From the IMG/VR virus record IMGVR_UViG_3300042564_002819, positions 248,001-312,000 of that record: a stretch of 64,000 nucleotides of DNA; one strand, 5' to 3'. The notes beneath the pieces are model-generated. The model did not search any database. It had not been told where the DNA came from and worked only from the letters and a program-made list of their open reading frames with translations. Of the stretch, positions 1-64,000 are shown piece by piece (the stretch's first letter is position 1; each line of letters opens with the position of its first letter). Both the position numbers and the translations under genes were made by a program.

Positions 1-1
1 A

Positions 2-106
2 ATGAAATCAGCCAACCAATCATTAGTCAAGGTTATAATCGGTGCCGCTGCTACTATTAGTTCTGGCTTGCTCGGAACAATCGTAGTAATGTTAATGAAA
101 TTCTAA
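2..106 (+). CDS. 3' end of a gene with a C-terminal hydrophobic helix (probably partial)
   Basis: Open frame to TAA 104-106; LVKVIIGAAATISSGLLGTIVVMLMKF. Confidence 0.6.
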   Translation: MKSANQSLVKVIIGAAATISSGLLGTIVVMLMKF

Positions 107-123
107 ACACGATAAATAACTTT

Positions 124-399
124 ATGTTATTGCGTGAATTATTTGATCAACCTGTAAATGAAAAAGTAGTGTGGGGGAGAACTGGTAAATCAGTTGTTCG
201 CAAATATCGTTGCTCCGGCGGGAAACGACACGGTCGTGTTGTTAGCAAAATGGCACAATGTTTTGCTCCACTTGACTTTAAACAGAGTGCAAGTTTTAAG
301 CGAACCAAATCGAGATTTGGCAGACGCATGGCTAGAAAAGCTGGAAGAACAAAGCGTGTAAATCCTGCTAGTCGTAGAATACAAGCGTTGAACAGATAA
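124..399 (+). CDS. Basic hypothetical protein, putative head-internal
   Basis: TAAATA 5 nt before ATG; N-terminus MLLRELFD; K/R rich. Confidence 0.75.
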   Translation: MLLRELFDQPVNEKVVWGRTGKSVVRKYRCSGGKRHGRVVSKMAQCFAPLDFKQSASFKRTKSRFGRRMARKAGRTKRVNPASRRIQALNR

Positions 400-428
400 C
401 AAACAGCGGACAGAAAGAAAATAAGATA

Positions 429-860
429 ATGCGAGCAGATGAATTTATTAACAGCGACGAAAAGCTAGACGAAATATTACCTCTTATTGGAATGGCTGCC
501 GGGGCGGCTGCTAGATCAGTAGCAGGCATGGCTGCTAAACAGGTTGGAAAAGCTGTAGCAGGCGCCGCTGCACAGAAAATAGGACAAAAAGTTGCCGGAA
601 TGGCAGGCTCGCAAAAACAACCAACATTGCCCGGCGATAACACAGCCTATGCAGACGTTGATAGAGCAAAAGATGCTTTATTGCAACCGGGAAAAAAGTT
701 AGTGCTTCCAACTCAAGCCGGAACCCCTCAAGCATTCAAGATTACAAAAGTAGCAGGCGATGAAGTAGAAATAGAAAACCCGGATGCAATTAAAGATCCT
801 AGCCAGCCAGATAAAATTACTTATAACAAGCAAGATATTAAGAAATCGATATCAATATGA
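429..860 (+). CDS. Hypothetical protein, putative head-internal
   Basis: MRADEFI start, Ala-rich segment; operon packing. Confidence 0.75.
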   Translation: MRADEFINSDEKLDEILPLIGMAAGAAARSVAGMAAKQVGKAVAGAAAQKIGQKVAGMAGSQKQPTLPGDNTAYADVDRAKDALLQPGKKLVLPTQAGTPQAFKITKVAGDEVEIENPDAIKDPSQPDKITYNKQDIKKSISI

Positions 861-1063
861 AATTTAATGAGTTAATTAAAGAATTTTCAATACAGATGAG
901 CAATGAAGAAAAAACATTGCTTGACAAGATATCAAAACCGTGTTATGTTGAGTCATTCTCACAGAGAGAACAATATGTGATTGAAAACTTAATTAAAAAA
1001 AGTTTGCTTTCAAAGGTATATTATAAAGGTAGCACGGTAGTAATTCCAAATGAAAGACCTTGA
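857..1063 (+). CDS. Hypothetical protein
   Basis: ATGA overlap with upstream gene. Confidence 0.7.
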   Translation: MKFNELIKEFSIQMSNEEKTLLDKISKPCYVESFSQREQYVIENLIKKSLLSKVYYKGSTVVIPNERP

Positions 1064-1478
1064 CATAGCTATTCAGGAACTTGAAGACATAATCGACTCT
1101 AAAATGAACAATTTTTCGTTGCCTTATAAAAAGGGCAACAGTGTCAGACTCGGACATATTGTCATAAGAAAAAGCAAAAATCTCGGATATATAGTATTCG
1201 ATACTAAACTAAACAAACCCATAACAACTACTTTTAGTATAACAGGGGCTCTTGCCGTAGCAAAAGCTTCTATTAAAAAGTCTCCAATTTATACTATTAT
1301 GAAATACGATAACATAATAGAAAAAAATTATAATGACAGTCAATTTTATTCTCACATCATACATGGAAACGCCAGCGAGTCTCGCAAAAAAGCAGTAGCT
1401 TCTCGTCTTGAAATATCGAAGACAAAAATCGATGCTGCAAAAAATGCTCTTGATGAGTTCATTATGAAAGATATGTGA
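1050..1478 (+). CDS. Hypothetical protein
   Basis: 142-aa ORF overlapping upstream gene. Confidence 0.7.
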   Translation: MKDLDIAIQELEDIIDSKMNNFSLPYKKGNSVRLGHIVIRKSKNLGYIVFDTKLNKPITTTFSITGALAVAKASIKKSPIYTIMKYDNIIEKNYNDSQFYSHIIHGNASESRKKAVASRLEISKTKIDAAKNALDEFIMKDM

Positions 1479-1510
1479 TAAATAAATTAAACAATTCCAG
1501 GAACCCAACC

Positions 1511-2446
1511 ATGAACATAAGAGAATTTGCTAAACCAGTTACTGCTAAGTCGTTAAACGAAAGCCTTGCTGCTCGATTCGGACAAAAGATTAATTTAGAG
1601 CGTTTTACAATAGAACAGCTTCAAGATGCACGTAATAGATTGCGTACAAAACTAAGTCAAGTAGAAACAAACGAATCGTTTGACGCTGTTCATAATGAAA
1701 CTTATCAAAAATCAAAAATGATGCTTGATGTATTAAATGCTGCTCTTTCCGAAAGAGGACATGTTGAAGAAGACACTTCAACTAAGCGTTTAAGAGAAGG
1801 CGAAGAAGACAAAGCTGAATTGGTAATGTCAGCTAAAGACATGGTTGATCGTCTAACTGGTTGGATGGAAGATGTAGCAGAAATGCAAACAGAATCTATG
1901 CTTGAACTTGCTGACGCAATTCGCGACGAGCTAGGACAAGAATCTTCAGAAGCATTTGTTGGATTGGTAAAGCCTGCACTTGACAGCCTCTACCAAGCTA
2001 TGGAATCAACTCGTACTTCGTTAACTGGCGGTGTAAGTCAGTTGACCGGCGAAGGAACAGCACCAACACCTATGCCAGGTGAAGAACCAGGAATGGATGC
2101 AGATTTAGGTGCAGAAGACGAACTAGATGCAGACCTCGGCGGCGACATTACTCCGGTCAGTTCGGTAGACGACGACTTTGGAGCAGCAGAACCAGCAGCC
2201 GGCGGCGAAGAACCAGCAGATAGAGCAAAGCGTGAGTCAAAAGACTACTCAGCTAAAAAAGCAGCCGCAGGTAAAGACATTGGCAAGCCAGGCAAGCAAT
2301 TTGCAAAGATTGCAAAGAGTGCAGGCGAAAAGTATGGTAGCAAAGAGCGTGGCGAAAAGGTAGCCGGTGCTGTTCTTAAAAAGCTACGCACAAAAGAATC
2401 AGTAAATCCAACTACACTTGCAAACATACTTTCAAAAAAAAAGTAA
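1511..2446 (+). CDS. Acidic coiled-coil protein, possible prohead core/scaffold
   Basis: AGGA SD then ATG 1511 (MNIREFA); TAAATA upstream; E/D-rich helices; ends on an A9G slippery run. Confidence 0.7.
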   Translation: MNIREFAKPVTAKSLNESLAARFGQKINLERFTIEQLQDARNRLRTKLSQVETNESFDAVHNETYQKSKMMLDVLNAALSERGHVEEDTSTKRLREGEEDKAELVMSAKDMVDRLTGWMEDVAEMQTESMLELADAIRDELGQESSEAFVGLVKPALDSLYQAMESTRTSLTGGVSQLTGEGTAPTPMPGEEPGMDADLGAEDELDADLGGDITPVSSVDDDFGAAEPAAGGEEPADRAKRESKDYSAKKAAAGKDIGKPGKQFAKIAKSAGEKYGSKERGEKVAGAVLKKLRTKESVNPTTLANILSKKK

Positions 2447-2754
2447 CTGAAGAAGTTAACGCTAATAAACTGTACCAACTTCTAGTTTTATTAAAAAATA
2501 AAGGAAACTTCAACGTTTCCTTTAATCAATTAAATCAATATATGAGTAACATGGGTGACGAAGGTTTCACTTATGATATCTTTCAACAAGCATACAACAG
2601 TGACCCTAAAATTCAAAATATAGTGGCTGACTTTAATAAAAACTCTGTTAAAATAAAAACAGGCGATGAAAATAATTTATCGAGAAAACCTACATCAGGA
2701 AAAAATACTGTTTCGGCAATGGCAAAAAGAGCAACTGACTTAGGTGATTTGTAA
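2443..2754 (+). CDS. Hypothetical ORF, likely -1 frameshift extension of the preceding gene (alternative start ATG 2542)
   Basis: -1 frame is open from A AAA AAG (2437-2443) for 33 codons before the first ATG. Confidence 0.55.
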   Translation, partial: VTEEVNANKLYQLLVLLKNKGNFNVSFNQLNQYMSNMGDEGFTYDIFQQAYNSDPKIQNIVADFNKNSVKIKTGDENNLSRKPTSGKNTVSAMAKRATDLGDL

Positions 2755-2769
2755 AAATTGTAATTAGGC

Positions 2770-3450
2770 ATGACATTAATAAAAAAGAAATATGAATATA
2801 AAAAACTTTTAAGAGTTGAAGTAAATGGCAAAAGAAGATATGACTGGGGTGGCAGCATCCCAGTTCCTAGTGTTACAACAATTCTGTCAGAGACAAAAGA
2901 TCAAACACACTTGATAGAATGGCGAAAGCGTGTTGGCGAAGAAAAAGCAAAAGAAATAACAGTTGAAGCTGCTGGTGTAGGTACTCGTATGCACAAGTAT
3001 CTAGAAGATTATATCGACACCGGCAGTTGGCCAGTGCCTGGCAGCAATCCTTACGCTCAAAAAGCACATGCAATGGCAACTCGGATCAAAGTACATGCAC
3101 TCGACGATGTAAACGAAATTTGGGGATCAGAAGTTTCTTTGTACATGCCAGATCTTTATGCAGGAACAACAGATTTAGTTGGACTGTACAAAGGCAATCC
3201 GTCAATCATGGATTTTAAACAGAGCAACAAAGTTAAAAAGAAAGAGTGGATTGAAGATTATTATCTTCAAATGACTGCGTATGCACTTGCTCATAATGAA
3301 ATACACGGTACTAACATTCGTGAAGGACACATTTTTATGTGTACTAGAGACGAACAGTATTTGCAATTTGATCTGTGGCCCGATGAATTTGACGAATGGT
3401 CTCACAAATGGTGGGACCGAGTACACGACTACTATTCCAAGTACGCATAA
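2770..3450 (+). CDS. PD-(D/E)XK exonuclease
   Basis: PSVTTIL, GTRMH, E...YAGTTDL...IMDFKQS, YYLQMTAYA motifs. Confidence 0.85.
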   Translation: MTLIKKKYEYKKLLRVEVNGKRRYDWGGSIPVPSVTTILSETKDQTHLIEWRKRVGEEKAKEITVEAAGVGTRMHKYLEDYIDTGSWPVPGSNPYAQKAHAMATRIKVHALDDVNEIWGSEVSLYMPDLYAGTTDLVGLYKGNPSIMDFKQSNKVKKKEWIEDYYLQMTAYALAHNEIHGTNIREGHIFMCTRDEQYLQFDLWPDEFDEWSHKWWDRVHDYYSKYA

Positions 3451-3476
3451 ATATATAAAAGCGTAGGAGTAGTTAA

Positions 3477-5093
3477 ATGGCTGTAGTTCAAATCTCGAGA
3501 ATTCAACATCGTAGAGGTAGAAAACTTACCAACACCGGAATGCCTCAATTAGCGTCGGGCGAAATTGGATGGGCAATTGATACACAAGAATTGTTTATTG
3601 GAAACGGGTCAGTAAGCGAAGGTGCTCCGTATGTTGGTAATACAAAAGTTCTTACCGAACACGACAACATTTTTACTCTTGCTGATCAGTATACTTATAA
3701 ACCAGACGACAATCTTTGGGGATCTCAAATACCTGTAAGTAGACCCTTACAAGAAAGATTAGACGAGTTTGTATCTGTATTTTCTTTTGGAGCAACAGCT
3801 GACGGAACTGACCAAACAACAGCTATAGAAAATGCAGTAAACAATCTTTATAAAAACAGCGATAACGCTAGTAGAGTAATACTTTGGTTTCCTGCCGGTA
3901 CCTATTTAATTTCCAGCACAATACAATTGCCTCCTTATGTAACACTTAGAGGTGCAGGAAAAGGTAAAACAAAAATCATTACATCAAACTGTGATGCGTT
4001 TACAACAATACACTATAATCCTAACAATGTGTTAGAAACAATCACAAACTTAAATCAAGCAAGATACATTGAAATGTCGGATATGACTATATCAATACCG
4101 TCAACATCTTACAAAGGTATAACAGTTGCATCCGGTGTTAACAGTGTGTTTAAAAATTTACGTTTTGAAGGTGCATGGGACTTTGGTGCTACAAATACTT
4201 CACACAGTGCAATAGTATTAACAGCAACAGCAACTGATATTACATCATCATTCAATCTTTTTGAAAATATTGAGATTGACAGTTTTAATTATGCAGTATA
4301 TAGTGATGATGATGTTAAACATAACGTCTTCTCTAATTGCATTTTTTATAAGATTAAACAAGCAATTGCATTTGGACTAAACAGCGTCATTGGTAGTAAT
4401 AACCAAATGACCGGTCCATTGTTTAACACTTTTGAAAAATGTATATTTGATCGCGTAGATCAAGAAGGCATCTATGTAAAAAATGGTGAATACAATGTAA
4501 GCAGAGAAAACAAATATCTAAACGTAGGTAATAACAGTGCAGGTACTCCAATACCGTTTTACTCTAATGTACGTTTTGAAACAAACACAAACATTTCTGA
4601 TAACGACTATTTTGAAAGAACTGCATCACTTACACCAAACGAAGATGGCAACCCTTCTGTACTAAACTTTGATACACGTTATGTTCCTGAAATACACGGA
4701 AGAACTAACGTTAGACTACCTTATGCTAATGAAATTACAATAGGATATATGCCTGGTAAAGTACCAAGCGGTGATCCACAGGAAATTCTAAAGTTTCCTG
4801 TTATCAATAGCGGAACTATATTTGTTGATTATGTTTACACAGAAACTAACAATAATATAGTAAGAGAAGGTGTGCTTGAAATAGTATGTAACTTGGACAC
4901 AGAAGAAGTTACAGTAAATGACGATTACACCTACTTAGGATCATCAACTGATTACAGCACTGCATTAACTTTTTATGCAGAGTTTGCTGACTTAGGTGGC
5001 GATCTAAACAAAGATACTATTAGAATTAATTGTATTAACACAATTGCTTCAGCAGACGACAAGTTTTATTATACAATAAGAGTAAAATCGTAA
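3477..5093 (+). CDS. Tail fibre/spike-like beta-helix protein
   Basis: N-terminal IQHRRG...LASGEIGWAIDTQELFIGNG module; FGATADGTDQT...FPAGTY pectate-lyase-like start. Confidence 0.7.
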   Translation: MAVVQISRIQHRRGRKLTNTGMPQLASGEIGWAIDTQELFIGNGSVSEGAPYVGNTKVLTEHDNIFTLADQYTYKPDDNLWGSQIPVSRPLQERLDEFVSVFSFGATADGTDQTTAIENAVNNLYKNSDNASRVILWFPAGTYLISSTIQLPPYVTLRGAGKGKTKIITSNCDAFTTIHYNPNNVLETITNLNQARYIEMSDMTISIPSTSYKGITVASGVNSVFKNLRFEGAWDFGATNTSHSAIVLTATATDITSSFNLFENIEIDSFNYAVYSDDDVKHNVFSNCIFYKIKQAIAFGLNSVIGSNNQMTGPLFNTFEKCIFDRVDQEGIYVKNGEYNVSRENKYLNVGNNSAGTPIPFYSNVRFETNTNISDNDYFERTASLTPNEDGNPSVLNFDTRYVPEIHGRTNVRLPYANEITIGYMPGKVPSGDPQEILKFPVINSGTIFVDYVYTETNNNIVREGVLEIVCNLDTEEVTVNDDYTYLGSSTDYSTALTFYAEFADLGGDLNKDTIRINCINTIASADDKFYYTIRVKS

Positions 5094-5096
5094 CAC

Positions 5097-5522
5097 ATGT
5101 TTGATAAAAGATTTGAGGACAGGCTGCGAGCCTGGGCTGATTTTAGAAATCAGCTAGAGTTTTCTCACAACCCAATACAAGAGGTCATAGATTTTTATAA
5201 TCGTGCTCCTTTAGTTAACATACAGGTTGATCCATATGACCAGACCAGTTGGCTAGATCCTTGGTCACTTTTAAGAGAAAATAATTATTGTAATTTTGCA
5301 TTAATTTTAGGAATTGCCTATACTTTGCAATTAACCACTCGCTTTTCTGAGGCTCAATTTGAGATACATATCTGTACCGATAAGGAAAAGTCAGAGATAA
5401 AATATCTACTTTTTGTTGACAATTGTGTTATTGGATACAATAGAAATTGTGCAATAAAAGTTGTAGATTTACCACCATCTCTGCAATTCGAAAAATCTTA
5501 TCGGCTACCTGCCCTACAATAA
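5097..5522 (+). CDS. Hypothetical protein
   Basis: 141-aa ORF with tight spacing. Confidence 0.7.
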   Translation: MFDKRFEDRLRAWADFRNQLEFSHNPIQEVIDFYNRAPLVNIQVDPYDQTSWLDPWSLLRENNYCNFALILGIAYTLQLTTRFSEAQFEIHICTDKEKSEIKYLLFVDNCVIGYNRNCAIKVVDLPPSLQFEKSYRLPALQ

Positions 5523-5559
5523 ATATCTAACAAATTATAGAGTCTTAAAGAGGAATTTA

Positions 5560-7869
5560 ATGATGATTCAAGTCACCAAACGTAATGGTAAAAAAGAACC
5601 CCTTGATATCGAAAAGTTACACAAAGTAGTTTTTCATGCATGTGAGGGTATTACAGGAGTAAGTCCTAGCGAAGTTGAAATTAAAAGTCAAATACAATTT
5701 TACAATGGTATTAAAACAAACGACATTCAAGAAACACTTATCAAGGCAGCAGCAGATCTTATTTCGGAAGAAAATCCAAATTACCAATACGTAGGTGGCA
5801 GACTAATCAATTATGGACTACGAAAAGAAGTATACGGGCAGTATAAACCATGCACAGTAAAAGAACTTGTAGTTCGCAATATTGAAAACGGTTTTTACGA
5901 TACAGAACTAATCAACTATTATACTGACGAAGAATGGGAAAAAATTAATAGTTTTGTTAAGCACGAACGTGACGAAAACTTAACTTATGTTGCAATGGAG
6001 CAACTAAGAGGCAAGTATCTAGCACAGAATCGTGTAACAGGTGAAATCTTTGAAACTCCGCAGATGTGCTATATTTTAATCGCTGCAACACTGTTTCAAA
6101 GTTATCCAAAAGAAACAAGACTACAATGGGTCAAAGATTACTATGATGCTATATCTCTTCATGATATCAGTTTGCCTACTCCTGTTATGGCTGGTGTTCG
6201 CACACCTCAAAGACAGTTCAGTAGTTGCGTCCTTATTGAATCTGATGATAGCCTTGACAGTATCAATGCTACAACCAGTGCTATTGTTAAGTATGTGAGT
6301 CAAAAAGCTGGCATTGGTGTCGGCGGCGGGAAAATACGTGCAGTTGGATCGCCTGTTCGCAAAGGTGATGCATATCATACTGGTATTATTCCTTTCTACA
6401 AAATGTTCCAAGCAGCCGTTAAAAGCTGTAGTCAAGGCGGTGTTCGTGGAGGAGCAGCAACTATATACTATCCTGCCTGGCACTTAGAAGTTGAAGATCT
6501 TCTTGTGTTGAAGAATAACAAAGGCACAGAAGAAACTCGTGTACGTCATATGGACTACGGTGTACAGTTTAACAAACTAATGTACGAGCGTCTAATTACC
6601 GGAGGAAATATCACACTATTTTCGCCTAGCGATGTTCCTGGACTGTATGATGCGTTTTTTGCAGATCAAGAAAAGTTTAAAGAGCTTTATGAAACAGCAG
6701 AACGCAATACAAGAATTCGTAAAAAGACTGTTAGAGCAGCAGACTTGTTTGGTTCATTTATGGAAGAACGCAAAGCAACCGGCCGCATCTATTTGCAGAA
6801 TGTAGACAATGCAAACGACCACGGATCGTTCTTGCCCGAAGTTGCACCTATTCGTCAAAGCAATCTTTGTGCAGAAATTGATCTTCCGACCAAGCCATTA
6901 AATGATTTAAATGATCCGGAGGGAGAAATCAGCCTTTGCACCCTTTCCGCCATTAACTGGGGTAATATTAAAACACCAGCAGACTTTGAGCGTGTATGTA
7001 CTCTTGCAGTTCGCGGACTTGATGCACTGTTAAGCTATCAAGATTATCCTGTTCTAGCAGCACGTCTTTCAACTGAAAAGCGTCGTCCATTAGGAATTGG
7101 TATCATCAATTTTGCATACTGGATGGCCAAGCACGGCCTTTCCTATCAGCACATCGATACAGCAGGTCTTGCTGTGATTGATGAATGGGCAGAAGCTTGG
7201 AGTTACTATCTAATCAAAGCTAGTGCAGACATTGCTAAGGAGCAAGGTGCACCAAGTGGTAATTTAGAAACCAAGTATGGTCACGGTATTACTCCTAATC
7301 AAACTTACAAGAAAGATGTAGATACTCTTGTTCCGCATGTCGAACGCATGGATTGGGACAGTCTTCGTGCTCAACTACGGGAGACAGGTATTCGCAACAG
7401 CACACTAATGGCACTGATGCCCAGCGAAACATCTGCACAAATAGCAAATGCTACAAACGGTATTGAACCACCACGTGCCTACATTTCAGTTAAGCAAAGC
7501 AAGCACGGTGTTCTCAAGCAAGTTGTTCCAGAATACAAGCGTTTAAAGAACAAATACGATCTGCTTTGGGATCAGAAGTCGCCCGAAGGCTATCTAAAGA
7601 TCATGGCTGTCTTACAGAAATATATTGACCAAGGTATTTCAGTAAACACCAGTTACAATCCTATTTTCTTTAACGACGAAAAAATTCCAATGAGTGTTAT
7701 GCTACAGCACATGATTATGTTCTACAAGTACGGTGGAAAGCAGTTGTATTACTTTAATACAAACGACGGCGCAGGCGAAGTAGATTTATCTAAATTTGCC
7801 AAAGAAGATGTATTCGAAGCAGAATTACAAATTAGTGACGACGTTGCCTGCGAAAGCTGCACAATATGA
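5560..7869 (+). CDS. nrdA: Ribonucleotide reductase class Ia alpha subunit
   Basis: ATP cone VTKRNG; QFSSCVL, SNLCAEI, C-terminal CESC. Confidence 0.98.
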   Translation: MMIQVTKRNGKKEPLDIEKLHKVVFHACEGITGVSPSEVEIKSQIQFYNGIKTNDIQETLIKAAADLISEENPNYQYVGGRLINYGLRKEVYGQYKPCTVKELVVRNIENGFYDTELINYYTDEEWEKINSFVKHERDENLTYVAMEQLRGKYLAQNRVTGEIFETPQMCYILIAATLFQSYPKETRLQWVKDYYDAISLHDISLPTPVMAGVRTPQRQFSSCVLIESDDSLDSINATTSAIVKYVSQKAGIGVGGGKIRAVGSPVRKGDAYHTGIIPFYKMFQAAVKSCSQGGVRGGAATIYYPAWHLEVEDLLVLKNNKGTEETRVRHMDYGVQFNKLMYERLITGGNITLFSPSDVPGLYDAFFADQEKFKELYETAERNTRIRKKTVRAADLFGSFMEERKATGRIYLQNVDNANDHGSFLPEVAPIRQSNLCAEIDLPTKPLNDLNDPEGEISLCTLSAINWGNIKTPADFERVCTLAVRGLDALLSYQDYPVLAARLSTEKRRPLGIGIINFAYWMAKHGLSYQHIDTAGLAVIDEWAEAWSYYLIKASADIAKEQGAPSGNLETKYGHGITPNQTYKKDVDTLVPHVERMDWDSLRAQLRETGIRNSTLMALMPSETSAQIANATNGIEPPRAYISVKQSKHGVLKQVVPEYKRLKNKYDLLWDQKSPEGYLKIMAVLQKYIDQGISVNTSYNPIFFNDEKIPMSVMLQHMIMFYKYGGKQLYYFNTNDGAGEVDLSKFAKEDVFEAELQISDDVACESCTI

Positions 7870-7872
7870 TTG

Positions 7873-7892
7873 ACAGAGCCTACGGGCTCTGT
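7873..7892 (+). terminator. Stem-loop after nrdA (cUACGg loop)
   Basis: ACAGAGCC-TACG-GGCTCTGT. Confidence 0.55.
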
Positions 7893-7928
7893 TATATTCT
7901 TATATATAAATCTACTTAAGGACAGATT

Positions 7929-9056
7929 ATGAGCGTTTTCGATCTTAATAATAAAGCTGATCACACAAAAGTTTTAGCATTTCTCGACCCCACAGGCGGC
8001 CCAACAGTTCAACGTTACGATACTATGAAGTATCCGTCGCTTGATAAATTTACAGACAAGCAACACGGATTCTTTTGGAGACCCAGCGAACTTGATCTTT
8101 ACAAAGATGCAACAGAGTTTAAAGCTCTTACCGAACACGAACAACATATTTTTACCAGCAATCTAAAGCGTCAGATTTTGCTAGATTCTGTGCAGGGTCG
8201 TGCCCCAGTTGAAGCTTTTAGTCCTATTGTTAGTTTGCCCGAACTTGAAAATTGGATTCTAACTTGGACGTTTAGCGAAAGCATCCATAGCCGTAGTTAC
8301 ACTCACATTATCAGAAACGTGTATAACAATCCTAGCAAGATCTTCGACGAAATGATGGACATCGAAGAGATTGTGGATTGTGCAGAAGATATCAGTAAAA
8401 ATTACGACGATCTGATTGAACTAGCATCGTGGTATAATCTGCTAGGTGAAGGAACTCACACAGTTAACGGCAAGACTATCACAGTAGATCTTTACGATCT
8501 TAAAAAGAAGTTGTGGCTTGCACTGATGAGTGTGAACATTCTCGAAGGTGTTCGTTTCTATGTTAGCTTTGCATGTAGTTGGGCATTTGCTGAACTTAAG
8601 AAGATGGAAGGCAATGCTAAGATTATCAAACTGATTGCACGTGATGAAAATCTGCATCTTGGTAGCACACAACTGTTGCTCGGGCTGCTTGCCAAAGACG
8701 ATCCTGACTTTGCTAAGATTGCAGAAGAATGTCAAGAAGAAGCAGTTAAGATGTTTGTTGATGCAGTTAATCAAGAAAAAGTGTGGGCTGACTACTTGTT
8801 TAAAGACGGCAGCATGATCGGCTTGAACAAGCAACTGTTATGCGAATACATTGAATGGATTGCAGCACGTCGAATGAAAAAGGTTAATCTTCCTTGCCCA
8901 TACAACGTTAAAAGCAATCCACTTCCTTGGACTGAAAAGTGGATCTCGGGTGCAGAAGTACAGGTTGCACCACAGGAAACAGAAATTAGTTCTTATATCA
9001 TCGGTGATATCAAGCGAGACATCGATGACGATACATTTAAAGGGTTAAGCCTATGA
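7929..9056 (+). CDS. nrdB: Ribonucleotide reductase class Ia beta subunit
   Basis: FFWRP, ESIHSRSY, EGVRFY, DENLH, VAPQETEISSY. Confidence 0.98.
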   Translation: MSVFDLNNKADHTKVLAFLDPTGGPTVQRYDTMKYPSLDKFTDKQHGFFWRPSELDLYKDATEFKALTEHEQHIFTSNLKRQILLDSVQGRAPVEAFSPIVSLPELENWILTWTFSESIHSRSYTHIIRNVYNNPSKIFDEMMDIEEIVDCAEDISKNYDDLIELASWYNLLGEGTHTVNGKTITVDLYDLKKKLWLALMSVNILEGVRFYVSFACSWAFAELKKMEGNAKIIKLIARDENLHLGSTQLLLGLLAKDDPDFAKIAEECQEEAVKMFVDAVNQEKVWADYLFKDGSMIGLNKQLLCEYIEWIAARRMKKVNLPCPYNVKSNPLPWTEKWISGAEVQVAPQETEISSYIIGDIKRDIDDDTFKGLSL

Positions 9057-9139
9057 GAAAACCTCGTAAGCCTCGCGGTCCTGCAAAAGTTAAAGCAGCG
9101 GCAAAAAGAGCAGTAAAGATTGGAAAAAAAAGGAAATGA
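9053..9139 (+). CDS. 28-aa highly basic peptide
   Basis: MRKPRKPRGPAKVKAAAKRAVKIGKKRK; ATGA overlaps at both ends. Confidence 0.55.
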   Translation: MRKPRKPRGPAKVKAAAKRAVKIGKKRK

Positions 9140-9387
9140 GTGGAACTATCGTTTGGAGCAAAGACAATTGTCCGTATTGCGTAAAAGCAAAACGTATGCT
9201 GGATGGTAAAGGTATTCGTTACGAAGAAAGAAACATTAGCACCGGGCCGTGGACTAAAGAGCAATTGTTAGAAGCAGTTCCCAACGCACGAACTGTTCCG
9301 CAGATTTTCTTGCACGGAAATTATATTGGCGGATCAGATGCACTTGAAAAATATTTTGAAGATCATGACATGTGGAGAAATGATTAA
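9136..9387 (+). CDS. Glutaredoxin
   Basis: CPYC, TVPQIF, IGG. Confidence 0.95.
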   Translation: MSGTIVWSKDNCPYCVKAKRMLDGKGIRYEERNISTGPWTKEQLLEAVPNARTVPQIFLHGNYIGGSDALEKYFEDHDMWRND

Positions 9388-9677
9388 TGCTTATTGAAGC
9401 ACCTATGAAAGACGGTGACACTGTTACTATCAAAACGTTTAACGGCGACGAGCTGGTTGCTAGACTTGTAGAAACTAAACCAAACACTTATGTGGTTTCC
9501 AAGCCAATGGCAATTATGGCAACACCGCAAGGACTAGGATTGGGTCCTTATACGTTTACAGTTAATCCGGATACAAAAATTGAGATTAACAAAAATGCAG
9601 TAATCTTTATTGCTAAAACTGATAGCGAAATGGCTAAACAATATATTAGCAGCACTAGCGGAATCAAACTTGTATGA
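9387..9677 (+). CDS. Hypothetical protein, possible Sm-like fold
   Basis: GDTVTIKTFNGDELVARL beta-strand pattern. Confidence 0.55.
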   Translation: MLIEAPMKDGDTVTIKTFNGDELVARLVETKPNTYVVSKPMAIMATPQGLGLGPYTFTVNPDTKIEINKNAVIFIAKTDSEMAKQYISSTSGIKLV

Positions 9678-9991
9678 CAAACTTTGCTAGACTAGACGAC
9701 GAAACTACAGGTGTTTGTAGCATACACGGTCCTCAAAGCGGAAAAATTACCGGAAGTGCAACAATAACATTTATCGAAGGTAAGTTAGCAGCAAGAGTCG
9801 GTGACGAAGTAACAGCTGATTGCGGACACAAAGGTAAAATAAGTGTAGCTTCGGGTAACATAATTGCCGAAGGCCAACGTGTTGCTAGGAAAGACGACCC
9901 ATTCACCGGAACCTACACTGGAACAATCGTCGGCAGTGCTTCTAGAACAGGAACTGATAACAGCGTTTCCGGCGATGGCGGACCGCAATAA
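9674..9991 (+). CDS. PAAR-like spike-tip protein
   Basis: FARLDD, AARVGD, VARKDD repeats with Cys/His ligands. Confidence 0.85.
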   Translation: MTNFARLDDETTGVCSIHGPQSGKITGSATITFIEGKLAARVGDEVTADCGHKGKISVASGNIIAEGQRVARKDDPFTGTYTGTIVGSASRTGTDNSVSGDGGPQ

Positions 9992-10005
9992 CATATAGGT
10001 AAAAA

Positions 10006-10578
10006 ATGAAGAAAATCTTAACAGACTGCGATGGTTGCACGTTTGATTGGGAAACTCCCTTCCACGAATGGATGGTTGAAAAAGGCTATAGCAAGGTTGT
10101 GCATGATACATATAACCTCGACATAGCCTATGCTATTCCGAAAAGTGAAAAGCGTGATCTTGTTCGTGATTTTAACGAAAGTGCTTGGATCAGTAACTTG
10201 CCAGCTTTTCGTGATGCTCGCAGTGGAATAGCACGTTTAGTTGAAGCCGGTTATACGTTTGATGCTATTACTAGCCTAAGCAAAGATCCGTTTGCACATT
10301 CTCTGCGATGGACTAATCTTCGTTCTCGTTTTGGAACTGATGCATTTGAACACTTAATCTGTCTCGATACTGGTGCAGACAAAGACGAAGCATTGGAAAA
10401 GTACGCCGACACTGGGTTATGGTGGATCGAGGATAAGCCAGAAAACTGCGACACTGGTTTAAAATTTGGTCTACGGCCGATCTTGATTGACCATTCACAC
10501 AATCAGTGGTATACTAATCCAGCAGTGATTCGTGTCAAAACATGGAAAGAAATCTGTGAGGTAGTTCTCGGTGAGTGA
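10006..10578 (+). CDS. HAD-family nucleotidase-like protein
   Basis: ILTDCDG motif I; WIEDK motif. Confidence 0.8.
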   Translation: MKKILTDCDGCTFDWETPFHEWMVEKGYSKVVHDTYNLDIAYAIPKSEKRDLVRDFNESAWISNLPAFRDARSGIARLVEAGYTFDAITSLSKDPFAHSLRWTNLRSRFGTDAFEHLICLDTGADKDEALEKYADTGLWWIEDKPENCDTGLKFGLRPILIDHSHNQWYTNPAVIRVKTWKEICEVVLGE

Positions 10579-10750
10579 TACGCACGAACAGCTAAAACTA
10601 GCTTGGGCTATTTATTTGCAAGAAAACGATAAGTTTGAAGCAAAAGGCATCAAGACTAGTGCTGTTCGTGCGAGACAAGCACTCAACAACATGAAAGATC
10701 TTATCACAGAACGAAGAAAAGAAATACAAGAAAAGAAAAGTGACCTATAA
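10571..10750 (+). CDS. Histone H1-like (Hc1-type) small protein
   Basis: Not in the ORF track; GTG start, 59 aa, KFEAKGIKTSAVRARQALNNMKDLITERRKEI. Confidence 0.65.
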   Translation: MSDTHEQLKLAWAIYLQENDKFEAKGIKTSAVRARQALNNMKDLITERRKEIQEKKSDL

Positions 10751-10773
10751 TAAATACAGTATAGGAGAACAGC

Positions 10774-11046
10774 ATGAACACACTAAAAGATCTTAGAAAT
10801 TACATTAAGTTAGAGTATGGTATTGATCCTGTGATGTTTGATGGAAAAACACTAGAATACAGAGCTGTTTCATTTGAACGTAACGAATCACCGTACATTT
10901 ACGTAAACAGAGAAACAATGTCTGACATGTGGACTGTAAGACGTAAAAACCATAGTATTGATTTTTTTAGAACACGTGAGTTAGAAAAAGCTATTTCTCC
11001 TTCTGGAAGCTTATTGTACTACTTTATACCGGAGTCTAGATTTTAA
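10774..11046 (+). CDS. Hypothetical protein
   Basis: AGGAG SD; TAAATA upstream. Confidence 0.7.
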   Translation: MNTLKDLRNYIKLEYGIDPVMFDGKTLEYRAVSFERNESPYIYVNRETMSDMWTVRRKNHSIDFFRTRELEKAISPSGSLLYYFIPESRF

Positions 11047-11369
11047 TGAATCAAGAAAACATCGATTATCTATATAATATTGGTAAACGTGTAGAATATT
11101 ATTTCAATATAAGAAAAAAAGCAGTTAATTTTATTTTATCAAACAAAATAACAAATAACGATTTGTCTGTTCATTTAGTATTAATGTCGGCTATTTGGGC
11201 AGCAACACAGATTGGTGATGAATTAACCCAAGAAGATTTACTAGTATTGTTTGGACTTACTAGTAATTTTAATGACGAATTTAATCAGCAAGTTATGAAA
11301 ATGCACCCAGACCAAGCACACTTAAGTTTAGAAGAAATCTTTAAGGCTGTAGTAGAAAATTTTAAATAA
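11046..11369 (+). CDS. Hypothetical protein
   Basis: TAATG overlap. Confidence 0.65.
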   Translation: MNQENIDYLYNIGKRVEYYFNIRKKAVNFILSNKITNNDLSVHLVLMSAIWAATQIGDELTQEDLLVLFGLTSNFNDEFNQQVMKMHPDQAHLSLEEIFKAVVENFK

Positions 11370-11379
11370 TGGAAAAAAA

Positions 11380-11574
11380 ATGTACTCAATAAGCAGAAAT
11401 CACCACAATACTCCTCAAAATCTTATAGAAGAATTTATATCCAAAGGCGGACAAGTAAAAGTCTGTCCAGTAGGTGAACGCACAGAAGACATAGAATACA
11501 CTGGCGGATTCTATGGAAAAAGAAAAAAGAAAACAGAAACAGTAGACGTTGAAATCAACGAAGATGAAAGTTAA
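11380..11574 (+). CDS. Hypothetical protein
   Basis: IEEFISKGGQVKVCP motif typical of small phage proteins. Confidence 0.65.
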   Translation: MYSISRNHHNTPQNLIEEFISKGGQVKVCPVGERTEDIEYTGGFYGKRKKKTETVDVEINEDES

Positions 11575-11776
11575 AGCACATCTTGTAGATATAGACTGGC
11601 CTGTTAAGCTCGGCAATCCTTGCGGAGAAATCAGTCTTCCAGTGTTGATAAGACCGATGGATATTACCTATCTACGGTTAAAAGGCATTACTGTATTTGA
11701 TTACACAGAAAGCTTAGGAATGGAAGATGAATGGGTTGATCCCGAATCATGCTATTCGCTAGGTATCGAAAAATAA
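11564..11776 (+). CDS. Hypothetical protein
   Basis: ORF packed between neighbours. Confidence 0.55.
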   Translation: MKVKAHLVDIDWPVKLGNPCGEISLPVLIRPMDITYLRLKGITVFDYTESLGMEDEWVDPESCYSLGIEK

Positions 11777-11783
11777 ATAACTT

Positions 11784-11981
11784 GTGACACAAGATCAATA
11801 TAAAGAAGCCAATAGATATTATTGGATTGTTAAAGGCCAGCTAATTCCGGACGCTTGGAGCGAAAAAGACATATTGAGTGTATACAACGGCTACTTTGAA
11901 CGTATCTGGGGTAATCACGAAAATGTTGTTCACGAAGAAGGCTTTGAAGAAGCATGGTCAAAAAAAATGTCACTAAAATAA
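11784..11981 (+). CDS. Hypothetical protein
   Basis: GTG start 4 nt after TAAATA. Confidence 0.65.
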   Translation: MTQDQYKEANRYYWIVKGQLIPDAWSEKDILSVYNGYFERIWGNHENVVHEEGFEEAWSKKMSLK

Positions 11982-11984
11982 AGA

Positions 11985-12028
11985 TTTTACAAAAATTTCA
12001 CAAAATTGTCATAAAACTGTTACAATGA
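11985..12028 (+). promoter_or_regulatory. Pho boxes (four 11-bp-phased PhoB half-sites)
   Basis: TTTTACA 11985, TTTCACA 11996, TGTCATA 12007, TGTTACA 12018, directly upstream of pstS. Confidence 0.8.
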
Positions 12029-12086
12029 TGTTGTAAACTAATAATATCTTCAGAAATTGAAGATTTCATTAACAAAAGGATTAAAA

Positions 12087-13049
12087 ATGAAAACATTTAT
12101 AGCAGCGGCCGCAGTAGTCGCATTAACAGCTACGACAGCACTTGCAAGAGACAACGTACAGGTTACTGGCTCGTCAACTGTTCTACCATATGCAACTATT
12201 GTTGCTGAAGCATTTGGCGAAAACTTCGAATTCCCGTCACCGGTTGTTGAAGGCGGCGGTTCAGGTGCAGGCCGTAAGAAACTATGCGAAGGTACAGGTG
12301 AAAATACTGTAGACATTGCTAACAGCAGTTCTAAGATGAAAGAAGAAGAATATGCAGCTTGCGAAGCTGTAGTTGGCGAAGTAACTGAAGTTAGAATCGG
12401 CTATGACGGCATTGTATTTGCTTCAAATATTGACCAACTTAATATTGATAACTTAACGGTCAAGCAACTGTATAACGCACTACACGAGTCAAGCACTGCA
12501 AAACTATGGAGTGAAGTAGATTCGACACTTCCGGAAGTAGAAATCCTTGTATATATTCCAGGAACCAAGCACGGAACTCGTGAAGTGTTTGATGTAAAGG
12601 TTATGGAAGATGGTTGTAAAGCAGCTCTTGGTGTTGAAAAACTAGACGACGATCAAAAGAAGGCTTGTGTAAAAGTAAGAACTGACGGTGTAGCAATTGA
12701 CATCGACGGCGACTATACAGAAACACTTGCACGCCTTGATGCTAATAAAACTTCACTAGGTGTATTTGGTCTTAGTTTCTATCAGAACAACACAAGCAAA
12801 CTAGAAGTTGCAACAGTTGATGGAGTATTCCCAAGCGTCGAAACTATCTCAAGCGGTGATTACCCAATCAGCCGTCCATTGTTCTTCTATGTTAAGAACG
12901 CACACCTTGGAGTTATTCCAGGTCTTAAAGAATACGTCCAATTCTTTGTAAGTGATGAAATGGCAGGACCGGATGGTGCTCTAGCACAATACGGACTTGT
13001 TCCAGACCCAGAACTAGCAGCTACACAAGAGATGATTGCTAACTGGTAA
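12087..13049 (+). CDS. pstS: Phosphate ABC transporter substrate-binding protein
   Basis: Signal peptide; TGSSTVLP, GGSGAG, IANSS, GTREVF, YPISRPLFFY. Confidence 0.93.
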   Translation: MKTFIAAAAVVALTATTALARDNVQVTGSSTVLPYATIVAEAFGENFEFPSPVVEGGGSGAGRKKLCEGTGENTVDIANSSSKMKEEEYAACEAVVGEVTEVRIGYDGIVFASNIDQLNIDNLTVKQLYNALHESSTAKLWSEVDSTLPEVEILVYIPGTKHGTREVFDVKVMEDGCKAALGVEKLDDDQKKACVKVRTDGVAIDIDGDYTETLARLDANKTSLGVFGLSFYQNNTSKLEVATVDGVFPSVETISSGDYPISRPLFFYVKNAHLGVIPGLKEYVQFFVSDEMAGPDGALAQYGLVPDPELAATQEMIANW

Positions 13050-13058
13050 TTAAAAATA

Positions 13059-13088
13059 AAAATAGAGTGGCGAAAGTCACTCTATTTT
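13059..13088 (+). terminator. Intrinsic terminator
   Basis: AAAATAGAGTGGC-GAAA-GTCACTCTATTTT. Confidence 0.8.
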
Positions 13089-13124
13089 CTTGACTGATAC
13101 TAAGAAATAGCATATAAATAACTT

Positions 13125-13420
13125 GTGATGTTGAAGTTCACTGAACACGGGACAGACCCGGGGGCGGTACCCGGCGACTCCACCAAGTACACACTACCTA
13201 ATAACAGCGGCGTACCCGTGGAGTTATTAGGAGTCTTGCAAGCTAGTGTGTATTTGCTGGGGTCGAAATAGGATCGATGTACGAACTAGGCAGGATGGAG
13301 TCACCCGGCGAAAGCTCGGTTAACGCAATAAAATTATAGTCGCAAACAGCAACTATGCTCCTCAGGAGCTCATGGTAGCCTAAGGGTTACGGGGGTTAGT
13401 CGCCTAGCAACAGAAAGACT
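13125..13420 (+). ncRNA. ssrA: Two-piece (circularly permuted) tmRNA, tag ANSNYAPQELMVA
   Basis: Acceptor 3' strand CGACTCC-A-CCA ends at 13185, before the 5' strand GGGGTCG at 13259 (G3-U pair); tag ORF 13342-13383; outer ends approximate. Confidence 0.92.
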
Positions 13421-13422
13421 GG

Positions 13423-13449
13423 AAAGGGTGTCTACGGGCACCCTTTTTT
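13423..13449 (+). terminator. Intrinsic terminator after tmRNA
   Basis: AAAGGGTGTC-TACG-GGCACCCTTTTTT. Confidence 0.85.
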
Positions 13450-13524
13450 AATATGCCTTTTTAGAGTGTAACGTTTATATTAAAAATATAAATACTATTA
13501 TTACAAACAAAAGGATATGTATCA

Positions 13525-14151
13525 ATGTTTACTACAATGATTAAAAAATCAATACATAAAAGTCAGCACTGTCAGAGAAATTGGGACTTAGATAAACAAA
13601 TCTCAGAAGAAGATTTACAAGTACTAGAAACTGCGGTAACTGCCTGTCCAAGTAAACAAAATATCGTTTTTTATAAACCATATTTTATCCAAGATAGAAA
13701 AGTTATTGAAGAAATACACAACACAACTAATGGCTTTACTGTAAACTACGATACAAAAGTATCGGTAACTAATAGTCAAACACTGGCAAATCTTTTAGTA
13801 GTATTAGTTGAAGATCAATCGTGGTTTGATGAGAAATACAGAAATCTCGAAATGTTAGCATCCCAAGAAATGCAAAAAGAACATGAAATCATGCAAAGAG
13901 ACAAGCTTCTTTCTGTAGGAGTAGCAGCTGGATATCTTAATTTATCGGCTACTATGTTGGGACTATCAACTGGATGTTGCAGTTGCTTCGATGATGATAA
14001 GATAAGAAAAATTCTTAATATAAACGATTCTGTTTTGTTGTTAATGGGTATCGGATATCCAAACGATAACAAAAATCGAAGAGAGCATCACAAAGATCAA
14101 AATTTTATGTTCCCAACTTTCTCTAAAAAAATGGAAGTTATTAAAATTTAA
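13525..14151 (+). CDS. Nitroreductase-family flavoprotein
   Basis: CQRNW, ACPSKQN, GVAAGYLNLSATMLGLSTG, MGIGYP. Confidence 0.8.
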   Translation: MFTTMIKKSIHKSQHCQRNWDLDKQISEEDLQVLETAVTACPSKQNIVFYKPYFIQDRKVIEEIHNTTNGFTVNYDTKVSVTNSQTLANLLVVLVEDQSWFDEKYRNLEMLASQEMQKEHEIMQRDKLLSVGVAAGYLNLSATMLGLSTGCCSCFDDDKIRKILNINDSVLLLMGIGYPNDNKNRREHHKDQNFMFPTFSKKMEVIKI

Positions 14152-14199
14152 AAACTGTGTCAAAGTTTTAACTAATAAGGCTAGGTTACATAATACCAT

Positions 14200-14403
14200 A
14201 TGAATTGGATAGAGATCGATAAAGTGCTTTATAGAATTATAGGGCGTCACGACAATGTAGACGCAATTTATTCCGAAGCACAAAAAACATTTAAATGGGA
14301 TTTATCGCAAGTTAAAGCGGCGGTGGATCCGATATTAAAAAGACACAGCACAATTAAAATTACAGAAACTCCTAAAAAACTCACAAGGAGAAAATTAAAA
14401 TGA
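14200..14403 (+). CDS. Hypothetical protein
   Basis: 67-aa ORF. Confidence 0.6.
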   Translation: MNWIEIDKVLYRIIGRHDNVDAIYSEAQKTFKWDLSQVKAAVDPILKRHSTIKITETPKKLTRRKLK

Positions 14404-14642
14404 AAATATACACAATATCTCCTAAGCCTGCAGAATTTGTTGTAACATTTTTAACAACAGATTATCCTAGTATACTTGAACCAGGGCCCCAAGAGGGCCA
14501 ATTTTTTTTAACACAAACTGTTAAAAAATGGCAAGCCATAAATGACATAAAGCTTTTCTTAACCATAGAAAATAACATAGCTACTATGAAATTTTTAACA
14601 GACGAGGATGCAGAATTCTTTTACGAAGAGTGGGCTAAATAA
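14400..14642 (+). CDS. Hypothetical protein
   Basis: AGGAG SD. Confidence 0.65.
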   Translation: MKIYTISPKPAEFVVTFLTTDYPSILEPGPQEGQFFLTQTVKKWQAINDIKLFLTIENNIATMKFLTDEDAEFFYEEWAK

Positions 14643-14645
14643 TGT

Positions 14646-14855
14646 ATGCAAGACGAAAGCCCTAACACTCCTACTGAAGAAGAAAAGTTCGAAGTTAGCT
14701 TTAGAATTTTAGGTAACGAATTACTAGCTATGCAACTTATTAGTGCAAGCAAAAAAAAGAACTGGATAGTGTTTGGGCTAATTGCATTAATACTAATGTC
14801 TGTATTAGTAGAACGCTTATTGCCTGTTATAGACAAAATGACAACAGCATTATAG
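14646..14855 (+). CDS. Small membrane protein
   Basis: One hydrophobic helix WIVFGLIALILMSVLV. Confidence 0.65.
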   Translation: MQDESPNTPTEEEKFEVSFRILGNELLAMQLISASKKKNWIVFGLIALILMSVLVERLLPVIDKMTTAL

Positions 14856-15001
14856 CTGTTGCAAAAATAGCACACATATCAAAATTAGAGTAGCAAAACA
14901 CGTCAAACCTGTTCAAACTGGTTGCACGTTACAATAAAAACTGTATAACTACATTACAGATTCACAGAATTAACTGTGATCAGGTTTTAAAAGGATAGAT
15001 A

Positions 15002-15793
15002 ATGAAACTACTACTTTCTTCTATTGCAGCTATTGCGTTTGCTGGTGCTGCATTTGCTGCCGATGTTTCGACTGAAATTGGTGCAGACGTTACTAAAAAC
15101 ATTGCCGGAGACTACATTGTAACTCCGTCAGTCGATCTTTCTTTCGGCTCGAAAACCGAAGGTGCTACTGCATTTGGTAGCTTGGGCGTTGTTTCTGATA
15201 ACGGCGACTTGGCTGTTGATACTTGGGCGTTGGGTCTTGCATTTGGTGCTACCAGTGTTAGCTTTGGCGATCAAGAGGACTTGTTCAGCTTTGGCGGACT
15301 TGAAGTCGTTGGCGGTGATACACTTGCAACTGTTGCAGACGATCACGAGTCGATCATTGTTAAGCACGGCAGCATTGCTGGCTTGATTGGTTTCACTGAT
15401 ATCGGTGCTGATGTTTCAGAAATTGAAAACGTTCAGCTTTCGTATGCTAAAGACTACGGCAAAATTGACGTAACTTCGGCACTTGACTACAACTTGGACA
15501 CCGAAGACACTACTGTTGCTGTTTCAACTGGTGTTGAAGTTACTGAAGCAGTTTATGCTAACATGACTGTTACTTATGCAGATGCATTTGCATACGAAGC
15601 ACTTGGTGCTTATACTCTTAACGAAGCTGTAAAAGTAAGTGCTTTTGTTAACGGCGACGAAGATGAATTTGCTCAAAACGTCGGTGCCGGTGTAGTTTAC
15701 ACCAAAGACAGCTTGAGTGCATACGCAGAAGTTGGCTACAACATTGACGCAGAAGAAGTAACTCCTGCTGTTGGTATTAGCTTCTCGTTCTAA
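15002..15793 (+). CDS. Outer-membrane porin-like beta-barrel
   Basis: Signal peptide ending AFA; amphipathic strands; C-terminal GISFSF barrel signature. Confidence 0.8.
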   Translation: MKLLLSSIAAIAFAGAAFAADVSTEIGADVTKNIAGDYIVTPSVDLSFGSKTEGATAFGSLGVVSDNGDLAVDTWALGLAFGATSVSFGDQEDLFSFGGLEVVGGDTLATVADDHESIIVKHGSIAGLIGFTDIGADVSEIENVQLSYAKDYGKIDVTSALDYNLDTEDTTVAVSTGVEVTEAVYANMTVTYADAFAYEALGAYTLNEAVKVSAFVNGDEDEFAQNVGAGVVYTKDSLSAYAEVGYNIDAEEVTPAVGISFSF

Positions 15794-15825
15794 GCAATAG
15801 GGATAGGCTATACGCCGTCCGAACT

Positions 15826-15852
15826 AAAGGTCGCCTAGTGCGGCCTTTTTTT
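15826..15852 (+). terminator. Intrinsic terminator
   Basis: AAAGGTCGC-CTAGT-GCGGCCTTTTTTT. Confidence 0.8.
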
Positions 15853-15905
15853 ATATTCTTTTTTAGGTAAATATTTTTATATTTTTAAATAACCTAAGGA
15901 AAAAC

Positions 15906-16343
15906 ATGAAAAAATTACTATTAGTATTACTTTTGCTTCCAGCTATGGCGTTTGCTGAAGTAAAAACACCAACTGGTGTAGCACACGAATTAAAAATTCT
16001 TCGCGTAGTAGACGGCGACACAGTGGAATTCGAAGCAGCATTCTTGCTAGATCCACTACCTAAGAAGTTGTCATTGCGTGTATGGGGTGTAGATACCCCA
16101 GAAAAAGGTGGCAGAGCAGAATGCAAAAAAGAAGCAGACATGGGCGATGCTGCTAGTAAGTTTACAAAAGATCTTCTAGCAAAATCTAAATCAACTAAAA
16201 TTGTAATCTACGAATGGGACAAGTTTGGCGGCAGAGTTTTAGGCGATGTGTTAATTGATGGCAACAGCTTAACCAAGATGCTAATTGAAAAAGGATTTGC
16301 TAGAGAATACTACGGCGATAAAAAAACATCGTGGTGTAATTAA
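15906..16343 (+). CDS. Secreted thermonuclease (SNase family)
   Basis: Signal peptide; RVVDGDT, RVWGVDTPE, DKFGGRVLG. Confidence 0.9.
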   Translation: MKKLLLVLLLLPAMAFAEVKTPTGVAHELKILRVVDGDTVEFEAAFLLDPLPKKLSLRVWGVDTPEKGGRAECKKEADMGDAASKFTKDLLAKSKSTKIVIYEWDKFGGRVLGDVLIDGNSLTKMLIEKGFAREYYGDKKTSWCN

Positions 16344-16344
16344 G

Positions 16345-16373
16345 TTGACAACTAGAGTTACTCCTGCTATATT
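16345..16373 (+). promoter_or_regulatory. Sigma70-type promoter overlapping a 13-bp inverted repeat
   Basis: TTGACA-N17-TATATT with extended -10 TG. Confidence 0.75.
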
Positions 16374-16400
16374 AAGATATAATTTGCTAGGAGTAACTCT

Positions 16401-16787
16401 ATGTCAATGCATCTTGTTGGACCTTATTTAACTACTACTAAGTACAACTCAAAACGTAAGATTGCTAATACAAAAAAACTGCGTGATGCAAAAGCAGAGC
16501 ACGAAGCATGGCTTAAAAAGCACGGAATTGACGATGCTAGTCTTGCTAAAAAATTACCCAAGGATCGTCGAGGTAACCGTGTAAGTATACACGAAATTCC
16601 TAATTACCAAGAACACGCACCAAAAGTTAAACTCAGCAATCAAGTTGCAGGGTCTGGTGCTAAAACAGAAGAAAAACGCTACACAGGTACGCTTATTAAA
16701 GGTATTGCTACTATGCACAAAAGCAATGCTGTTCCTATTATGAACAAACAACAGGCTATCGAAGTTAGCAACATGCGTAGAGGTTAA
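16401..16787 (+). CDS. Conserved-looking phage hypothetical protein
   Basis: AGGAG SD; YTGTLIKGIATMHKSNAVP motif. Confidence 0.75.
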   Translation: MSMHLVGPYLTTTKYNSKRKIANTKKLRDAKAEHEAWLKKHGIDDASLAKKLPKDRRGNRVSIHEIPNYQEHAPKVKLSNQVAGSGAKTEEKRYTGTLIKGIATMHKSNAVPIMNKQQAIEVSNMRRG

Positions 16788-16827
16788 TCTACTGTTATAT
16801 TGCTAAAAAAGGTAGGATAAATATTAC

Positions 16828-18576
16828 ATGTTCTTAGGTTTTCTTACAATGCTAACAGCATTGAGTATCAGTGCTGTTGCAATATACTATTCGGTAGCAG
16901 GTCTTGTAGCAATATTTGCTGCGGCCGCAGTGCCTATTATTATCATGGGCAGTGTGTTAGAAATAGCAAAGTTGGTTACTGCCGTATGGTTACACTACTA
17001 CTGGGATCGTGCAGTATGGTGGTTAAAAACTTATCTACTAGTTTCTGTTGCTGTTTTGATGTTGATCACCAGCATGGGTATCTTTGGTTTCTTATCTAAA
17101 GCACACATTGATCAAACTGCCAGTGCTAAGGATGGCTTAGCAAGATTAGAACAAATTGACAACCAAATTGTTAAACAACAAAGCATCATCACCAAAGCAG
17201 AACAAGAAATTGAAAAACTTGAAATTGCTGGTACTAACCGCGATGAAGAAATACAAACACAAATTGACAAAGAGCAGTTGCGTATAGATTCTGCTTATGC
17301 TCGTATTCAGCCTGCAATTGACGAACAAAATAGTATTATTGAAAAAGAAGAACAAAGACTTGGCGGCGGTCTATCGTTGTATGAAGATCAACTAGCTACA
17401 GTTAACAGCAATTTACAAAATATCGAACAATATATTTCGTCTGACAACATCAAAGCATTGCAAGCATTGGTAGGTGTTCGTGCAGATGGCAGACTAGGAC
17501 CTGCTACCACACAAGCAATCGAAGCGTATAGAATTGCACAGACTGCTGAAAAACAAAGATTGGCAGAACTAATTGCACAAGAAAGCAGCAAACTATCCTC
17601 GCCAGTAATTGATGCAGCTCGTAGCGAAATACAACGTTTACGAAGTTTAGCTGAAACAGAAATTAAAAATTCAAATGAATTGATCAACAGACTTAGACAA
17701 CAGCTAGGTACAACTAACGAAGAAAAAGTTGCAACGGAAATAGCACAACAAAACACAGTTATTGTTGAGGCTGAAAAGGTTATATCAACTTTAGCAGAAC
17801 AAAAATACGGATTAGAAGCAGAATATAGAAAACTAGAAGCAGAAGTAGGCCCTATCAAATATCTTGCAGAATTTGTATATGGCGAGTCTGGTAACAAAGA
17901 TCTTTTAGAAGAAGCAGTGCGTTGGGTAATTATTTTAATAATTTTTGTGTTTGATCCATTGGCTGTGTTGCTGCTGATTGCAAGTCAACACACATTTAAT
18001 TTTCACAAAGAACTTCGCACAAAAGAGGATTTAAAAAATGATGTATCTGATAGACCTGATTATGAACAATCAGATAACAAAGATCTCAAAGCCACAACCA
18101 CAACCCCAACCAGTGTTGCAGCCACAGCCACAACCACAGAGAAAACCGGGCCCAACAATGGCGGAACTGAAATTGATGATACCTTGTCTAGAACAAGATC
18201 TCAAAACGGAGGACTAGACAATGATAGAATTATTCCGAAAACTAACACTGATGCAGATGCAATCGTGGGAGAACTTCGTACAGAAGACCTTGCTTCCGCC
18301 GCAGTTGAAGATGATGCAGGAGTGGAACCGCGTGAAGTATCAGATGATGAAACTCGACAAAGAAGAATAAACGAGCTAGATGCAATAGAAAGTCACGCCG
18401 AAAACAAGCTTGCAAAAATACAGTGGAAACAAGATCATCCAGATTTAACTATCAAAGAGTTTAAAGAAGCATATATAAATGGAGAGATTGATCGCCTTCC
18501 TTGGGAAGCGTATGTTCAAAACTCCGAACAAAACCCTAACAGTATCTGGAATAAAATAAGATCTGACAATGAATAA
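16828..18576 (+). CDS. Membrane coiled-coil protein with a putative peptidoglycan-binding segment
   Basis: Three N-terminal TM helices, long coiled coil, LQALVGVRADGRLGPATTQAI, fourth TM helix. Confidence 0.75.
   Translation: MFLGFLTMLTALSISAVAIYYSVAGLVAIFAAAAVPIIIMGSVLEIAKLVTAVWLHYYWDRAVWWLKTYLLVSVAVLMLITSMGIFGFLSKAHIDQTASAKDGLARLEQIDNQIVKQQSIITKAEQEIEKLEIAGTNRDEEIQTQIDKEQLRIDSAYARIQPAIDEQNSIIEKEEQRLGGGLSLYEDQLATVNSNLQNIEQYISSDNIKALQALVGVRADGRLGPATTQAIEAYRIAQTAEKQRLAELIAQESSKLSSPVIDAARSEIQRLRSLAETEIKNSNELINRLRQQLGTTNEEKVATEIAQQNTVIVEAEKVISTLAEQKYGLEAEYRKLEAEVGPIKYLAEFVYGESGNKDLLEEAVRWVIILIIFVFDPLAVLLLIASQHTFNFHKELRTKEDLKNDVSDRPDYEQSDNKDLKATTTTPTSVAATATTTEKTGPNNGGTEIDDTLSRTRSQNGGLDNDRIIPKTNTDADAIVGELRTEDLASAAVEDDAGVEPREVSDDETRQRRINELDAIESHAENKLAKIQWKQDHPDLTIKEFKEAYINGEIDRLPWEAYVQNSEQNPNSIWNKIRSDNE
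18038..18217 (+). CDS. Nested +1-frame ORF (59 aa, PQ repeats)
   Basis: GAGGA 8 nt before ATG, inside 16828-18576. Confidence 0.35.
   Translation: MMYLIDLIMNNQITKISKPQPQPQPVLQPQPQPQRKPGPTMAELKLMIPCLEQDLKTED
18221..18370 (+). CDS. Second nested +1-frame ORF (49 aa)
   Basis: GGAGG 8 nt before ATG; starts 3 nt after the first nested stop. Confidence 0.35.
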   Translation: MIELFRKLTLMQMQSWENFVQKTLLPPQLKMMQEWNRVKYQMMKLDKEE

Positions 18577-18958
18577 TATTGTTATAATTACTCCGCCGGA
18601 TATATTAAACAATGATGCATTTAGTATTTGTTTAATACATCCTAGAAAAGAGTTAAAAGAAACTTTGCACGATATTTTAACTCGCGTTGAAATAAATGTA
18701 AATGTTTTTTTATACGAATTATTAGCAGACTATGATATTGAATGGCTGTTAAATGTGGTAAAGTCATCCGATGTAGTTTTAATTGATGTTGATAATTGTG
18801 ACGTACTTACAAAAGTTTTTTCTAGTCATATTATTGCACAACCGAAAACATTTTACTTGACAAATGATAACTATACCCCTTATAATGTAATAAGCAAGAA
18901 CAGAGTTTATGATCTGTCTTGGTTAGAAAATATTCTTAATAGAGGAACAAATGAATAA
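18569..18958 (+). CDS. Hypothetical protein
   Basis: Overlapping operon packing. Confidence 0.7.
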   Translation: MNNIVIITPPDILNNDAFSICLIHPRKELKETLHDILTRVEINVNVFLYELLADYDIEWLLNVVKSSDVVLIDVDNCDVLTKVFSSHIIAQPKTFYLTNDNYTPYNVISKNRVYDLSWLENILNRGTNE

Positions 18959-19181
18959 ATTTCACCAAACCGATAGCTATCCTAAAGGTTTAAGAGTTGA
19001 GGTCCATAATAACGATCTCACAAAGGCACTACGCAAACTTAAAAAGAAAATTGCAGACGACGGTATTATGCAAGATATTAAAAATAAAGAATTTTTTGAA
19101 AGCAAAAGTCTCAAGCGTCGTAAAGCAAAAGAAGCTGCAATTAGACGTTACAAGAAAACACAAAAAATGCAAGACCTCTAA
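18951..19181 (+). CDS. rpsU: Ribosomal protein bS21
   Basis: [18 protein letters not shown]...[21 protein letters not shown]. Confidence 0.85.
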
Positions 19182-19189
19182 GGTTTAAA

Positions 19190-20323
19190 ATGCGTTTAGA
19201 TTTAGATATAAAATTAGATTATAAAGACGTTCTTATACGTCCCAAAAGAAGTACATTAGGAAGTCGTGCAGAAGTAGATCTAATACGTAACTTTACGTTT
19301 AGAAACTATGTTCCTGGATTTCCTGAAAACACAGAAGATTATCATTATCGTGGTATTCCTATTATGGCAGCCAACATGGACGGTGTTGGCACATTTGAAG
19401 TAGCAGATGCTCTTGCGAAGCAAGGACTGTTTACATGCCTTGTAAAAACTTACACAGAAAAAGAATTAGTCGATTATTTTAATCAAGAACCGGGCGGCAT
19501 TTATAGAACAGATCATGTTGCTATGAGTATCGGAGTAAGCAATGCAGATTACGAAAAGTTCTGTAAAGTTTATTTAAGTCTCGGTGCTAGATTAAAATAC
19601 CTCTGTATCGATGTTGCTAATGGATATACAGAAACTTTTGTTAATCATGTAAGAAACATTCGCGAACGCTATCCGGAAATAGTTATTATTGCCGGTAACG
19701 TAGTAACAGGCGAAATGACGGAGGAACTTATTCTTGCTGGAGCAGATATCGTTAAAGTTGGCATTGGTCCTGGTAGTGTTTGTACTACTCGTATACAGAC
19801 TGGTGTGGGTTATCCGCAATTATCAGCAGTTATCGAATGTGCAGATGCTGCTCATGGACTCGGTGGTCATATTATTGCTGACGGGGGTTGCACTTGTCCT
19901 GGCGACGTAGCCAAAGCATTTGCAGCCGGTGCTGACTTTGTAATGCTAGGTGGAATGTTAGCCGGGCATGATCAAGGCGGCGGCAACGTTATACACAAGG
20001 CTTTCAAGACTGGCGAAATACACTATGATAACGGCGACGAAATACTTGATATAAAAAAGTTTGTGCAGTTTTATGGTATGAGTTCAAAAGCTGCTAACGA
20101 TAAACACTTCGGTGGCTTAAAAGATTACAGAGCATCCGAAGGTAGAGAAGTTCTTGTACCTTACAGAGGTGATGTACAAGTAACTGTGCAAGAAATACTA
20201 GGCGGGCTGCGTAGTACTTGCACGTATGCAGGTGCTAAGACATTAAAACAACTTAGCAAATGCACAACCTTTGTACGTGTAACACAGCAATTTAATGCTG
20301 TTTATGCGAACAATGGTAAATAA
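19190..20323 (+). CDS. guaC: GMP reductase
   Basis: [41 protein letters not shown]. Confidence 0.95.
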
Positions 20324-20378
20324 AAGTGGAACGCCAAAACGGGTTCCGAAAGATCTTGCTTAAATAAGGAGATATAAA

Positions 20379-20813
20379 ATGACAAGACTTACAACATTAG
20401 ACCTACCCTCATTTCATCGTGCCACAGTTGGCTTTGACAGAATTTTTAATGAAATTGAACGTCAATTTGCCAATTCTCCAAATACCAACAACTATCCTCC
20501 ATACAACGTTGCTGAAATCAACGAAAACGAATGGATGATCAGTATTGCAGTTGCTGGCTTTGGAATGGACAATCTCGATATTGTACACGATAAAAATATC
20601 TTGACTGTTGAGGGCACATCTCCAAAAGGAGACGAGGAAGTAAAGTATCTACACAAGGGACTCGGAAGACGCAGTTTCCGTAGAAGCTTTACACTAGCCG
20701 ACTTTGTTGAAGTTGCAAACGCAACCCTTGAGCTCGGTATGCTAAATATTCATCTAAAGCGTAATGTTCCAGAAGAACTACAGCCGAAGAGAATTGAAAT
20801 TATTGCTAACTAA
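20379..20813 (+). CDS. Small heat-shock protein Hsp20 (IbpA-like)
   Basis: YPPYN, AVAGF, YLHKG, FRRSFTLAD, GMLNIHL. Confidence 0.95.
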   Translation: MTRLTTLDLPSFHRATVGFDRIFNEIERQFANSPNTNNYPPYNVAEINENEWMISIAVAGFGMDNLDIVHDKNILTVEGTSPKGDEEVKYLHKGLGRRSFRRSFTLADFVEVANATLELGMLNIHLKRNVPEELQPKRIEIIAN

Positions 20814-20820
20814 TGTCTAA

Positions 20821-20849
20821 TTGTTAGAGGGTGCAACACCCTCTAACAA
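20821..20849 (+). terminator. Stem-loop after hsp20
   Basis: TTGTTAGAGGGTG-CAA-CACCCTCTAACAA. Confidence 0.55.
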
Positions 20850-20866
20850 ACCTTGGAGAAAAATAA

Positions 20867-21199
20867 ATGACAAATGATGTATATAAACAAAAAGAACAAC
20901 TCGACATTGCTAAAGTTAATGAAAAAATAAAAGTTGATTATAAAGAACCGTCGAGATTTAAGGTTGTGTTTTTAAATGACGACCATACTCCAATGGAATT
21001 TGTAGTTATGTTATTAGTCAAACTTTTTAAACACTCTGAAGAAACTGCACACGCTCTTACTATGAAAATTCACGAAGAAGGTTCGGGAGTTGTTGGAGTT
21101 TACAGTTATGAAATTGCCGAAGAAAAGGCCATAGAAACAATTTCTGTTTGCAGAGATAACGGGTTTCCTTTAAGAATTAAGTTAGAGGAAGAAGCTTGA
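20867..21199 (+). CDS. clpS: Clp protease adaptor ClpS
   Basis: KVVFLNDDHTPMEFVV, IHEEG, YEIAE, FPL. Confidence 0.95.
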   Translation: MTNDVYKQKEQLDIAKVNEKIKVDYKEPSRFKVVFLNDDHTPMEFVVMLLVKLFKHSEETAHALTMKIHEEGSGVVGVYSYEIAEEKAIETISVCRDNGFPLRIKLEEEA

Positions 21200-21723
21200 A
21201 GTTAAAAGAACTAACATACGAAGTTCATCAACGTGCTGAACGTACCGAATTTGCACGAAATCTTCTTAAAGGGCTTTCTCCAGAAGAATACCATCGTTAT
21301 CTGTATAATCAGTATATGATATATTCTATACTTGAAGATGCTGCCAAGCATGTATTACCTGAACTAAAAGAAATCTATAGAGCAGAACGCATTTATGCAG
21401 ATATCAGAGAACTCGAACGAGAATACGCTATAGGCACCACACCCAGTCTCTTAATGCCAGTTGTGCGTGAATATGAAAAGCATATTATAAATCTAAATCG
21501 AGAAGGTATACTTGCTCACATTTACGTTCGTCATTTTGGCGATATGTATGGCGGCCAGATGATTAAGAAACGTAATCCAGGATCAGGAACTATGTATGAT
21601 TTTGATAACGTTGAAGAACTTAAAACTAAGGTTAGATCAATGCTGTCAGATGACATGGCAGAAGAAGCAAATCGTTGTTTTGAGTTTGCTATTCAATTGT
21701 TTACGGAATTAACCAATGAGTGA
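21196..21723 (+). CDS. Heme oxygenase (HemO/Ho1-like)
   Basis: LKELTYEVHQRAE, AHIYVRHFGDMYGGQMI. Confidence 0.9.
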   Translation: MKLKELTYEVHQRAERTEFARNLLKGLSPEEYHRYLYNQYMIYSILEDAAKHVLPELKEIYRAERIYADIRELEREYAIGTTPSLLMPVVREYEKHIINLNREGILAHIYVRHFGDMYGGQMIKKRNPGSGTMYDFDNVEELKTKVRSMLSDDMAEEANRCFEFAIQLFTELTNE

Positions 21724-22396
21724 AGTTTGGAATCAGTTAGTCAATCTTCAAGATAAAATTATATCTAAACTCAACTCGTGTGCCACAGAAGTATACGAGC
21801 CTGGCATGGATAGATTTAATCAGCCGGGCTGGGTGAATAGAGTTTGGCAAAACGACACAATTCGTCGTGCCCATGTTGATGTGGTTGATGCAAGATCAAC
21901 TAAAGGACTGTGGATGATGCATGTTTGTTTATTTCCACATTGCACAGATACTGCACCAATTTACGGGCTAGACATAATAGCAGGTAAAAATAAAGTTACA
22001 GGATTTTTTCACGATTTTAGTCCAACTGTAGCACCTAATCATACAATGATTATAAACTTTGGAAAAGTTGTATCTGAGTATGACTGGAAAAAAGAAAGAG
22101 AGCTTCCTGACTGGGCTAAAGCTATTTTTAGTCAGTATATGGTTGCTGTTGGTAATGTAAATACCAACGAAGAATTAGAATCGTTAATAGACTTAAGTCT
22201 TAACAATCTTGATGACTGGCTTGGATATTACAGATACACAAAATGCACTTACGAAGAAGGCGCGGCAGCACAAAATCGTTATGCATATTATCAAAAACAA
22301 AATCCGCATACACCAAGAACAATGACAGCTCTTGGACTAAACGAAGAAGATGTACAAGTTTTTGTACAGGAATGCTTGTTTCCTGATATAAAATAA
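21716..22396 (+). CDS. Ferredoxin-dependent bilin reductase (PcyX/PcyA-like)
   Basis: RRAH, MMHVCLFP, PIYGLD, FHDFSP, RELPDWA, QKQNPHT; coupled to heme oxygenase. Confidence 0.85.
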   Translation: MSEVWNQLVNLQDKIISKLNSCATEVYEPGMDRFNQPGWVNRVWQNDTIRRAHVDVVDARSTKGLWMMHVCLFPHCTDTAPIYGLDIIAGKNKVTGFFHDFSPTVAPNHTMIINFGKVVSEYDWKKERELPDWAKAIFSQYMVAVGNVNTNEELESLIDLSLNNLDDWLGYYRYTKCTYEEGAAAQNRYAYYQKQNPHTPRTMTALGLNEEDVQVFVQECLFPDIK

Positions 22397-22451
22397 TATT
22401 AGCATACATAGAAATGACTCCGTTAGTTAAATAATAATGGAGGGCATTCCA

Positions 22452-22907
22452 ATGAAAAAAATAATAATAATCGCATGTTTGATTGCGAATCCGGCCCTAG
22501 CGGATATCGTGTTTGAATTTAATTCCCCTGCTTTTAGCGGCAATGGATATAGTACACACGTTCTTACTATTGAACAGTTAGAGCAACAACGCAGAGATAA
22601 AATTAAAGCAGACGAGCAAGCAGAACTTGATCGCATTGAGCGTGAATATCGTAACAGTAACGCTTATAAATTTCAAAACAACTTAGAAAGTCGTATCTAC
22701 GCACAACTGTCAAAACAAATAGCAGATGCACTATTTGGCGAAGGCGGCACCATTACAATAGGAGAATGGGCAGAAGCAGAAACTCCATTCGGCGATAATA
22801 TTCGTTGGATGAGAGATGTTGATGACAGAATTTATATAGAGGTATACGACTCAAATGGAGAGTTAGTATCTAGCTTTGATGTACCAGTAGGGGAGTTTGC
22901 GTTCTAA
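22452..22907 (+). CDS. csgF: Curli assembly protein CsgF-like
   Basis: Signal peptide then VFEFNSPAFSG; upstream of csgG. Confidence 0.7.
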   Translation: MKKIIIIACLIANPALADIVFEFNSPAFSGNGYSTHVLTIEQLEQQRRDKIKADEQAELDRIEREYRNSNAYKFQNNLESRIYAQLSKQIADALFGEGGTITIGEWAEAETPFGDNIRWMRDVDDRIYIEVYDSNGELVSSFDVPVGEFAF

Positions 22908-23680
22908 TGAAAATACTATTATCTATATTGCTGGCCACATCTATATTAGCAAGTTGTTCATCTACAGTGAATAGAATTGAAAGTGAACCGCCGCAGGTTG
23001 TGATCACAGACGAAGAATACCTAAATGCACTTCCTCCTCTAGCAGGACCTATGGTAGCAGCAGTGTATCAATTTGAAGATAAAACAGGGCAGCGTAAACC
23101 TAGTGAACGCCTTGCAAATATCAGCACAGCCGTTACACAAGGTGCAAGTGAATACGTAATTAAAGCACTACGCGAAGTAGGCAACGGTACATGGTTTAAA
23201 GTTGTTGAACGTGTGGGATTAGAAAACTTGTCTAAAGAGCGTCAGATTATTAGACAGACCAGAGAAAGTGTAGGAGACGAAACTCCTCTAGCACCAATGA
23301 TGTTTGCAGGACTAATTGTAGAAGGTGCTATAGTTGGTTATGATTCAAATACTCTAACAGGCGGAGCGGGGGCACGCTATTTAGGTATAGGACCGAGCAC
23401 TCAATACACAGAAGATGTTATAACTGTAACAATGCGTTGTGTAAGTGTGCAGACCGGTGAAATATTAACCAGCACGGCGGTAACAAAAACAGTTGTAAGC
23501 ACTAGCACAGATATGGGGGTATTTCGCTTTATTGAGTTAGGCACACAAGCAGTTGAATTAGAAGTGGGCAACAGTCAAAACGAAAGCGTAAATCATGCTG
23601 TAAGATTGGCAATTCAAGCAGCAATAGTAGAAATGATAAAGGAAGGTGCGGATAACGGTATCTGGACCATCCAACAATAA
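22907..23680 (+). CDS. csgG: Curli secretion channel lipoprotein CsgG
   Basis: Lipobox LASC; AVYQFEDKTGQRKP, STAVTQG, WFKVVER, GAIVGYDSN, GARYLGIG. Confidence 0.92.
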   Translation: MKILLSILLATSILASCSSTVNRIESEPPQVVITDEEYLNALPPLAGPMVAAVYQFEDKTGQRKPSERLANISTAVTQGASEYVIKALREVGNGTWFKVVERVGLENLSKERQIIRQTRESVGDETPLAPMMFAGLIVEGAIVGYDSNTLTGGAGARYLGIGPSTQYTEDVITVTMRCVSVQTGEILTSTAVTKTVVSTSTDMGVFRFIELGTQAVELEVGNSQNESVNHAVRLAIQAAIVEMIKEGADNGIWTIQQ

Positions 23681-23719
23681 ACAGAGTAAGATAAAACTTA
23701 CCAATACGAGGGCAAAAAA

Positions 23720-24553
23720 ATGAAAAAGATTCTAACCACAGTGGCTTTCTCTATGTTGGCAACAACAGCGATAGCAAGTGAAGTATATATTGATCAAGCA
23801 GGTGGTGCATTGAATGTAGATGTGCTACAAGAAAATGGACTTAACCGTGTTAATAGAGAAGACAACCCTTTTGATATTGAAGGAAATGACATTGATATTA
23901 ACATAACTCAAAACGGCGACGGCAACGAAGCAGATTTTGAATTAGAATCAGGGGCAAATAATACTACACTGGTCTACAGTGCCGCTGGAGATTATAACAC
24001 TATAATTGGACAAATATTTGGCGGAATTTCAAATACATTTGATACTACTATTACTGGTAGTTCGAACGCTATTACATACTGTAGAGATTATACAAACAGT
24101 AATTGTAATGGTGTAATTGTTAACAATACCACAACTACAGTAGAACTAATAGGTAGTAATAACCAGTTGAACTTTGCATTAGACAGTGCAGATAGCACTA
24201 ATAATATAAAAATAGGACAAACTACTCCTAGCGATCAAAACGTGTTCAATCTTACACAAATTTCAACAGCAGGCTATGACTCTGTAACTGCTAACATTGA
24301 TGGAGATTCAAACACTACCGATATTACTCAAAATACCACAGGTGGAAACAATGTAGTAATTATGGACATCATTGGTGGAAACAACGTATTAGCATTTACT
24401 CAAACTGGAGCAGCAGGTTATAACAATATCACAATGGACATAACCGGAAACTCCAATGCATTTACGTTTGATCAACAGACTGCTATAGGATATACTTATA
24501 TCACTGGTGTAGTTGCTGGTAATTCAAATACTGTGAATATATTACAGAACTAA
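23720..24553 (+). CDS. Curlin-repeat secreted protein
   Basis: Signal peptide; repeated Q-x-G-x-x-N and G-x-x-N beta-arc units. Confidence 0.75.
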   Translation: MKKILTTVAFSMLATTAIASEVYIDQAGGALNVDVLQENGLNRVNREDNPFDIEGNDIDINITQNGDGNEADFELESGANNTTLVYSAAGDYNTIIGQIFGGISNTFDTTITGSSNAITYCRDYTNSNCNGVIVNNTTTTVELIGSNNQLNFALDSADSTNNIKIGQTTPSDQNVFNLTQISTAGYDSVTANIDGDSNTTDITQNTTGGNNVVIMDIIGGNNVLAFTQTGAAGYNNITMDITGNSNAFTFDQQTAIGYTYITGVVAGNSNTVNILQN

Positions 24554-24554
24554 T

Positions 24555-25649
24555 ATGTGGCGTTGGTTTGGAATAATGGTTATTATACCTAGCATAGCAT
24601 TTGCTGAAGTGGGCAGTATCACAGAGTTTGATGGCAATCCTGCAGGTGCTGTTCGTAGCAAAGAAGAACTTGTTTTTGAACAAGCAGGGTTCGGTGTGGA
24701 AATGCTAGACAAGTTGATTACTGCTCAAACTAATTTAGAAATTACATTTGAAGACGATTCAAAAGTAAGAATTACTGAACAAAGTGAATTAGTGATAGAC
24801 GATTTTGTATATGACCCAAACACCAGCACAGGAAGTATGAGTATGAAAGTTGCCCTCGGCACTGTACAAATGACCAGCGGTAAACTAGCTAAAACTAGCC
24901 GAGATCGTGTAAGTATAAACACGCCTACTGCTAGCATAACAGTTAGAGGTACTGATTTTTCAATGACTGTGGACGAGTTAGGTCGTAGTCTGATAATTCT
25001 GCTTCCAAGTTGCCCTGACGAAACACTCAACGAAGACGAATGTCCAGTGGGTGCTATTACAGTTAGTAACGCAGCAGGTAGTGTATCTCTTAACGAAGCA
25101 TACCAAGGAACTATGGTAAGCAGTATGGCAATGTTACCAAGCGATCCTCGTAGATTATTGTTACAAAGATCAAATATTAACAATGAATTAATCATTGTTC
25201 CTCCTAGTGAATTTCCAAACGGATTTGCTACTGAAGACGAAGAAGAAGAAATTAGAACAGGCCTTGATGTAGACTTTTTAGAATATCAAGAACTTAGCGT
25301 AAATTTATTAAACGACGATCTTCTTAACTTTTCACAATTAGACGTAAACAGGCTTAATAACAAATACTTGGATAACTTTTTAGATTTCACACCAGGCTTA
25401 GACGACAACGAACTAGATGAAGAAGAAAATACAATTTTACCAAACATACACAAATATCCATGGATGACATGGATTGCAAACGAAGAAAGCATATTTATAG
25501 ACAGTGATCGCCCTCCTCACATTGCTGTTCTAAATACCAGGGCAGACACACACGGAACTTACAGTCTTACACAAGACGACTACGTTGCAAACGTTCAAAT
25601 ACAAGACGGTGGCGACAACATCAATATTAAGGTGGTACAAAAACAATGA
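24555..25649 (+). CDS. FecR-domain periplasmic protein
   Basis: ITFEDDSKVRITEQSELVIDDFVYDP, TPTASITVRGTDF. Confidence 0.85.
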   Translation: MWRWFGIMVIIPSIAFAEVGSITEFDGNPAGAVRSKEELVFEQAGFGVEMLDKLITAQTNLEITFEDDSKVRITEQSELVIDDFVYDPNTSTGSMSMKVALGTVQMTSGKLAKTSRDRVSINTPTASITVRGTDFSMTVDELGRSLIILLPSCPDETLNEDECPVGAITVSNAAGSVSLNEAYQGTMVSSMAMLPSDPRRLLLQRSNINNELIIVPPSEFPNGFATEDEEEEIRTGLDVDFLEYQELSVNLLNDDLLNFSQLDVNRLNNKYLDNFLDFTPGLDDNELDEEENTILPNIHKYPWMTWIANEESIFIDSDRPPHIAVLNTRADTHGTYSLTQDDYVANVQIQDGGDNINIKVVQKQ

Positions 25650-27295
25650 AAACAATAATAAAAATAATCGCAACATTTTTTGTACTAACATTTGCCACAG
25701 CAGCAAACGCTGCAATTACAGATGGTAAATTTGGTATAGCACAAATATTTGACGTTCAATATTATTGGAATGGAACAACGCTTAATGCAAGCAACTTTAT
25801 TGCTCCATACGATAAGGACTTCAACACAGTAACAGCAACCTCCGGGCAGTATTTTGAATTTTTTGATTCAACAGTGCAACCGGGAAAACAAGGTCTAAGA
25901 TTAATGAATTCCAACGGAACACTGGATCGTATTATTCATGACTACGGAGACATTACAGCACTAGGCTCCGGCGCCATATTTTATATCGGCAGCGGATTCT
26001 TTGGTAATGTTATCTCGACAGCACAAGGTTATAACTATGGATCTAGTGCTTCGTTTACAAATATGGATACAAGTGTAGATTCAAGTGATTTAACAAGTTA
26101 CACTTTCGCAAGTTCGCAGCCGCTAGCAGCAGGACAAAGTGCTGCTCCAGCAGGTCCAACTTATACTAACCTAAACAGTACTATAACAACTGTTTATCCA
26201 ACTAGTACTAATACACCTGCAGGTGAAGAAGCCATTAAAGCAGTCGACGGCAGCGGCAGCACCAAGTATCTTAACTTTGACAGAGAAACAGCAGGTTTCA
26301 CTGTAAAATTAAGTGCAGGTCGTGTGGTAAAAGCATTGCAATTCACAACAGCAAACGATTTTGCATTGCGTGATCCAACTAAGTTTACACTTTATGGTTC
26401 AAACGATGGTGTTACTTGGACAGCAATTGTACAAGATCAACCTATTACACTGCCTAGCGGACGTGGTGTAACAATAGATCCTGTAGTTATTACAAACACA
26501 ACAGCATATGTTTATTACTTTATTACATTCCCTGAATTAAAGTCAACAACAGATCCTAGTTGTGCTAATCCAACTACACAACAACAGATACTTGCTTGCG
26601 ACAGTGTTCAGATTGCAGAAGTAATATTCTTGATGGAAGACGGCGATACCACTACCAGCACTGACCAAGGTTCAGGAAGTGTAAGCAACCCAGGTCCACA
26701 AGTACAAGTACCGTTAACCAGTATCACAAGTGTACAACAAGCACAAGTTGCAACAGCATTTGCTATTACAAGTGGCAACAATGTTGACTTTACTATTATA
26801 GGTAGTTCAAACACAGTTGACATTGAACAACTAAGCAATGGTAACTATGTATTACTTTACTTAAACGGTAGTTCAAACACACTGGATATTTCACAGAGTG
26901 GATCAAATGCTGATAGAAACTTTGCTGACATTAACATTGTAGGCAGCAACAACACTATGACATTTGAACAAAGTGGTAACAGCAACAAAACAGCATTTTT
27001 AGATATTGACGGTAGTTACGGAACATACAACATTACTCAAACAGGAACTGGACTACATCATTTAGATCTTACCAACGTCGGCGATGATGCTACAGTTACA
27101 GTATTGCAAGAAGGTGCAGGTAATCATCAAGCAATAGTAGAACTAGAAAATGCAGGCGGAAACTGGAACTTCAATCTTACACAGAGTGGAGATACAAGTC
27201 AGCTGTATAGTCTTCCAAATAACCTCAGTGACAATACTGTAGTAAATGGCGTTTGTACTAGCGGCACTTGCAATATGACAGTTAATCAACAATAA
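25646..27295 (+). CDS. Secreted protein with a discoidin (F5/8C)-like domain and C-terminal curlin repeats
   Basis: AVDGSGSTKYLNF...TANDFALRDPTKFTLYGSNDG; C-terminal GSSNT.DI.Q repeats. Confidence 0.75.
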   Translation: MKTIIKIIATFFVLTFATAANAAITDGKFGIAQIFDVQYYWNGTTLNASNFIAPYDKDFNTVTATSGQYFEFFDSTVQPGKQGLRLMNSNGTLDRIIHDYGDITALGSGAIFYIGSGFFGNVISTAQGYNYGSSASFTNMDTSVDSSDLTSYTFASSQPLAAGQSAAPAGPTYTNLNSTITTVYPTSTNTPAGEEAIKAVDGSGSTKYLNFDRETAGFTVKLSAGRVVKALQFTTANDFALRDPTKFTLYGSNDGVTWTAIVQDQPITLPSGRGVTIDPVVITNTTAYVYYFITFPELKSTTDPSCANPTTQQQILACDSVQIAEVIFLMEDGDTTTSTDQGSGSVSNPGPQVQVPLTSITSVQQAQVATAFAITSGNNVDFTIIGSSNTVDIEQLSNGNYVLLYLNGSSNTLDISQSGSNADRNFADINIVGSNNTMTFEQSGNSNKTAFLDIDGSYGTYNITQTGTGLHHLDLTNVGDDATVTVLQEGAGNHQAIVELENAGGNWNFNLTQSGDTSQLYSLPNNLSDNTVVNGVCTSGTCNMTVNQQ

Positions 27296-27311
27296 ATTTG
27301 TATACCACCTT

Positions 27312-27340
27312 AATGATAGGGCCTACGGGCCCTATCATTT
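27312..27340 (+). terminator. Intrinsic terminator (cUACGg loop)
   Basis: AATGATAGGGCC-TACG-GGCCCTATCATTTT. Confidence 0.8.
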
Positions 27341-27368
27341 TAAATAAATACGTTAGGGGGCAATAACA

Positions 27369-27707
27369 ATGGATTTAGTATACGGAATAGCATTGAGTTT
27401 TCATCTAGGAATGAACGAGGACTACAATAATTTGCATCCACATATTCGTTTACAAAACGATGACTTTATTGCAGGTGCTTACTACAATAGCGAAGATGCA
27501 TTAAGTGCTTATGCTGGGATTGAGCTAGGCAGCGGAAAATGGAATCACGAATTCGGTTTAGTATCTGGATACAATGAAAGCACTGTAATTCCTTTTGTTA
27601 GATCCACTTATGAATTAAATGATAATACAATAGGTTATATATCGCCAGGGTTCGAAGATAACAACATTGGTGTAGTATTAGGCATAGAATTTCAAATTAA
27701 AAAATGA
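27369..27707 (+). CDS. Small beta-barrel-like protein
   Basis: SFH...YNNLHP, GAYYNSE, GLVSGY, LGIEF. Confidence 0.55.
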   Translation: MDLVYGIALSFHLGMNEDYNNLHPHIRLQNDDFIAGAYYNSEDALSAYAGIELGSGKWNHEFGLVSGYNESTVIPFVRSTYELNDNTIGYISPGFEDNNIGVVLGIEFQIKK

Positions 27708-27943
27708 AGTGGCTGATCGATCTATTTAAAGGAAAAGAAGATGAAGTACACAGTGGATCATCGGACCTCCATATTAGAATTGCTGAAATCCAGACCCGCA
27801 TCGCCGCTGTTAGAAGCCGCAATGGCTGGGACAAAGAACCCTATAAAAATACTAAAATACAATCCCAACCAGTGGTGGCCCAGGAAAAACCTAAAGTAGG
27901 CAGCGAAGATTTAAAAGCTAAACTACTTGCTATAAAAAAATAA
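27704..27943 (+). CDS. Hypothetical protein
   Basis: ATGA overlap. Confidence 0.6.
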   Translation: MKWLIDLFKGKEDEVHSGSSDLHIRIAEIQTRIAAVRSRNGWDKEPYKNTKIQSQPVVAQEKPKVGSEDLKAKLLAIKK

Positions 27944-27950
27944 ATACAGT

Positions 27951-29990
27951 ATGAAAAAATTACTGTTATCGCCTGTTTGGAGCATTTTAGTATTAGTATT
28001 GTTGGCTTGGCTACAGTTTGCTAATCCTAGTTTTTTAGAAAGTCTACAGCTACGTTACTTTGACCAACTTATAGTAAATCAAGAACCTGTAGCTAACAAC
28101 GTTTACACAGTAAACATAGACGAAGCAAGTTTAAAGGCAAACGGACAATGGCCGTGGCCAAGAGGCGAATACGCCAAACTCATCGAAGAACTATATGCAC
28201 GTGGTGCAGGATTAGTTGTGTTCAACGTTCTAATGAGTGAAACAGATCGTGCAGGACAAGATGGCGTATTATCTACCACAATGAGCAACTATCCTGTTAT
28301 AGTTACAATGTTGGGTACAGAGGAAAACAAAAATGAACCAATCAATCCTGGTGCTAGTATTATTAATAGCGACTACATCGATCTTATTCCTTCCGTGCCT
28401 GGCATCACAGCAAACGTGTCAGATATTGAACGTGCGGCTGTTGGATCAGGAATTGTTAACACTTTTCCAGAAATAGACGGTGTTACAAGACGTGCTCCAC
28501 TAATACTAGAAAGCGGTGGAATACTGTATCCTAACGTTACTATGGAAGTGCTTCGTGTTCTTGCCGGCGATCCAAGTTTCCAAATTAAACTGTCACCAAT
28601 TGGTATAGACAAACTTCGTATTCCACAGTATGGTGTATTACAAACAGATGAAATCGGCAGAGTTTGGTTAGATTGGAGTCAAAATTTTTCCAGTTACAGT
28701 GCTGCTGAGTTGCCCGATGATTTTGCAGGCGGTATAGTTTTTGTAGGACCAACAGCAGCCGGCATTACACAACCAATTGCAACAGCCGCAGGCGGTATTT
28801 GGCCGCATGAACTACAAGCTATAATGCTAGGTACAGTGTTTAATCAAAGCAATATAAAACGTCCAGCATGGGCAACAGGTGCTGAATTGCTAGGATTTGT
28901 AATTTCTGGCATAGCTTTAATAATAGCAGCACGTTGGACCTATGCGGGCATAGGAATATTTTTAATACTAGTTGGAACATCAATCGGTGGCAGCATCTAT
29001 ATGTTCTCTGCTTATAACTTCTTACTAGACGGTTTTGTTCCGGCAGCATTCTTGTTGTTGGTAGGATTAGTAAGATATACTGTTAAGTTTGTAAGTGAGT
29101 TCTTACAAAAGCAAAAGATCAAAAAACAATTTGGTGGTTATGTGTCGCCTAAGATTGTTGATTTACTGGCTAAAGATCCGAGTGTAATAGAACGTGGAGT
29201 AAAGAAAAACATCTCTATTACTATGACTGATCTGCGTGGCTTTACTCCTCTTGGAGAAAGTTACGGTGCTGATGTTGAAGGATTGCGTCAAATCATGAAT
29301 GACTACATGGAAGCAATTACACAGCCAGTATTACGCAACGAAGGCACTATTATCAAATATATCGGTGATGCAAGTTTACATATAAACGGTGCACCATTTG
29401 ATCAAGATAATCATGAATGTGTTGCGGTAAAAACTGCAATTGAAATGATAGATGCTGTAGAGGTGTTTAATGAAGAACTTAAAGCAAAAGGTAAGCCACC
29501 CGTTGGCATGGGTGCTGGTATCAATACTGGTCCTACAGTTATTGGTAATATTGGCAGTTATAAGCGTTATGGTTATGACGTTTTAGGTGATAGTGTAAGC
29601 ACAGCCGCACGTCTTGAAGGACAAACCAAGCCCTATGGTGTTTTATTAATACTAGGACCAAAAACTGCCGAAGTAGCACGTCATTTCTATCACGTTGTAG
29701 AATTAGATCTATTAGCAGTCAAAGGTAAAACCGAAGCACTTCCTATTTACACAGTAATTTGGAGAGAAACACCCAACACTGAGTTTTGGCATCATCATGA
29801 AACATTCTTATCAGAATACAGATTAGCAAATTGGAAATCAGCTCTGGAACAAATTCAGTGGTTAAAAATTAATGGTCCTGTCACACTAGTCAAGTACTAC
29901 GAGATGATGGAAGAACGTATTGCTGATCTATCTAAGAAAAAAATACAGCCCGGAAAATGGGACGGAGTATTCAGAGCTACAAGTAAATAA
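27951..29990 (+). CDS. CHASE2-domain class III adenylate/guanylate cyclase
   Basis: GQWPWPR CHASE2 motif, three TM helices, TDLRGFT, KYIGDA, GINTG, GDSVSTAARLEG. Confidence 0.93.
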   Translation: MKKLLLSPVWSILVLVLLAWLQFANPSFLESLQLRYFDQLIVNQEPVANNVYTVNIDEASLKANGQWPWPRGEYAKLIEELYARGAGLVVFNVLMSETDRAGQDGVLSTTMSNYPVIVTMLGTEENKNEPINPGASIINSDYIDLIPSVPGITANVSDIERAAVGSGIVNTFPEIDGVTRRAPLILESGGILYPNVTMEVLRVLAGDPSFQIKLSPIGIDKLRIPQYGVLQTDEIGRVWLDWSQNFSSYSAAELPDDFAGGIVFVGPTAAGITQPIATAAGGIWPHELQAIMLGTVFNQSNIKRPAWATGAELLGFVISGIALIIAARWTYAGIGIFLILVGTSIGGSIYMFSAYNFLLDGFVPAAFLLLVGLVRYTVKFVSEFLQKQKIKKQFGGYVSPKIVDLLAKDPSVIERGVKKNISITMTDLRGFTPLGESYGADVEGLRQIMNDYMEAITQPVLRNEGTIIKYIGDASLHINGAPFDQDNHECVAVKTAIEMIDAVEVFNEELKAKGKPPVGMGAGINTGPTVIGNIGSYKRYGYDVLGDSVSTAARLEGQTKPYGVLLILGPKTAEVARHFYHVVELDLLAVKGKTEALPIYTVIWRETPNTEFWHHHETFLSEYRLANWKSALEQIQWLKINGPVTLVKYYEMMEERIADLSKKKIQPGKWDGVFRATSK

Positions 29991-30014
29991 GGAGCCAAAA
30001 GGCTCCTTATTTTT
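29986..30014. terminator. Bidirectional terminator between convergent genes
   Basis: AATAAGGAGCC-AAAA-GGCTCCTTATTTTT. Confidence 0.8.
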
Positions 30015-30031
30015 ATTAATGTAAAGTGTTA

Positions 30032-30367
30032 TTATGAACGACTCATATAAGCACTAGAACCAAAGAATGATGCTACTACACCAGCTTGTGCAATGTAGAA
30101 CATACTTAAAATGTTGTCTAATGCTGCTAGTCTGTCAATACCGATAAAAGGTAAAAATAGTAAAACTGTAAATACAACCATACTAAGCATAGCAACCCAT
30201 GCCATTCTTCTAAGTTGATCTTCTTTTTGATCTTTGTTTTCTAAGTCAACAATGCGTTCTGCTTTAGCAAGTTCTTCGTCGGAAACTACGCCATCGCCGT
30301 CGGTGTCAAACTTGTTAAATTGACTGTCTTCTTGTAGTGTCTTTGGTGTTCTTGGTGTTCTTGCCAT
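30032..30367 (-). CDS. EF-hand two-TM membrane protein (holin-like)
   Basis: DTDGDGVVSDEE loop; two hydrophobic helices. Confidence 0.7.
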   Translation of the reverse strand: MARTPRTPKTLQEDSQFNKFDTDGDGVVSDEELAKAERIVDLENKDQKEDQLRRMAWVAMLSMVVFTVLLFLPFIGIDRLAALDNILSMFYIAQAGVVASFFGSSAYMSRS

Positions 30368-30384
30368 TTCTGGATCTCCCTCTA

Positions 30385-30729
30385 TTATTTTTTTTTATCT
30401 TCTCTGCCGGTGCTGTTAAAAACTTGGCTACGGCTTTGATACTTGTTAATCAATTCGTCGAGTTCGTCTTTTTTGTCATCTGGAAGCGAATCTATGTGTT
30501 GTCGATATTCTAAAACCATTGTTAGCTTACTGTTTAAACGAATCATGTCGTTATCTAACATACGTACACGATCCACTAGTTTAATCAGCGTCCCCATTGT
30601 TTCACCAATCACAGGATCAATTTCTTCAGTTACCCATTTCCATATAAAGAAAACAAAGTAGCCCATTCCCATTGCTGCAATGATCGGAAATCCAAAGTCT
30701 TTAATAGCCTGTGCAATATCAAATTCCAT
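30385..30729 (-). CDS. Single-TM coiled-coil protein
   Basis: FGFPIIAA TM; LVDRVRMLDNDMIRL. Confidence 0.75.
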   Translation of the reverse strand: MEFDIAQAIKDFGFPIIAAMGMGYFVFFIWKWVTEEIDPVIGETMGTLIKLVDRVRMLDNDMIRLNSKLTMVLEYRQHIDSLPDDKKDELDELINKYQSRSQVFNSTGREDKKK

Positions 30730-31007
30730 TAGTCTCTCCTTGCATCGTTTTTGCCTTCGTTAGCAGCAATACGATCTATATTAGGTTTAACATTTAACGC
30801 ATAACTTAATAGTGCATCTATCTTAACTAAATCATTATTCATAGTTTGAACACGATTATCTAACTGTGCAATAATATTTTTTAGAGTTGTAACAGATCCT
30901 GTTACTCCTGCTAGAATAAACTTCAATGTTAAGAAAACAAAACCGCCGGCTGCTAATGCACCGGCAATTGGAAACCCTACTTCGCTTACTAATTGCAAAA
31001 AATCCAT
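30729..31007 (-). CDS. Single-TM coiled-coil protein, paralogue of neighbour
   Basis: VGFPIAGA TM; LDNRVQTMNNDLVKI. Confidence 0.75.
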   Translation of the reverse strand: MDFLQLVSEVGFPIAGALAAGGFVFLTLKFILAGVTGSVTTLKNIIAQLDNRVQTMNNDLVKIDALLSYALNVKPNIDRIAANEGKNDARRD

Positions 31008-31104
31008 TAAAACGCCCTCACGTTTTGCATAGTATTTAGCATAATGCGATTGTTTTTTATTGACAAAATGCTTAAATATACTACTATATTACAAAGGAGA
31101 CTGC

Positions 31105-32238
31105 ATGAACAATTTTATAGAAGATTTTATTAAAAAAAATACATTTCACAGACCGACTTTAGTGTTAGATATAAATGAAGTGGAAAAAAACTTCTATAAT
31201 CTTAAACGTGGGATGCCCGATGCTCACATACACTATGCTGTTAAAAGCAATCCGCATCCTGAAATACTAAAATGCTTAGTGCAACAAGGTTGCAAGTTTG
31301 ATGCAGCATCGATGGGAGAAATAGATGCTTGTTTAGAAGCAGGTGCAAAGCCCGAACATATCAGTTTTGGCAATACTGTAAAGCGTTGGCAAGACATCAA
31401 ATATGCACACTCTATAGGTATTGACCTTTTTGCAGCAGATGCAAGTGAAGAACTTGAAAAGATTGCAAATTACGCACCTAACTCTCGCGTGTTTATTCGT
31501 GTATTGATTGGGCAAACTGAAGCAGAATGGCCGTTATCACGAAAGTTTGGTTGCGATCCCCAAATGGTTCTTGAGCTAATGGGATATGCTACAGACCTAG
31601 GTCTTAAGCCAGTTGGTATTAGTTGGCACATTGGTTCACAAACAAAACATCCTGAAATGTGGTTCGACACACTAGAAATGATGGCTAACCTTTGGGATGA
31701 AGCCTGCGGTTTTGGATACGATTTATCGTTGGTAAACATCGGCGGCGGATTTCCTGCATACTACGGTGTTGATATAACTCCGCCAGAAGAATACGGTAGA
31801 AAATTAATGGATCGTGTTCGTAAGCAATTTCCAGGTGCAGACTACATTATGGTCGAACCGGGTCGCGGATTAGTAGGCAGTGCTGGTGCTATTGCTGCTG
31901 AAGTGTTATTGGTTAGCAAGAAGTCATCCTACGAAACAGTGCGTTGGGTTTATTTAAACATAGGAAGATTTAGTGGATTGGCTGAAACCGAAGGCGAAGC
32001 TATTAAATATCAATTTTCTATACCAGGTAAAGAAAACTCTACTACAGGACCATGTATTCTTGCAGGTCCTACTTGCGATAGTGCAGATGTACTATATGAA
32101 AAGAACAAGGTTCATTTGCCAGTTGACCTTTGCAGTGGCGATCGATTTATTATACGAAACTGCGGGGCTTACACCAGCACCTACAGCACTATTGCGTTTA
32201 ACGGGTTTCCGCCGTTAGCTGTTGTAGTTTGCAAATGA
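31105..32238 (+). CDS. Ornithine/lysine decarboxylase (fold III PLP)
   Basis: AAGGAG SD; HYAVKSN, FDAAS, KFG, HIGSQ, NIGGGF, EPGR, GPTCDS, GAYT. Confidence 0.93.
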   Translation: MNNFIEDFIKKNTFHRPTLVLDINEVEKNFYNLKRGMPDAHIHYAVKSNPHPEILKCLVQQGCKFDAASMGEIDACLEAGAKPEHISFGNTVKRWQDIKYAHSIGIDLFAADASEELEKIANYAPNSRVFIRVLIGQTEAEWPLSRKFGCDPQMVLELMGYATDLGLKPVGISWHIGSQTKHPEMWFDTLEMMANLWDEACGFGYDLSLVNIGGGFPAYYGVDITPPEEYGRKLMDRVRKQFPGADYIMVEPGRGLVGSAGAIAAEVLLVSKKSSYETVRWVYLNIGRFSGLAETEGEAIKYQFSIPGKENSTTGPCILAGPTCDSADVLYEKNKVHLPVDLCSGDRFIIRNCGAYTSTYSTIAFNGFPPLAVVVCK

Positions 32239-32240
32239 GG

Positions 32241-32268
32241 TTGACAATTTTTACAATTTATGTATAGT
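32241..32268 (+). promoter_or_regulatory. Sigma70-type promoter for the downstream ncRNA
   Basis: TTGACA-N16-TATAGT. Confidence 0.6.
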
Positions 32269-32294
32269 AAAGAGAATAGCAATGATTGTCGCTG

Positions 32295-32442
32295 TTGGCC
32301 CGTGGCGATACATTGCTATAAATCTATAAGTCTTGACAATGAACCGAGTAAGATGATATTATCTGCGAAAGTCCGGCGAGAGCTTAAATTTGTCAAGGGT
32401 CACAAGCACTAGTCCAACAGTGTGTGGCTAACGGGCCGCCAA
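32295..32442 (+). ncRNA. Candidate 6S-like RNA (rod with central bubble)
   Basis: GGCCCGT/ACGGGCC, ATACATTG/CAGTGTGT, large internal bubble, CTTGACAA/TTGTCAAG. Confidence 0.45.
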
Positions 32443-32469
32443 TAGGAGGAAAGTTTGGTAAATAATAAC

Positions 32470-32646
32470 ATGAAAACGTATCCAGCTAATGAAATATTTC
32501 AAGACATTGAAAATGACAAAAACAACGTCTTGATGAATATTCCTCCTGAAATTGCAGAAGAATTAGGATGGGTACCGGGAGACGTCTTGAAGATCGAAAT
32601 ATTAGAAAGTGGCGGCGTTTCTATTTCCAAGGTAAAAAATGGCTAA
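32470..32646 (+). CDS. AbrB/MazE-like DNA-binding protein
   Basis: [22 protein letters not shown] swapped-hairpin signature. Confidence 0.75.
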
Positions 32647-32854
32647 AGAAGATGTTATTGAAGTAGAAGGCGAAATTGTAGATGTTTTGCCTAACCAAAC
32701 TTTTCGTGTAGAACTCGAAAACGGTCACAGGGTAACTTGTTACACTGGCGGAAAGATGAGACAATTTAAAATTAGACTCGTACAGGGCGACAAAGTTAAA
32801 GTAGAAATGACACCATACGATCTACAAAAAGGTCGAATTATGTTTAGGATCTAA
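32639..32854 (+). CDS. infA: Translation initiation factor IF-1
   Basis: [11 protein letters not shown]...[12 protein letters not shown]...[17 protein letters not shown]. Confidence 0.97.
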
Positions 32855-32855
32855 A

Positions 32856-33245
32856 ATGATACAAGAGCTTTTGAGTTTAGAAAAAGCGTTTAATTGCAAA
32901 CTTTCTCCAATTACTTTAGATTCGTGGAACAATTATAAAAGCATACCCAAAGGTCTGCGTGGTGTTTATATAATTTACGACGACGATAAATTCTACTATG
33001 TTGGAAAAGGATTTGTCAAAGATCGTCAACCGCATCACGAAGAAAAGTTTTCCGGTATTTTTAAAAAAGCTAGAGATACTGCTGGGTTTAGATGGCTTAG
33101 AGAAAGCGGAGTAGAATTCGACGTAACAAAAATGCGTATGACATACATTCCGTTAGAGCAAGAAACACTTATTTCTGCAATTGAAGGCAGTTTGATACAC
33201 ATGCTACAACCTATTGCAAACGACGAAGTAGTAAAAAGTCTTTAA
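32856..33245 (+). CDS. GIY-YIG nuclease-like protein
   Basis: GVYIIY...YYVGKG...R...H, later E and N. Confidence 0.65.
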   Translation: MIQELLSLEKAFNCKLSPITLDSWNNYKSIPKGLRGVYIIYDDDKFYYVGKGFVKDRQPHHEEKFSGIFKKARDTAGFRWLRESGVEFDVTKMRMTYIPLEQETLISAIEGSLIHMLQPIANDEVVKSL

Positions 33246-33251
33246 CAGGGC

Positions 33252-33280
33252 TTGACACGCCTTCTGCGATTTGCTATATT
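33252..33280 (+). promoter_or_regulatory. Sigma70-type promoter
   Basis: TTGACA-N17-TATATT with extended -10. Confidence 0.75.
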
Positions 33281-33311
33281 GCTACAAATGCAACAGCTAA
33301 AGGCTAGAAAA

Positions 33312-34007
33312 ATGTTTCCTACAGAACAACTGCTTGAATTTGCATATGCTGCATACCGTATCAATAACGGATATGTAAAATCAACAGTATATCATTCTGC
33401 AAATGATACTACAACTTATCCAAACAAGGATATTGTTCTTTTTTCTGCATTGAAAAAATTTCGCCCCGATGATTATATTCCGTCATGGTTTGTTATGCCA
33501 GAAATTACAGACCGAGACCGTGAAAATGTAAAACTTGCCCTAGAGCATTATAAACGTTATACGTTGCTGCTTTTGGGGACAGACCTGTCAACGTTTCAAA
33601 AAGATGTCTTTGCTGTAATCAGTCAAGATACTGTTCCCGTTCACAAAATCGGTCTAGTTGCTGTTGTTCCAACTGTGGTAAAAAGCGAAAAAGCAGAAAG
33701 TGTATATCTACGCAAACTAAAGAAAGATTTTTCTGATAGCAAACATTATGTTTTAAAGACATCTGTGAGTGGAACAATCGAAATTCTTAAACGTATCCAC
33801 CTCAGAGATTATTCCACTTATCTGTATTTTGCAGGATTAGGAGAAAACTTGATTTCTTTTACTAAACCGACTGAGTACAGTGTTGGTGCAGTATACGAAT
33901 TAAATGGTAAGGTAAAATCTCTCGAAAAAGAAAGAGAGACTGGATTCAATATGACAAAACTAAACTATGTCAAGTTAAATGCTGTTGAGGTAACAAACAA
34001 TGATTGA
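33312..34007 (+). CDS. Hypothetical protein
   Basis: ATG downstream of promoter; long ORF. Confidence 0.75.
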   Translation: MFPTEQLLEFAYAAYRINNGYVKSTVYHSANDTTTYPNKDIVLFSALKKFRPDDYIPSWFVMPEITDRDRENVKLALEHYKRYTLLLLGTDLSTFQKDVFAVISQDTVPVHKIGLVAVVPTVVKSEKAESVYLRKLKKDFSDSKHYVLKTSVSGTIEILKRIHLRDYSTYLYFAGLGENLISFTKPTEYSVGAVYELNGKVKSLEKERETGFNMTKLNYVKLNAVEVTNND

Positions 34008-34212
34008 ACTGTGGTTTTTGGCTGTTGCTGTAATTTTTACAGTATTTGGATATATCATTGGCGTAAAAAAACAAGTAAAAGTATCTGCAGAGATGATTAT
34101 TTCAACTACTATCGATACTCTTATTGAAGATGGATATCTTAAAACTAGAGGCACTGGAAACAACTTAGAGATTTTAAAAGTAGATGACAAAGCCGATAGA
34201 ACTCAGCCATAG
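34000..34212 (+). CDS. Small membrane protein
   Basis: GAGG SD; N-terminal TM. Confidence 0.7.
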   Translation: MIELWFLAVAVIFTVFGYIIGVKKQVKVSAEMIISTTIDTLIEDGYLKTRGTGNNLEILKVDDKADRTQP

Positions 34213-34465
34213 TCAGTGGAAAAAACTTTTAGAACGTCTTAAGGAGGATTACCCTCCTAGTGTTATTCTTGTTCGCAGCAAGATGAAAACAAAGTTAGGA
34301 TTCACATCTCGAGAATACAAAGACTGGGATGACAGCATAGGTAAGTATGGCGGCTGGCGTAAAAACTGTATCATGCTTGATTTTTATTCGGAAAAGAAAA
34401 GAACCTTCTTTATCGTGAAATACAGCGAATTTGTAAAAAAGGAAGATCTTAATGACAACTTCTAA
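34184..34465 (+). CDS. Hypothetical protein
   Basis: Operon packing. Confidence 0.7.
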   Translation: MTKPIELSHSQWKKLLERLKEDYPPSVILVRSKMKTKLGFTSREYKDWDDSIGKYGGWRKNCIMLDFYSEKKRTFFIVKYSEFVKKEDLNDNF

Positions 34466-34784
34466 TAATGATCACATCTTTATTGCGTATTGGGATTGTT
34501 ACGGATTTGAATGCGTTGTAGACTTAACTTCATATGAACGACATAAATTGTTGTCTGATATTAAAGGAGACCCTCTTAAATCTCCTGTTAATCTACATTA
34601 TTTAACTATGCGAGCTCGGTTTAATCCACAACGTGACCCTGAAATTTGGCTCTTTACTTCTGAAGTAGACGAAGCTACACTGCAAGAGTTAGCAGAAGAA
34701 CAGCCGCAGATGTTGGCAGATCTTATTCGCAGTCATGGAAAAAATCTATACAAAAGTAAAACACTGGAACCAAAAATAAAATGA
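34452..34784 (+). CDS. Hypothetical protein
   Basis: SD; operon packing. Confidence 0.7.
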   Translation: MTTSNNDHIFIAYWDCYGFECVVDLTSYERHKLLSDIKGDPLKSPVNLHYLTMRARFNPQRDPEIWLFTSEVDEATLQELAEEQPQMLADLIRSHGKNLYKSKTLEPKIK

Positions 34785-35137
34785 TACGTTATACTGACAT
34801 CAACACCGGCAACAATCTACTAGACGAAGCACTAGAAAACTATCTCATGCATGGGTTTCAGCCCGGCGGATTTCTAACCAGTGTTCTTGCTAACGACTTG
34901 CAGCTAGCTGTTGGAAGGGCAGATCATTGGAATAAAACTCGTCTGCCTGAAATTGTAGATGCAGTAGTGTACAATGTCCCAGATCGTGCTTGGGGCAGTT
35001 ATCAGCGTGTCAGAGATTGGTGTGTAGACAAAGACGGGCATCGTACCGCATATGCTCAACGTAAAGAAAAAGAATATACGTTTAACGTATTGAAAGGCAA
35101 TGTACGTGCAAAAGAACCGCAAGACCCCCCGTTTTGA
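34781..35137 (+). CDS. Hypothetical protein
   Basis: HGFQPGGFLTSVLANDL...AWGS motif. Confidence 0.75.
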   Translation: MIRYTDINTGNNLLDEALENYLMHGFQPGGFLTSVLANDLQLAVGRADHWNKTRLPEIVDAVVYNVPDRAWGSYQRVRDWCVDKDGHRTAYAQRKEKEYTFNVLKGNVRAKEPQDPPF

Positions 35138-35405
35138 AGTAGACTATAAAGAACGTCTTGAACAAAAACGAACAGCAATCAATGCTGTTCGCTTGCCTCG
35201 TCTTGGCTATTCTCAATATCGTGTATATGATATTCGAGAGCGGTCCACTCGTCAATACAACAACGGCAACTGGCAGAACTGGATCTTGTGGGCAGTTGTT
35301 GATGAACTAGAATCTCGTACAGAACCACCTCATCAAGTAAAATGGCTCAAACCTAAACAGGTGACATTGCTTAGACTACAAGGACATAGGGTAGAAGAAG
35401 TATGA
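35100..35405 (+). CDS. Hypothetical protein
   Basis: Operon packing. Confidence 0.6.
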   Translation: MYVQKNRKTPRFEVDYKERLEQKRTAINAVRLPRLGYSQYRVYDIRERSTRQYNNGNWQNWILWAVVDELESRTEPPHQVKWLKPKQVTLLRLQGHRVEEV

Positions 35406-35668
35406 ATTACGTTGATGTTTTAACAGTTCGAGAGTATGTTGACTATTATAAGGCAAACGATCCTTATGTACACGCTGCTGTATTAGAACAAGCAGGATAC
35501 ACTCCAGTAAGTATTAACCCAAAAGTTTTTTGGGAATCTGCACACGAGTATATGACCAAACGTTATGGCGAGGACAATTACGTTTGGACTGGTGAAAAAT
35601 TTTGGTTTGATAATATGGAAGAAGCAAGTCATTTTTATGCATACTACAGCAGTTGGTTAGAGGATTAA
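35402..35668 (+). CDS. Hypothetical protein
   Basis: ATGA overlap. Confidence 0.7.
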   Translation: MNYVDVLTVREYVDYYKANDPYVHAAVLEQAGYTPVSINPKVFWESAHEYMTKRYGEDNYVWTGEKFWFDNMEEASHFYAYYSSWLED

Positions 35669-35938
35669 ATGATTACTTTTGTTTGCGAAATTAATCCAAC
35701 ATATGCCAAGCAGAATGGACTTAATAGATACTATCTTGCAAAGGCTAAAAATGCAAATTGGCAAAAAGAAACAAATCTTCCTCGTTCACTACTGTATGGC
35801 TCTGACCGTGTGTGGAGAATTTACGAAAACGGAACAGTTGATTTTGTAAAAAATAGATTTACAGGTATTATGACTCCTGTCGATCAAAGAGAACTTACTG
35901 TTGCTCTCTTGAGTGCAGTATGCTATAACAGTGTATGA
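35669..35938 (+). CDS. Hypothetical protein
   Basis: GAGGA SD. Confidence 0.65.
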   Translation: MITFVCEINPTYAKQNGLNRYYLAKAKNANWQKETNLPRSLLYGSDRVWRIYENGTVDFVKNRFTGIMTPVDQRELTVALLSAVCYNSV

Positions 35939-36543
35939 TCAAAGTACAAGGCAAACTCCCTCGCAGTGTTTACGTCGGATGTTCCGGCGGCTCGGATTCT
36001 ATGGCTGTGGTCGATTTCTTGTCTCGTAGACATGATGTTGAAGTTATTTTCTTCCATCATGGCTCCGAACACGACACTGTTGCACAAGATCTTGTTTATA
36101 ATTACTGTCATAAAAAGAACATCGAATGTATTCTCGGCGGCATGAACAAAGACGATACAATCAAGCCAGGAATGAGCAAAGAAGACTTTTGGAGATGGCG
36201 TCGCTATCGATTCTTTGAGCAATTCGCTAGGCCTGAAACTCCTGTTATTACTTGCCATCATCTAGATGACTGTGCTGAAACTTGGATTTGGAGTAGCTTG
36301 AACGGAAGTCCTTGTATTATTCCTTATCGTAGAAACAATGTGATTAGACCGTTTAGACTTAACAGAAAAAAAGACTTGGAGCTCTGGGCACAACTTAATG
36401 GCGTGCCCTACATCGACGATCCTACTAACACCGATACTACTTTTACTCGAAATTATATTAGACACGAGCTAATGCCACATGCATTACGAGTTAATCCTGG
36501 ACTGCACAAGGTTATTAAAAAGAAAGTTTTAGATGATGTTTAG
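35935..36543 (+). CDS. tilS: tRNA(Ile)-lysidine synthase-like PP-loop ATPase (N-terminal domain only)
   Basis: SGGSDS, RY.FF, TCHHLDD.AET, IRP, DPTN...FTRNYIRH. Confidence 0.85.
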   Translation: MIKVQGKLPRSVYVGCSGGSDSMAVVDFLSRRHDVEVIFFHHGSEHDTVAQDLVYNYCHKKNIECILGGMNKDDTIKPGMSKEDFWRWRRYRFFEQFARPETPVITCHHLDDCAETWIWSSLNGSPCIIPYRRNNVIRPFRLNRKKDLELWAQLNGVPYIDDPTNTDTTFTRNYIRHELMPHALRVNPGLHKVIKKKVLDDV

Positions 36544-37015
36544 TATTTTTAAAACACGCCATACTCACAGATGGGAATTGGTTGCGTGTAACGACAACTA
36601 TCATACTGAATACACAGATACTGGTAAAAAAATATATTGGAAACAGCGTTTTTACAAATGCAGTTGCGGTGCTCGCAAACACGAAGACAATCGTAATCAG
36701 TATCAAACTCACGAAGGAATTGATGCTGCTAAGAAAAACTGGATTGATGCTGGTGTTGTTCCGAACGGCAGTTATTACCCCGGAACACAAAATGGCTATG
36801 TCAAGATTGATGATGTTCCCCAGGATACGTTAGATCCAATTGAAAAATTAAATAAAAATCTCGAAGAGTTGTTCAACATGATGAGTGTAATTAAAAGAGA
36901 CTATGATCTTGAAAAAAAGTATCCTAAGTTAAAAACTCTTGCAGACAAATACAATCAAGAGCTAAGTAAGTATAGAACGTTTGAATCATTGAAAGGTAAA
37001 GACAATGTCACATGA
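36533..37015 (+). CDS. Hypothetical protein
   Basis: HTHRW...KCSCG possible zinc site. Confidence 0.7.
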   Translation: MMFSIFKTRHTHRWELVACNDNYHTEYTDTGKKIYWKQRFYKCSCGARKHEDNRNQYQTHEGIDAAKKNWIDAGVVPNGSYYPGTQNGYVKIDDVPQDTLDPIEKLNKNLEELFNMMSVIKRDYDLEKKYPKLKTLADKYNQELSKYRTFESLKGKDNVT

Positions 37016-37211
37016 TTTTATATATTTTGAAAACAGCCTTGAAGACGACGACTACGGACTTGTTGTAGGAAAAGATGGAATGCTAAAAGGAATTTGGGTT
37101 CCGAAAGGTCTGGAAAACGAAGAAGACGTGCCATCTACTGTAGCTAGAGTATGTATAGAATATTTTGGACTAGATCCTAACGACGAAAGCAACTACGGAG
37201 TCATTCATTAA
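37005..37211 (+). CDS. Hypothetical protein
   Basis: Operon packing. Confidence 0.65.
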   Translation: MSHDFIYFENSLEDDDYGLVVGKDGMLKGIWVPKGLENEEDVPSTVARVCIEYFGLDPNDESNYGVIH

Positions 37212-37447
37212 TGACACCGTTAGAAATTGCTGAGTACAAAATGCGGTGGATGCGTGATGGCGGATACAGTATTCGCCTTCACAGTGACCTTGACGTAGCA
37301 GGTAAGGACTGGTGTCGTAAAAATATTGAACGCCATCAATGGAGTTTTGAAGCGTATACTGCTATCTATCAGCATACCTTTTATTTCGAAGATCAAGCGG
37401 TAAGCCAACAATTTGCACAAGAATTTCACAATTGGGTGCAGCGTTGA
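37211..37447 (+). CDS. Hypothetical protein
   Basis: TAATG overlap. Confidence 0.7.
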   Translation: MTPLEIAEYKMRWMRDGGYSIRLHSDLDVAGKDWCRKNIERHQWSFEAYTAIYQHTFYFEDQAVSQQFAQEFHNWVQR

Positions 37448-37635
37448 AAGTGTTAATGATTGACCCACCAGAAGGATGGAAATACGGGTTTCCTAAACCA
37501 GTACATGAAGAATATTATACACTAGGCGAAGATTTTGATCTTGGGCGGTGGCTGGTTTCTGAAGGATATCCTGCCAAAGACGTCGAATTGGCACTAAAGT
37601 ACAGTAGATATTTGGAGATAGACAATGAAGGCTGA
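37444..37635 (+). CDS. Hypothetical protein
   Basis: IDPPEGWKYGFPK motif; start uncertain. Confidence 0.65.
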   Translation: MKVLMIDPPEGWKYGFPKPVHEEYYTLGEDFDLGRWLVSEGYPAKDVELALKYSRYLEIDNEG

Positions 37636-37981
37636 AACACCAGCAGAAGGCATTCTAAAAACTACCGAATGGGGAGACAGCAAGTGGTATCACATTCGTT
37701 GTGAATGTGGCAGTGACGATTGCAGCCACGAACTAAATGTGGAAGCAGACGATGTTGAAGTTCAAGTTCACATCTATGTAAAGAATCGTACCAAGTGGTG
37801 GGAGCGGAATCGTTGGAAGCAAATTTGGCAAATCCTTACTCGAGGATATGCAGAAATGCAAACAACAATTGTTTTGAAAGAACAAGTTGCCATCAATTAT
37901 GCCGAGACTCTTAAGAGTGCAGTTGCAGATGTAAAACAATTCAAAGCCGATTACTGGGCAAAAAAGGAAGCGACAAAATGA
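37625..37981 (+). CDS. Hypothetical protein
   Basis: GGAG SD; CECG...H. Confidence 0.7.
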   Translation: MKAETPAEGILKTTEWGDSKWYHIRCECGSDDCSHELNVEADDVEVQVHIYVKNRTKWWERNRWKQIWQILTRGYAEMQTTIVLKEQVAINYAETLKSAVADVKQFKADYWAKKEATK

Positions 37982-38187
37982 CCGAAGACGAAATACTTAA
38001 AAAAGCTGAAGAAATTAAAGCAGCTAGAGAAAAAGATAATAGAACTAAAAGTTTTAAAAATGGAACAAAGTTTTATGTTAGATGGGAGTGCAGATTTCAA
38101 GAATACGGTTGCTCTTCTGATCAAGTTGTAGTAAATTATAGTGATATTGAAGAACTTGTTCTTAGAAAATTAAAAGAACAAAATTAA
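37978..38187 (+). CDS. Hypothetical protein
   Basis: ATGA overlap. Confidence 0.65.
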   Translation: MTEDEILKKAEEIKAAREKDNRTKSFKNGTKFYVRWECRFQEYGCSSDQVVVNYSDIEELVLRKLKEQN

Positions 38188-38207
38188 ATTTCACATAGAG
38201 AAGAAAA

Positions 38208-38942
38208 ATGAAAATCAAGATCGGCCCGTATAAGAATTGGTTTGGCCCTTATCAGTTGGCTAAAATGATCATGTTTTGGGTTCCTGACGAAAAAGACGAG
38301 TACGGGTTTTCCCATACCGCTGATCGTGTTCATAAGTTTGGTGAATGGCTTGCTCATGGTAGTATCCGCCCTGAGCCTGCTGTAGACGAAGTATATGACT
38401 TTGGCGACGAACGTCCTGACACTTGGATCTACCGACTGCTACTGTGGATTGATCGTAAGAAAAAGCGTAAGATCAAAGTTCATATCGATCGCTGGGATAC
38501 CTGGGGCATGAGTGAGACTTTAGGCTACATTGTTCGTCCTATGCTTAAACAACTGAATGAAAATAAGCACGGTGCACCTTATGTTGACGACGAAGACGTT
38601 CCTGAGCATCTGCGTAGTACTGCGGCCCCTGAACTTTCGCAAGATAAAAAAGATACTGGTCACACCGATGACAATCATTTCAAGCGGTGGGATTGGGTCA
38701 TGGACGAAATGATCTTTGCGTTTGAAAGTCTTGATGGCGGTGCTAATGCGGATTGGGAAGATCAGTTTACCACTGGAAAATATGATTATCGTCTTAAAAA
38801 ACAAGACAACGGTACTAGTCTAATGGTCCACGGTCCTAATCACACTGCTGAAACAGATTGGGAAGGTCGCAAAGCATATGCAGAACGTGTAGCAAATGGT
38901 TTCCGGCTGTTTGGTAAGTATTACCAATCGCTTTGGGACTAA
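38208..38942 (+). CDS. Conserved-looking phage hypothetical protein
   Basis: DTW.M..TL, HGAP.VD..DVP..LR, RWDWVMDEMIFAF, GFRLFGKYYQSLWD. Confidence 0.8.
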   Translation: MKIKIGPYKNWFGPYQLAKMIMFWVPDEKDEYGFSHTADRVHKFGEWLAHGSIRPEPAVDEVYDFGDERPDTWIYRLLLWIDRKKKRKIKVHIDRWDTWGMSETLGYIVRPMLKQLNENKHGAPYVDDEDVPEHLRSTAAPELSQDKKDTGHTDDNHFKRWDWVMDEMIFAFESLDGGANADWEDQFTTGKYDYRLKKQDNGTSLMVHGPNHTAETDWEGRKAYAERVANGFRLFGKYYQSLWD

Positions 38943-38974
38943 AATACACATATAAAAACTTATAGGATTAAAAG

Positions 38975-39676
38975 ATGCAAAACATCGCAGTTAGCTGGGA
39001 TATAATGTTTAATGAAGATACATCGAAAAATAAGAAAGAAGAAACAAAACTTATTACGTTTCATCACGATCCGTTAGCCTTTACTATAAAAATGGACAGT
39101 GACGGGATGAGTTTAGGAGAGATTCACACTGCACTTTTGCTTGCTAATACCACCGAAGTTGAACAGTGTTTTATCGATGAAGCAAGTAAAATACGTAGCT
39201 TTTTCAACCACTCGATCCTTCTAAGACGTCTTAAAAATGAATTTATTAGTTCATTTATGGAAATTGTTGAAGCACTTAACAACAATGTATACGTTGTAGA
39301 TGAATCACACCTAAAAGCATTGGTAAAATTACCCGACTTTTTTAAAGAGTCAACCGAAACTAACATGCTGTTTGCAGAACACGTATCTTTAAGTATTAAC
39401 CAACCATCTGGCGATTTGTCTGATACATGGAATTTTGTTAAGAAAATAAAAAGATCAAGCAAACACGAAAATCAATATCGTTATTATTTTACCAATGACA
39501 AAAAGCAGTTGCTTAGTTTTTTTGTAAATGTTTCGGACAGATCTTTTCCTGTATGGAATTATATTGCAAGCAGCGGGCCTGTTGGTATAAAAGGATATGC
39601 CTATCCTAATAAACAACCAGGGCACGACTTTATTTTTTACAAGATGAGTAACTATGAATTTTATCCCGTCCGTTGA
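38975..39676 (+). CDS. Hypothetical protein
   Basis: AGGA SD; 233 aa. Confidence 0.7.
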   Translation: MQNIAVSWDIMFNEDTSKNKKEETKLITFHHDPLAFTIKMDSDGMSLGEIHTALLLANTTEVEQCFIDEASKIRSFFNHSILLRRLKNEFISSFMEIVEALNNNVYVVDESHLKALVKLPDFFKESTETNMLFAEHVSLSINQPSGDLSDTWNFVKKIKRSSKHENQYRYYFTNDKKQLLSFFVNVSDRSFPVWNYIASSGPVGIKGYAYPNKQPGHDFIFYKMSNYEFYPVR

Positions 39677-39896
39677 ACAACTTATAAGTTTAGCAAAAGA
39701 AGCAGAAATAACAGATCCGTTGAACTGGGACTTGATCAAGGTTGACAAAGAAACAGTTTATAGTATTATGGCTTCAAATGTGCTAGAACAGTTTGCATCT
39801 TTAAAAGATGAAGAAAAATTAGTTATAGCAATGGGAACTGTAACCAAGCTTTTGGTTGAAAATTTTTACTTACATATGAAAGAAAAACTAAAATGA
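39654..39896 (+). CDS. Hypothetical protein
   Basis: Operon packing. Confidence 0.65.
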   Translation: MNFIPSVEQLISLAKEAEITDPLNWDLIKVDKETVYSIMASNVLEQFASLKDEEKLVIAMGTVTKLLVENFYLHMKEKLK

Positions 39897-40300
39897 AAGT
39901 AGGATCTAGCCTTAGCCGGTGTGTGCGAGACATTTATGAAGGCACAGTTGACATTTATGATGTGCTAGTGATTGTTGCCCGTACAGATTTCGATCCCGAA
40001 GATGATCGTCATTGGAAATCGATCTGGAAAGGTTACGCTGGAGGCAACAGCACGGGCAGTCTGTATAGCCAGCCAGAATGGAGTGTTATTCCTGCAGAAG
40101 ACGAATCTAAGGTTAGAGACATCTGTGTTCAACTTAAGAAGCTAGGCAAGTTGCATCAGCCTCGACAGTACGGTGCTCATCCTACAAGATTGAATCACTA
40201 TTGGTATGATGTTATACTTACAGATGACGTTGTAAATACAAATCCCGCAGCTAAGAAAGCATGGGATAATTATAAGACGATTGCTGGCCTTTCTAAATAA
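39893..40300 (+). CDS. Hypothetical protein
   Basis: SLSRCVRDI...GKLHQPR motif. Confidence 0.75.
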   Translation: MKVGSSLSRCVRDIYEGTVDIYDVLVIVARTDFDPEDDRHWKSIWKGYAGGNSTGSLYSQPEWSVIPAEDESKVRDICVQLKKLGKLHQPRQYGAHPTRLNHYWYDVILTDDVVNTNPAAKKAWDNYKTIAGLSK

Positions 40301-40328
40301 TTTTTTCAAAAAAGATAAATAAAACTAG

Positions 40329-40357
40329 TTGACAGATAAATAAAGTTGTAGTAAGTT
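40329..40357 (+). promoter_or_regulatory. Sigma70-type promoter of the tRNA operon leader
   Basis: TTGACA-N17-TAAGTT. Confidence 0.65.
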
Positions 40358-40398
40358 ACTACTATAAGTTTAAAACAACATAAGAAAGACACATTGTA

Positions 40399-40491
40399 AT
40401 GAAACTCGCATATGAACATAAGTTTATGATTAGAAGCATTGAAAAATGCCGCGAGTATCGCTATGGCGTCTCGGAGGGTTCAGCTGTATGA
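40399..40491 (+). CDS. Putative attenuator leader peptide MKLAYEHKFMIRSIEKCREYRYGVSEGSAV
   Basis: 30-codon ORF between promoter and terminator; contains antiterminator strand GGAGGGTT 40473-40480; codons match downstream tRNAs. Confidence 0.7.
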   Translation: MKLAYEHKFMIRSIEKCREYRYGVSEGSAV

Positions 40492-40517
40492 TGTGATTAA
40501 CACACATATAGATTTAC

Positions 40518-40550
40518 AAACCCTCCAGTAGCAATACTAGGAGGGTTTTT
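40518..40550 (+). terminator. Attenuator terminator upstream of the tRNA array
   Basis: AAACCCTCC-AGTA-GCAA-TACT-A-GGAGGGTTTTT. Confidence 0.85.
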
Positions 40551-40562
40551 CATTATGTGCAT

Positions 40563-40660
40563 ATAGGAAACGAGGTCCTACTCAAAGCACTTTAAAAAAC
40601 AGAGAAACGGGCGGGCTAGTGGATGAAATGACCGGAGATAACGGCAGAGTAAAATACTAG
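40563..40660 (+). ncRNA. Candidate structured RNA at the start of the tRNA operon
   Basis: TAGGA/TCCTA, CTAGT/ACTAG and CCG/CGG helices; no credible ORF. Confidence 0.35.
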
Positions 40661-40663
40661 CAG

Positions 40664-40743
40664 GTAATAGTAAAGCACACTCGTTCTGCCGGGCTGCGAA
40701 CCCGGAATTGGACTGCATAGCGGAGAGTGTGTTTCACTATTAC
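40664..40743 (+). ncRNA. Long hairpin element with ACACT/AGTGT basal stem
   Basis: GTAATAGT-AAAGCACACTC / GAGTGTGTTT-C-ACTATTAC enclosing CCGGG-CTGCGAA-CCCGG. Confidence 0.45.
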
Positions 40744-40751
40744 AAATAATT

Positions 40752-40838
40752 GGTCGGTGGCCCGGATGGTAAGGGGATGGACTGCAACTCCATAGCACTG
40801 CACGACAGTAATCAGTTCGATTCTGATACCGACCTCCA
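40752..40838 (+). tRNA. tRNA-Cys(GCA) with long variable arm
   Basis: GGTCGGT/ACCGACC, U73, encoded CCA; ATGGA-CTGCAAC-TCCAT. Confidence 0.88.
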
Positions 40839-40843
40839 CAATT

Positions 40844-40920
40844 GGTGCCGTAACTCAGTTGGTCAGAGTGCATCGCTCATAACGATGAAGTCGGTGGTTC
40901 AAATCCACCCGGCACCACCA
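40844..40920 (+). tRNA. tRNA(CAT), elongator Met (Ile2 not excluded)
   Basis: GGTGCCG/CGGCACC; CATCG-CTCATAA-CGATG; CCA. Confidence 0.9.
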
Positions 40921-40925
40921 AAATT

Positions 40926-41002
40926 GGGACATTGGACTTCTTGGCGAAGGTCGCCGCCCTTTCAAGGCGGAGAAACGGGTTCGAAACCCGTATGTCCTAC
41001 CA
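40926..41002 (+). tRNA. tRNA-Glu(TTC)
   Basis: CCGCC-CTTTCAA-GGCGG; TTCGAAA T-loop; CCA. Confidence 0.9.
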
Positions 41003-41043
41003 AAATAGATCAAGCCTAGTCGATCTCGAAAATCACTAGGCCC

Positions 41044-41109
41044 GCTCCTGAGGATCAAGCCATCGGAAGGTTCGAGACTTCCTTTGCAGGGTCGTCACCT
41101 GCCAGGAGT
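41044..41109 (+). ncRNA. Candidate T-loop-containing junction RNA
   Basis: GCTCCTG/CAGGAGT closing GGAAG-GTTCGAGA-CTTCC and GCAGG-GTCGTCA-CCTGC. Confidence 0.4.
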
Positions 41110-41118
41110 AACATACAT

Positions 41119-41203
41119 GGGAGAGACGCCTCAAGGTGAGGCAGTGGATTGTAAATCCATCGCGGCAACGCACGGACGGGTTCGATTCCCTCCTCTCCCA
41201 CCA
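41119..41203 (+). tRNA. tRNA-Tyr(GTA)
   Basis: GGGAGAG/CTCTCCC; GTGGA-TTGTAAA-TCCAT; long variable arm; CCA. Confidence 0.9.
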
Positions 41204-41209
41204 AAATTA

Positions 41210-41285
41210 GGGTCTCTGGTATAGCTGGTGCGTACGGCTGCCTGAAGAGCAGTAGGACACGGTTCGATTCCGTGGGGACCCGCCA
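41210..41285 (+). tRNA. tRNA-Phe(GAA)
   Basis: GGGTCTC/GGGACCC; GCTGC-CTGAAGA-GCAGT; CCA. Confidence 0.88.
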
Positions 41286-41320
41286 AGAATTATACTACCA
41301 TAAACACGAAAGAAAATAAA

Positions 41321-41467
41321 ATGAAACTTGATCCGGAAGAAAGAATCTTCTTGACTGAAGAAGAATTGAAGCGTATACATGATGCTTGTGCTAATCCACC
41401 GGAACCAACAGACTATGTAAGACGCTATATTAACGCATATAGGAGAAAAAATGAAACGAAAACGTAA
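41321..41467 (+). CDS. 48-aa protein resembling the C-terminal part of DUF1778/TacA antitoxins
   Basis: Not in the ORF track; ERIFLTEEELKRIHDACANPPEPTDYVRR. Confidence 0.55.
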   Translation: MKLDPEERIFLTEEELKRIHDACANPPEPTDYVRRYINAYRRKNETKT

Positions 41468-41494
41468 CGCAGAAGATTATGACAAACGCAACAT

Positions 41495-41570
41495 GGACCG
41501 GTAGCTGAGGTGGTTTTAGCACCCGACTTTTAATCGGAGTACGTGGGTTCGAGTCCCACCCGGTCCACCA
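41495..41570 (+). tRNA. tRNA-Lys(TTT)
   Basis: GGACCGG/CCGGTCC; CCGA-CTTTTAA-TCGG; CCA. Confidence 0.9.
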
Positions 41571-41684
41571 TAGTTTTGATGATACACTGACGCCGCGTGG
41601 TTACGGCTATACAACTAGGCTTATCGCAACCTAATAACCATAGAGGGTTGAGTCGAGGTTGAGCAGTGTATCTTTTAAACTATG
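41569..41684 (+). ncRNA. Long hairpin element with ACACT/AGTGT basal stem
   Basis: CATAGTTT...GATACACTG / CAGTGTATC...AAACTATG between tRNA-Lys and tRNA-Ile. Confidence 0.45.
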
Positions 41685-41689
41685 AATAT

Positions 41690-41765
41690 TGTTCCATAGC
41701 ACAACTGGTTAGTGCAGGCGACTGATAATCGTCAGATCTGAGTTCGAGTCTCGGTGGAACAACCA
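41690..41765 (+). tRNA. tRNA-Ile(GAT)
   Basis: TGTTCCA/TGGAACA; GGCGA-CTGATAA-TCGTC; CCA. Confidence 0.9.
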
Positions 41766-41786
41766 AAATTAGTAGGAAGACAGCCA

Positions 41787-41966
41787 GTGGAAGAACAGGA
41801 ATATTACGCACCGTGGGAATGGCAGCCGATCGAATTCATGCCTAACGGATGTAATGATGTTGTTGTAAGAGACCGTGAAGGCAACACTCGAGAATTGTGT
41901 TCATGCGATTACTGGTGGTTGTCAGCAGAAGATAAAAAGATTTACACATCTTTTAGATTTGTGTAA
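41787..41966 (+). CDS. Hypothetical protein
   Basis: AGGA SD then GTG; WQPIE motif; the track start lies inside tRNA-Ile. Confidence 0.55.
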   Translation: MEEQEYYAPWEWQPIEFMPNGCNDVVVRDREGNTRELCSCDYWWLSAEDKKIYTSFRFV

Positions 41967-41978
41967 TTTTAACATAAT

Positions 41979-42053
41979 GCCGTGCTTGGTGTAAGGGTAG
42001 CATACCGCACTGTGACTGCGTTGGAATAGGTTCAAATCCTATACACGGTACCA
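41979..42053 (+). tRNA. tRNA-His(GTG), alphaproteobacterial type
   Basis: CGCA-CTGTGAC-TGCG; G1-U72, A73, T rather than G at -1. Confidence 0.85.
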
Positions 42054-42065
42054 ATACAAATTTAA

Positions 42066-42659
42066 TTATTGTACTTTTTTACTTAATACTCTGTATATGT
42101 CGTTATAGTTATTTTTATATTTCGACTCATTGACAATTTCGTAGTTATATAATTGGTTTAATACCTTTAAACCATGTATTCCATCTTTAGTATCTAATTG
42201 ATTGCATGTACCTATTACATGATCTGACAATGACAAACTATAATCAAATAGTTCTTCCCAAGTATTATTATATGGATACAGTTCTATAATTACCATTTGA
42301 TGTTTTTTAGTGTAATTAAAAAAATCACATTTCATAGCTGTGATGTTTGGGTAGTTGTGCATTGTGTTAAACAGTGCTAGGGTGTTTTGTTTTTTTAAAA
42401 ACTTATCCGCACAAGTCATCTTATGAAGATCACGCAACTCTTCGTATGTTTCAATATAGTGAAACGTATCTATTGCAGTAACATGTGTCTTTGGAAATGA
42501 ACGACAAATTGCCGCAGCAACTCTGCCGCCAAATGTGCCAGCACACAAAACGTCACGTATATCATTGTTTGATATATGATCGCAAATATTAACTATTTCC
42601 TCGTATCCAGTCCAATTTGGAAAGTCCATTAGTATATTATATTTGCTTTTATATGACAT
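42066..42659 (-). CDS. SAM-dependent methyltransferase-like protein
   Basis: DVLCAGTFGGR...VTAIDTF Rossmann-like motifs; TATAAATA and AGGA upstream on the minus strand. Confidence 0.55.
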   Translation of the reverse strand: MSYKSKYNILMDFPNWTGYEEIVNICDHISNNDIRDVLCAGTFGGRVAAAICRSFPKTHVTAIDTFHYIETYEELRDLHKMTCADKFLKKQNTLALFNTMHNYPNITAMKCDFFNYTKKHQMVIIELYPYNNTWEELFDYSLSLSDHVIGTCNQLDTKDGIHGLKVLNQLYNYEIVNESKYKNNYNDIYRVLSKKVQ

Positions 42660-42715
42660 GTGATATTCCTTGTATAACTAAAACGTATTTATAAAACTTA
42701 AAATAAGAGAGATAA

Positions 42716-43147
42716 ATGATGAGCAAATATGACACATATAACAGATTAACCGAACCTGTAAAATCATTTGATGAACTACGCGGCCGTGCGTTAACTCGTG
42801 TTGAAAAAATCGGAAACGACGAATTGCGTTTCTACTTAACAGATGAACATTATGTTCGTATGCATCACAATCAAGATTGTTGCGAATCAGTAACAATCGA
42901 GGATATTGTTGGTGATTTAGACGATTTAGTCGGAACTCCGTTGCTGGTTGTCGAAGAACGTGTTTCTCGTAACGATGGCGGTACAGATGAACTGTATTGT
43001 GATTCATACACTTGGACATACTACAGTTTTCGCACTATCAAAGGTAGTGTAGATATTCGTTGGTATGGAAGTAGCAATGGATACTATTCAGAAGGTGTTG
43101 ACATTGACATTGTAACACCCGATGCAGAAAATCAAGTAGAAATCTAA
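42716..43147 (+). CDS. Conserved-looking phage hypothetical protein
   Basis: HNQDCCESV, WTYY, WYGSSNGYYSE. Confidence 0.75.
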   Translation: MMSKYDTYNRLTEPVKSFDELRGRALTRVEKIGNDELRFYLTDEHYVRMHHNQDCCESVTIEDIVGDLDDLVGTPLLVVEERVSRNDGGTDELYCDSYTWTYYSFRTIKGSVDIRWYGSSNGYYSEGVDIDIVTPDAENQVEI

Positions 43148-43216
43148 GGCCAAAGGCTTAGATCACATCAAGTTAAACTGTATTATTTCTATATACTGTC
43201 ATTTTATAAATATTTT

Positions 43217-43729
43217 ATGAGGGTATTACTAATAATAACGCTATTATTATCTCTTTCTGCTTGTGCTGATTTTAAGAAAATTCTTCGACCCGAACCTACA
43301 CCAGAACCGATAAAAACAGCAATAGAAAAAGTAGGTTGGAACGAGCATCAAGACCGCAGAGAAATAAGAGAATTTACTGGTGTAGATCCAGTAAGTACAC
43401 AATGGTGTGCTGCGTTTGTAAACGCAGTTCTTGAAGAAAATGGGTTACCTGGATCGGAGTTCTATAACGAAAATCCACTGTTAGCAAGAAGTTTTCTGTC
43501 CTGGGGTGTAGAGGTAGAAGAGCCCGAATACGGCGATATTGTAGTATTTGCTCGAGGCAATGAAGCTTGGAAGGGTCATGTTGGGTTTTATGTAACTTCG
43601 ACATATTTAGAAGGTCAAAAACACTACTTAGTTCTTGGCGGAAATCAAAACAACAGTGTCACATACAAAGCATATCCTACTCGTAGACTGCTTTCTGTAA
43701 GACGACTTACAACAGAAGATACTGAATAA
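43217..43729 (+). CDS. CHAP/NlpC-like cell-wall peptidase lipoprotein (TIGR02594-like)
   Basis: Lipobox LSAC; WCAAFVN, ARSFLSWG, GDIVVF, GHVGFY, LGGNQ. Confidence 0.85.
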   Translation: MRVLLIITLLLSLSACADFKKILRPEPTPEPIKTAIEKVGWNEHQDRREIREFTGVDPVSTQWCAAFVNAVLEENGLPGSEFYNENPLLARSFLSWGVEVEEPEYGDIVVFARGNEAWKGHVGFYVTSTYLEGQKHYLVLGGNQNNSVTYKAYPTRRLLSVRRLTTEDTE

Positions 43730-43742
43730 AATTTAGTTTAAT

Positions 43743-43819
43743 GCTCTCGTAGCTCAATGGATTAGAGCGTCGGTCTACGAAACCGAAGGTTAGAGGTTCG
43801 AGTCCTCTCGAGAGTGCCA
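43743..43819 (+). tRNA. tRNA-Arg(ACG)
   Basis: GCTCTCG/CGAGAGT; TCGGT-CTACGAA-ACCGA; CCA. Confidence 0.93.
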
Positions 43820-43828
43820 AAATACTAG

Positions 43829-43857
43829 TTGACACTGGCATAGACAAGTGTTATTGT
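43829..43857 (+). promoter_or_regulatory. Sigma70-type promoter
   Basis: TTGACA-N17-TATTGT with extended -10. Confidence 0.7.
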
Positions 43858-43882
43858 GAGTGCAACAAGAAAGGAAATACAC

Positions 43883-44179
43883 ATGAATAAAATTCTAATT
43901 TCTGCACTTTTTGCCTTTGTTTCTACTGCTGCTACTGCAAAAACAGTTTATTACCCCGAAGCTGCATGTAACGAAATTCTCAGCAGCGAATACAGCACTG
44001 GTGGGGGTGATTCCAGCTGGGAGATGTACGAAATTCTTTGCCGTGACGCTAATGGAAAATACACTACCTTTGTTACCAGCTGGATGAGTGTTGCAGGGTT
44101 CTTTGGTATGGGTCGAGTTGCATACGAAGAAACGATTGACCTTGTACCCTACAACGGTACTACATTGAAGGCTGAATAA
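43883..44179 (+). CDS. Secreted hypothetical protein
   Basis: AAGGA SD; signal peptide. Confidence 0.7.
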   Translation: MNKILISALFAFVSTAATAKTVYYPEAACNEILSSEYSTGGGDSSWEMYEILCRDANGKYTTFVTSWMSVAGFFGMGRVAYEETIDLVPYNGTTLKAE

Positions 44180-44180
44180 A

Positions 44181-44624
44181 ATGAAAATCGAATATCGTAA
44201 AGGCAACATGTTTGAAACTGACATCCTGCATATTGCACATGGCTGCAATGCACAAGGTGTTATGGGATCTGGCGTTGCTAAGATTGTAAAAGAAGATTAC
44301 TTTGATGCATATCGTTTCTACGCAGAACAGTACGACGAGCATGGACTTAAATTAGGAGATGTGCAGTTTGTTCCTGCAAACGGCAAAGTAATCATCAATG
44401 CTGTTACGCAGAATCTGTACGGCAAAGACGGTCGTCGTTTTGTTAATTACGAAGCAGTTGCAGAGTGCATGAGAACTATTAATAGTGTACTTAAGCAAAG
44501 TGGCGAAACTCATGTTGCTATGCCGCAAATTGGTGCCGGCCTTGGTGGCGGCGATTGGCGTGTGATTGAAGCAATCATTGAAAGCGAAATGACAGACATT
44601 CAACCTGTGGTGTATGTACTGTGA
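44181..44624 (+). CDS. Macro domain protein (ADP-ribose processing)
   Basis: KGNMF, HGCNAQGVMGSGVA, MPQIGAGLGGGDW. Confidence 0.9.
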   Translation: MKIEYRKGNMFETDILHIAHGCNAQGVMGSGVAKIVKEDYFDAYRFYAEQYDEHGLKLGDVQFVPANGKVIINAVTQNLYGKDGRRFVNYEAVAECMRTINSVLKQSGETHVAMPQIGAGLGGGDWRVIEAIIESEMTDIQPVVYVL

Positions 44625-44767
44625 CAACACCCTTAGCAGATCAGAAGATATTCTCACTCAATGATCTCATTGAAATGGGTCTTATTACACGTAAACAGTT
44701 AGAAGATCACATCCGATACATGGAAGCAAAACAGTTAGTAAAAGAACTGTTTCCAGGAATGTTTTAA
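44621..44767 (+). CDS. Small hypothetical protein (48 aa)
   Basis: GTGA overlap with the macro gene; not in track. Confidence 0.5.
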   Translation: MTTPLADQKIFSLNDLIEMGLITRKQLEDHIRYMEAKQLVKELFPGMF

Positions 44768-44795
44768 AAATAAAGAATAGGTAGCCGCGACTACC

Positions 44796-44927
44796 TTGGC
44801 TAGGAGACTATTTGCATTGTGCATCGTGGGGCCTTTGTGTAGTAGACTGTTTCGTCTAACGGAGAGGACGCCGGTGGAGATCCGGAGATACAGGTTCGAG
44901 TCCTGTAGCAGTTTTGCTCCTAGCCAA
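44796..44927 (+). ncRNA. tRNA-like RNA embedded in an 11-bp outer stem
   Basis: TTGGCTAGGAG/CTCCTAGCCAA encloses a cloverleaf at 44845-44913 with a non-canonical anticodon loop and no CCA. Confidence 0.55.
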
Positions 44928-44936
44928 AATAATTTA

Positions 44937-45012
44937 GCCTTCGTAGCTCAACTGGAAGAGCAAGGGATTTCTACTCCCTAGGTTGTGGGTTCGACTCCTG
45001 CCGGGGGCACCA
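44937..45012 (+). tRNA. tRNA-Arg(TCT)
   Basis: GCCTTCG/CGGGGGC; AGGGA-TTTCTAC-TCCCT; CCA. Confidence 0.92.
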
Positions 45013-45021
45013 AAAAAGCTG

Positions 45022-45050
45022 TTGACACAGACTTGGCACTATGCTACAAC
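45022..45050 (+). promoter_or_regulatory. Sigma70-type promoter
   Basis: TTGACA-N17-TACAAC with extended -10. Confidence 0.65.
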
Positions 45051-45067
45051 AAGTTATTGAATAACAC

Positions 45068-45472
45068 ATGAGGAACACTGAGATGAAGACTGCTTACAAG
45101 AACCGTGACGGCGAATGGGTTGTGGCCGAGCAGATCAAGATGAGCCGGTATGACCTTGAAGGTTCGGTAGATTCGATTAAGGCTGCACTGGACGAGGTTC
45201 GCGACCGTGCTACCGCAATGGGTATGGTGGGTGAAGGCACTGTTGACATCAGCCTGAACCGCGGCTTCTACTCGGACGACTACGAAATAGAAGTGGAATA
45301 CTCCTTCACTCGGTATGAATACCCTGTGGAGATGGAGCGGCGTTTGGAGCGTGAGGCCAAGGATAAGGCTGCGGCTGCTGCCAAGCGTAAGGAAGCCGCC
45401 CAGAAGCGGAAACTCAAGAACGATCCTGAGTATGTGGAGTTTGAACGGCTCCGGGCCAAGTTTGGTGGTTGA
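45068..45472 (+). CDS. Hypothetical protein (GC-richer)
   Basis: ORF after promoter; charged C-terminal helix. Confidence 0.7.
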   Translation: MRNTEMKTAYKNRDGEWVVAEQIKMSRYDLEGSVDSIKAALDEVRDRATAMGMVGEGTVDISLNRGFYSDDYEIEVEYSFTRYEYPVEMERRLEREAKDKAAAAAKRKEAAQKRKLKNDPEYVEFERLRAKFGG

Positions 45473-45497
45473 CAACACTCTCCTGCTGTGCTATAAC
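45469..45497 (+). promoter_or_regulatory. Sigma70-type promoter
   Basis: TTGACA-N17-TATAAC with extended -10. Confidence 0.75.
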
Positions 45498-45528
45498 AAC
45501 AGCATAGGGCAACACGAGGAGAAATCAA

Positions 45529-45876
45529 ATGCCTTGTAGAGTCAACGACGAAGACTGGAAACCGCGTAAAGAAACCCGCCACGGGATGGATATCGAATCT
45601 TTCGAAGCTACACTTTGCGGCGTCTTCACTGCTGCAGAGGAAGGCGCCTTTGCGCCTACGGTTGTTGGCGGAGTTGATGGCTTGCTGGATGTGATCGACT
45701 GGAAAGAAGCCGGAGTGAAACGCAAGACCGTTGAAGCATGGTGGAAGCGGCATAAGGCAGAAGATGCTGCCCGCCTTGCTCGCGAATCTGCTGAACGGCG
45801 TAAGGCTGAACTCAAGCGGATTGCGATCGGCAAACTCACTGCAGAAGAACTGGAAGTGTTGGGGATCAAACTCTAA
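45529..45876 (+). CDS. Hypothetical protein
   Basis: GAGGAG SD; MPC start, WW..H...D..R, KLT.EE..VLG. Confidence 0.75.
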   Translation: MPCRVNDEDWKPRKETRHGMDIESFEATLCGVFTAAEEGAFAPTVVGGVDGLLDVIDWKEAGVKRKTVEAWWKRHKAEDAARLARESAERRKAELKRIAIGKLTAEELEVLGIKL

Positions 45877-45886
45877 CACTTTCTGG

Positions 45887-45915
45887 TTGACATCCTACCT
45901 ACACCGTGCTATGTA
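45887..45915 (+). promoter_or_regulatory. Sigma70-type promoter
   Basis: TTGACA-N17-TATGTA with extended -10. Confidence 0.65.
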
Positions 45916-45947
45916 TATTGTATAGGGCAACAAGAGGACAACCACAG

Positions 45948-46199
45948 ATGCCGAATCCTGCTACTGCTCCCCGTGACGAATTGAACGAGTTTACTCGCTC
46001 TGTATGGCTGCTTGGTAACAGCAACTGGGGTAATCACGGTGTACGTCTTCGGAACGGGTTGATTGTCAAACCGATCTACAAGCCCGCAGAAGACGAGACC
46101 AGTGAAGATGCATTCTTCACCGAAGACTATGAATACTGCTGGAACCTGGACGGCACTTCGGTAACCCGCAGGGACTTTGATATGATGGAGATCGTGTGA
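45948..46199 (+). CDS. Hypothetical protein
   Basis: GAGGA SD then ATG 45948. Confidence 0.7.
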   Translation: MPNPATAPRDELNEFTRSVWLLGNSNWGNHGVRLRNGLIVKPIYKPAEDETSEDAFFTEDYEYCWNLDGTSVTRRDFDMMEIV

Positions 46200-46200
46200 T

Positions 46201-46608
46201 ATGATCAGAGACCTATTCGTTCCTGTGGCTGAACTGCTGTTCTGGTTCACCGGCGGAGAACTACTGCTGAATACCTGGTGGTTCTTTGTGTGGGTTGTTG
46301 GTGGTGCGTTCCTTGTAACCTTGCCGCTGTGGTTAGGTATGCGTCTGGCCAGACGTGGTAGTAACCTCAAGTGGATACCTGGCACACTCTTCCTAGTCGG
46401 CTTCTTCCCTGCCTTACTGCTGATCACCAGCCCAGGCATCATCCAAGCCGACTTGATGGAAGAATGCCTACCCGTCCAGACCGTAACAGTGGATACCGCA
46501 CAGGTCAAAGGTATTGAAGTTCGAGTTCGCCAGTGTCGCTTCAAGGCCAACTACTATGACAAAAATTATGGTGAATGGCAAGCCTGGGCGGTTGACCGGC
46601 ACCAATAA
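46201..46608 (+). CDS. Membrane protein
   Basis: GGAG SD; two to three hydrophobic helices. Confidence 0.7.
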   Translation: MIRDLFVPVAELLFWFTGGELLLNTWWFFVWVVGGAFLVTLPLWLGMRLARRGSNLKWIPGTLFLVGFFPALLLITSPGIIQADLMEECLPVQTVTVDTAQVKGIEVRVRQCRFKANYYDKNYGEWQAWAVDRHQ

Positions 46609-46624
46609 CTGTATTATAAGCTGC

Positions 46625-46880
46625 ATAAGGAGAGACCGGCAACTTGTGTAGTGCATGTAGTGACGACTTGCGGATAACAGGTGGGATCGTGACATGTTGT
46701 AAATCTTTATGTAAGGGGTCGACACTTTATATAGAGAGAACGCTGCATACGCTGTGGGACCTCGGCGTATCATTAAGGTGATCAAATCACGCAGGGGTAA
46801 AAGCCCTAATGAGGGGTCCTAGGAATTAAAGGAAATACTGTGAGATATAGAAAGTTTTACGACGACTTCTAGGCTATAAC
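46625..46880 (+). ncRNA. Candidate structured ncRNA or long 5' leader
   Basis: Gap of about 285 nt after TTGACC-N17-TATAAG with many nested helices. Confidence 0.45.
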
Positions 46881-46893
46881 CTAGGAGAATCAA

Positions 46894-47100
46894 ATGGCAA
46901 AATCACCTGTTTACGGCAGAGGCCGTAATCGTAAACATAGAGGGCACCGCGGCCCTGTTCACGCTGCGGCTGCTAACATCAATATGCGTGGCAAAAAAAG
47001 CAAACCTGACCACTGCTGGTGCTGTATTTGTATTGACATGCGTGAAGATATCTTGTATCGTATACACAAGAAGGAGATGAGAGATGAAAGAGACACGTAA
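46894..47100 (+). CDS. Small basic Cys-cluster protein
   Basis: AGGAG SD; R/K-rich N-terminus; HCWCCIC. Confidence 0.65.
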   Translation: MAKSPVYGRGRNRKHRGHRGPVHAAAANINMRGKKSKPDHCWCCICIDMREDILYRIHKKEMRDERDT

Positions 47101-47608
47101 GTATCTAGTATTTTTAGACATTGACGGCGTTTTTACTAGCTCTCGTGTTCACTTTGCACACGCTGCTGCTTATGAAATGTGGCACAGATTTGATCCTGTA
47201 GCAGTTGATTTTATGAACAAGATTCATGACAGATATCCTGTGGAGTTTGTGATCATGAGTACTTGGAAGGACAACCTTCGCAGTGACGATAACAACGTAA
47301 AACACTGGGTTCATGCTGCGTTTGGCAACAGTGGCTTTCGTGGGCAACTTGCTACACCTTGGAAAACAGATCCTGACAACGTCATCTGGCAGCGTAAAGG
47401 TGCAAATGATCGTGCCTACGAAGTAAAAGAATATTTAGAACTATACGCAACAGATATAAAAGATTACATTTTGTTTGATGATAATCGCTATCAATTCAAA
47501 GAAGTGCTAGGCGTTAATCGCCTAGTTCATACAGATCACGAAAATGGTCTGTTATACAAGCATATGCTAAATGCTCATAGTTTGATGGGACAGTGGCACG
47601 AGCGGTGA
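47084..47608 (+). CDS. HAD phosphatase of the Swiss-army-knife RNA-repair type
   Basis: VFLDIDGV, STW, YILFDD, GL. Confidence 0.8.
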   Translation: MKETRKYLVFLDIDGVFTSSRVHFAHAAAYEMWHRFDPVAVDFMNKIHDRYPVEFVIMSTWKDNLRSDDNNVKHWVHAAFGNSGFRGQLATPWKTDPDNVIWQRKGANDRAYEVKEYLELYATDIKDYILFDDNRYQFKEVLGVNRLVHTDHENGLLYKHMLNAHSLMGQWHER

Positions 47609-47640
47609 CATCGCTCGGAATAATAACAAAGGAAACAGAG

Positions 47641-47850
47641 ATGACTAAAGAACAAGTTTTAAAATCGCTACCCACGTTTAAATTGCTGGCATGGGGAGAA
47701 ACCGCAGAAACCAGCGGCAATGGAAAATATGTGCATTTTGATGCAAAAGAATCTAGTACACGTATCTTTACTATTGAAGCAATTCTTGCAGAACTAGATA
47801 AGCGTGACGACAATCCTAACCGAGATTCTAGAAAAAAGAAGAAAAAATGA
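47641..47850 (+). CDS. Hypothetical protein
   Basis: AAGGA SD then ATG 47641. Confidence 0.6.
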   Translation: MTKEQVLKSLPTFKLLAWGETAETSGNGKYVHFDAKESSTRIFTIEAILAELDKRDDNPNRDSRKKKKK

Positions 47851-47933
47851 TTAAGTTGCATATTGCTAATTTGGTTAATATTTTGTTATCCAAATTGCAA
47901 GAGATATTGTATAATAGATTAATAAATTAAAGT

Positions 47934-48506
47934 ATGTGTAAGTTAGTTTTTGTTTATAGTTCTATGAATTCCGGTAAAAGCCTAGCTGTTCTTACCAAAA
48001 ATTATATGTTAAAAGAAAAAGGTTTTAAGACTGTGCTCATGAAGCCGGCAGTTGATACTAGGACTGCGGCAACTGTGGCTACACGCTTAGGCTTAGAAGA
48101 GCCCTGTGTTGTACTAGGAACAACTGATTTGCCTAGTCATACTATACTAAAATCAGCACACGACAAGCCTGATTTTATTATTGTTGACGAAGCACAGTTT
48201 TTAACAAGCGAACAAGTTTGGGACCTAGCTGGCTTAGTCGACAACTGGGGCATAAACGTGTATTGCTATGGTCTACGACTTAACTGGCAAGGAGAGTTTT
48301 TTACAGGATCGGAAGCACTGATGAAAATTGCTGATGTGCTAGAACCAATCGAAAACTTCTGTCAAATAAATAAAGGAGCACTAGCATTCTTTCATATTAA
48401 AAAAGCAGGTGGCGATAATCCTGTAGAAGTTGGAATGGAAGACATGTATGACACTGCGTCTAGAAAAGCCTGGAAGCAGTGGTATGACACAAAAAGGCCT
48501 CTGTAG
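47934..48506 (+). CDS. tdk: Thymidine kinase
   Basis: YSSMNSGKS, KPAVDTR, VDEAQFL, CYGLR. Confidence 0.93.
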   Translation: MCKLVFVYSSMNSGKSLAVLTKNYMLKEKGFKTVLMKPAVDTRTAATVATRLGLEEPCVVLGTTDLPSHTILKSAHDKPDFIIVDEAQFLTSEQVWDLAGLVDNWGINVYCYGLRLNWQGEFFTGSEALMKIADVLEPIENFCQINKGALAFFHIKKAGGDNPVEVGMEDMYDTASRKAWKQWYDTKRPL

Positions 48507-48572
48507 CTCAATGGATAGAGCAGCAGACTTCGAATCTGTAGGTTGGGCGTTCGAGTCGCTCCAGGGGTACCA
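48497..48572 (+). tRNA. tRNA-Arg(TCG)
   Basis: GCCTCTG/CAGGGGT; GCAGA-CTTCGAA-TCTGT; CCA; overlaps the tdk stop. Confidence 0.9.
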
Positions 48573-48634
48573 AAATAACACTTGATCTCTTACTTTGCAT
48601 AGTGTAAGCTGTAAGTATAGTAAAGGAGAATCAA

Positions 48635-48814
48635 ATGTGGAAACTTTATATTATGGAATCTGAACGCGGTTGGGGTCAACGAGTTGACGAAATACTAAAG
48701 TTCGACACGTATGAAGAGGCCGATAAATACAAAAAAGAATTTAACAGTAAAAACAATCTTCCTGAAGTGCCTGATTGGTACATGTATGCAGATGGACCTG
48801 TTAAAGTAGATTAA
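48635..48814 (+). CDS. Small hypothetical protein (59 aa)
   Basis: AAGGAG SD; MESERGWGQR...VPDWY; not in track. Confidence 0.7.
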   Translation: MWKLYIMESERGWGQRVDEILKFDTYEEADKYKKEFNSKNNLPEVPDWYMYADGPVKVD

Positions 48815-48898
48815 GTCGCTGTGGTGTAATGGTAGCCACGACAGCTTGAGGTGCTGTTGCCGCAAGGCGTGGGAGTTCGAATCTCCCCAGCGACACCA
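48815..48898 (+). tRNA. tRNA-Leu(GAG)
   Basis: GTCGCTG/CAGCGAC; ACAGC-TTGAGGT-GCTGT; long variable arm; CCA. Confidence 0.92.
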
Positions 48899-48914
48899 AT
48901 TTTAAGGAATAAAA

Positions 48915-49565
48915 ATGGCTCTAACTAGATTAATTGGCGACATTCATGGAATGGTAAATGACTACAAGGCCTATTCTATTGGGGATTTTAGTGGTCCTAC
49001 AATTCAACTTGGCGACTTTGGAGTTGGGTTCGGTCAAAATGATTACTGGTATGAAAGCATTAATTCTTTTCATAAAGCAGGCAACCATCGGTTTATTCGT
49101 GGTAATCATGATAATCCTGCTCTGTGCAAAACTATGGACGGATACATTACAGACGGTAGCATTGAGAATGATGTAATGTTTATTGGTGGTGCTTGGAGCA
49201 TCGATAATCCTAATGCACCTCCGGGTTGGTATAAGCGTACAAAGGACTATGACTGGTGGGAGGAAGAAGAACTCAGCAGTGACGAACTTGAACGTATGAT
49301 TGATATCTATGCTGTAGTTAAACCACGTGTGATGATTACACATGATTGTCCTAACATTATCAGCAGACAGATGTTTTTCAACAGTGGATTTCTAAAAGGT
49401 CCTGAATACCCCAACCGTACAAGTGCTGCGTTTACTCGTATGTTGGATATTCATCAACCCGACGAATGGTACTTTGGACACTGGCATTTTACAATGCAAT
49501 ACAAATACGGACGCACACTATTTCACTGTCTTGGTGAACTAGATTACGTAGACGTAGAACTTTAA
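48915..49565 (+). CDS. Calcineurin-like metallophosphoesterase
   Basis: GDIHG, GDFG, RGNHD, THDCP, FGHWH. Confidence 0.9.
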   Translation: MALTRLIGDIHGMVNDYKAYSIGDFSGPTIQLGDFGVGFGQNDYWYESINSFHKAGNHRFIRGNHDNPALCKTMDGYITDGSIENDVMFIGGAWSIDNPNAPPGWYKRTKDYDWWEEEELSSDELERMIDIYAVVKPRVMITHDCPNIISRQMFFNSGFLKGPEYPNRTSAAFTRMLDIHQPDEWYFGHWHFTMQYKYGRTLFHCLGELDYVDVEL

Positions 49566-49630
49566 GGTTGATGTTCTGTTGTGTACTTGCTATAATGCAA
49601 GTCACAACAGCACATTGAAAGAATCTTAAA

Positions 49631-49954
49631 ATGTCGGAAACTACGTATAAATTTACTATCGGAGATGAAGGCATGGTTATTTCGGCTAGCTACGATACTG
49701 GTTGGAATGACAGTCTCAATTGTGGCGGCGTTGGCGGCTGGTCCGGAGTTATTAATAGTAACAGCGGAACATACGAATTTTACATGAAAAGTATTAAAAG
49801 TCTAAACGGCCTTGCTGTAAAAAGTAATGGAAAGGACTTTTGGACCGAGTATTACAATTCTAGCAGAGGTGTAGATGGATACACCGTGACTATCGAAGAT
49901 AACACTATTACTGTTATTGCAAATGAACCTCAATCTTTTCCATGGTGGAAATAA
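49631..49954 (+). CDS. Hypothetical protein
   Basis: ORF after TGCTATAAT promoter element. Confidence 0.65.
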   Translation: MSETTYKFTIGDEGMVISASYDTGWNDSLNCGGVGGWSGVINSNSGTYEFYMKSIKSLNGLAVKSNGKDFWTEYYNSSRGVDGYTVTIEDNTITVIANEPQSFPWWK

Positions 49955-49966
49955 AGGAAAAACAAA

Positions 49967-50203
49967 ATGACTTATATGGCTACATTGTGGTATGCTGGTG
50001 CTGTGGTTATGCAACTAGGTTCGGAAGGACAAAATCTTAATGATTGTGAAATGTTAAAAACTATGATGATCACTGACATTGAACAAACATATTCCGATCC
50101 TAGTAAAATTGATGAACTTTCTAAATCAATTTTTCCTACAAACCAGTTTGAAGTAACCTGTGAAACACAGTTGCTTGCAGTTGATGAGAAATACAAAAAA
50201 TGA
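49967..50203 (+). CDS. Hypothetical protein
   Basis: AAGGA SD. Confidence 0.65.
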   Translation: MTYMATLWYAGAVVMQLGSEGQNLNDCEMLKTMMITDIEQTYSDPSKIDELSKSIFPTNQFEVTCETQLLAVDEKYKK

Positions 50204-50592
50204 CATCTAAACTTTATATTGTTATGCGGCGTGATCTGTGGGATATGAACCCAGGCAAGGCTATGGCACAGGCTGCTCATGCTCAAGCAGACTTTGACCT
50301 GTATATGTTTGCTGATCCTAAAGCTGCAAAAAGCAAAGAAATTGCAGATGCTGTAATAGCATGGCGTGAAGATAGGCATTTTGGCACTACGCTAGTGCTG
50401 CACGAACCAGTGGATACATTTGACAAGATTTCAATGAATGTAGCACATTGGGGCTACGTTACTGATCCTACATATCCGTACCGTAACTATTACGGTGAAG
50501 TGTTTCTTCGTAGCGAAGTTACCTGTATGTGGGTATTTGCCTACACTGAAGCAGAACTAAAATATATGAGTCAATTTGATCTTCACCGTTGA
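50200..50592 (+). CDS. Peptidyl-tRNA hydrolase 2-like protein
   Basis: KLYIVMRRDL..MNPGKAMAQAAHA. Confidence 0.7.
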   Translation: MTSKLYIVMRRDLWDMNPGKAMAQAAHAQADFDLYMFADPKAAKSKEIADAVIAWREDRHFGTTLVLHEPVDTFDKISMNVAHWGYVTDPTYPYRNYYGEVFLRSEVTCMWVFAYTEAELKYMSQFDLHR

Positions 50593-50617
50593 CCTTAGGT
50601 CAGCTTGATGCTATGTT
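50589..50617 (+). promoter_or_regulatory. Sigma70-type promoter of rIIA
   Basis: TTGACC-N17-TATGTT with extended -10. Confidence 0.65.
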
Positions 50618-50649
50618 ACATACACAGAGAAACAACTTAGGCACAAAAC

Positions 50650-52788
50650 ATGATTATTAATTCAACTCCGGACAATATTGCAACTCTTGGCAACATTGAT
50701 CAAGTCAGCGAATTTAAAATTCGCAACAGTGCAAAGGCATTTGGCATTCTTTCGAGTGGGCTTTATGCAAACAAAATTCGAGCAATCATTCGAGAACTAA
50801 GCTGCAATGCTGTTGATAGCCATGTTGCAGCTGGCATTCCTGATATTACTTTTGACGTGCATCTTCCTACTCCGCTTCGTCCGTACTTTTCTATTCGCGA
50901 CTACGGAACCGGTTTGAGCCACGATCAAGTCCTCAATATCTACACCACTTACTTCGAAAGCACCAAAACTAACAGCAACGACTTTATCGGTGCATTGGGT
51001 CTTGGATCAAAAAGTCCTTTTAGCTATACTGACAATTTTACTGTCATTGCAATTAAAGATGGCAAAAAAGGTGTTTACAGTGCATTTATCAACGACAACG
51101 GTGTTCCTGCTGTTGCTGTGATGGGCCAAGGAGATACCGAAGAACCTGCTGGTGTTGAAGTTAAATTTGCAGTTACTGACAGCGACGACTTTCACAAGTT
51201 TAAGTACGAAGCAGAACAAGTTTATCGTTATTTTGCACTTAAGCCTAATTTTACTGGTGCAGAAGTTAAACTTACTGCCGTTGAGTACTCTGTTGAAAAC
51301 GTTATTAATAATGTTCATCAACGTGCAGATGTTGACTATCGTAGCGGTCGTACAAATCGTGCAATTATGGGCAATATTGAGTATCCTATCGAGCTTCCAC
51401 GTAAAAATACAGAACTCGGAGAACTAAGCCACATTGATAACAATAGTCTTGATCTGTTTTTTGAAATCGGTGATTTGGATTTCCAAGCAAGCCGCGAAGG
51501 GTTGCAGTATACTGAAAAGACTATTGCATCTATTTTGGCAAAATATCGCGAAATTTCAGATGTTCTTGCAGAAAAGTTTGCCAAGGAAACCGCAGGCATT
51601 AAAAATAAATGGGAACTTGCAAGGTTTGTAGTCAATCAATGCAATAGCCAATTGTGGTCTACTGCTGCAAGACAGTATGTTAGCAAACATAAAGTTCCGT
51701 TTGTTCACTGCTATTCACACGGTCACGCATATCTAACTGCTGCCGATGTATCAATCAAGGTCATCGAAGAACAGTTCAATATTTCTGTACGAGCTTTCAC
51801 AGTCGACGACGGATACAGCGTAGATCGTACTTCTAGTGAAGTTAAGCCTAGCTATAGTCAGACTTTCTCAGTTTGCCCAAGCCAAAACATGAAATTTGTA
51901 AAAAACCCTGAGAATAAAAAAATCTGGGAACAAAGTAAGTATCACTTCAAGACGCAGACTGAGGGTAAACATCTTGTGTGGGTATTGTATGCCAAGGATC
52001 CTGCTAAGCCTGTGCTGTTTGACAAGTTTTTTAAGTTCATTTACGATCCTCCCGAAAACAGTATTTTTGAAGTAGAGAATCTTGTTAAGAAAGAAGTTAA
52101 ACAACGGCAAAAACAAAACAGAAAGATTTCTACTCTGCGTCTTGCTTATCGTCAAAGTAGTTATAAGGACGAGTGTGTTTGGGAGCCTTATGTTCTCGAT
52201 CAGACCCAACAACAGACTGAAACCAACTATTATGTTCCGATCAAAGGTTACCAGGCGTTTGACCGTAATAATCAACCTATTGACATCAAGCAGTATTATA
52301 TGCAACTGATGAAAAGTAAGAAAAAGGAATTTCACAAGCTTCGAGTGTTTGGTGTTCGCCAGGACGACATTCCTGTTGTCGAAAGCCAAAGTAATTGGAT
52401 TTTGCTGGATGACTTTCTTGCAGTTGAACTTGGACGGGTTACTAAAGAAGATTTCTTTGGAATGATTGTTGCTTCGGTTGACAAGAATAATTCAAGAATG
52501 TATACTTCAGAAAGGATCATGAAAAACTTAGATCCTAGCAGTCCGTTTGTACTGTTTGGTTCTAAGGCAACTACGGCAGAAAATAACACACTTCATTATC
52601 TTGCTGACTTGTGTAAAATTTATGCACCTGCGGTAGACGTAGAAAATCTTAAAAATGAGGCAAAAGCTGAAATGGAAAAGATTCAAACACGCTATCCTAT
52701 GTTAAAACTTCTCCGCAACGGTTATTACGACGACCCGGCTGTGGTAGAATATATCCAATTCGTCGATCAACACAAAGGATTGAACTAA
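50650..52788 (+). CDS. rIIA: RIIA-like protein
   Basis: GHKL motifs RELSCNAVDSH, IRDYGTG, GALGLGSKSPFSY; followed by rIIB. Confidence 0.9.
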   Translation: MIINSTPDNIATLGNIDQVSEFKIRNSAKAFGILSSGLYANKIRAIIRELSCNAVDSHVAAGIPDITFDVHLPTPLRPYFSIRDYGTGLSHDQVLNIYTTYFESTKTNSNDFIGALGLGSKSPFSYTDNFTVIAIKDGKKGVYSAFINDNGVPAVAVMGQGDTEEPAGVEVKFAVTDSDDFHKFKYEAEQVYRYFALKPNFTGAEVKLTAVEYSVENVINNVHQRADVDYRSGRTNRAIMGNIEYPIELPRKNTELGELSHIDNNSLDLFFEIGDLDFQASREGLQYTEKTIASILAKYREISDVLAEKFAKETAGIKNKWELARFVVNQCNSQLWSTAARQYVSKHKVPFVHCYSHGHAYLTAADVSIKVIEEQFNISVRAFTVDDGYSVDRTSSEVKPSYSQTFSVCPSQNMKFVKNPENKKIWEQSKYHFKTQTEGKHLVWVLYAKDPAKPVLFDKFFKFIYDPPENSIFEVENLVKKEVKQRQKQNRKISTLRLAYRQSSYKDECVWEPYVLDQTQQQTETNYYVPIKGYQAFDRNNQPIDIKQYYMQLMKSKKKEFHKLRVFGVRQDDIPVVESQSNWILLDDFLAVELGRVTKEDFFGMIVASVDKNNSRMYTSERIMKNLDPSSPFVLFGSKATTAENNTLHYLADLCKIYAPAVDVENLKNEAKAEMEKIQTRYPMLKLLRNGYYDDPAVVEYIQFVDQHKGLN

Positions 52789-53618
52789 TGTTTCCGTATA
52801 TGATTCAAGGCAATAACATTGTTGTAGTTATCGGTACTCAACCGCATACTATCAACAAAACCCATGTTGCATACGAAAAGGTCAAAAACGCTATTCGTAA
52901 TAACGACTGGGATACCGTAAAGAAAATTATCGACCCTGAGAAGGTTGTTCTCGATTATGGCAGCGGTCGTGTTGCTGTGCAAGGAGACAAGCTGTTCTGG
53001 GACGGTGTTGAAATGCACAACGCTCTGTCACGCCGCATGATTCAAATGCTGCAAGAAGACTTCCCGATTGAGCCGCTGGTTAAGTTTATGGAAAACCTCC
53101 ACGAAAACCCGAGCTTCCGTGCAGTTAACGAACTGTATGGCTTCCTTGAAAAGAACAGCCTGCCGATTACTCCGGACGGTCACTTCCTTGCTTACAAGAA
53201 GGTGCGTGACGACTTTATGGACGTACACTCGGGCACTGTGTCTAACAAGCCTGCTTATGCGTTTACGGACGAAGAAAAAGCTGCTATGCCGTTAACTTCG
53301 GGTAAGAAAAAAGAAGTTTCTGTTGCACTCGAAAATGGTGTAACTGTTATCTCGATGCCGCGTAACATGGTCAATGACGATAAGAATCAGACTTGCAGCG
53401 AAGGTTTGCACTTCTGCTCTAAAGAGTACTTGGGTCACTTCGGTGGTGAACGAATCGTGATCCTTAAAATTAACCCGCGTGATGTTGTTAGTATTCCTTC
53501 GGATTACAACAACAGCAAGGGTCGTGCTTGCCGTTACGAGATTGCTGGCGAACTTGGCGTTGATCCTGATACTGCATTTACTGCTGCTGTACAGGAAAAT
53601 GCTAACACAGAAGCATAA
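52788..53618 (+). CDS. rIIB: RIIB-like protein
   Basis: LPITPDGHFLAYK, CSEGLH, VVSIP.DYN..KGRACRY. Confidence 0.9.
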   Translation: MFPYMIQGNNIVVVIGTQPHTINKTHVAYEKVKNAIRNNDWDTVKKIIDPEKVVLDYGSGRVAVQGDKLFWDGVEMHNALSRRMIQMLQEDFPIEPLVKFMENLHENPSFRAVNELYGFLEKNSLPITPDGHFLAYKKVRDDFMDVHSGTVSNKPAYAFTDEEKAAMPLTSGKKKEVSVALENGVTVISMPRNMVNDDKNQTCSEGLHFCSKEYLGHFGGERIVILKINPRDVVSIPSDYNNSKGRACRYEIAGELGVDPDTAFTAAVQENANTEA

Positions 53619-53619
53619 T

Positions 53620-53745
53620 ATGAAATTAGCTATTGTAATGATAGTCTCGTACATCCCGTTTTTTTACGGGATGTACAAAATGTATAAAGAAGAACAAGCC
53701 GAAAAAAATAGCCATCGTCCTAAGTCTTCTTCTAAAAATACTTGA
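53620..53745 (+). CDS. Small membrane peptide
   Basis: ATG right after the rIIB stop; one TM. Confidence 0.45.
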   Translation: MKLAIVMIVSYIPFFYGMYKMYKEEQAEKNSHRPKSSSKNT

Positions 53746-53800
53746 CAAGCTTATTGTAGTTATATAGTGTATAAACAACGTAACACATAGAGGATTTAAA

Positions 53801-54244
53801 ATGTTAATCGTATTTGATATTGATGGAACACTGGCTAACATCGAGCATCGTTTGGACTATGTTCGTAGCAAGCCCAAGAACTGGGCTGCGTTTGATGCTG
53901 GCATTCCGAATGATAAAGTAAACGAGCCTGTAGCAGAAGCATTCCGCTCGCTGTCTGCATTTAACACTATCATTCTTGCGAGTGGGCGGAATGAGCGTAG
54001 TCGCTCTGCTACTGAAAAGTGGCTACAGAGCAATGGGTTTTATGAATACGAAAAACTCTACATGCGTAAGGCAGACGACTTTCGCGGTGACGACATTGTG
54101 AAGCAGGAAATCCTGGATCAAATCGTTGCTGACTACGGTAAGAAGCCGGACATGGTGTTCGACGACAGGCCTCGCGTGGTTCGCATGTGGCGTGATAACG
54201 GTATCTTTGTGTTTAACGTATACCAAGGTGAGGAGGACTTCTAA
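53801..54244 (+). CDS. Polynucleotide 3'-phosphatase (Pnkp HAD domain)
   Basis: FDIDGTLA, SGR, LYMR...DFR.D..VK, FDDRP.VV.MW. Confidence 0.88.
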   Translation: MLIVFDIDGTLANIEHRLDYVRSKPKNWAAFDAGIPNDKVNEPVAEAFRSLSAFNTIILASGRNERSRSATEKWLQSNGFYEYEKLYMRKADDFRGDDIVKQEILDQIVADYGKKPDMVFDDRPRVVRMWRDNGIFVFNVYQGEEDF

Positions 54245-54541
54245 ATGACCGAAAAAACTGTAGATGAACGTATTCGTCAGCATTACCAAGTAAATAAAGG
54301 CGAATGGCTTGTTGAAAAAGGCAAAGTGAAAGAGGCAAAGCTGCTGAAAGAAGCTTGCGAAACAATTGAACGTCTGCGTAATCAAGCTGCTAATTCTGAG
54401 CGTCTTTATTGGGAAATGCTTAGAAAAACAGAGGCAAAACAGTCTGAGCTTTCAAAGCGTGAAAAGGATATTGCAGAGCGTGAAGAAAAGTTTGAGGCTC
54501 GCAAGGCTTCTTTCATTCGAGATTTTGAAAAATGGGTGTAA
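54245..54541 (+). CDS. Coiled-coil hypothetical protein
   Basis: GAGGA SD. Confidence 0.65.
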   Translation: MTEKTVDERIRQHYQVNKGEWLVEKGKVKEAKLLKEACETIERLRNQAANSERLYWEMLRKTEAKQSELSKREKDIAEREEKFEARKASFIRDFEKWV

Positions 54542-54592
54542 GCTAAAGCATATACTATGATTGCATAGCATTAATGCTATTTTAAAGCCTGG

Positions 54593-55324
54593 TTAAACTC
54601 CAGGCTTTTCTTTTGGTTCTAGCGTGGTTTGTTGAGGCGGCGGAGCAGGTTGTTGTGCTGCTCGGTCTCTTGAACGATTTCTTGCTTGTAGTTCGTTATC
54701 AATCCATGCTTGTGCAGTAGGATTCTTAACTGGTGTATTAAGCCATCTGCGTATAGGACGTTCGACTCTATTAAAATTAGGCTGTTCGCCGTTGTTATCT
54801 ACTACAAAAAATCTATCGCCGAATAAAGTTTTTAATTGTTCAGCACCTTGCTGTATTCTATCATATGTCGTTTTTATGAAATTGTGATCTATTTCTCTAC
54901 CGTAGTCCGGACCAGGCACTTGAGCTCTTCTTTCAGCTCGTTCGATACTGGTTTCTAGTGTAACATCAACAAACACCATTATGGTTTCGTAACCTCTAGA
55001 CTCTAATGTTTCTTTGATTTCCTTAATTACATTTGGATTTTTTGCTGTTCCGTTAACGATTAAGCCCATTCTACCTTTTTGTGATAATTCGTCTTCTTTT
55101 CTATAATGCTGCCAAAATTTTTCGTAATCTTGTGGTTGGCCTTTTTTCTGGTAAAGTGTCCAAAATTTATCTACATTTAGTTCTTTTAAGCCACTGCCTC
55201 TAAATAAACGACTAACTACTGTGCTTTTACCTGCGCCGGGAGCACCGGCCATAAAAACAGCCTTGAAAATGTTAGGATCGTACACGCCCTCTTTTGTAAT
55301 TTGGGTGATTTCGTTAATCTTCAT
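54593..55324 (-). CDS. P-loop kinase (zeta/AAA_33-like), putative virion-packaged
   Basis: AGAPGAGKS Walker A, NVD, IVNGT, R...RA lid; TAAATA 4 nt before ATG. Confidence 0.8.
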   Translation of the reverse strand: MKINEITQITKEGVYDPNIFKAVFMAGAPGAGKSTVVSRLFRGSGLKELNVDKFWTLYQKKGQPQDYEKFWQHYRKEDELSQKGRMGLIVNGTAKNPNVIKEIKETLESRGYETIMVFVDVTLETSIERAERRAQVPGPDYGREIDHNFIKTTYDRIQQGAEQLKTLFGDRFFVVDNNGEQPNFNRVERPIRRWLNTPVKNPTAQAWIDNELQARNRSRDRAAQQPAPPPQQTTLEPKEKPGV

Positions 55325-55353
55325 ACTATATTTATGTTTGAAATAAATATAAT

Positions 55354-58300
55354 ATGAGATTAAGAAACCTTTTTGAAGTACAAGTGCAACCAGGTGAACG
55401 CAGAGGATTTTCGCTGCGGTTGAAGCGTCTTGAAGATTTGCAAGTAAAAATTGCAGAAATACAAAATACTATAAGCGAACTTGGTAATGTTAGCGTTCCA
55501 GAAAACTTAAAAAAACAAATGGAAGATCTTATCGATGCTGCTAAAATAGAAAAAGAAAAAATCTATGCAGAAGTATCTGACGCAGAAGTAAAAAATCCAA
55601 GAATTCAAGGAATACCTGGATCTGTCATGAAGTTACTTAGAGGCATAGAAAAAAATGCTTCAACTATAATGAACGCATACAGAAAAACTGGAAAATATCT
55701 CTATAGAGGAATCAAATCTTCCGAAGACGCACTTTATGGAAAACCTTTTGACATCAGAAAAGCCAAGGATAGTAATGTAGATTTAAGTAATGCATTAAAT
55801 CAATCCTTAGCAGACCAAGGATTTAATGCTAGAAGAGACAACACTACTTTTACTTCTGGTTCTTATAATCAGGCTAGTAATTACGGTACTGTGTATATAA
55901 TATTTCCTAGAGATGGGTTCTCATTCCATTACAGTAAAAAGATAAGAGACCTTGTTTTAGATACCGGCAAGATTGATATGTTACTGGATCCCGAAATAAC
56001 AGGTTATATCGAAAGTGCTATACGTTCTAACTGGAGCAATCTCAAAAACTATTTTTCTTATAAATTTAGTGGAGATAAATTCTTTACAGGTTATGAATAT
56101 CAAAAAGATTTAGATGGGTTACAACGTGCAGTAGCAGACGGTGTGCTTCCACAAGAATTTGCAAAATATAAGACTTTTTATGATCTAGTTGATCCTGCAA
56201 AAGTTATAGCTAATTTTCAATACAATCAAACTGATCTCGACAGTGCTATAACTTCCGAACATGAAGTCATGATTACAGGACCGTATTATGCTGTTAAAAC
56301 AGAGTCCTTTCAAGATTATATTGACAAATATATTAAAATGACAGCAAATGGTGAATTTGATGTCACTCCAGATAACAAAAAAGAAAAAACTACTTTAAAT
56401 CAAAAAATACAATCTATAGTAGGCGGTTCCGCGCCTGAGTTTGCAATAGGAGATTGGGTGCAGCATAAGTACGAAGGATTTAAAGGTGAAGTTGTTGACT
56501 ATTACCATACCAATGACTTTGTTCAAATTAAAGATTATGCCGGAAAACTAAAATTAGTCAATAAGAAAAATATTGATAAAATTAAAACTCCTGAGATGCC
56601 CGACTACCAGCCCGGCGATAAAGTTTATCTAAGAACAAAAGACACAGAATGGGAATATTATAATAATAAAAAATACAAGGTAGTAGACTCTGATAAGTTT
56701 ACCGTAACAGTTCAAAAAGGCAGTTACGACACCACAATTACATTACCTAAATTGTTAACCGAACCTGCTCCTAAATTTGATACCAAAGATCCAAGTGTAG
56801 GAGACACAGTTCATGTTACCAAGGGCGATTTTGAAAACATGTACGGAACTATTACATATGTTTCTAGTTACAGTAAAGATATTGATGTTGACTTCGGAGA
56901 CAGCGATTCGCACACTGTTCAAAAAGGATCTTACGAAGTTATTGATCCTGCAACAAAACCTGCAGATGCAAACTCTATTGCATCAAAGTTTAAAGAAGGT
57001 GATTACGTTAGAATCTCTGACGACGGGTTTGATTACAGTGGTCTTGTAGCGGTAATTAATAAACCTGGTTTATCAAAATCAAGAGTATATCCGTTCGGCG
57101 AAAAAAGTTATGCTTTAAGTATAAAAAATTCTAGATTAAAAGCTATTGATGAAGATGAATTTAAAAAACAATCGTTTAGCATAACAGATCAAGTAGTTGT
57201 ATCTGGCGGCAAGCATGATGGAAAGAGTGGAAAACTTAATTATGTAAGCTTTGATGGAACTATGGAAATAGTTGTCAGTAGTGGTAACACCATAGAAGTA
57301 CCCGGAAAATATGTTTTTAATCAAAACGTAAATGGTTCTCCTGAAAATAACGAGAATAAAGAAACAATTAAAAAAGGTGATTTTGTAAAAATCTCAGACG
57401 ACTCGGACTTGTTCCCAGGTTCTGTAGCAAAAGTAGTTGTAAAGAATTCCGGCGAAAAATCTACAATATTAGTAAACAACGACAACAATCTCGATTATAT
57501 TATTGATACAAAATATCTAACCAAGATTGATGAAAATGAATTTAACAATAAAAAGCTGTCAACCGGCGACGAAGTCAATGTCACAGACGGATATTATAAA
57601 GGAAAAACTGGAAAAATAAAATCGTTTGGGACTGATGGTCCTGTAAGAGTTGATATAACTTCGCCGTCCACAGGGGATACATTTACAATTAAGGTACTTC
57701 CACAATACTTGGAAAAAATAAATCAAAGCAGTGACGACTTAATTGATTTAATGGATCTTGAGTTTGAACCGATGGACGAGCCTACTGATTTTAAAAATAA
57801 TGAAACTAAAAAATTTAAAGTCGGCGACAGCGTAAAAGTAATTAATGGTAAACACAAAGGAAAAACTGGAAAAATAAATTACCTATATACGTATACAAAA
57901 GAAGCGTATGTTGACTTCGACGGTGAATATCACGACATTGAGTTAAAAGACTTAGAGTTAGACAAAGAAGAATCAAAAACTGATAGCAATTTTAACAAAG
58001 ACGAATTAAAAAAGCTAATCAGTCAAGGAAAAGAAAAAGGTTTTATAACCTATAATCAACTAAACGATGTAGTGCCTTCGGACAAAGTTACTTCTGAAGA
58101 AATTGAAGATATAATGGATATGTTAAATGAATTAGGAATCAATTTAGTTGATGCTGAAAAAGACTCGGCTCCATCAGGTGAAACTCCACAGGAATTACAA
58201 GCAAGAATAAACGATCCAGATACAAAAGCGTTCCTTAAACAAGCATTTGCAGATCCTGATGTAAAAGAACTAGTGAGTAATATAATCAAAAAGAAAATTA

Positions 58301-58413
58301 TAACAACCGACGACATTGATAATATATCTGTTCTAGTAGGATATGACAAGTATTTGTTTGGCATAAAACCATATATCGAACTTAAAGGCGTTGTATACCA
58401 ACCTACTACTTGA
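55354..58413 (+). CDS. Multidomain protein: putative ADP-ribosyltransferase, about 8 KOW repeats, sigma70 region 1.1
   Basis: YLYRG / FTS / EHEV triad; GD.V.V..G..KGK.G.I repeats; LKKLISQGKEKGFITYNQLNDVVP...IEDIMDMLNELGINLV. Confidence 0.75.
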   Translation: MRLRNLFEVQVQPGERRGFSLRLKRLEDLQVKIAEIQNTISELGNVSVPENLKKQMEDLIDAAKIEKEKIYAEVSDAEVKNPRIQGIPGSVMKLLRGIEKNASTIMNAYRKTGKYLYRGIKSSEDALYGKPFDIRKAKDSNVDLSNALNQSLADQGFNARRDNTTFTSGSYNQASNYGTVYIIFPRDGFSFHYSKKIRDLVLDTGKIDMLLDPEITGYIESAIRSNWSNLKNYFSYKFSGDKFFTGYEYQKDLDGLQRAVADGVLPQEFAKYKTFYDLVDPAKVIANFQYNQTDLDSAITSEHEVMITGPYYAVKTESFQDYIDKYIKMTANGEFDVTPDNKKEKTTLNQKIQSIVGGSAPEFAIGDWVQHKYEGFKGEVVDYYHTNDFVQIKDYAGKLKLVNKKNIDKIKTPEMPDYQPGDKVYLRTKDTEWEYYNNKKYKVVDSDKFTVTVQKGSYDTTITLPKLLTEPAPKFDTKDPSVGDTVHVTKGDFENMYGTITYVSSYSKDIDVDFGDSDSHTVQKGSYEVIDPATKPADANSIASKFKEGDYVRISDDGFDYSGLVAVINKPGLSKSRVYPFGEKSYALSIKNSRLKAIDEDEFKKQSFSITDQVVVSGGKHDGKSGKLNYVSFDGTMEIVVSSGNTIEVPGKYVFNQNVNGSPENNENKETIKKGDFVKISDDSDLFPGSVAKVVVKNSGEKSTILVNNDNNLDYIIDTKYLTKIDENEFNNKKLSTGDEVNVTDGYYKGKTGKIKSFGTDGPVRVDITSPSTGDTFTIKVLPQYLEKINQSSDDLIDLMDLEFEPMDEPTDFKNNETKKFKVGDSVKVINGKHKGKTGKINYLYTYTKEAYVDFDGEYHDIELKDLELDKEESKTDSNFNKDELKKLISQGKEKGFITYNQLNDVVPSDKVTSEEIEDIMDMLNELGINLVDAEKDSAPSGETPQELQARINDPDTKAFLKQAFADPDVKELVSNIIKKKIITTDDIDNISVLVGYDKYLFGIKPYIELKGVVYQPTT

Positions 58414-58437
58414 CATCTTTGATAAAAAGTGTATACT
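58410..58437 (+). promoter_or_regulatory. Sigma70-type promoter overlapping the upstream stop codon
   Basis: TTGACA-N16-TATACT. Confidence 0.6.
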
Positions 58438-58446
58438 ACAAACACT

Positions 58447-59340
58447 ATGAATCAAAAATTACAAGATCATTTAATCGGGTCACTTGTTGGCCTTGCCGTC
58501 GGTGATGCAGTAGGCACTACTGTTGAATTTAAACCGCGTGGCTCATTTCCTAAGATTGTTGACATGATCGGCGGCGGCCCTTTTAGATTGCCAGTAGGGT
58601 ATTGGACAGATGATACATCTATGGCATTGTGCCTAGCAGAAAGTCTTATAGCATATCCACTGCTTGATAAAAAAGATTTGTTAACTCGTTTTTGTAACTG
58701 GTATAAGAATGGACATAATTCTTCTACCGGTCGTTGCTTTGACATTGGTAATACAACTGTCTCTGCACTAGAAGAATTTATTCACAGTGGTCAAACGAAT
58801 AACAATCCTGAAGACTTTTATGCAGGTAATGGATCTATTATGCGATTGTCTCCTGTGGCAATTGCAAATTATAAAGACTTACACAAAGCAATTAAAATTG
58901 CACGTGAACAAAGTGAAACAACTCATGAAACTATTAAAGCAACTGCTTCTTGTGAGTTGCTTGCAGAAATTTTAGTTAGAGCATACACTGCTGAAACTAA
59001 ACAGCAAGTAATGGATATTGAATGTCCGTTACATTGGCCCGAACCTGTTTGCGATATTGTTGCATCTAGCGTTGTTAAAAAAACTGAAGCAGAAATTAAG
59101 TCTTCGGGTTACGTTATTGACACATTAGAAGCAGCCGTCTGGGCATTTTTAAATACAGACAACTTTGAGGATGCAGTTTTAATAGCAGTTAATCTTGGAC
59201 ACGATGCTGATACAGTCGGTGCTGTAACAGGACAAATTGCCGGAGCATACTATGGAGAAACCGGAATTCCTAAACATTGGCTAGAAAAGCTTTATAACCA
59301 TGAACACATCAGAAACCTTGCAATCAAACTTTCCGAATAA
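58447..59340 (+). CDS. ADP-ribosylglycohydrolase (DraG/ARH family)
   Basis: GLAVGDAVG, WTDDT, FDIGNTT, AGNGSIMR, TH, NLGHDADT. Confidence 0.95.
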   Translation: MNQKLQDHLIGSLVGLAVGDAVGTTVEFKPRGSFPKIVDMIGGGPFRLPVGYWTDDTSMALCLAESLIAYPLLDKKDLLTRFCNWYKNGHNSSTGRCFDIGNTTVSALEEFIHSGQTNNNPEDFYAGNGSIMRLSPVAIANYKDLHKAIKIAREQSETTHETIKATASCELLAEILVRAYTAETKQQVMDIECPLHWPEPVCDIVASSVVKKTEAEIKSSGYVIDTLEAAVWAFLNTDNFEDAVLIAVNLGHDADTVGAVTGQIAGAYYGETGIPKHWLEKLYNHEHIRNLAIKLSE

Positions 59341-59821
59341 AGTAGTAGTTTTCTTAGACCTCGACGGTCCTATCATTGATCTTAAAACTTACAAGACCAA
59401 CCCGATTGTGTCTTATTATAGAACTGGTGGAAATTCAAAGGCTATCGAAAATCTTGTAAAGTTGTGCGACGAGTTTGGTCTTGAAATCGTCACTAATTCT
59501 ATGCACAACTATTACCAGTTAGGAGATGATACTCTTCAGGACGATTTAGTATCCTGGGGTATTCCTGTAGATCTTTTTCACAGTGACTGGAGAACTATTT
59601 TTCCTAAAGTTAATTACAAGGAAATAAAAAGCACTGTTCGGGGAATTGGTAGACTTTACGCTATTGAACAATGGATCAAAGAACATCCTGGGTATAACTG
59701 GATTTGTTTTGATGATCGAAAGTTTACAGAAGATCCGAGACTGATACATATTTCTAGAGAAAACGGAATCGACCAAGGATATTACGAGCAGGCAAGAAAA
59801 ATTCTAAAAACACTTGCTTGA
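59300..59821 (+). CDS. HAD phosphatase of the Swiss-army-knife RNA-repair type
   Basis: VFLDLDGP, NS, R...I..W, ICFDD. Confidence 0.7.
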   Translation: MNTSETLQSNFPNKVVVFLDLDGPIIDLKTYKTNPIVSYYRTGGNSKAIENLVKLCDEFGLEIVTNSMHNYYQLGDDTLQDDLVSWGIPVDLFHSDWRTIFPKVNYKEIKSTVRGIGRLYAIEQWIKEHPGYNWICFDDRKFTEDPRLIHISRENGIDQGYYEQARKILKTLA

Positions 59822-59846
59822 CAGCAGTGTCGATTCCTGTTACTTT
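59818..59846 (+). promoter_or_regulatory. Sigma70-type promoter
   Basis: TTGACA-N17-TACTTT with extended -10. Confidence 0.7.
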
Positions 59847-59867
59847 GTTGCAAACATGGAGATCTAA

Positions 59868-60401
59868 ATGAGCGAACCCGTCTGCACTGTAATGGTTGGC
59901 TTGCCTGCTATGGGCAAGTCCACTCTTGTTAAAGGCATGTGGAAAGATGAAAGCACTTTCATCTACAGCACTGACGATCTTCTTGAGGCCGCTGCTAAAG
60001 AACTTGGCAGCACTTACAATGAAGTGTTTGAAACGCTAATCAAGTCAGTTACTGAGGCAGCAAACGGATCTCTCGATGTTGCCGTCAAGAACCGTCAAGA
60101 CATCATCTGGGATCAAACCAACTTGGGTGCAGGCAAGCGTCGTAAAATTATTAATCGTATGCGTCAGGCAGGTTATCAAGTTCGTTGTGTTTGTATCGTT
60201 CCTCCTGAAGCAGGACACATCAGTAATCTCAAGGACTGGAAGTATCGTTTGGCTAACCGCCCTGGTAAAACTATTCCAGATGAGGTGTTGACAAACATGT
60301 ATCGTTCGTTTACACTGCCTACAGTAGAGGAAGGGTTTGATATGATTACCTTCTATAACATGCACGGTGCCCTGTTGGGTGTTGACTATGGAGAAGAATA
60401 A
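59868..60401 (+). CDS. Polynucleotide 5'-kinase-like P-loop protein
   Basis: VGLPAMGKST, STDD, WDQTN, RPGK.IP, EEGFD. Confidence 0.85.
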   Translation: MSEPVCTVMVGLPAMGKSTLVKGMWKDESTFIYSTDDLLEAAAKELGSTYNEVFETLIKSVTEAANGSLDVAVKNRQDIIWDQTNLGAGKRRKIINRMRQAGYQVRCVCIVPPEAGHISNLKDWKYRLANRPGKTIPDEVLTNMYRSFTLPTVEEGFDMITFYNMHGALLGVDYGEE

Positions 60402-61558
60402 TGCACTACCGTTTTCCTGAGATCCGTCACATTAGTGATGTGCTTCCGCACATCGAAGGTCGTGAGGAATTTGTTGTAGCAGAGCGTGAAGGCTACACTG
60501 TGATCAACTACGTGGTTGCAATGGCCGACACCTTTGACATGACTGGAGCAGATGACTTGGGCGGTGCAATCCGTCGTGAATGTCGTGGCTTGATTTTTGA
60601 CCGTGATGGTAACATCATGAGCCGTCCGTTTCACAAGTTCTTCAACATCAACGAGCGTGAAGAAACTCAAGCACATCGGTTGGATCTCAGTGTTTTGTTT
60701 GACCATGTGATCATGGAAAAGATGGATGGTTCGATGATCCGTCCTATCTTAGTCGATGGACACTTGCGTCTTGCTACCAAGATGGGTGTAACTGAAGTGG
60801 CCATGCAGGCCGAAACTTGGCTAGCTGCTCAGGACCCTATGTTGAAGAAGTGGATGGCTATCATGATGGCACAGGGTATTACTCCGATCTTCGAGTGGGT
60901 AAGCCCGTTCAATCAGATTGTGTTGGCGTATGAAACCGCTGATCTTGTGCTATTGGCACTGCGTAACAACATCACTGGCGAATACCTTGATGTCGGCGAT
61001 CCAAAAGACGACAAACTGTGGACTGTGGTTCCGCAGTATGGTTCAGTAGAAGGCAACCTTGGTGACTATATTGCTCGTCAGCGTGGTGCAGAAGGTCGCG
61101 AAGGTGACATCATTCGCTTTGCGGATGGGCATATGGTCAAGGTCAAGAACGACTGGTATGTGCGTATTCACAAGACTGTGGATCGCATCGTGTTCGACCG
61201 TAACATTGTTGCTCTTATCCTCAACGAGGAAGTGGACGACGTGTTGCCGATGTTGCCGCAGGTTCAAGCAGATCGTGTTCGTGTATTCGAGCGTCGATTC
61301 GCCGAACGGCTTCACGCTGTGGTTGAAAACTACGAACGCTACTGGAACACTGTAGTAGCATCGGGTCTTGACCGCAAGCGTTATGCTCAAGAGTGGATGC
61401 CTACTATTAAGGGCAACGATCCGTTTGCTACTAACTACGTGTTTGGTCGCTTTGCTGGTCGAGATGGTCGTCAAATGATTCTTGATCATATCGAAAAGAG
61501 CATCACTACCAACGTTCGTTGGGATGAATGTGCAGCGTGGATGGGGATGGGTCCGTGA
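60401..61558 (+). CDS. RNA ligase 1 (T4 Rnl1-like)
   Basis: ECRGLIF, RPFHKFFN, EKMDGSMI, FEW, EG, KVKNDWY. Confidence 0.92.
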   Translation: MHYRFPEIRHISDVLPHIEGREEFVVAEREGYTVINYVVAMADTFDMTGADDLGGAIRRECRGLIFDRDGNIMSRPFHKFFNINEREETQAHRLDLSVLFDHVIMEKMDGSMIRPILVDGHLRLATKMGVTEVAMQAETWLAAQDPMLKKWMAIMMAQGITPIFEWVSPFNQIVLAYETADLVLLALRNNITGEYLDVGDPKDDKLWTVVPQYGSVEGNLGDYIARQRGAEGREGDIIRFADGHMVKVKNDWYVRIHKTVDRIVFDRNIVALILNEEVDDVLPMLPQVQADRVRVFERRFAERLHAVVENYERYWNTVVASGLDRKRYAQEWMPTIKGNDPFATNYVFGRFAGRDGRQMILDHIEKSITTNVRWDECAAWMGMGP

Positions 61559-61797
61559 CCGATCCCCTCTTTTCTATCTGTAAACGTCTTCCTACAGACT
61601 ACAGTGATTATGGCGGAGAGATCAAGCGTTGGGACTACGAAGGCGTAGACTATCCTGACTGTAGTTGTGGTTGTCGCTGGTTTTTGCCACTTGAAGGCGA
61701 CTTAGGTTCTGACTGGGGTGTTTGCAGTAAATTAGATGGCCCAAGAGCAGGATTGCTAACTTTTGAACATCAAGCAGGAAAGGGCTGCTTTGAATAA
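61555..61797 (+). CDS. Cys-rich small protein (DUF3027-like)
   Basis: CSCGCRWFLPLEGDLGSDWGVC...TFEH...C; GTGA overlap. Confidence 0.65.
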   Translation: MTDPLFSICKRLPTDYSDYGGEIKRWDYEGVDYPDCSCGCRWFLPLEGDLGSDWGVCSKLDGPRAGLLTFEHQAGKGCFE

Positions 61798-61802
61798 CTA
61801 TT

Positions 61803-61961
61803 ATGAACTTTGACGAATGGTTTGAACAACACCGAGACATTTTAGCAGGTCTGCTACGCAATGATCAACTAGAAGCACTATGGATTGCGTGGTATGCTGG
61901 CTACCAAAAAGGTCTTGACGACAGAATTAAAATTGATAAAGAATTTTGGACACTAAAATGA
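61803..61961 (+). CDS. Small hypothetical protein (52 aa)
   Basis: MNFDEWF...AWYAGY; ATGA overlap downstream; not in track. Confidence 0.55.
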   Translation: MNFDEWFEQHRDILAGLLRNDQLEALWIAWYAGYQKGLDDRIKIDKEFWTLK

Positions 61962-62320
61962 AATACTGGTCACTGTTTTTAGACGACATTCGGTTTCCGG
62001 AAGATGTAAAATTCTTCTATGGCCCCTATGAGAATCTGCGTATTTGCCGCAGCATGGATGATGCTGTGTGGGCAGTCAAGCAGTATGGTTTGCCTACATT
62101 TATTAGTTTCGACCATGACCTTGCTGACGTTCACTACATCATCGGCGATGGCGAAAAGACTGGCTACACCTTTGCTAAATGGTTCTGTGATTATGTGATG
62201 GATAACGATTTGATTTTGCCTGTGGGCTTTGGATATCATGTTCACAGCATGAATCCAGTTGGTGCTGTGAACATTAGAACTTACATGGAAAACTTTTTAA
62301 AGGCATATGACCGTGACTAA
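61958..62320 (+). CDS. Cyclic-phosphate-processing receiver-like protein
   Basis: LFLDDIR, ISFDHDL, TGY, HSMNPVG. Confidence 0.8.
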   Translation: MKYWSLFLDDIRFPEDVKFFYGPYENLRICRSMDDAVWAVKQYGLPTFISFDHDLADVHYIIGDGEKTGYTFAKWFCDYVMDNDLILPVGFGYHVHSMNPVGAVNIRTYMENFLKAYDRD

Positions 62321-62540
62321 TGAAGAACGCTGGGCCAAACTGCTCGAACCTTGTAAGTGTGAACCACGATACACTATTGAACCGCACGGTACGGGTTATG
62401 CGTTGTATCACGGTCGTTGCGTTCACCGTCACGGATACAATTTGGTTTATTTGAATGAACCTGCTGCTAACTGTGATCTAAAACACATTGAACGCTTGCT
62501 TAATGTAGGCGATGCATTTGTCAAGGAAGGCTTGTTATGA
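62307..62540 (+). CDS. Hypothetical protein
   Basis: Operon packing. Confidence 0.6.
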   Translation: MTVTNEERWAKLLEPCKCEPRYTIEPHGTGYALYHGRCVHRHGYNLVYLNEPAANCDLKHIERLLNVGDAFVKEGLL

Positions 62541-62977
62541 ACTACGCAGAAAATCCAATTACAGATTTAGCAGACTGCATCGCTCACGCTCAGTATGTGG
62601 GCTTCTCAGACATTGAATACGAACGAATGGACTACGATGCTGTTCGCAATGCTAGAACCGCCGAAGAAAAGCGAGCAAGCATGAGTGCTACAGTAAAAGC
62701 ACTTCGTCGTCCAACTACACGAGACTTTGGGGTCTATGCAATGTTTCCGCAAACTTGGGGCAGCACTGCTCTAGGACACGGCGGAATGGGCGGAGCAGCC
62801 ATGACTAAAGCATATACTGTTGTGTTGGAATGTTATGCCACGCAGGAGTTTTTGGTTTACTTTGGCAGTGAGTTCTGTTATAAAGTAGATAGACGCAGCA
62901 AGAATCTTGATGTGTTTATCGAAGACTGTCGTAACCACTGCTTGGCAAGCAAACGAGATAGCGAGAAATATCAATGA
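62537..62977 (+). CDS. Conserved-looking phage hypothetical protein
   Basis: FPQTWGSTALGHGGMGGAAMT.AYT. Confidence 0.75.
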   Translation: MNYAENPITDLADCIAHAQYVGFSDIEYERMDYDAVRNARTAEEKRASMSATVKALRRPTTRDFGVYAMFPQTWGSTALGHGGMGGAAMTKAYTVVLECYATQEFLVYFGSEFCYKVDRRSKNLDVFIEDCRNHCLASKRDSEKYQ

Positions 62978-63339
62978 TCGACTTTGAGAATCTAAATTTT
63001 GGTGATCGAATATATGTCGTTTCTGAAAGAAACAATGCGTTTACCAAAAAGAAAATTGAAAAGACAGACGAAAACGGAATCACTTGGTTTCGTTATGACA
63101 GAGATCACTGGGAGTATTCAATCAGCGAAATTGTATACTGCGGTAAAGTAACATATGTAGAAGAAGGCGAAGTTCGTTTTAGCGAAGACCGTTTAACTGA
63201 ATATCACTTTCTGTATCCAGATGGTCAAATCTATCACGAAAATGAACCTGGATACAACGATGATTTTGATGACTGGTTTCTTACCAAAGAAGAAGCAGAA
63301 GCATACATAGACTTTAAAAAACAAACAAAAAATTCTTAA
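62974..63339 (+). CDS. Hypothetical protein
   Basis: ATGA overlap; C-terminal FLTKEEAE. Confidence 0.7.
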   Translation: MIDFENLNFGDRIYVVSERNNAFTKKKIEKTDENGITWFRYDRDHWEYSISEIVYCGKVTYVEEGEVRFSEDRLTEYHFLYPDGQIYHENEPGYNDDFDDWFLTKEEAEAYIDFKKQTKNS

Positions 63340-63344
63340 GGCAA

Positions 63345-63800
63345 GTTAGGAAAGTAAAGGCTATATACGACACAGTTTAGCCGTGAGGTCACCTTGAGCC
63401 CGCAATGCGGTCGGATCTGGTGGTGTTCCTGGCGTGGTTCTTGCACGCCTTGTAGTCCGTTATCGTGGCTCCTTGACCGGAGCGAATGAGTAGGCTCTCC
63501 TGACACTTGGATCCTACAGACGACGAGACAGTTGGTCATATTATTGTCTCGTGAGTCCGCGTTGTAATTAAGCACAAAATAAAAAGGTACAGCACAACCG
63601 CCTTTCCCTTACCAAGTAGGTTTTTGAATATGACTGTGATGAAAGAACTCAGATAGAGTCTTTTTTGCCTTAGCCTGTAAGAAGGCTAAGTGTGAATCCA
63701 AATCTAGATAGAATCTCTCATAAAAAACAATATGTTAAGTATTGAATGAGACAAGTGTCGAAATGAAAAACTTAACTGATCAACGTTAGTTGATCACACT
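63345..63800. ncRNA. Large structured non-coding region (ncRNA or origin-like)
   Basis: Gap of about 550 nt, GC-elevated first half, at least 8 hairpins. Confidence 0.45.
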
Positions 63801-63836
63801 ACGATAATTCAAAATAGATTTAAGGTGAATTATGAC

Positions 63837-63865
63837 TTGACAGAACACCGGTTGAGTTGTATGTT
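63837..63865 (+). promoter_or_regulatory. Sigma70-type promoter
   Basis: TTGACA-N17-TATGTT. Confidence 0.65.
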
Positions 63866-63886
63866 GAACTATAGAGGAGAAGATTT

Positions 63887-64000
63887 ATGATCAATAAAGA
63901 ACCTAAGCAATACCTTTGGGTCAAGCAGGGCCGTGCTCCGATTTTTGTTACAGATTTAGTAGCACTATACAAGGATCACGACTTTGATCCTGCTGAGGAT
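63887..64000 (+). CDS. 5' end of a gene running off the window
   Basis: GAGGAG SD then ATG. Confidence 0.65.
   Translation, partial: MINKEPKQYLWVKQGRAPIFVTDLVALYKDHDFDPAED

What the first reader, a model, noticed from the sequence alone, without database searches (positions are those of the whole stretch)
2432..2754. Probable programmed -1 frameshift extending a putative head protein
Seen: the 1511-2446 gene ends TCA AAA AAA AAG TAA (A9G). The -1 frame is open from there (VTEEVNANKLYQLL...) for 33 codons with no ATG/GTG/TTG before joining ORF 2542-2754, which has no SD. Hairpins follow at about 2465-2492 and 2499-2524. Known: A_AAA_AAG is the strongest bacterial -1 shift heptamer, and A9 runs also permit transcriptional slippage. 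Inference: short and long forms are made in a fixed ratio.
Basis: partly seen in the sequence, partly recalled or inferred. Interest (0 to 1): 0.6.

Follow-up and report, generated by a model that had tools for sequence, protein, structure and literature searches.

The report
Conserved A9G frameshift site in phage
A run of nine A's at the end of a gene in an uncultured lake jumbo phage is a conserved signal that lets some protein copies continue in the -1 frame and gain a 103-residue winged-helix-like domain; it is a well-supported but classical type of recoding that current gene callers miss.

Summary
Gene 1511-2446 ends TCA AAA AAA AAG TAA. The -1 frame is open from 2443 to 2754, with no ATG/GTG/TTG before 2542.

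Comparative data support recoding:
- In 61 distinct related viral contigs (extension identity as low as 25%), the homologous gene always ends on A9-G (55), A10 (5) or A8-G (1).
- The extension is always in the -1 frame, and both other frames are always closed.
- No start codon lies upstream of the run; 59 of 61 have none in the first six codons.
- The 33 codons before ATG 2542 evolve like coding sequence. They encode helix 1, strand 1 and most of helix 2 of a winged-helix-like fold.
- Independent assemblies confirm A9.
- More distant relatives keep the same gene order but give the domain its own ATG.

Ribosomal -1 frameshifting and RNA-polymerase slippage (A9 to A10) give the same protein and cannot be told apart here, because no RNA data exist. 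I put about 0.9 on recoding, split about 0.5 ribosomal and 0.35 to 0.4 transcriptional. The function is unknown. This is a new member of a known kind.

The parts
1511..2446 (+). Zero-frame gene 'N' (311 aa plus TAA). It has an N-terminal helical region, a long helical hairpin (residues 89-179), an acidic disordered stretch (183-257) and a basic helical tail ending LSKKK.
   Evidence: homologues; AlphaFold model; weak hit to phrog_14154.
2434..2443 (+). Slippery tract A9-G. The in-phase heptamer A_AAA_AAG is 2437-2443. Zero-frame codons are TCA AAA AAA AAG.
   Evidence: Invariant block. Among 61 distinct loci: 55 A9G, 5 A10, 1 A8G, always in the same phase. The A of the preceding codon is kept in 60 of 61 loci through TCA, CCA or GGA. 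Contigs from other runs show no indel.
2444..2446 (+). Zero-frame stop TAA directly after the slippery tract.
   Evidence: The stop is immediately adjacent in 51 of 61 distinct loci and within about 4 codons in the rest. The first extension codon is mostly GTA and the second always starts with A in those loci although its amino acid varies, so the stop itself appears to be selected.
2443..2754 (+). -1 frame extension 'E' (103 codons plus TAA 2752-2754). It has a winged-helix-like fold over residues about 4-75, an acidic linker and a conserved C-terminal MAKRAxDL helix. The fusion N-E would be 414 aa.
   Evidence: conservation; fold.
2443..2541 (+). The 33 start-less codons between the slip site and ATG 2542. 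They code for helix 1, strand 1 and most of helix 2 of the domain.
   Evidence: Codon-position differences are 0.50/0.36/0.61 here and 0.42/0.32/0.57 after codon 34. E3 and L14 are conserved in 60 of 61 loci. pLDDT is about 87 for residues 11-30.
2542..2754 (+). The ORF as a gene caller sees it (70 aa from ATG 2542; public collections hold it from ATG 2551). This is a truncated reading of E.
   Evidence: Met34 is Leu in 4 of 61 homologues.
2499..2524 (+). It is probably incidental and lies within coding sequence (KGNFNVSF).
   Evidence: It is shared only with the nearest relative L003, and RNAalifold finds no conserved pair. On the minus strand it resembles a terminator.
41495..41570 (+). Phage-encoded tRNA-Lys (anticodon UUU), the tRNA that reads both AAA and AAG. 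No tRNA-Lys(CUU) is encoded. Its relevance to the shift is an inference.

Best explanation
This is a programmed -1 recoding site. Most expression of gene 1511-2446 ends at TAA 2444 and gives a 311-aa protein (N). A fraction of expression events shifts to the -1 frame on the A9G tract and continues to 2754. That gives a 414-aa fusion (N-E) with a C-terminal winged-helix-like domain that has no start codon of its own.

Shown here:
- the tract, its phase and the frame relationship are conserved in 61 of 61 distinct homologous loci;
- the 33 start-less codons are under protein-coding constraint and are part of the fold;
- the A-run length is real.

Inferred:
- that the fusion protein is actually made;
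- its proportion;
- the step at which the shift happens.

I commit to ribosomal -1 slippage of tRNA-Lys on A_AAA_AAG, helped by the adjacent stop codon, as the main route (about 0.5). RNA-polymerase slippage on the A9 run (A9 to A10 in the mRNA) is a nearly equal alternative or contributor (about 0.35 to 0.4). Both routes give the identical protein ...LSKKK-VTEEV.... The function of N and N-E is unknown. My best guess is that N is an abundant helical/acidic assembly or nucleic-acid-associated protein, and that a minority of copies carry a winged-helix DNA- or protein-docking module. The stated confidence is for recoding as such.
For: The slip tract is invariant within an alignment that has 61% mean identity. 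Among 61 distinct loci, 55 have A9G, 5 have A10 and 1 has A8G, all in the same codon phase.

All 61 loci have stops in both other frames within 33 codons, while the extension frame is open. There is no ATG/GTG/TTG upstream of the run in the extension frame in any locus, and only 2 of 61 have one in the first 6 codons.

The codon-position substitution pattern of the linker equals that of the rest of the domain. The AlphaFold model places helix 1, strand 1 and helix 2 upstream of ATG 2542. Structural hits are nearly all winged-helix domains and span model residues 1-75.

Distant relatives with the same gene order encode the same domain with its own ATG abutting the upstream stop, and the domain's N-terminus coincides with the slip site. 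One contig has an A11 run that fuses both parts in frame. Independent contigs confirm A9.

Specific to the ribosomal route:
- the heptamer phase is kept even in the A8G variant;
- G after the run is kept in 56 of 61 loci although the overlapping codon varies (GTA, GTC, GTT, GCT, GAC);
- the adjacent stop is kept at the nucleotide level in 51 of 61 loci;
- the phage encodes only tRNA-Lys(UUU);
- A_AAA_AAG is a top -1 heptamer in E. coli (PMC4066793).
Against: There is no direct evidence that the fusion protein exists. No RNA run holds the sequence and there are no proteomic data.

No conserved downstream structure or upstream Shine-Dalgarno-like stimulator was found.

The genome carries 28 in-phase A_AAA_AAG heptamers, exactly the number expected (28.7). 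The bare heptamer is therefore not avoided and may not be very shifty in this host.

The three A's upstream of the heptamer are conserved at synonymous sites. The two-tRNA model does not need that.

Met34 is conserved in 57 of 61 loci, so a minor internally initiated product cannot be excluded.
Confidence: 0.88

Rival explanations
1. Programmed transcriptional slippage. The host RNA polymerase stutters on the T9 template and adds one A in a fraction of transcripts, so standard translation of the A10 mRNA gives N-E. No phage RNA polymerase was found. The ribosome does not shift.
For: The run length of 9 or more is kept in 60 of 61 loci. This includes the wobble A of the preceding codon, which is kept in three different codons (TCA, CCA, GGA). 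The two upstream Lys codons are always AAA, although AAG makes up 32% of Lys codons and TCA only 16% of Ser codons in the window. Nine A/T is the length at which bacterial RNA polymerase slips efficiently, and it is the length used in Thermus dnaX (PMC5009743). There is no conserved ribosomal stimulator. In-phase A_AAA_AAG heptamers elsewhere in the genome are not avoided. A second gene in the same genome is interrupted at an A10 run that is A11 in a relative. Searches for PF00562 and PF00940 in the genome were negative.
Against: The codon phase is invariant, which this model does not need. An A8G variant keeps the heptamer. The terminal G and the adjacent stop codon are conserved at the nucleotide level. 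A9 can equally be read as a three-tRNA (E, P and A site) slippery motif. No RNA data are available.
Confidence: 0.37
2. There are two ordinary genes. The downstream ORF is translated on its own from ATG 2542 (or 2551) as a 67 to 70-aa protein, as gene callers annotate it, and the upstream open stretch is fortuitous.
For: Met34 is conserved in 57 of 61 loci. Public collections hold the product as 65-74 aa proteins. In distant relatives the domain is a separate gene.
Against: The 33 upstream codons show coding-type constraint and conserved residues from codon 1. They form about a third of the fold. There is no Shine-Dalgarno core or promoter-like site before 2542. In 4 of 61 loci that Met is Leu. 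In the distant relatives the separate gene starts at the position equivalent to the slip site, not at Met34.
Confidence: 0.05
3. The frameshift is a homopolymer sequencing or assembly error, or a recent inactivating mutation in a gene that is really one ORF.
For: Homopolymers are error-prone. One related contig (L127) has A11 and is in frame. Another A-run frameshift in this genome does look like such an indel.
Against: The same out-of-frame arrangement recurs in 61 distinct sequences from many metagenomes, with compensating variants (A9G, A10-TAA, A8G) that all keep the -1 requirement. Three independent runs give A9 with no indel.
Confidence: 0.02

Closest known systems
IS3/IS911-type orfA-orfB transframe fusion (-1 ribosomal frameshift at A_AAA_AAG)
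   Same: It uses the same heptamer in the same phase. Two overlapping ORFs are involved, the downstream one lacks its own functional start, and the shift adds a whole domain to a shorter main product.
   Different: This is not a transposase. No conserved downstream stem-loop or pseudoknot and no upstream Shine-Dalgarno-like element were found. The tract is extended to A9, and the zero-frame stop directly abuts it.
dnaX gamma/tau: E. coli (-1 PRF at A_AAA_AAG) and Thermus thermophilus (transcriptional slippage at a run of 9)
   Same: The two dnaX cases show the same two mechanisms that are possible here on an A-rich tract. tRNA-Lys(UUU) weakness on AAG is the stated basis of the E. coli shift. 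Some bacteria have the zero-frame stop directly after the site and make the long form by shifting (PMC5009743).
   Different: In the two classical dnaX cases the shift truncates the protein, whereas here it extends it. E. coli dnaX has strong flanking stimulators, which are absent here.
Phage C-terminally extended structural or assembly proteins made by -1 PRF (lambda G/GT tail chaperone, T7 10A/10B, phage A2 major head protein)
   Same: In each, a phage makes a minor, longer variant of an abundant protein from one mRNA through a -1 shift near the end of the gene.
   Different: The gene family is unrelated and the slippery motif differs. The added module is a winged-helix-like domain, the genomic setting is next to an exonuclease and ribonucleotide reductase, and a role in the virion is not shown.
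Shigella spa13 and mxiE (transcriptional slippage at A/T runs giving C-terminal extensions)
   Same: A homopolymer run near the end of a short ORF gives access to an overlapping frame and produces an extended, functional protein in a set fraction (PMC5009743).
   Different: Those are bacterial type III secretion genes whose mechanism was shown by RNA analysis. Here the mechanism is undetermined.

Membership tests
Programmed -1 ribosomal frameshift cassette | X_XXY_YYZ heptamer in phase with the zero frame | tested here: met
   A_AAA_AAG at 2437-2443. An in-phase A_AAA_AAG or A_AAA_AAA is present in 61 of 61 distinct homologues.
Programmed -1 ribosomal frameshift cassette | Overlapping -1 ORF under coding constraint from the shift site, without its own start | tested here: met
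Programmed -1 ribosomal frameshift cassette | Stimulatory element: a downstream structure 5-9 nt away or an upstream Shine-Dalgarno-like sequence (usual but not obligatory) | tested here: not met
   RNAalifold finds 0 conserved pairs. Individual folds are weak and dissimilar, and there is no Shine-Dalgarno-like block upstream. An adjacent stop codon is conserved in 51 of 61 loci and may substitute for a stimulator.
Programmed -1 ribosomal frameshift cassette | Transframe protein detected | not testable with these tools
   No proteomic data exist, and the phage is uncultured.
Programmed transcriptional slippage site | Homopolymer run of about 9 or more A/T, conserved in length | tested here: met
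   A9 in 55, A10 in 5 and A8 in 1 of 61 loci. The flanking synonymous positions are fixed as A.
Programmed transcriptional slippage site | mRNA population heterogeneous in run length relative to DNA | not testable with these tools
   No run on record as RNA holds the sequence. The runs that were laid are DNA contigs.
Winged-helix domain (extension E) | H1-S1-H2-H3-S2-wing-S3 topology and significant structural match | tested here: inconclusive
   The topology is present in the model (pLDDT 73). Nearly all the best hits are winged-helix domains, but the scores are middling: MCM8 WH Z 6.6 with rmsd 2.9 over 66 residues, and Foldseek E 0.1 to 1. There is no Pfam or PHROG hit.
   The only sequence hit is to phrog_14154 'virion structural protein' at E 1e-13 over a helical/acidic stretch. 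Pfam gives nothing. The fold search returns generic helical hairpins with Z up to 9.6. The neighbouring genes are an exonuclease, a pectate-lyase-like spike and ribonucleotide reductase.

The most novel reading that the evidence does not exclude
The conserved element is the full A9 tract, read by the host RNA polymerase. On this reading a whole lineage of freshwater and marine jumbo phages uses programmed transcriptional slippage. This would be rare or undescribed for dsDNA phages. The slippage turns what is a translationally coupled two-gene pair in their distant relatives into one short protein plus a fixed minority of a fusion protein. Run-length variants (A8, A9, A10, A11) would act as an evolutionary dial for the ratio, and a phage-encoded tRNA-Lys(UUU) might add a ribosomal contribution.
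Probability: 0.35. Interest if true: 0.62.

Novelty: new member of a known kind. Interest (0 to 1): 0.5.

Why it matters
This adds a deeply conserved recoding site outside the usual phage cases (tail chaperones and capsid proteins). It is conserved across at least 61 distinct genomes with domain identity down to 25%. It occurs in a large group of uncultured jumbo phages whose proteins are otherwise unannotated.

It also corrects a systematic annotation error. Public collections hold the extension as 65-92 aa fragments that lack a third of the fold.

The family offers a natural series for asking which features of an A-rich tract serve the ribosome and which serve the polymerase:
- separate genes with their own ATG;
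- the A9G recoded form;
- A10 and A8G variants;
- an A11 in-frame fusion.

Finally, it gives a handle on an unknown protein pair that stays linked to an exonuclease and a tail-spike-like gene.

Tried and rejected
- GenBank phage collection: megablast and tblastn of the region found no relative.
- Pfam and PHROGs on the extension gave nothing. Pfam on N gave only sub-threshold hits.
- Rfam on 2300-2800 gave only chance-level hits.
- Conserved RNA structure after the site: none found.
- Promoter scan: no promoter-like site lies between the stop and ATG 2542. The 2499-2524 hairpin looks like a terminator only on the minus strand, where there is no gene.
- Fold search of N returned generic helical hairpins that say nothing about function. 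The Atlas feature search returned only unnamed viral clusters.
- RNA evidence: no RNA run holds the stretch, so the two mechanisms could not be separated.
- An extension HMM built from 10 sequences did not match the ORFs downstream of the distant N homologues in L032 and L033. Profile comparison then gave only a weak match for L032 (E 1e-3, including the MAxRAxD motif) and none worth citing for L033. The clear cases of a separate gene came from L128 and L130 instead.
- Phage RNA polymerase: searches for PF00562 and PF00940 in the genome were negative. The PF00940 control search matched none of the control genomes, so that negative result is weak.
- Literature searches for this motif or family in phages found nothing specific.
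- I did not build or submit the joined 414-aa fusion sequence, because a -1 join cannot be given by reference. The two parts were searched and folded separately.

Full report
**Setting**

The window is bases 248001-312000 of a 330,024-bp IMG/VR virus record. CheckV rates the record 93% complete, which makes it a jumbo phage. Public runs that hold the stretch are lake-water and river metagenomes, all DNA. The genome has 37% G+C and 33 tRNA genes. No relative was found in the GenBank phage collection.

**Observation**

- The gene from ATG 1511 ends TCA AAA AAA AAG TAA (2432-2446).
- The A run is 2434-2442 and is followed by G 2443.
- The -1 frame from GTA 2443 is open for 103 codons, up to TAA 2752-2754.
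- This frame has no ATG, GTG or TTG before ATG 2542. It also has none in the 21 open codons upstream of the run.
- Contigs assembled independently from three other runs (X5, X6 and X9, the last a strain with 12 substitutions) cross the run without a gap. No insertion or deletion was reported in any of the four runs laid.
- This is the only A9G in the genome.

**Comparative test**

The zero-frame protein retrieved ten homologous viral loci at 50-72% identity. All of them end on the same tract.

An alignment of the -1 frame products then retrieved 80 more loci. After collapsing identical sequences there are 61 distinct loci. Their pairwise identity in the extension is 25% at minimum and 40% at the median.

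In all 61 loci:
- the upstream ORF is the homologue of gene 1511-2446 and the extension lies in its -1 frame;
- 55 have A9 followed by G, 5 have A10 followed by TAA, and 1 has A8 followed by G;
- the codon phase is always xxA AAA AAA AAG or its equivalent;
- the zero-frame stop is immediately adjacent in 51 and within about four codons in the rest;
- both alternative frames are closed within 33 codons of the site while the extension frame is open.

None of the 61 loci has a start codon in the extension frame upstream of the run. Only 2 have one within the first six codons. In 56 the first ATG lies more than 20 codons in.

In the nucleotide alignment the block CTTTC-A9-(G/A)-TAA is invariant, against 61% mean identity overall.

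**The 33 start-less codons are coding**

Pairwise differences at codon positions 1, 2 and 3 are 0.50, 0.36 and 0.61 in the stretch before codon 34. After codon 34 they are 0.42, 0.32 and 0.57 (the ten-sequence set shows the same pattern). Conserved residues begin at once: Val/Ile1, Glu3 (60 of 61) and Leu14 (60 of 61). The Met at codon 34, which corresponds to ATG 2542, is Leu in four sequences.

An AlphaFold model of the extension has mean pLDDT 73, and about 87 for residues 11-70. Its topology is helix 7-19, strand 24-26, helix 27-36, helices 44-53 and 55-60, then strands 61-64 and 68-71.

An exhaustive structural comparison returns almost only winged-helix domains, spanning model residues 1-75. 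Examples are MCM8 WH (Z 6.6, rmsd 2.9 over 66 residues), ESCRT-II, the Wadjet JetABC complex, Stn1, Rok, Cdt1 and SelB. Foldseek agrees, but weakly. The scores are middling, so I call the fold winged-helix-like.

The important point is that a product started at ATG 2542 would lack helix 1, strand 1 and most of helix 2.

**Distant relatives**

A profile search of 1.8 billion representative proteins found 428 relatives of the extension.
- Most are gene-caller fragments of 65-92 aa that begin at whatever start codon comes first inside the domain. The ESM Atlas holds the window's own product only from residue 37.
- A few proteins carry the domain with a Met of their own three or four residues before the position that matches the slip site (P0057, P0076, P0079, P0089).

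In the contigs that encode these proteins (L128 and L130) the gene order matches the window: a roughly 147-aa gene, a clear homologue of N, the domain gene, a PD-(D/E)XK exonuclease, and a pectate-lyase-like protein. The N homologues match at hhalign E 1e-45 and 1e-47. The domain gene starts 2 nt after, or 4 nt overlapping, the stop of the gene before it; in L128 that is an extra 176-aa gene lying between N and the domain gene.

So the two parts are an old linked pair. In the window's clade the second part has lost its own initiation and can be reached only through the A tract. Whether the recoded state is the derived one has not been tested with a tree.

One contig (L127) has CC-A11-T, which makes a single 376-aa in-frame fusion. 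This may be a natural variant or a homopolymer error. Either way it is the only in-frame fusion of N and the extension among the 150 best representatives.

**Mechanism**

Ribosomal -1 slippage on A_AAA_AAG and insertion of one A by RNA polymerase both give ...LSKKK-VTEEV....

Points favouring the ribosome:
- The phase never varies, and the A8G variant keeps the heptamer.
- The G after the run is kept in 56 of 61 loci, although the codon that overlaps it varies (GTA, GTC, GTT, GCT, GAC).
- The adjacent stop is kept at the nucleotide level. In those loci the first extension codon is GTA and the second always starts with A, while its amino acid varies among Thr, Ser, Asn and Ile.
- The phage encodes tRNA-Lys(UUU) and no tRNA-Lys(CUU). 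Weak pairing of that tRNA with AAG is the accepted basis of this heptamer's shiftiness in E. coli (PMC5009743; PMC4066793).

Points favouring the polymerase:
- The three A's upstream of the heptamer are also fixed. The two Lys codons are always AAA although AAG is 32% of Lys codons in the window.
- The preceding codon ends in A in 60 of 61 loci, through TCA (only 16% of Ser codons), CCA or GGA.
- Nine is the run length at which bacterial RNA polymerase slips efficiently, and it is the length used in Thermus dnaX (PMC5009743).
- No conserved stimulatory structure exists. RNAalifold finds no pair, and single-sequence folds are weak and differ from one another.
- The genome holds 28 in-phase A_AAA_AAG heptamers against 28.7 expected, so the bare heptamer is not avoided.
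- No phage RNA polymerase was detected (the second control was uninformative).

An A9G tract is also exactly what simultaneous re-pairing of E-, P- and A-site tRNAs would require, so the extended run does not decide the question. I put recoding at about 0.9, split about 0.5 ribosomal and 0.35 to 0.4 transcriptional; both may contribute.

A weak stem at about 2445-2487 and a 10-bp stem at 2499-2524 fold in the window. The second is shared only with the closest relative and lies 56 nt from the site. Neither is conserved.

**What the proteins are**

N models as follows:
- a helical N-terminal region;
- a confident long helical hairpin (residues 89-179, pLDDT above 90);
- an acidic disordered stretch (183-257);
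- basic helices (262-308).

Structural matches for N are generic. The sequence hits are phrog_14154 'virion structural protein' at E 1e-13 and nothing above threshold in Pfam. The label 'head protein' is therefore not established. The function of N and N-E is unknown.

A minority of N copies carrying a winged-helix docking or DNA-binding module is a reasonable guess, but it is only an inference.

**Verdict**

This is a real, deeply conserved and so far unannotated -1 recoding site of the classical A-rich type. It is a new member of a known kind. Interest is moderate: the signal itself will not surprise a recoding specialist, but its breadth, the missing stimulators, and the natural series of junction states make it a good system for separating ribosomal from polymerase slippage.

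Noticed in passing
G000:C1:192079-192088 (outside the window; L132:2080-2089): A second A-run frame break occurs in the same genome. TC-A10-TT separates a 273-aa ORF (phrog_28018) from a 303-codon open frame in the -1 frame, which has no start for about 30 codons. Relative L134 also has A10. L133 has A11 and a single 579-aa ORF. L135 has no run and is in frame. This looks like a homopolymer indel, or a variable tract possibly rescued by slippage, not a conserved recoding site.
   Followed up: partly
window 2243-2410 (residues 245-300 of gene 1511-2446): A basic module of about 50 aa (KDIGKPGKQF...YGSKERGEKVAGAVLKKLR, DUF3008-like) is an insertion. Most homologues lack it, and L012 carries it at a different place in the same protein. 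It also occurs at 80-94% identity inside many unrelated phage proteins (L013-L046). It behaves like a mobile mini-domain.
   Followed up: partly
L011, L105, L109, L121 (about 45 nt upstream of the real slip site): Some homologues carry a second, in-frame TC-A9-G within a duplicated SKKKLxExSRxLAxxLSKKK motif. A -1 shift there would hit a stop after two codons.
   Followed up: no
L127:3790-3802 (Logan contig of one run): A CC-A11-T run makes the two parts one in-frame 376-aa ORF (P0068). It is either a natural fused variant or a homopolymer assembly error.
   Followed up: partly
L005:3729-4076 and 4945-5292: The extension region, together with its slip site, is present twice and identically in this contig. 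It is either a tandem duplication or an assembly artefact. The near-identical contig L006 shows it once.
   Followed up: no
window 40752-48898: A cluster of 12 tRNA genes, including tRNA-Lys(UUU) at 41495-41570. The whole genome has 33 tRNA genes and no tRNA-Lys(CUU). Two ARAGORN calls have odd anticodon loops (genome 324615 and 329728).
   Followed up: partly
window 30388-30396 (minus strand): A T9 run on the plus strand means that a 124-aa minus-strand ORF ends AAA AAA AAA TAA. No long open frame follows it.
   Followed up: no
window 1050-5093 and loci L127, L128, L130: A gene block is conserved across distant relatives: a roughly 140-aa protein, N, the winged-helix-like domain, a PD-(D/E)XK exonuclease (2770-3450), and a pectate-lyase-like protein with an Mtd_N head (3477-5093).
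   Followed up: partly

What the first reader, a model, noticed from the sequence alone, without database searches (positions are those of the whole stretch)
22452..31007. Curli secretion + FecR + CHASE2 cyclase: a possible phage trans-envelope signalling system
Seen: csgF-csgG-curlin-FecR-curlin/discoidin, then a small barrel, a CHASE2 cyclase and three convergent membrane genes (one EF-hand, two paralogues). Known: curli-like genes occur in some marine myophages, and FecR and CHASE2-cyclase genes co-occur in bacterial envelope-sensing loci. Inference: a surface fibre with a carbohydrate-binding tip could signal through FecR to a cyclase, for example sensing contact or superinfection to time lysis, or aggregating hosts.
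Basis: partly seen in the sequence, partly recalled or inferred. Interest (0 to 1): 0.75.

Follow-up and report, generated by a model that had tools for sequence, protein, structure and literature searches.

The report
Phage curli secretion module with cyclase
A 330-kb marine phage carries the curli-secretion, FecR-like and CHASE2 adenylate-cyclase gene cluster already published for SAR11 and OM43 phages, so the cluster is real and widespread but not new, and its function is still untested.

Summary
Window 22437-31007 encodes csgF, csgG, a curlin, a periplasmic FecR-domain protein, a second curlin with an F5/8C (CBM32-like) domain, a small 8-stranded barrel, a 79-aa ORF and a CHASE2 class III cyclase. 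Three convergent membrane genes follow.

The cluster is not new. The same csgF-csgG-curlin-FecR-curlin-cyclase order is annotated in Melnitz and HTVC008M and described by Wittmers 2022 (PMC9599517).

New here:
- It sits in a 330-kb T4-like jumbo phage.
- The two paralogous small membrane proteins (phrog_18771) are core parts: found in 35 and 32 of 37 csgG-anchored loci.
- The EF-hand gene, the barrel and the 79-aa ORF are accessory.
- Bacterial csgFG loci lack FecR and the cyclase, whereas FecR-CHASE2 pairs are common in bacteria. The phage cluster is therefore a chimera.
- FecR's phylogeny follows CsgF/CsgG, and the cyclase has been swapped between backgrounds.
- The main phage clade has Ser in place of the catalytic Asn.
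- No cNMP receptor was found in the phage or in two SAR11 genomes.

Trans-envelope signalling is plausible, because S. meliloti CHASE2 cyclases need the outer-membrane protein NsrA. It is unproven: the FecR-CHASE2 complex prediction gave no answer.

The parts
22437..22907 (+). csgF (T8SS accessory protein). The likely true start is 22452. A signal peptide is followed by the motif FEFNSPAFSGNG.
   Evidence: PF10614, 5.5e-12. phrog_35372, 3e-40. Present in 37 of 37 csgG-anchored loci.
22907..23680 (+). csgG, the outer-membrane lipoprotein secretion channel.
   Evidence: PF03783, 1.1e-51. Lipobox Cys17 is invariant.
23720..24553 (+). Curlin-repeat protein 1. It has a signal peptide and six G-x-x-N-x5-Q type repeats in the C-terminal half.
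   Evidence: Curlin_rpt, 8.2e-5, above the cut-off. Repeat listing. Present in 37 of 37 loci.
24555..25649 (+). Periplasmic FecR-domain protein. It has a signal peptide, a FecR juxtamembrane-type beta domain (about residues 20-190, with invariant VRGTDF and two Cys), an acidic low-confidence linker and a conserved C-terminal beta region.
   Evidence: PF04773, 3.9e-10. Alignment. The AF2 N-domain matches the PupR C-terminal signalling domain 6ovm_R, Z 11.5, and 4m0h, Z 10.2. Present in 37 of 37 loci.
25646..27295 (+). Curlin-repeat protein 2. It has a signal peptide, an unassigned N-terminal region, an F5/8 type C (CBM32-like) domain at about residues 185-320, and C-terminal curlin repeats.
   Evidence: Curlin_rpt, 5.5e-8, and F5_F8_type_C, 5.7e-6. 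7nsn, E 3.7e-14. The long form (549-566 aa) occurs only in the window's near relatives L004-L009. Elsewhere the protein is 227-441 aa.
27369..27707 (+). Accessory small 8-stranded beta-barrel protein (PagP/OmpX-like fold) with no signal peptide.
   Evidence: AF2 pLDDT 90. Foldseek hits to transmembrane barrels. phrog_3600, PagP-like, 3e-9. ESM atlas PagP 0.93. Present in 6 of 37 loci.
27704..27943 (+). Accessory 79-aa basic ORF with no TM segment. Function unknown.
   Evidence: No Pfam or PHROG family. Present in 2 of 37 loci.
27951..29990 (+). CHASE2 class III nucleotide cyclase. Layout: TM1 (4-22), periplasmic CHASE2 (23-307), TM2-4 (308-374), cytoplasmic cyclase domain. The Lys/Asp pair predicts adenylate specificity. 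The transition-state Asn is replaced by Ser.
   Evidence: PF05226, 1e-37, and PF00211, 2.5e-16. Hydrophobic segments. Active-site alignment to 2w01 and 1wc0.
29985..30012 (.). 12-bp stem-loop with T runs between the convergent cyclase and EF-hand genes. It is a likely two-way terminator that ends the + strand operon.
30032..30367 (-). EF-hand plus transmembrane protein. It is a neighbour, not a conserved part of the module.
   Evidence: EF-hand_5, 26.3 bits. Present in 3 of 37 loci. Its homologues in Melnitz and HTVC008M lie beside tape-measure and baseplate-hub genes.
30385..30729 (-). m114, a small bitopic membrane protein (N-terminal TM plus a helical tail). It is a paralogue of m92 and a core part of the module.
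   Evidence: phrog_18771, 3e-29. Present in 35 of 37 loci. It always follows m92.
30729..31007 (-). m92, a small bitopic membrane protein and the most conserved protein of the module (82-93% identical where CsgG and the cyclase are 40-60%). It ends in the motif DGKxDARRD.
   Evidence: tblastn against 50,697 phage records hits only the six records that carry the module.

Best explanation
This is a copy of the published 'viral type VIII secretion' module of marine phages, here in a 330-kb T4-like jumbo phage. It has three blocks that stay linked but recombine: (1) csgF-csgG-curlin-FecR(-curlin 2); (2) a CHASE2 adenylate cyclase; (3) the membrane pair m92/m114.

Most likely working:
- After infection, the Sec system exports CsgG, CsgF, both curlins and the FecR-like protein.
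- CsgG and CsgF form an outer-membrane channel that the host lacks.
- The curlins pass through it and build an amyloid-like surface fibre. In this lineage one subunit also carries a CBM32-like sugar-binding domain. The fibre changes the infected cell's surface (adhesion, aggregation or masking).
- The FecR-like protein belongs to the secretion block as a periplasmic adaptor. It may stand in for the missing CsgE. It is also the best candidate for the periplasmic partner of the CHASE2 domain.
- The cyclase, probably together with m92/m114 in the inner membrane, then converts an envelope or secretion state into cAMP.

Shown here: gene content, export signals, topology, largely intact catalytic residues, linkage, the chimeric origin and the block-wise phylogeny. 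Inferred: fibre formation, the adaptor role, any FecR-CHASE2 contact, the product, the role of m92/m114 and the downstream effect.
For: - Domains and export signals.
- The same gene order is annotated in Melnitz and HTVC008M and described in PMC9599517.
- Linkage: of 37 csgG-anchored loci, CsgF 37, curlin 1 37, FecR 37, curlin 2 37, cyclase 36, m114 35, m92 32. In 76 m92-anchored loci the pair lies beside csgF, or next to the cyclase gene, wherever enough sequence is held.
- Chimera: seven bacterial csgFG loci of the class of G003 (a genome labelled Rickettsiales) carry curlins but no FecR, CHASE2 or m-pair within 10 kb. FecR-domain genes adjoin CHASE2 cyclases in Myxococcota, Caulobacterales, Planctomycetia, Spirochaetales, Omnitrophota and others. 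In SAR11 the neighbour is a CHASE2-PP2C protein.
- In one marine bacterial MAG labelled Rickettsiales, a giant FecR protein, TolC/HlyD, a CHASE2 cyclase and an m92/m114 pair lie together without a T8SS.
- The FecR N-domain has the fold of the PupR signalling domain, Z 11.5.
- Block structure: CsgF, CsgG and FecR distance matrices correlate at 0.87-0.91. The cyclase active-site type needs 1 change on the cyclase tree and 5 on the T8SS+FecR tree.
- Precedent for an outer-membrane protein feeding a CHASE2 cyclase: NsrA with CyaD1/D2/K (PMC7529298, PMC13001267).
- Some bacterial FecR-CHASE2 loci carry a TPR/Slam-like outer-membrane barrel gene or an MscS-cNMP channel gene next door.
Against: - No fibre has been seen. 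Buchholz et al. saw no clumping of Melnitz-infected cells (PMC9004378).
- No CsgE was found.
- The FecR-CHASE2 complex prediction gave no answer.
- The cyclase has moved between T8SS-FecR backgrounds. Per PMC9599517 it is missing from some podophage modules, so FecR cannot work only through it.
- In the window's clade the catalytic Asn is Ser. From my own knowledge of the mammalian N1025S mutant, this may lower activity.
- The host of this jumbo phage is unknown.
Confidence: 0.45

Rival explanations
1. A surface fibre with a carbohydrate-binding tip senses contact or superinfection. It passes the signal through FecR to the CHASE2 cyclase, and cAMP then times lysis, possibly through the holin-like pair m92/m114.
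For: - All parts lie in the right compartments.
- An outer-membrane protein is needed by CHASE2 cyclases in S. meliloti (PMC7529298).
- m92 resembles YvrJ and BhlA/UviB holin-like peptides by language-model features, 0.82-0.89, a lead only.
- In two deltaproteobacterial loci the gene next to FecR-CHASE2-AC is a cNMP-binding MscS channel, that is, a membrane effector.
- The phage is T4-like with rIIA. T4 is known to time lysis from a periplasmic cue (own knowledge).
Against: - The CBM32-like domain is confined to the window's near relatives, so it cannot be the general input.
- FecR's phylogeny is uncoupled from the cyclase.
- The complex job gave no answer.
- m92 is absent from all other phages in the 50,697-record set, so it is not a general holin.
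- No link to lysis genes was seen in the window.
Confidence: 0.15
2. The model of Wittmers et al. FecR, the cyclase and a 'histidine kinase' are regulators that switch curli production on, FecR through iron and the cyclase through cAMP, as CsgD and CRP do in enterobacteria.
For: - The genes are linked.
- The model is proposed in PMC9599517.
- cAMP-CRP control of csgD is established in E. coli (own knowledge).
Against: - The FecR protein has a signal peptide but no anti-sigma domain, no membrane anchor and no detectable STN subdomain.
- The genome has no STN or TonB-dependent receptor and no cNMP_binding protein.
- Two SAR11 genomes have no cNMP_binding protein either.
- The only small genes at the position of the reported 'HK' are m92/m114. 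They are 92-114 aa, m92 has no histidine, and neither has a kinase domain. That they are the reported HK is my inference.
Confidence: 0.08
3. The model of Buchholz et al. CsgG/CsgF has been repurposed as a gated outer-membrane pore (secretin- or pinholin-like) for lysis timing or uptake, and no fibre is made.
For: - The model is proposed from structural modelling in PMC9004378.
- CsgE is missing.
- No aggregation was seen in Melnitz cultures (PMC9004378).
- m92/m114 are holin-like by a weak lead.
Against: - Two curlin-repeat proteins with signal peptides are conserved in 37 of 37 loci.
- They pass Pfam's Curlin_rpt cut-off.
- That paper stated that csgA/B are lacking.
- The CsgF N-terminal motif is kept.
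Confidence: 0.1
4. There is no functional coupling. The T8SS-FecR block, the cyclase and the m-pair are separate auxiliary genes that happen to share a variable island.
For: - The three blocks have incongruent trees.
- A contig with the cyclase and m-pair shows no curli genes within its 4.7 kb.
- L182 has the T8SS-FecR block without the cyclase.
- The region is described as hypervariable in PMC7029224.
Against: - Linkage holds in 36 of 37 loci across three different gene arrangements and in phages of about 140 to 370 kb.
- FecR-CHASE2 adjacency recurs in unrelated bacteria.
- One bacterial locus unites FecR, cyclase and m-pair.
Confidence: 0.15

Closest known systems
Viral T8SS (curli) module of pelagiphages and the OM43 phage Melnitz (Zaragoza-Solas 2020, PMC7029224; Buchholz 2022, PMC9004378; Wittmers 2022, PMC9599517)
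   Same: The gene set and order csgF-csgG-curlin-FecR-curlin-CHASE2 cyclase are the same. Proteins are 35-53% identical to those of Melnitz and HTVC008M, and m92 is 82% identical to its Melnitz homologue.
   Different: - The genome is 330 kb, against 141-147 kb.
- The m92/m114 pair lies downstream and convergent, rather than upstream of csgF.
- Curlin 2 carries a CBM32-like insertion.
- There are extra barrel and 79-aa genes.
- The cluster sits next to a hemO/bilin-reductase cassette.
- The cyclase has the Ser variant, shared with Melnitz but not with HTVC008M.
Bacterial curli / type VIII secretion system (CsgA, B, E, F, G)
   Same: It has the CsgG lipoprotein channel, CsgF, and Sec-exported curlin-repeat subunits. 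The closest bacterial csgFG loci found (same class as G003) have the same core.
   Different: CsgE was not found. CsgC, CsgD and CsgH were not searched for. The FecR, CHASE2 cyclase and m-pair genes are absent from the bacterial loci examined.
FecA-FecR-FecI / PupB-PupR cell-surface signalling
   Same: The N-terminal domain has the fold of the FecR/PupR periplasmic juxtamembrane subdomain (Z 11.5), with the Pfam FecR motif VRGTDF.
   Different: It has no cytoplasmic anti-sigma domain, no transmembrane anchor and no detectable STN subdomain. The genome has no TonB-dependent transducer. It works at most like the periplasmic half of FecR.
S. meliloti NsrA - CyaD1/CyaD2/CyaK (CHASE2 cyclases) - Clr pathway
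   Same: An outer-membrane protein is required for a CHASE2 adenylate cyclase in the inner membrane to respond to an external protein signal (PMC7529298, PMC13001267). It is the only tested model of trans-envelope input to CHASE2 that I found.
   Different: The outer-membrane partner there is a large beta-barrel protein, not CsgG. The output is read by the CRP-type regulator Clr, for which no counterpart was found here.
LysM-FecR + CHASE2 histidine kinase operon (Burkholderia 'BiofilmReg', P. aeruginosa PA4035-type; PMC5192318)
   Same: A secreted FecR-domain protein is encoded next to a CHASE2 sensor. I found the same pairing with cyclase or PP2C outputs in many phyla.
   Different: The output domain differs, there is no LysM domain, and the bacterial operons have no secretion system.

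Membership tests
Viral T8SS + FecR + cyclase module (Wittmers 2022) | csgF, csgG, a curlin-repeat gene, FecR, a second curlin and an adenylate cyclase in one syntenic cluster in a marine phage | tested here: met
Viral T8SS + FecR + cyclase module (Wittmers 2022) | One or two small genes called 'histidine kinase' preceding csgF | tested here: inconclusive
   The m92/m114 pair occupies that position in Melnitz, HTVC008M and many contigs. It has no kinase features. That it is the paper's HK is my inference, because the figures are not held.
Curli / type VIII secretion system | CsgG outer-membrane lipoprotein channel | tested here: met
   PF03783, 1e-51, with an invariant lipobox Cys.
Curli / type VIII secretion system | CsgF with its N-terminal channel-binding motif | tested here: met
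   PF10614, 5.5e-12. The mature N-terminus is DIVFEFNSPAFSGNG. The comparison with E. coli CsgF is from memory.
Curli / type VIII secretion system | Secreted subunits made of curlin repeats | tested here: met
   Both pass the Curlin_rpt cut-off. Both have signal-like N-termini. Repeats are listed.
Curli / type VIII secretion system | CsgE periplasmic adaptor | tested here: not met
   No PF10627 match in the 330-kb genome. By published surveys alphaproteobacterial systems also lack it (own knowledge).
Curli / type VIII secretion system | Amyloid fibres on the cell surface | not testable with these tools
   Needs expression, Congo red/ThT, EM.
FecR-type anti-sigma regulator | FecR periplasmic domain | tested here: met
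   PF04773, 3.9e-10. Fold match to PupR, Z 11.5.
FecR-type anti-sigma regulator | N-terminal cytoplasmic anti-sigma domain and a transmembrane anchor | tested here: not met
   The protein starts with a signal-peptide-like segment directly followed by the FecR domain.
FecR-type anti-sigma regulator | A partner TonB-dependent transducer with an STN domain | tested here: not met
   No PF07660 and no PF00593 in the genome. An ECF sigma factor was not searched for.
CHASE2 class III adenylate cyclase | CHASE2 domain between TM1 and three further TM helices, followed by a cytoplasmic cyclase domain | tested here: met
CHASE2 class III adenylate cyclase | The full catalytic set: two metal Asp, substrate Lys plus Asp/Thr, transition-state Asn and Arg | tested here: not met
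   Asp, Asp, Lys, Asp and Arg are present, but the Asn is Ser (GDSVSTAARLE). It aligns to the Asn of 2w01 and 1wc0. The Ser is conserved in 40 of 55 typed loci, and all bacterial neighbours of FecR keep Asn. Activity is untested.
PagP/OmpX-type small outer-membrane barrel (for the 112-aa protein) | Eight-stranded antiparallel barrel with a hydrophobic outside | tested here: met
   AF2 pLDDT 90, Foldseek hits, phrog_3600. The alternating pattern was read from the sequence.
PagP/OmpX-type small outer-membrane barrel (for the 112-aa protein) | A Sec signal peptide for export | tested here: not met
   Strand 1 starts at residue 2. None of the 14 homologues has a signal peptide.
Holin (for m92/m114) | A small membrane protein that is required for lysis and adjoins lysis genes | tested here: inconclusive
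   Only language-model likeness to BhlA/YvrJ, 0.82-0.89. No endolysin is adjacent. The family is restricted to module carriers.

The most novel reading that the evidence does not exclude
The eight conserved genes form one phage-built, envelope-spanning device. Its parts would be a CsgG/CsgF channel and fibre in the outer membrane, a FecR-like periplasmic link, and a CHASE2 cyclase with the m92/m114 pair in the inner membrane. The device would report surface events (contact, fibre load or superinfection). It would act through cAMP on a non-CRP target such as the holin-like pair, setting the time of lysis in hosts that have no cAMP signalling of their own.
Probability: 0.12. Interest if true: 0.85.

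Novelty: new member of a known kind. Interest (0 to 1): 0.45.

Why it matters
The module is globally abundant. Wittmers et al. put viral curli proteins at about 0.1% of assembled viral proteins in GOV2.0. Here the FecR protein alone gave more than 6,500 database clusters, and csgG gave at least 581 viral contig matches. The module gives infected SAR11-type cells functions they lack: two SAR11 genomes searched have no class III cyclase or cNMP_binding protein, and published work reports no T8SS in SAR11. Its purpose is unknown.

This analysis narrows the question in four ways.
- It separates the core (eight genes) from the accessories.
- It shows that the 'FecR' is not an iron regulator but the periplasmic half of a widespread FecR-CHASE2 sensor pair.
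- It flags the overlooked m92/m114 pair as the most conserved part.
- It shows that no standard cAMP receptor is available.

Each point is directly testable with the cultured phages Melnitz and HTVC008M.

Tried and rejected
- **Complex prediction.** The job on mature FecR (18-364) with the CHASE2 periplasmic domain (23-307) returned 'no answer', score 0.00. It is not evidence either way.
- **FecR C-terminus as a curlin repeat.** The FecR C-terminus (…GGDNINIKVVQKQ) looked like one curlin repeat that could dock onto the fibre. Pfam finds no Curlin_rpt in ten homologues. hhalign against the curlins gives only 8-10% probability, P about 0.003-0.005. The AF2 model is low-confidence there. Not supported.
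- **Transcription evidence.** No RNA run holds this DNA. Only two read-sized contigs, about 99% identical, at 25424-25556 and 25702-25835, appear in two aquatic metatranscriptomes. They could be DNA carry-over.
- **Expression timing.** There is no T4-type late promoter (TATAAATA) upstream of csgF, and the sigma-70-like sites are not above the shuffled expectation.
- **Nucleotide search.** Megablast against phage records found nothing.
- **Names for the m92/m114 family.** There are 837 representative clusters. The ten whose members I looked up are unnamed or 'hypothetical'. Two of three context look-ups hit contigs too short to help.
- I rebuilt it without those rows.
- **Neighbour tally.** A Pfam tally of 61 neighbours of bacterial FecR-CHASE2 pairs showed no further recurrent family.
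- **Distance-matrix correlation.** This is a noisy measure. The two domains of the same cyclase correlate at only 0.44. I therefore relied on trees and AU tests instead.
- **Cyanophage reading.** The idea, suggested by hemO and the bilin reductase, was rejected because the genome has no psbA.

Full report
**What is there.** The region holds a + strand run of eight genes ending at a strong stem-loop terminator (29985-30012), followed by three convergent genes.

Pfam confirms the following:
- CsgF, 22437-22907
- CsgG, 22907-23680
- Curlin-repeat protein, 23720-24553
- FecR-domain protein, 24555-25649
- Second curlin-repeat protein, 25646-27295
- CHASE2 + class III cyclase, 27951-29990
- EF-hand protein, 30032-30367 (- strand)

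The middle of the second curlin scores just under Pfam's F5/8C cut-off. It matches the equivalent domain of a GH92 mannosidase (7nsn) at E 3.7e-14.

The 112-aa ORF (27369-27707) folds with pLDDT 90 into eight antiparallel strands. Its best structural matches are small transmembrane barrels, and it hits a PagP-like PHROG. It has no signal peptide.

The two small - strand genes (30385-30729 and 30729-31007, here m114 and m92) are paralogues of one PHROG of unknown function. Each has one N-terminal hydrophobic helix.

CsgF, CsgG (lipobox), both curlins and the FecR protein have signal-like N-termini. The cyclase has one TM helix, a periplasmic CHASE2 domain, three more TM helices and a cytoplasmic catalytic domain.

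**The genome.** The window is part of a 330,024-bp IMG/VR virus record, 93% complete by CheckV. It has T4-type genes: rIIA, RnlA and class I ribonucleotide reductase. It has no psbA. Its rIIA is only 31-38% identical to that of any isolate. It is therefore an uncultured T4-like jumbo phage of unknown host. Other carriers of the module include contigs of 349-372 kb.

**It is a known module.** tblastn of the cyclase, CsgG and m92 against 50,697 phage records finds the same six records: four Melnitz strains (host OM43) and two HTVC008M entries (host SAR11). The only extra hit was a 1.5-kb Salmonella fragment, for CsgG. Their GenBank annotation shows the same order csgF-csgG-curlin-FecR-curlin-cyclase.

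The literature covers it:
- Zaragoza-Solas 2020 reported csgF/csgG in pelagimyophages and proposed 'sibling capture'.
- Buchholz 2022 proposed a repurposed lysis-timing pore.
- Wittmers 2022 described the full set, including FecR, an adenylate cyclase and a 'histidine kinase', in podo- and myo-pelagiphages. They found it worldwide and found it expressed.

**Core versus accessory.** I anchored three scans of IMG/VR, on the cyclase, CsgG and m92. I scored every locus with HMMs built from the module.

Of 37 csgG-anchored loci with at least 4 kb upstream and 9 kb downstream, the counts are:

| Gene | Loci (of 37) |
|---|---|
| CsgF | 37 |
| Curlin 1 | 37 |
| FecR | 37 |
| Curlin 2 | 37 |
| Cyclase | 36 |
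| m114 | 35 |
| m92 | 32 |
| Barrel (112 aa) | 6 |
| 79-aa ORF | 2 |
| EF-hand gene | 3 |

In 76 m92-anchored loci, m92 is followed by m114 wherever the locus continues. The pair lies either just upstream of csgF or next to the cyclase gene, usually facing its 3' end. m92 is 82-93% identical where CsgG and the cyclase are 40-60% identical.

The EF-hand homologues of Melnitz and HTVC008M lie among baseplate genes, so that gene is only a neighbour here.

By position and number, m92/m114 are probably the 'HK, sometimes two' of Wittmers et al. They are 92-114 aa, m92 has no histidine, and no kinase domain is detectable.

**Origin: a chimera.** The seven closest bacterial csgG loci among 401 sampled genomes have csgF and curlin-like genes but no FecR, CHASE2 or m-pair within 10 kb. 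The sample was drawn from the class of G003, a genome labelled Rickettsiales.

A scan of species-representative genomes with the FecR alignment gave the converse picture:
- Eleven hits were phage contigs binned into MAGs.
- Of the 69 bacterial loci, 27 have a CHASE2 gene within 10 kb and none has csgG.
- The pair FecR then CHASE2-cyclase is directly adjacent in Myxococcota, Caulobacterales, Planctomycetia, Spirochaetales, Omnitrophota and others.
- In SAR11 single-cell genomes, a FecR gene lies 1.4 kb from a CHASE2-PP2C phosphatase gene.
- Some of these loci add a TPR/Slam-like outer-membrane barrel gene upstream, or a cNMP-binding MscS channel gene downstream.

One marine bacterial contig (from a MAG labelled Rickettsiales) with housekeeping genes has this order: giant FecR protein, TolC, HlyD, CHASE2 cyclase, m92 homologue, m114 homologue. 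The signalling set therefore exists with a different secretion system. The m-pair was found in only that one genome of the 401.

**The FecR protein is not an iron regulator.** Its N-domain model matches the juxtamembrane subdomain of the PupR signalling domain (6ovm, Z 11.5) and 4m0h (Z 10.2), well above the next hit. It lacks the anti-sigma domain and the membrane anchor. No STN or TonB-dependent receptor is encoded in the genome.

**The cyclase.** Both metal Asp residues, the substrate Lys and the Arg are present. In the window's clade and Melnitz, the substrate position is Asp and the transition-state Asn is Ser. HTVC008M, L038 and all FecR-adjacent bacterial enzymes keep the class IIIb pattern Lys, Ser/Thr, Asn, Arg. 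The Ser form is one clade (40 of 55 typed loci) and is conserved, so it is a variant rather than decay. Its activity is unknown.

**Block-wise evolution.**
- On trees of 58 loci, the cyclase type needs one change on the cyclase tree.
- It needs five changes on the CsgF+CsgG+FecR tree, against 13.3 when labels are shuffled.
- The T8SS+FecR data reject a single clade of Ser-type loci (delta lnL 410, p-AU 2e-69). So do FecR alone (p 1e-64) and the m-pair (p 0.005).
- CsgF, CsgG and FecR distances correlate at 0.87-0.91.

FecR therefore travels with the secretion genes, while the cyclase and the m-pair are exchanged among backgrounds. All three blocks stay linked through three different gene arrangements. 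Recombination between neighbouring genes of co-infecting phages can produce this pattern without breaking function. The result weakens a tightly co-adapted FecR-CHASE2 pair but does not exclude one.

**What reads the signal?** No cNMP_binding domain is encoded in the phage. In two SAR11 genomes I found neither a cNMP_binding protein nor a class III cyclase. If cAMP is made, its target is non-canonical. This is the main unexplained point.

**Verdict.** The trans-envelope signalling idea is reasonable given the tested NsrA/CHASE2-cyclase precedent in S. meliloti and the bacterial FecR-CHASE2 pairing. No result here shows a signal path from fibre to cyclase, and the single complex prediction gave no answer.

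My best reading is a curli-type surface-fibre system joined to an envelope-sensing cyclase. FecR would act on the secretion side as an adaptor and possible link, and m92/m114 would be unrecognised core membrane partners.

Noticed in passing
window 19190-22396: A block of IMPDH/GMP-reductase-like, HSP20, ClpS, heme oxygenase and ferredoxin-dependent bilin reductase genes lies directly upstream of csgF. The block is conserved in the window's clade (L010-L022, L027). A hemO + bilin reductase two-gene cassette is the PcyX type known from uncultured marine phages (PMC11480375).
   Followed up: partly
window 27369-27707: The 112-aa protein is predicted with high confidence to be an 8-stranded barrel with a hydrophobic outside and a polar, His-rich inside (PagP-like). 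Neither it nor any of 14 homologues has a signal peptide. How it would reach a membrane is unexplained.
   Followed up: partly
window 29151-29990 (cyclase domain): A conserved active-site variant: the transition-state Asn is Ser and the class IIIb Ser/Thr is Asp. It defines one large phage clade that includes Melnitz. HTVC008M and the bacterial relatives keep the canonical residues.
   Followed up: yes
L077 6409-8424 and 9836-11371 (SAR11 single-cell genome); also L074, L081, L091, L093 and others: SAR11 genomes encode their own CHASE2-SpoIIE (PP2C phosphatase) sensor with a FecR-domain gene 1.4 kb downstream. The host lineage of the cultured pelagiphage therefore has a related envelope sensor with a different output.
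   Followed up: partly
L052 5210-15365 (contig of a marine MAG labelled Rickettsiales): A bacterial locus holds a 1317-aa FecR-domain protein, TolC-like and HlyD-like genes, a CHASE2 cyclase and an m92/m114 pair. The signalling set is thus coupled to a type I-like secretion system instead of curli. The contig appears twice in that assembly.
   Followed up: partly
L068 13735-15189 and L109 16843-18288: In two deltaproteobacterial MAGs, the gene next to the FecR-CHASE2-cyclase pair is an MscS-type channel with a cNMP-binding domain, a likely direct effector of the cyclase.
   Followed up: no
L041-L051 (genome contigs): Eleven contigs filed in MAGs of Rhodobacteraceae, Pelagibacter, Luteolibacter, Legionellales, Flavobacteriaceae, Polynucleobacter, Pirellulales and others carry genes of the phage module, most of them most or all of it. 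They look like phage contigs binned into bacterial genomes.
   Followed up: partly
window 31060-32238: An ornithine/arginine/DAP decarboxylase-like PLP enzyme (PF02784, 6e-51) diverges from m92. It is a polyamine-type auxiliary gene.
   Followed up: no
window 40752-48898: Twelve tRNA genes (Cys, Met, Glu, Phe, Lys, Ile, His, three Arg, two Leu) lie in an 8-kb stretch with raised G+C.
   Followed up: no
window 50650-59340: The stretch holds rIIA (712 aa), a 1019-aa protein with a short sigma-factor-like stretch, and an ADP-ribosylglycohydrolase-like gene (phrog_6572).
   Followed up: no
window 25424-25556 and 25702-25835: Two read-sized contigs, about 99% identical, from two aquatic metatranscriptome runs cover the FecR 3' end and the curlin 2 5' end. 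This is weak and does not show transcription.
   Followed up: partly

Follow-up and report, generated by a model that had tools for sequence, protein, structure and literature searches.

The codons of a short ORF preceding a phage tRNA array mirror the tRNAs that follow across related phages, suggesting an attenuator of tRNA expression

Whether a phage can adjust transcription of its own tRNA genes to the supply of tRNAs is a question raised by a short leader region of a giant uncultured phage. The sequence analyzed, henceforth referred to as the window, is a 64,000-nucleotide stretch of IMG/VR record IMGVR_UViG_3300042564_002819 (positions 248,001 to 312,000 of that record). A first-pass annotation had described a promoter, a 30-codon ORF, an internal copy of a terminator arm and an intrinsic terminator in front of a tRNA array, and all of these features were confirmed on the plus strand. 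The sigma70-type promoter (40329-40357) consists of a TTGACA -35 element (40329-34), a 17-nt spacer and a weak -10 element, TAAGTT (40352-57), which was not called by a consensus scan. However, TTGACA-N16-18-TAxxx(T/C) was found 55-70 nt upstream of nearly all homologous leaders, and an ATAAATA motif is also conserved upstream of them. Two GATAAATAAA motifs (40314-23 and 40335-44) may represent a phage late-type promoter element. The leader ORF (40399-40491) begins 42 nt after the -10 element and contains 30 sense codons followed by TGA. Its Shine-Dalgarno-like sequence, AAGAAAG (40382-40388), is weak and distant. Relatives carry AAGGAAAG at the same place, ending about 12 nt before the ATG, while typical window genes have AGGA/GGAG starting 9-14 nt before the ATG, about 5 nt closer than the leaders' motif.

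The copy of the terminator right arm, GGAGGGTT (40473-40480), lies within the ORF, is Shine-Dalgarno-like and ends 8 nt before the stop codon. The intrinsic terminator (40518-40550) has a 13-nt left arm containing AAACCCTCC (40518-26), a GCAA loop and a right arm with one bulged A containing GGAGGGTTT (40540-48), followed by a tract of five T residues (40546-50). It folds at -18.0 kcal/mol (z = -5.9), and its upper stem differs and stays complementary between variants (AGTAGC.. / AAGC.. / ACC..). The pattern CCTCC-N(3-20)-GGAGG-TTTT occurs once in the window, with 0 expected by chance, and the window's other terminators use unrelated stems.

The proximal tRNA array (40752-42053) encodes Cys(GCA), Met(CAU), Glu(UUC), Tyr(GUA), Phe(GAA), Lys(UUU), Ile(GAU) and His(GUG), with two small ORFs and a structured spacer. 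The first-pass annotation stated that 19 of leader codons 2-22 are read by 12 downstream tRNAs; this count is correct only if a 13th tRNA is included. ARAGORN with default settings found 12 tRNAs and no tRNA-Tyr, but a type-II tRNA-Tyr(GUA) with a CCA end (41119-41203) was recovered at a relaxed threshold and matched weakly in Rfam. The 13 genes have 12 distinct anticodons, read 23 codons and cover 38.0% of codons in the window's long ORFs. Against this base rate, the 19/21 match has a binomial P = 9e-7, or P = 5e-6 when corrected for choosing the best 21-codon sub-window. None of 10,861 real-gene windows (0 of 10,861) reached this value, and 11 of 12 anticodons are represented in the leader. 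However, 1 of 199 other small ATG ORFs in the window, an antisense one, also reached it, so the window alone is suggestive and not decisive. Most tRNAs are represented by only one or two codons, unlike the codon runs of classical attenuators.

The element is conserved. About 25 distinct homologs of the leader plus terminator (class 1) were identified upstream of homologous tRNA arrays in IMG/VR and metagenome contigs, after filtering of a permissive 15-base pattern scan of IMG/VR that returned mostly chance hits. At least three further classes of unrelated peptides with the same layout also precede tRNA arrays in related metagenomic phages, which are designated here by L numbers. DNA similarity to deposited phages matched only the tRNA genes, another leader class gave no match, and a scan of genome contigs for the conserved block downstream of the terminator found nothing; there is therefore no cultured relative and no host assignment. 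The reading frame is open in all 23 class-1 variants, whereas the two other frames are closed in 15/15. Lengths are 29-32 whole codons while the adjacent spacer varies by single nucleotides, and the non-synonymous:synonymous ratio is about neutral, indicating that the ORF is maintained, but not as a protein.

Leader codon content tracks tRNA-array content across relatives, as the first-pass annotation had proposed to test. In two phages with two leaders and two arrays, each leader matches its own array and not the other one by Fisher tests (L006: P = 1.5e-4 by amino acid and 4.7e-5 by codon; L042: P = 7.8e-4 and 4.9e-4). All array identities are represented in the leader in 9 of 11 pairs (each P = 0.006-0.03), and isoacceptor-level synonymous matching was observed 34 times against 24.6 expected (z = 3.0). 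The L154 leader has 3 CAA codons and its array has tRNA-Gln(UUG), while L042 leader B has 4 ACC/ACT codons and its array has tRNA-Thr(GGU). A prospective prediction was half met: the L044 leader has 3 Gln codons and no Cys codon, and its extension L189 (100% identical over the overlap) contains tRNA-Gln(UUG) and no tRNA-Cys, but the predicted tRNA-Asn was not found. The correspondence is imperfect, since GCA, AGC and ACU codons have no tRNA in the array and some arrays hold tRNAs without a codon in the leader (Asp in L180, Pro in L033, Val in L016, Gln(CUG) in L173). Moreover, homologous leaders go with homologous arrays, so the number of independent evolutionary events is small (about five). 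Leaders containing all 20 amino acids were considered as a further signature, but this holds only for the L014 group (P about 1e-3) and not for the other mixed-array classes, and was not used as evidence.

The position of the matched codons within the ORF fits a sensing function. The predicted sensing head (codons 2-21, 40402-40461), whose boundary is inferred from standard ribosome footprint dimensions, is the segment in which a stalled ribosome would leave GGAGGG free. In the window, 18 of 20 head residues are served by the phage tRNAs against 2 of 9 in the tail, and across leaders matched residues make up 140/170 of the head against 39/72 of the last nine codons (P = 1.1e-5). These data bear on the possibility that the ORF is an ordinary small phage gene with its own promoter and terminator, that the array is transcribed independently and that the codon resemblance is a by-product of phage codon usage. 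Phage tRNAs generally match codons that the phage uses frequently, tRNA regions of phages such as T5 are full of small ORFs, and the antisense ORF noted above scores as high as the leader. Nevertheless, general codon usage cannot explain why each of two leaders in one genome matches its own array, or why matched codons are confined to the head, and the peptide evolves about neutrally while the frame and geometry are kept. The small ORFs of T5 are followed directly by tRNAs, with no terminator and no copy of a terminator arm. This explanation is considered very unlikely.

Folding of the transcript before the right arm exists predicted an antiterminator (40473-40526; -32.2 kcal/mol, z = -4.35) in which GGAGGGUU:AACCCUCC closes an inner helix (40484-95 with 40501-11) containing the stop codon (40489-91). 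The same pairing is in the MFE of the full-length leader. Alternative folds were also predicted for L005 leaders 1 and 2, L014, L027 and L042 leader A, and the left arm is predicted to be sequestered by the 3' end of the ORF in 30 of 32 leaders, although composition-preserving shuffles sequester it fairly often (P = 0.0-0.4 per leader). Apart from L042 leader A (44 nt), the copy of the right arm starts 10-19 nt before the stop, and the left arm starts 26-32 nt after it in every leader. The first-pass annotation had also proposed to test whether the antiterminator covaries in relatives, and covariation was not observed within the family. Because the left-arm register shifts in the class-1 alignment, column-based counting was replaced by per-sequence folding and by a comparison of own and cross complementarity, in which ORF tails paired as well with the terminators of other variants as with their own (6.22 against 6.28 bp). 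In the L005 clade the terminator changed (GCCUCC/GGAGGC) and the ORF copy did not follow. One between-class compensatory case was found: L042 leader A has a different terminator stem (GCCCC/GGGGC), and its ORF tail has a matching GGGC in place of GGAGG.

The invariant GGAGG core could therefore have another role, such as an internal Shine-Dalgarno that holds or pauses the ribosome at the stop codon, or that drives re-initiation on an overlapping ATG-ATG-stop mini-ORF. Translation of the leader would then affect processing, stability or Rho access of the precursor rather than intrinsic termination. Consistent with this, the 3' end of the core lies about 7 nt before the last sense codon, an initiation-like spacing, and about 13 of 23 class-1 variants have ATGATG followed by a stop overlapping the leader's stop codon. 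However, the mini-ORF is absent in many variants (L031, L152, L174, L161, L044, L042), L042 leader A lacks GGAGG altogether and has instead a segment complementary to its own left arm, and leader 2 of L005 has 10-11 bp of complementarity reaching into the upper stem. A three-way pairing constraint by itself also predicts an invariant core. This alternative is considered unlikely, though less so than the other alternatives discussed here.

Taken on sequence evidence alone, the element is likely a ribosome-mediated (leader-peptide) transcription attenuator placed in front of a phage tRNA array. In the proposed mechanism, host RNA polymerase starts at the TTGACA promoter and transcribes the leader, whose first ~20 codons are almost all read by tRNAs encoded downstream. 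If all those tRNAs are available, the ribosome, inferred to translate the leader, would run to the stop codon and cover the GGAGGG that lies 11-16 nt upstream of it, leaving the CCCUCC left arm free to pair with the GGAGGG right arm so that transcription terminates at the T-tract. If any of the tRNAs is scarce, the ribosome would stall in the head, GGAGGG would pair with CCCUCC to form the antiterminator, and the polymerase would read through into the tRNA genes, whose products relieve the stall in a demand-driven feedback. Depletion could come from a mismatch between phage codon demand and the host tRNA pool, or from host anticodon nucleases. The direction of the switch is inferred, and the reverse polarity, in which complete translation promotes read-through and stalling promotes termination, would receive some support from the inner helix of the antiterminator, which contains the stop codon and would be remodeled by a passing ribosome. 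This reading appears very doubtful: judging from footprint dimensions, a ribosome at the stop codon covers GGAGGG but cannot reach the left arm 26-32 nt downstream, which favors the terminator, and the antiterminator is the predicted default without ribosomes. In addition, positive feedback on tRNA supply would not explain why the leader lists exactly the array's tRNAs.

Expression of what follows the terminator appears to require read-through in class 1, as no sigma70-like promoter was found between the T-tract and the downstream RNA genes in the window (40551-40751) or in the class-1 relatives, although phage-specific promoters cannot be excluded. In L035, tRNA-Cys starts 3 nt after the T-tract, and in classes 3 and 4 a tRNA(CAU) starts 3-5 nt after it. 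In classes 2-4, however, conserved sigma70 promoters lie after the terminator, so there the attenuator can only add to constitutive expression. The first sequence reached by read-through is a conserved non-coding block (40551-40751) with no Rfam family and one helix with 3 compensated pairs. A second ORF over this block (L005 5270-5359) was rejected because the window has only a 3-codon ORF there and one helix covaries, and a T4-type late promoter inside the block (TATAAACA) was rejected because the key positions vary between variants. The caveat in the first-pass annotation that the distal tRNAs may lie on separate transcripts holds. Five distal tRNAs (43743-48898) are interleaved with protein genes and are probably on other transcripts: Arg(ACG) at 43743, Leu(GAG) at 44844, Arg(UCU) at 44937, Arg(UCG) at 48497 and Leu(GAG) at 48815. 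A 197-aa ORF on the minus strand (42066-42659) and promoter-like sites at 43104 and 43829 lie in between.

The first-pass annotation further proposed host anticodon nucleases as the trigger, which is plausible only because of a neighboring RNA-repair gene set. The window encodes an Rnl1-type ligase, a PNKP-type phosphatase, kinases and other RNA-repair domains next to the tRNA array. T4 Rnl1 and Pnkp repair PrrC-cut tRNA-Lys, and T5 tRNAs rescue infection from tRNA-targeting defenses (PMC11555353), but neither system is described with a sensor that makes expression of replacement tRNAs conditional on tRNA shortage. It remains possible, though tentative, that a family of such leaders acts as a counter-defense switch in which cleavage or depletion of any one listed tRNA stalls the ribosome and switches on replacement tRNAs, the terminating ribosome's own anti-Shine-Dalgarno captures the GGAGG strand to set the off state, and the adjacent repair genes complete a sense-replace-repair module for tRNA damage.

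To our knowledge, and in the full-text literature searches made, tRNA genes have not been reported to be controlled by leader-peptide attenuation in cells or in phages. If the element works as proposed, phages meter tRNA supply against decoding demand with a sensor that reads about ten tRNA species at once, which offers a testable mechanism for when and why phage tRNAs are expressed. The peptide-unrelated leader classes that each mirror their own array provide a natural experiment for dissecting the design rules, and a compact part (about 220 nt) reporting shortage of any of a programmable set of tRNAs could be useful as a biosensor. The trp, his, leu, thr and pheA attenuators of enterobacteria share a promoter-proximal short ORF, an intrinsic terminator, regulatory codons upstream of the antiterminator 5' strand, and a mutually exclusive pairing, here only predicted, whose 5' strand is covered by a ribosome at the leader's stop codon. 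Here the genes proposed to be regulated are tRNA genes and not enzymes, the leader lists one or two codons for each of 9-13 tRNA species instead of a run of one codon, the switch strands are a Shine-Dalgarno/anti-Shine-Dalgarno mimic, and no 1:2 anti-antiterminator is evident, so the untranslated default is predicted to be read-through. Multivalent attenuation of ilvGMEDA/ilvBN senses several aminoacyl-tRNAs with one leader (Leu, Val and Ile in ilvGMEDA), as is proposed here, but with several codons for each of two or three amino acids and with control of their biosynthesis. As is proposed for the phage leader, the pheM leader of pheST controls a component of the translation apparatus by reading a cognate charged tRNA, but it senses only tRNA-Phe, controls a synthetase and is not phage-encoded.

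Like the proposed switch, a T-box riboswitch makes a terminator/antiterminator decision from the state of a specific tRNA, but binds uncharged tRNA directly through a specifier codon and the T-box loop, without translation. No T-box (RF00230) or curated leader family was matched in Rfam, with only tRNA-type hits at E <= 1 in 38000-50000 of the window and the same outcome for L005, L014 and L042. T5 and Ruegeria phage V10 were examined for the same module and neither has it. Within the ORF, a GC-rich hairpin (40446-40469; AUGCC-GCGA / UCGC-GGCGU) is predicted over the most conserved nucleotides and is a candidate RNA-polymerase pause hairpin, its role being inferred. Control of transcription elongation appears to be a theme on these arrays, since related phages carry tandem promoters and a boxA-like CGCTCTTTGACAATTT in front of tRNA arrays. 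In contrast to the proposed switch, rrn-type boxA gives processive, signal-independent antitermination; the boxA-like sequence lies downstream of the leader's terminator and is only weakly recognizable in the window (40592-40608).

The window derives from a roughly 330-kb uncultured jumbo phage (IMG/VR contig 3300042564_002819), which carries rIIA, NrdA and T4-type baseplate/lysozyme genes and whose closest cultured rIIA is only 31-38% identical. All features listed in the first-pass annotation, which described a promoter, a 30-codon ORF and an intrinsic terminator in front of a tRNA array, were confirmed in the sequence. TTGACA is present at 40329-34 with only a weak TAAGTT -10 at the 17-nt spacing, and this promoter was not called by the consensus scan. 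The 30-codon ORF spans 40399-40491 and contains GGAGGGTT at 40473-80. The terminator comprises the left arm AAACCCTCC (40518-26), the right arm GGAGGGTTT (40540-48) and a run of five T, and folds at -18.0 kcal/mol.

Annotation with ARAGORN at default settings identified 12 tRNAs and no tRNA-Tyr, although TAT occurs three times in the leader. A type-II tRNA-Tyr(GUA) with a CCA end was recovered at 41119-41203 (+) using a relaxed threshold, and was detected by Rfam only as a weak tRNA-Sec-like hit. With this gene included, the first-pass count of 19 of 21 leader codons read by the phage tRNAs is exact. The 13 genes (12 anticodons) read 23 codons, which make up 38.0% of codons in the window's long ORFs. 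After correction for the choice of sub-window, 19 of 21 has P = 5e-6; none of 10,861 real-gene windows reaches this value, and 11 of 12 anticodons are represented. One antisense small ORF among the 199 others in the window scores as high, so the window alone would not settle the matter. Additionally, the identity of one of the tRNAs is doubtful, as the 72-nt gene called Leu(GAG) at 44844-44915 (+) has no long variable arm, unlike the 84-nt Leu(GAG) at 48815-48898.

Homologous loci were retrieved by anchoring on the tRNA-Cys gene, which does not depend on the leader, and on a degenerate leader pattern. The tRNA-Cys(GCA) at 40752-40838 (+) is 87 nt long with a long variable arm, which is unusual for tRNA-Cys; its first 25 nt are identical in 29 IMG/VR contigs, and it is the first tRNA of most of these arrays. 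A subsequent profile search recovered about 25 distinct homologs of the leader plus terminator, all of which lie upstream of homologous tRNA arrays. The reading frame is open in all 23 variants of class 1, the class of the window leader, while both other frames are closed in 15 of 15. ORF length changes only by whole codons (29-32), whereas the neighbouring spacer changes by single nucleotides (27-34 nt), and the non-synonymous to synonymous ratio (810:281) is about neutral. This is the signature of a regulatory leader and not of a functional small protein.

A generic search over about 1.5 Mb of fetched loci for a short ORF followed by a terminator that shares a strand with the ORF tail found almost nothing outside tRNA arrays. 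It did identify further classes with unrelated peptides and the same layout. These are a second leader inside the arrays of the loci L005 and L006 (L005 7273-7362), with a relative in locus L015; a first leader in locus L042 (391-516); and two classes in front of mixed arrays, one in loci L027, L021 and L035 and the other in loci L014, L026, L038 and L013.

The comparative test proposed in the first-pass annotation, namely whether leader codon content tracks tRNA array content across related phages, supported its interpretation. Class-1 arrays are drawn from the same nine identities (Cys, Met, Glu, Tyr, Phe, Lys, Ile, His, Arg, sometimes Leu), which are the residues of the conserved leader core. 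Two phages have two leaders and two arrays, and in both of them each leader matches its own array and not the other (L006: Fisher P = 1.5e-4 by amino acid and 4.7e-5 by codon; L042: P = 7.8e-4 and 4.9e-4). All tRNA identities of an array are represented in its leader in 9 of 11 pairs, each with P = 0.006-0.03. Given the amino acids used, the synonymous codons chosen are those read by the array's anticodons more often than expected (34 against 24.6, z = 3.0). Within class 1, the leader of locus L154 gained three CAA codons and its array holds tRNA-Gln(UUG), while L042 leader B gained four ACC/ACT codons and its array holds tRNA-Thr(GGU).

As a prospective test, tRNA-Gln and tRNA-Asn, and no tRNA-Cys, were predicted in the unseen part of the array of locus L044. 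The extending contig L189, which is 100% identical over the 1,260-nt overlap, contains tRNA-Gln(UUG) and no tRNA-Cys, but also no tRNA-Asn. The match between leaders and arrays is not perfect, since GCA, AGC and ACT codons recur without a cognate tRNA in the array and some arrays hold tRNAs that the leader does not list. Homologous leaders also travel with homologous arrays, so only about five independent evolutionary events were counted. Taken with these limits, it is likely that the element is a tRNA-sensing attenuator of the phage tRNA array, although translation of the leader, the effect of stalling on read-through, the antiterminator and the direction of the switch are inferred.

In the transcript that exists before the right arm is made, GGAGGGUU is predicted to pair with AACCCUCC, forming a helix that encloses an inner helix containing the stop codon (-32.2 kcal/mol, z = -4.35). 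The same pairing persists in the minimum-energy fold of the full leader, so the predicted untranslated default is read-through. Leader 2 of L005 has an even longer alternative helix, and L014, L027 and L042 leader A are predicted to switch between the two structures in the same way. In all but one leader of every class, the copy of the right arm starts 10-19 nt before the stop codon; the exception is L042 leader A, where the copy found by the search lies 44 nt before the stop. The left arm starts 26-32 nt after the stop in every leader. Based on standard ribosome footprint dimensions, a ribosome at the stop codon would cover the copy but not the left arm, and only stalls at about codon 21 or earlier would leave the copy free. 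The tRNA-matched residues are concentrated in exactly that head region, at 140 of 170 against 39 of 72 in the last nine codons (P = 1.1e-5). In the window the corresponding figures are 18 of 20 against 2 of 9.

Covariation is the weak point of the proposed switch. ORF tails pair no better with their own terminators than with those of other variants (6.22 against 6.28 bp), and composition-preserving shuffles also sequester the left arm fairly often. Such invariance is predicted by a three-way constraint in which two GGAGG strands compete for one CCUCC strand, and two observations fit that idea. The CCUCC/GGAGG stem is unique to this terminator in the window, and the one class with a different stem (GCCCC/GGGGC) has a matching GGGC in its ORF tail instead of GGAGG. 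Because the strands are a Shine-Dalgarno / anti-Shine-Dalgarno pair, and GGAGGG ends about 7 nt before the last sense codon, it is inferred that the terminating ribosome's own 16S 3' end could hold that strand. A mini-ORF, ATG ATG TGA, at 40488-40496 (+) overlaps the leader's stop codon and lies 9 nt after GGAGGG. ATGATG followed by a stop is present in about 13 of 23 class-1 variants but is absent in the others.

In class 1, the conserved block and the tRNAs follow the T-tract with no sigma70-like promoter in between. In L035, tRNA-Cys starts 3 nt after the T-tract, and in classes 3 and 4 a tRNA(CAU) starts 3-5 nt after it. Genes placed like this can only be reached through the terminator, unless there are phage-specific promoters, which cannot be excluded. 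Against a simple picture, classes 2-4 then have conserved promoters further downstream, which in class 2 are tandem promoters followed by a boxA-like CGCTCTTTGACAATTT, so in those classes the attenuator can only add to constitutive transcription. Tandem sigma70 promoters followed by CGCTCTTTGACAATTT, which is very close to the rrn boxA consensus TGCTCTTTAACAA, lie in front of phage tRNA arrays at L005 7447-7620, at L015(-) and L042 580-1000, and at about 6380-6400 of L191, the cultured roseophage Ruegeria phage vB_RpoS-V10. This arrangement suggests Nus-factor antitermination on phage tRNA operons, and perhaps an alphaproteobacterial host.

The conserved block of about 200 nt between the terminator (or a promoter) and the first tRNA (window 40551-40751; L005 5268-5486; L014 478-711) matches no Rfam family. 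One helix has 3 compensated pairs, and in some loci the 3' part contains T-arm-like GGTTCGAnTCC. It could be a processed leader or a stable RNA like the T4/T5 'species' RNAs. The spacer between tRNA-Lys and tRNA-Ile at 41575-41680 (+) has a long-range stem (GATACACTG ... CAGTGTATC) and may be another structured RNA. In the window, the proximal unit runs from the leader through tRNA-His (42053), while five distal tRNAs are interleaved with protein genes and are probably on other transcripts, as the first-pass annotation had cautioned for four of them.

Mechanistically, the proposed element is of the trp/his type of attenuation and is closest to the multivalent ilv leaders and to pheM-pheST. It falls outside the scope of the classical family because the genes it would regulate are tRNA genes. 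It lists one or two codons for about ten tRNA species, lacks an evident anti-antiterminator, and matches no Rfam leader or T-box model. The small ORFs in the tRNA region of T5 and the cultured Ruegeria phage lack the module. No description of attenuation of tRNA genes was found in the literature searched, from which most of the older T4 and T5 work was absent.

The surrounding 25 kb encodes an RNA-repair gene set next to the tRNA array, comprising a Macro domain, a SAK-type HAD repair domain, a PNKP-type phosphatase, two P-loop (Zeta/AAA_33) kinases, an ADP-ribosylglycohydrolase and a T4 Rnl1-type RNA ligase (44181-44624, 47084-47608, 53801-54244, 54593-55324(-), 58429-59340, 59868-60401 and 60401-61558). 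In T4, Rnl1 and Pnkp repair tRNA cut by the host anticodon nuclease PrrC, and phage tRNAs that rescue infection from tRNA-targeting defences have been described (PMC11555353). This context makes tRNA damage a plausible trigger, but the anticodon-nuclease trigger put forward in the first-pass annotation remains speculative. Two more translation-maintenance genes near the array, at 35935-36543 and 50200-50592 (+), are a PP-loop ATPase (the family of TilS-type tRNA-modifying enzymes) and a weak, partial peptidyl-tRNA hydrolase (Pth2) match. A 1019-aa protein encoded at 55354-58413 (+) combines several KOW (NusG/Spt5-like) motifs with a sigma70 region-1.1 domain, and may be a phage factor that acts on transcription elongation or termination. 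The phage also encodes a CHASE2-sensor adenylate/guanylate cyclase and an ornithine/arginine-type PLP decarboxylase at 27951-29990 and 31060-32238 (+).
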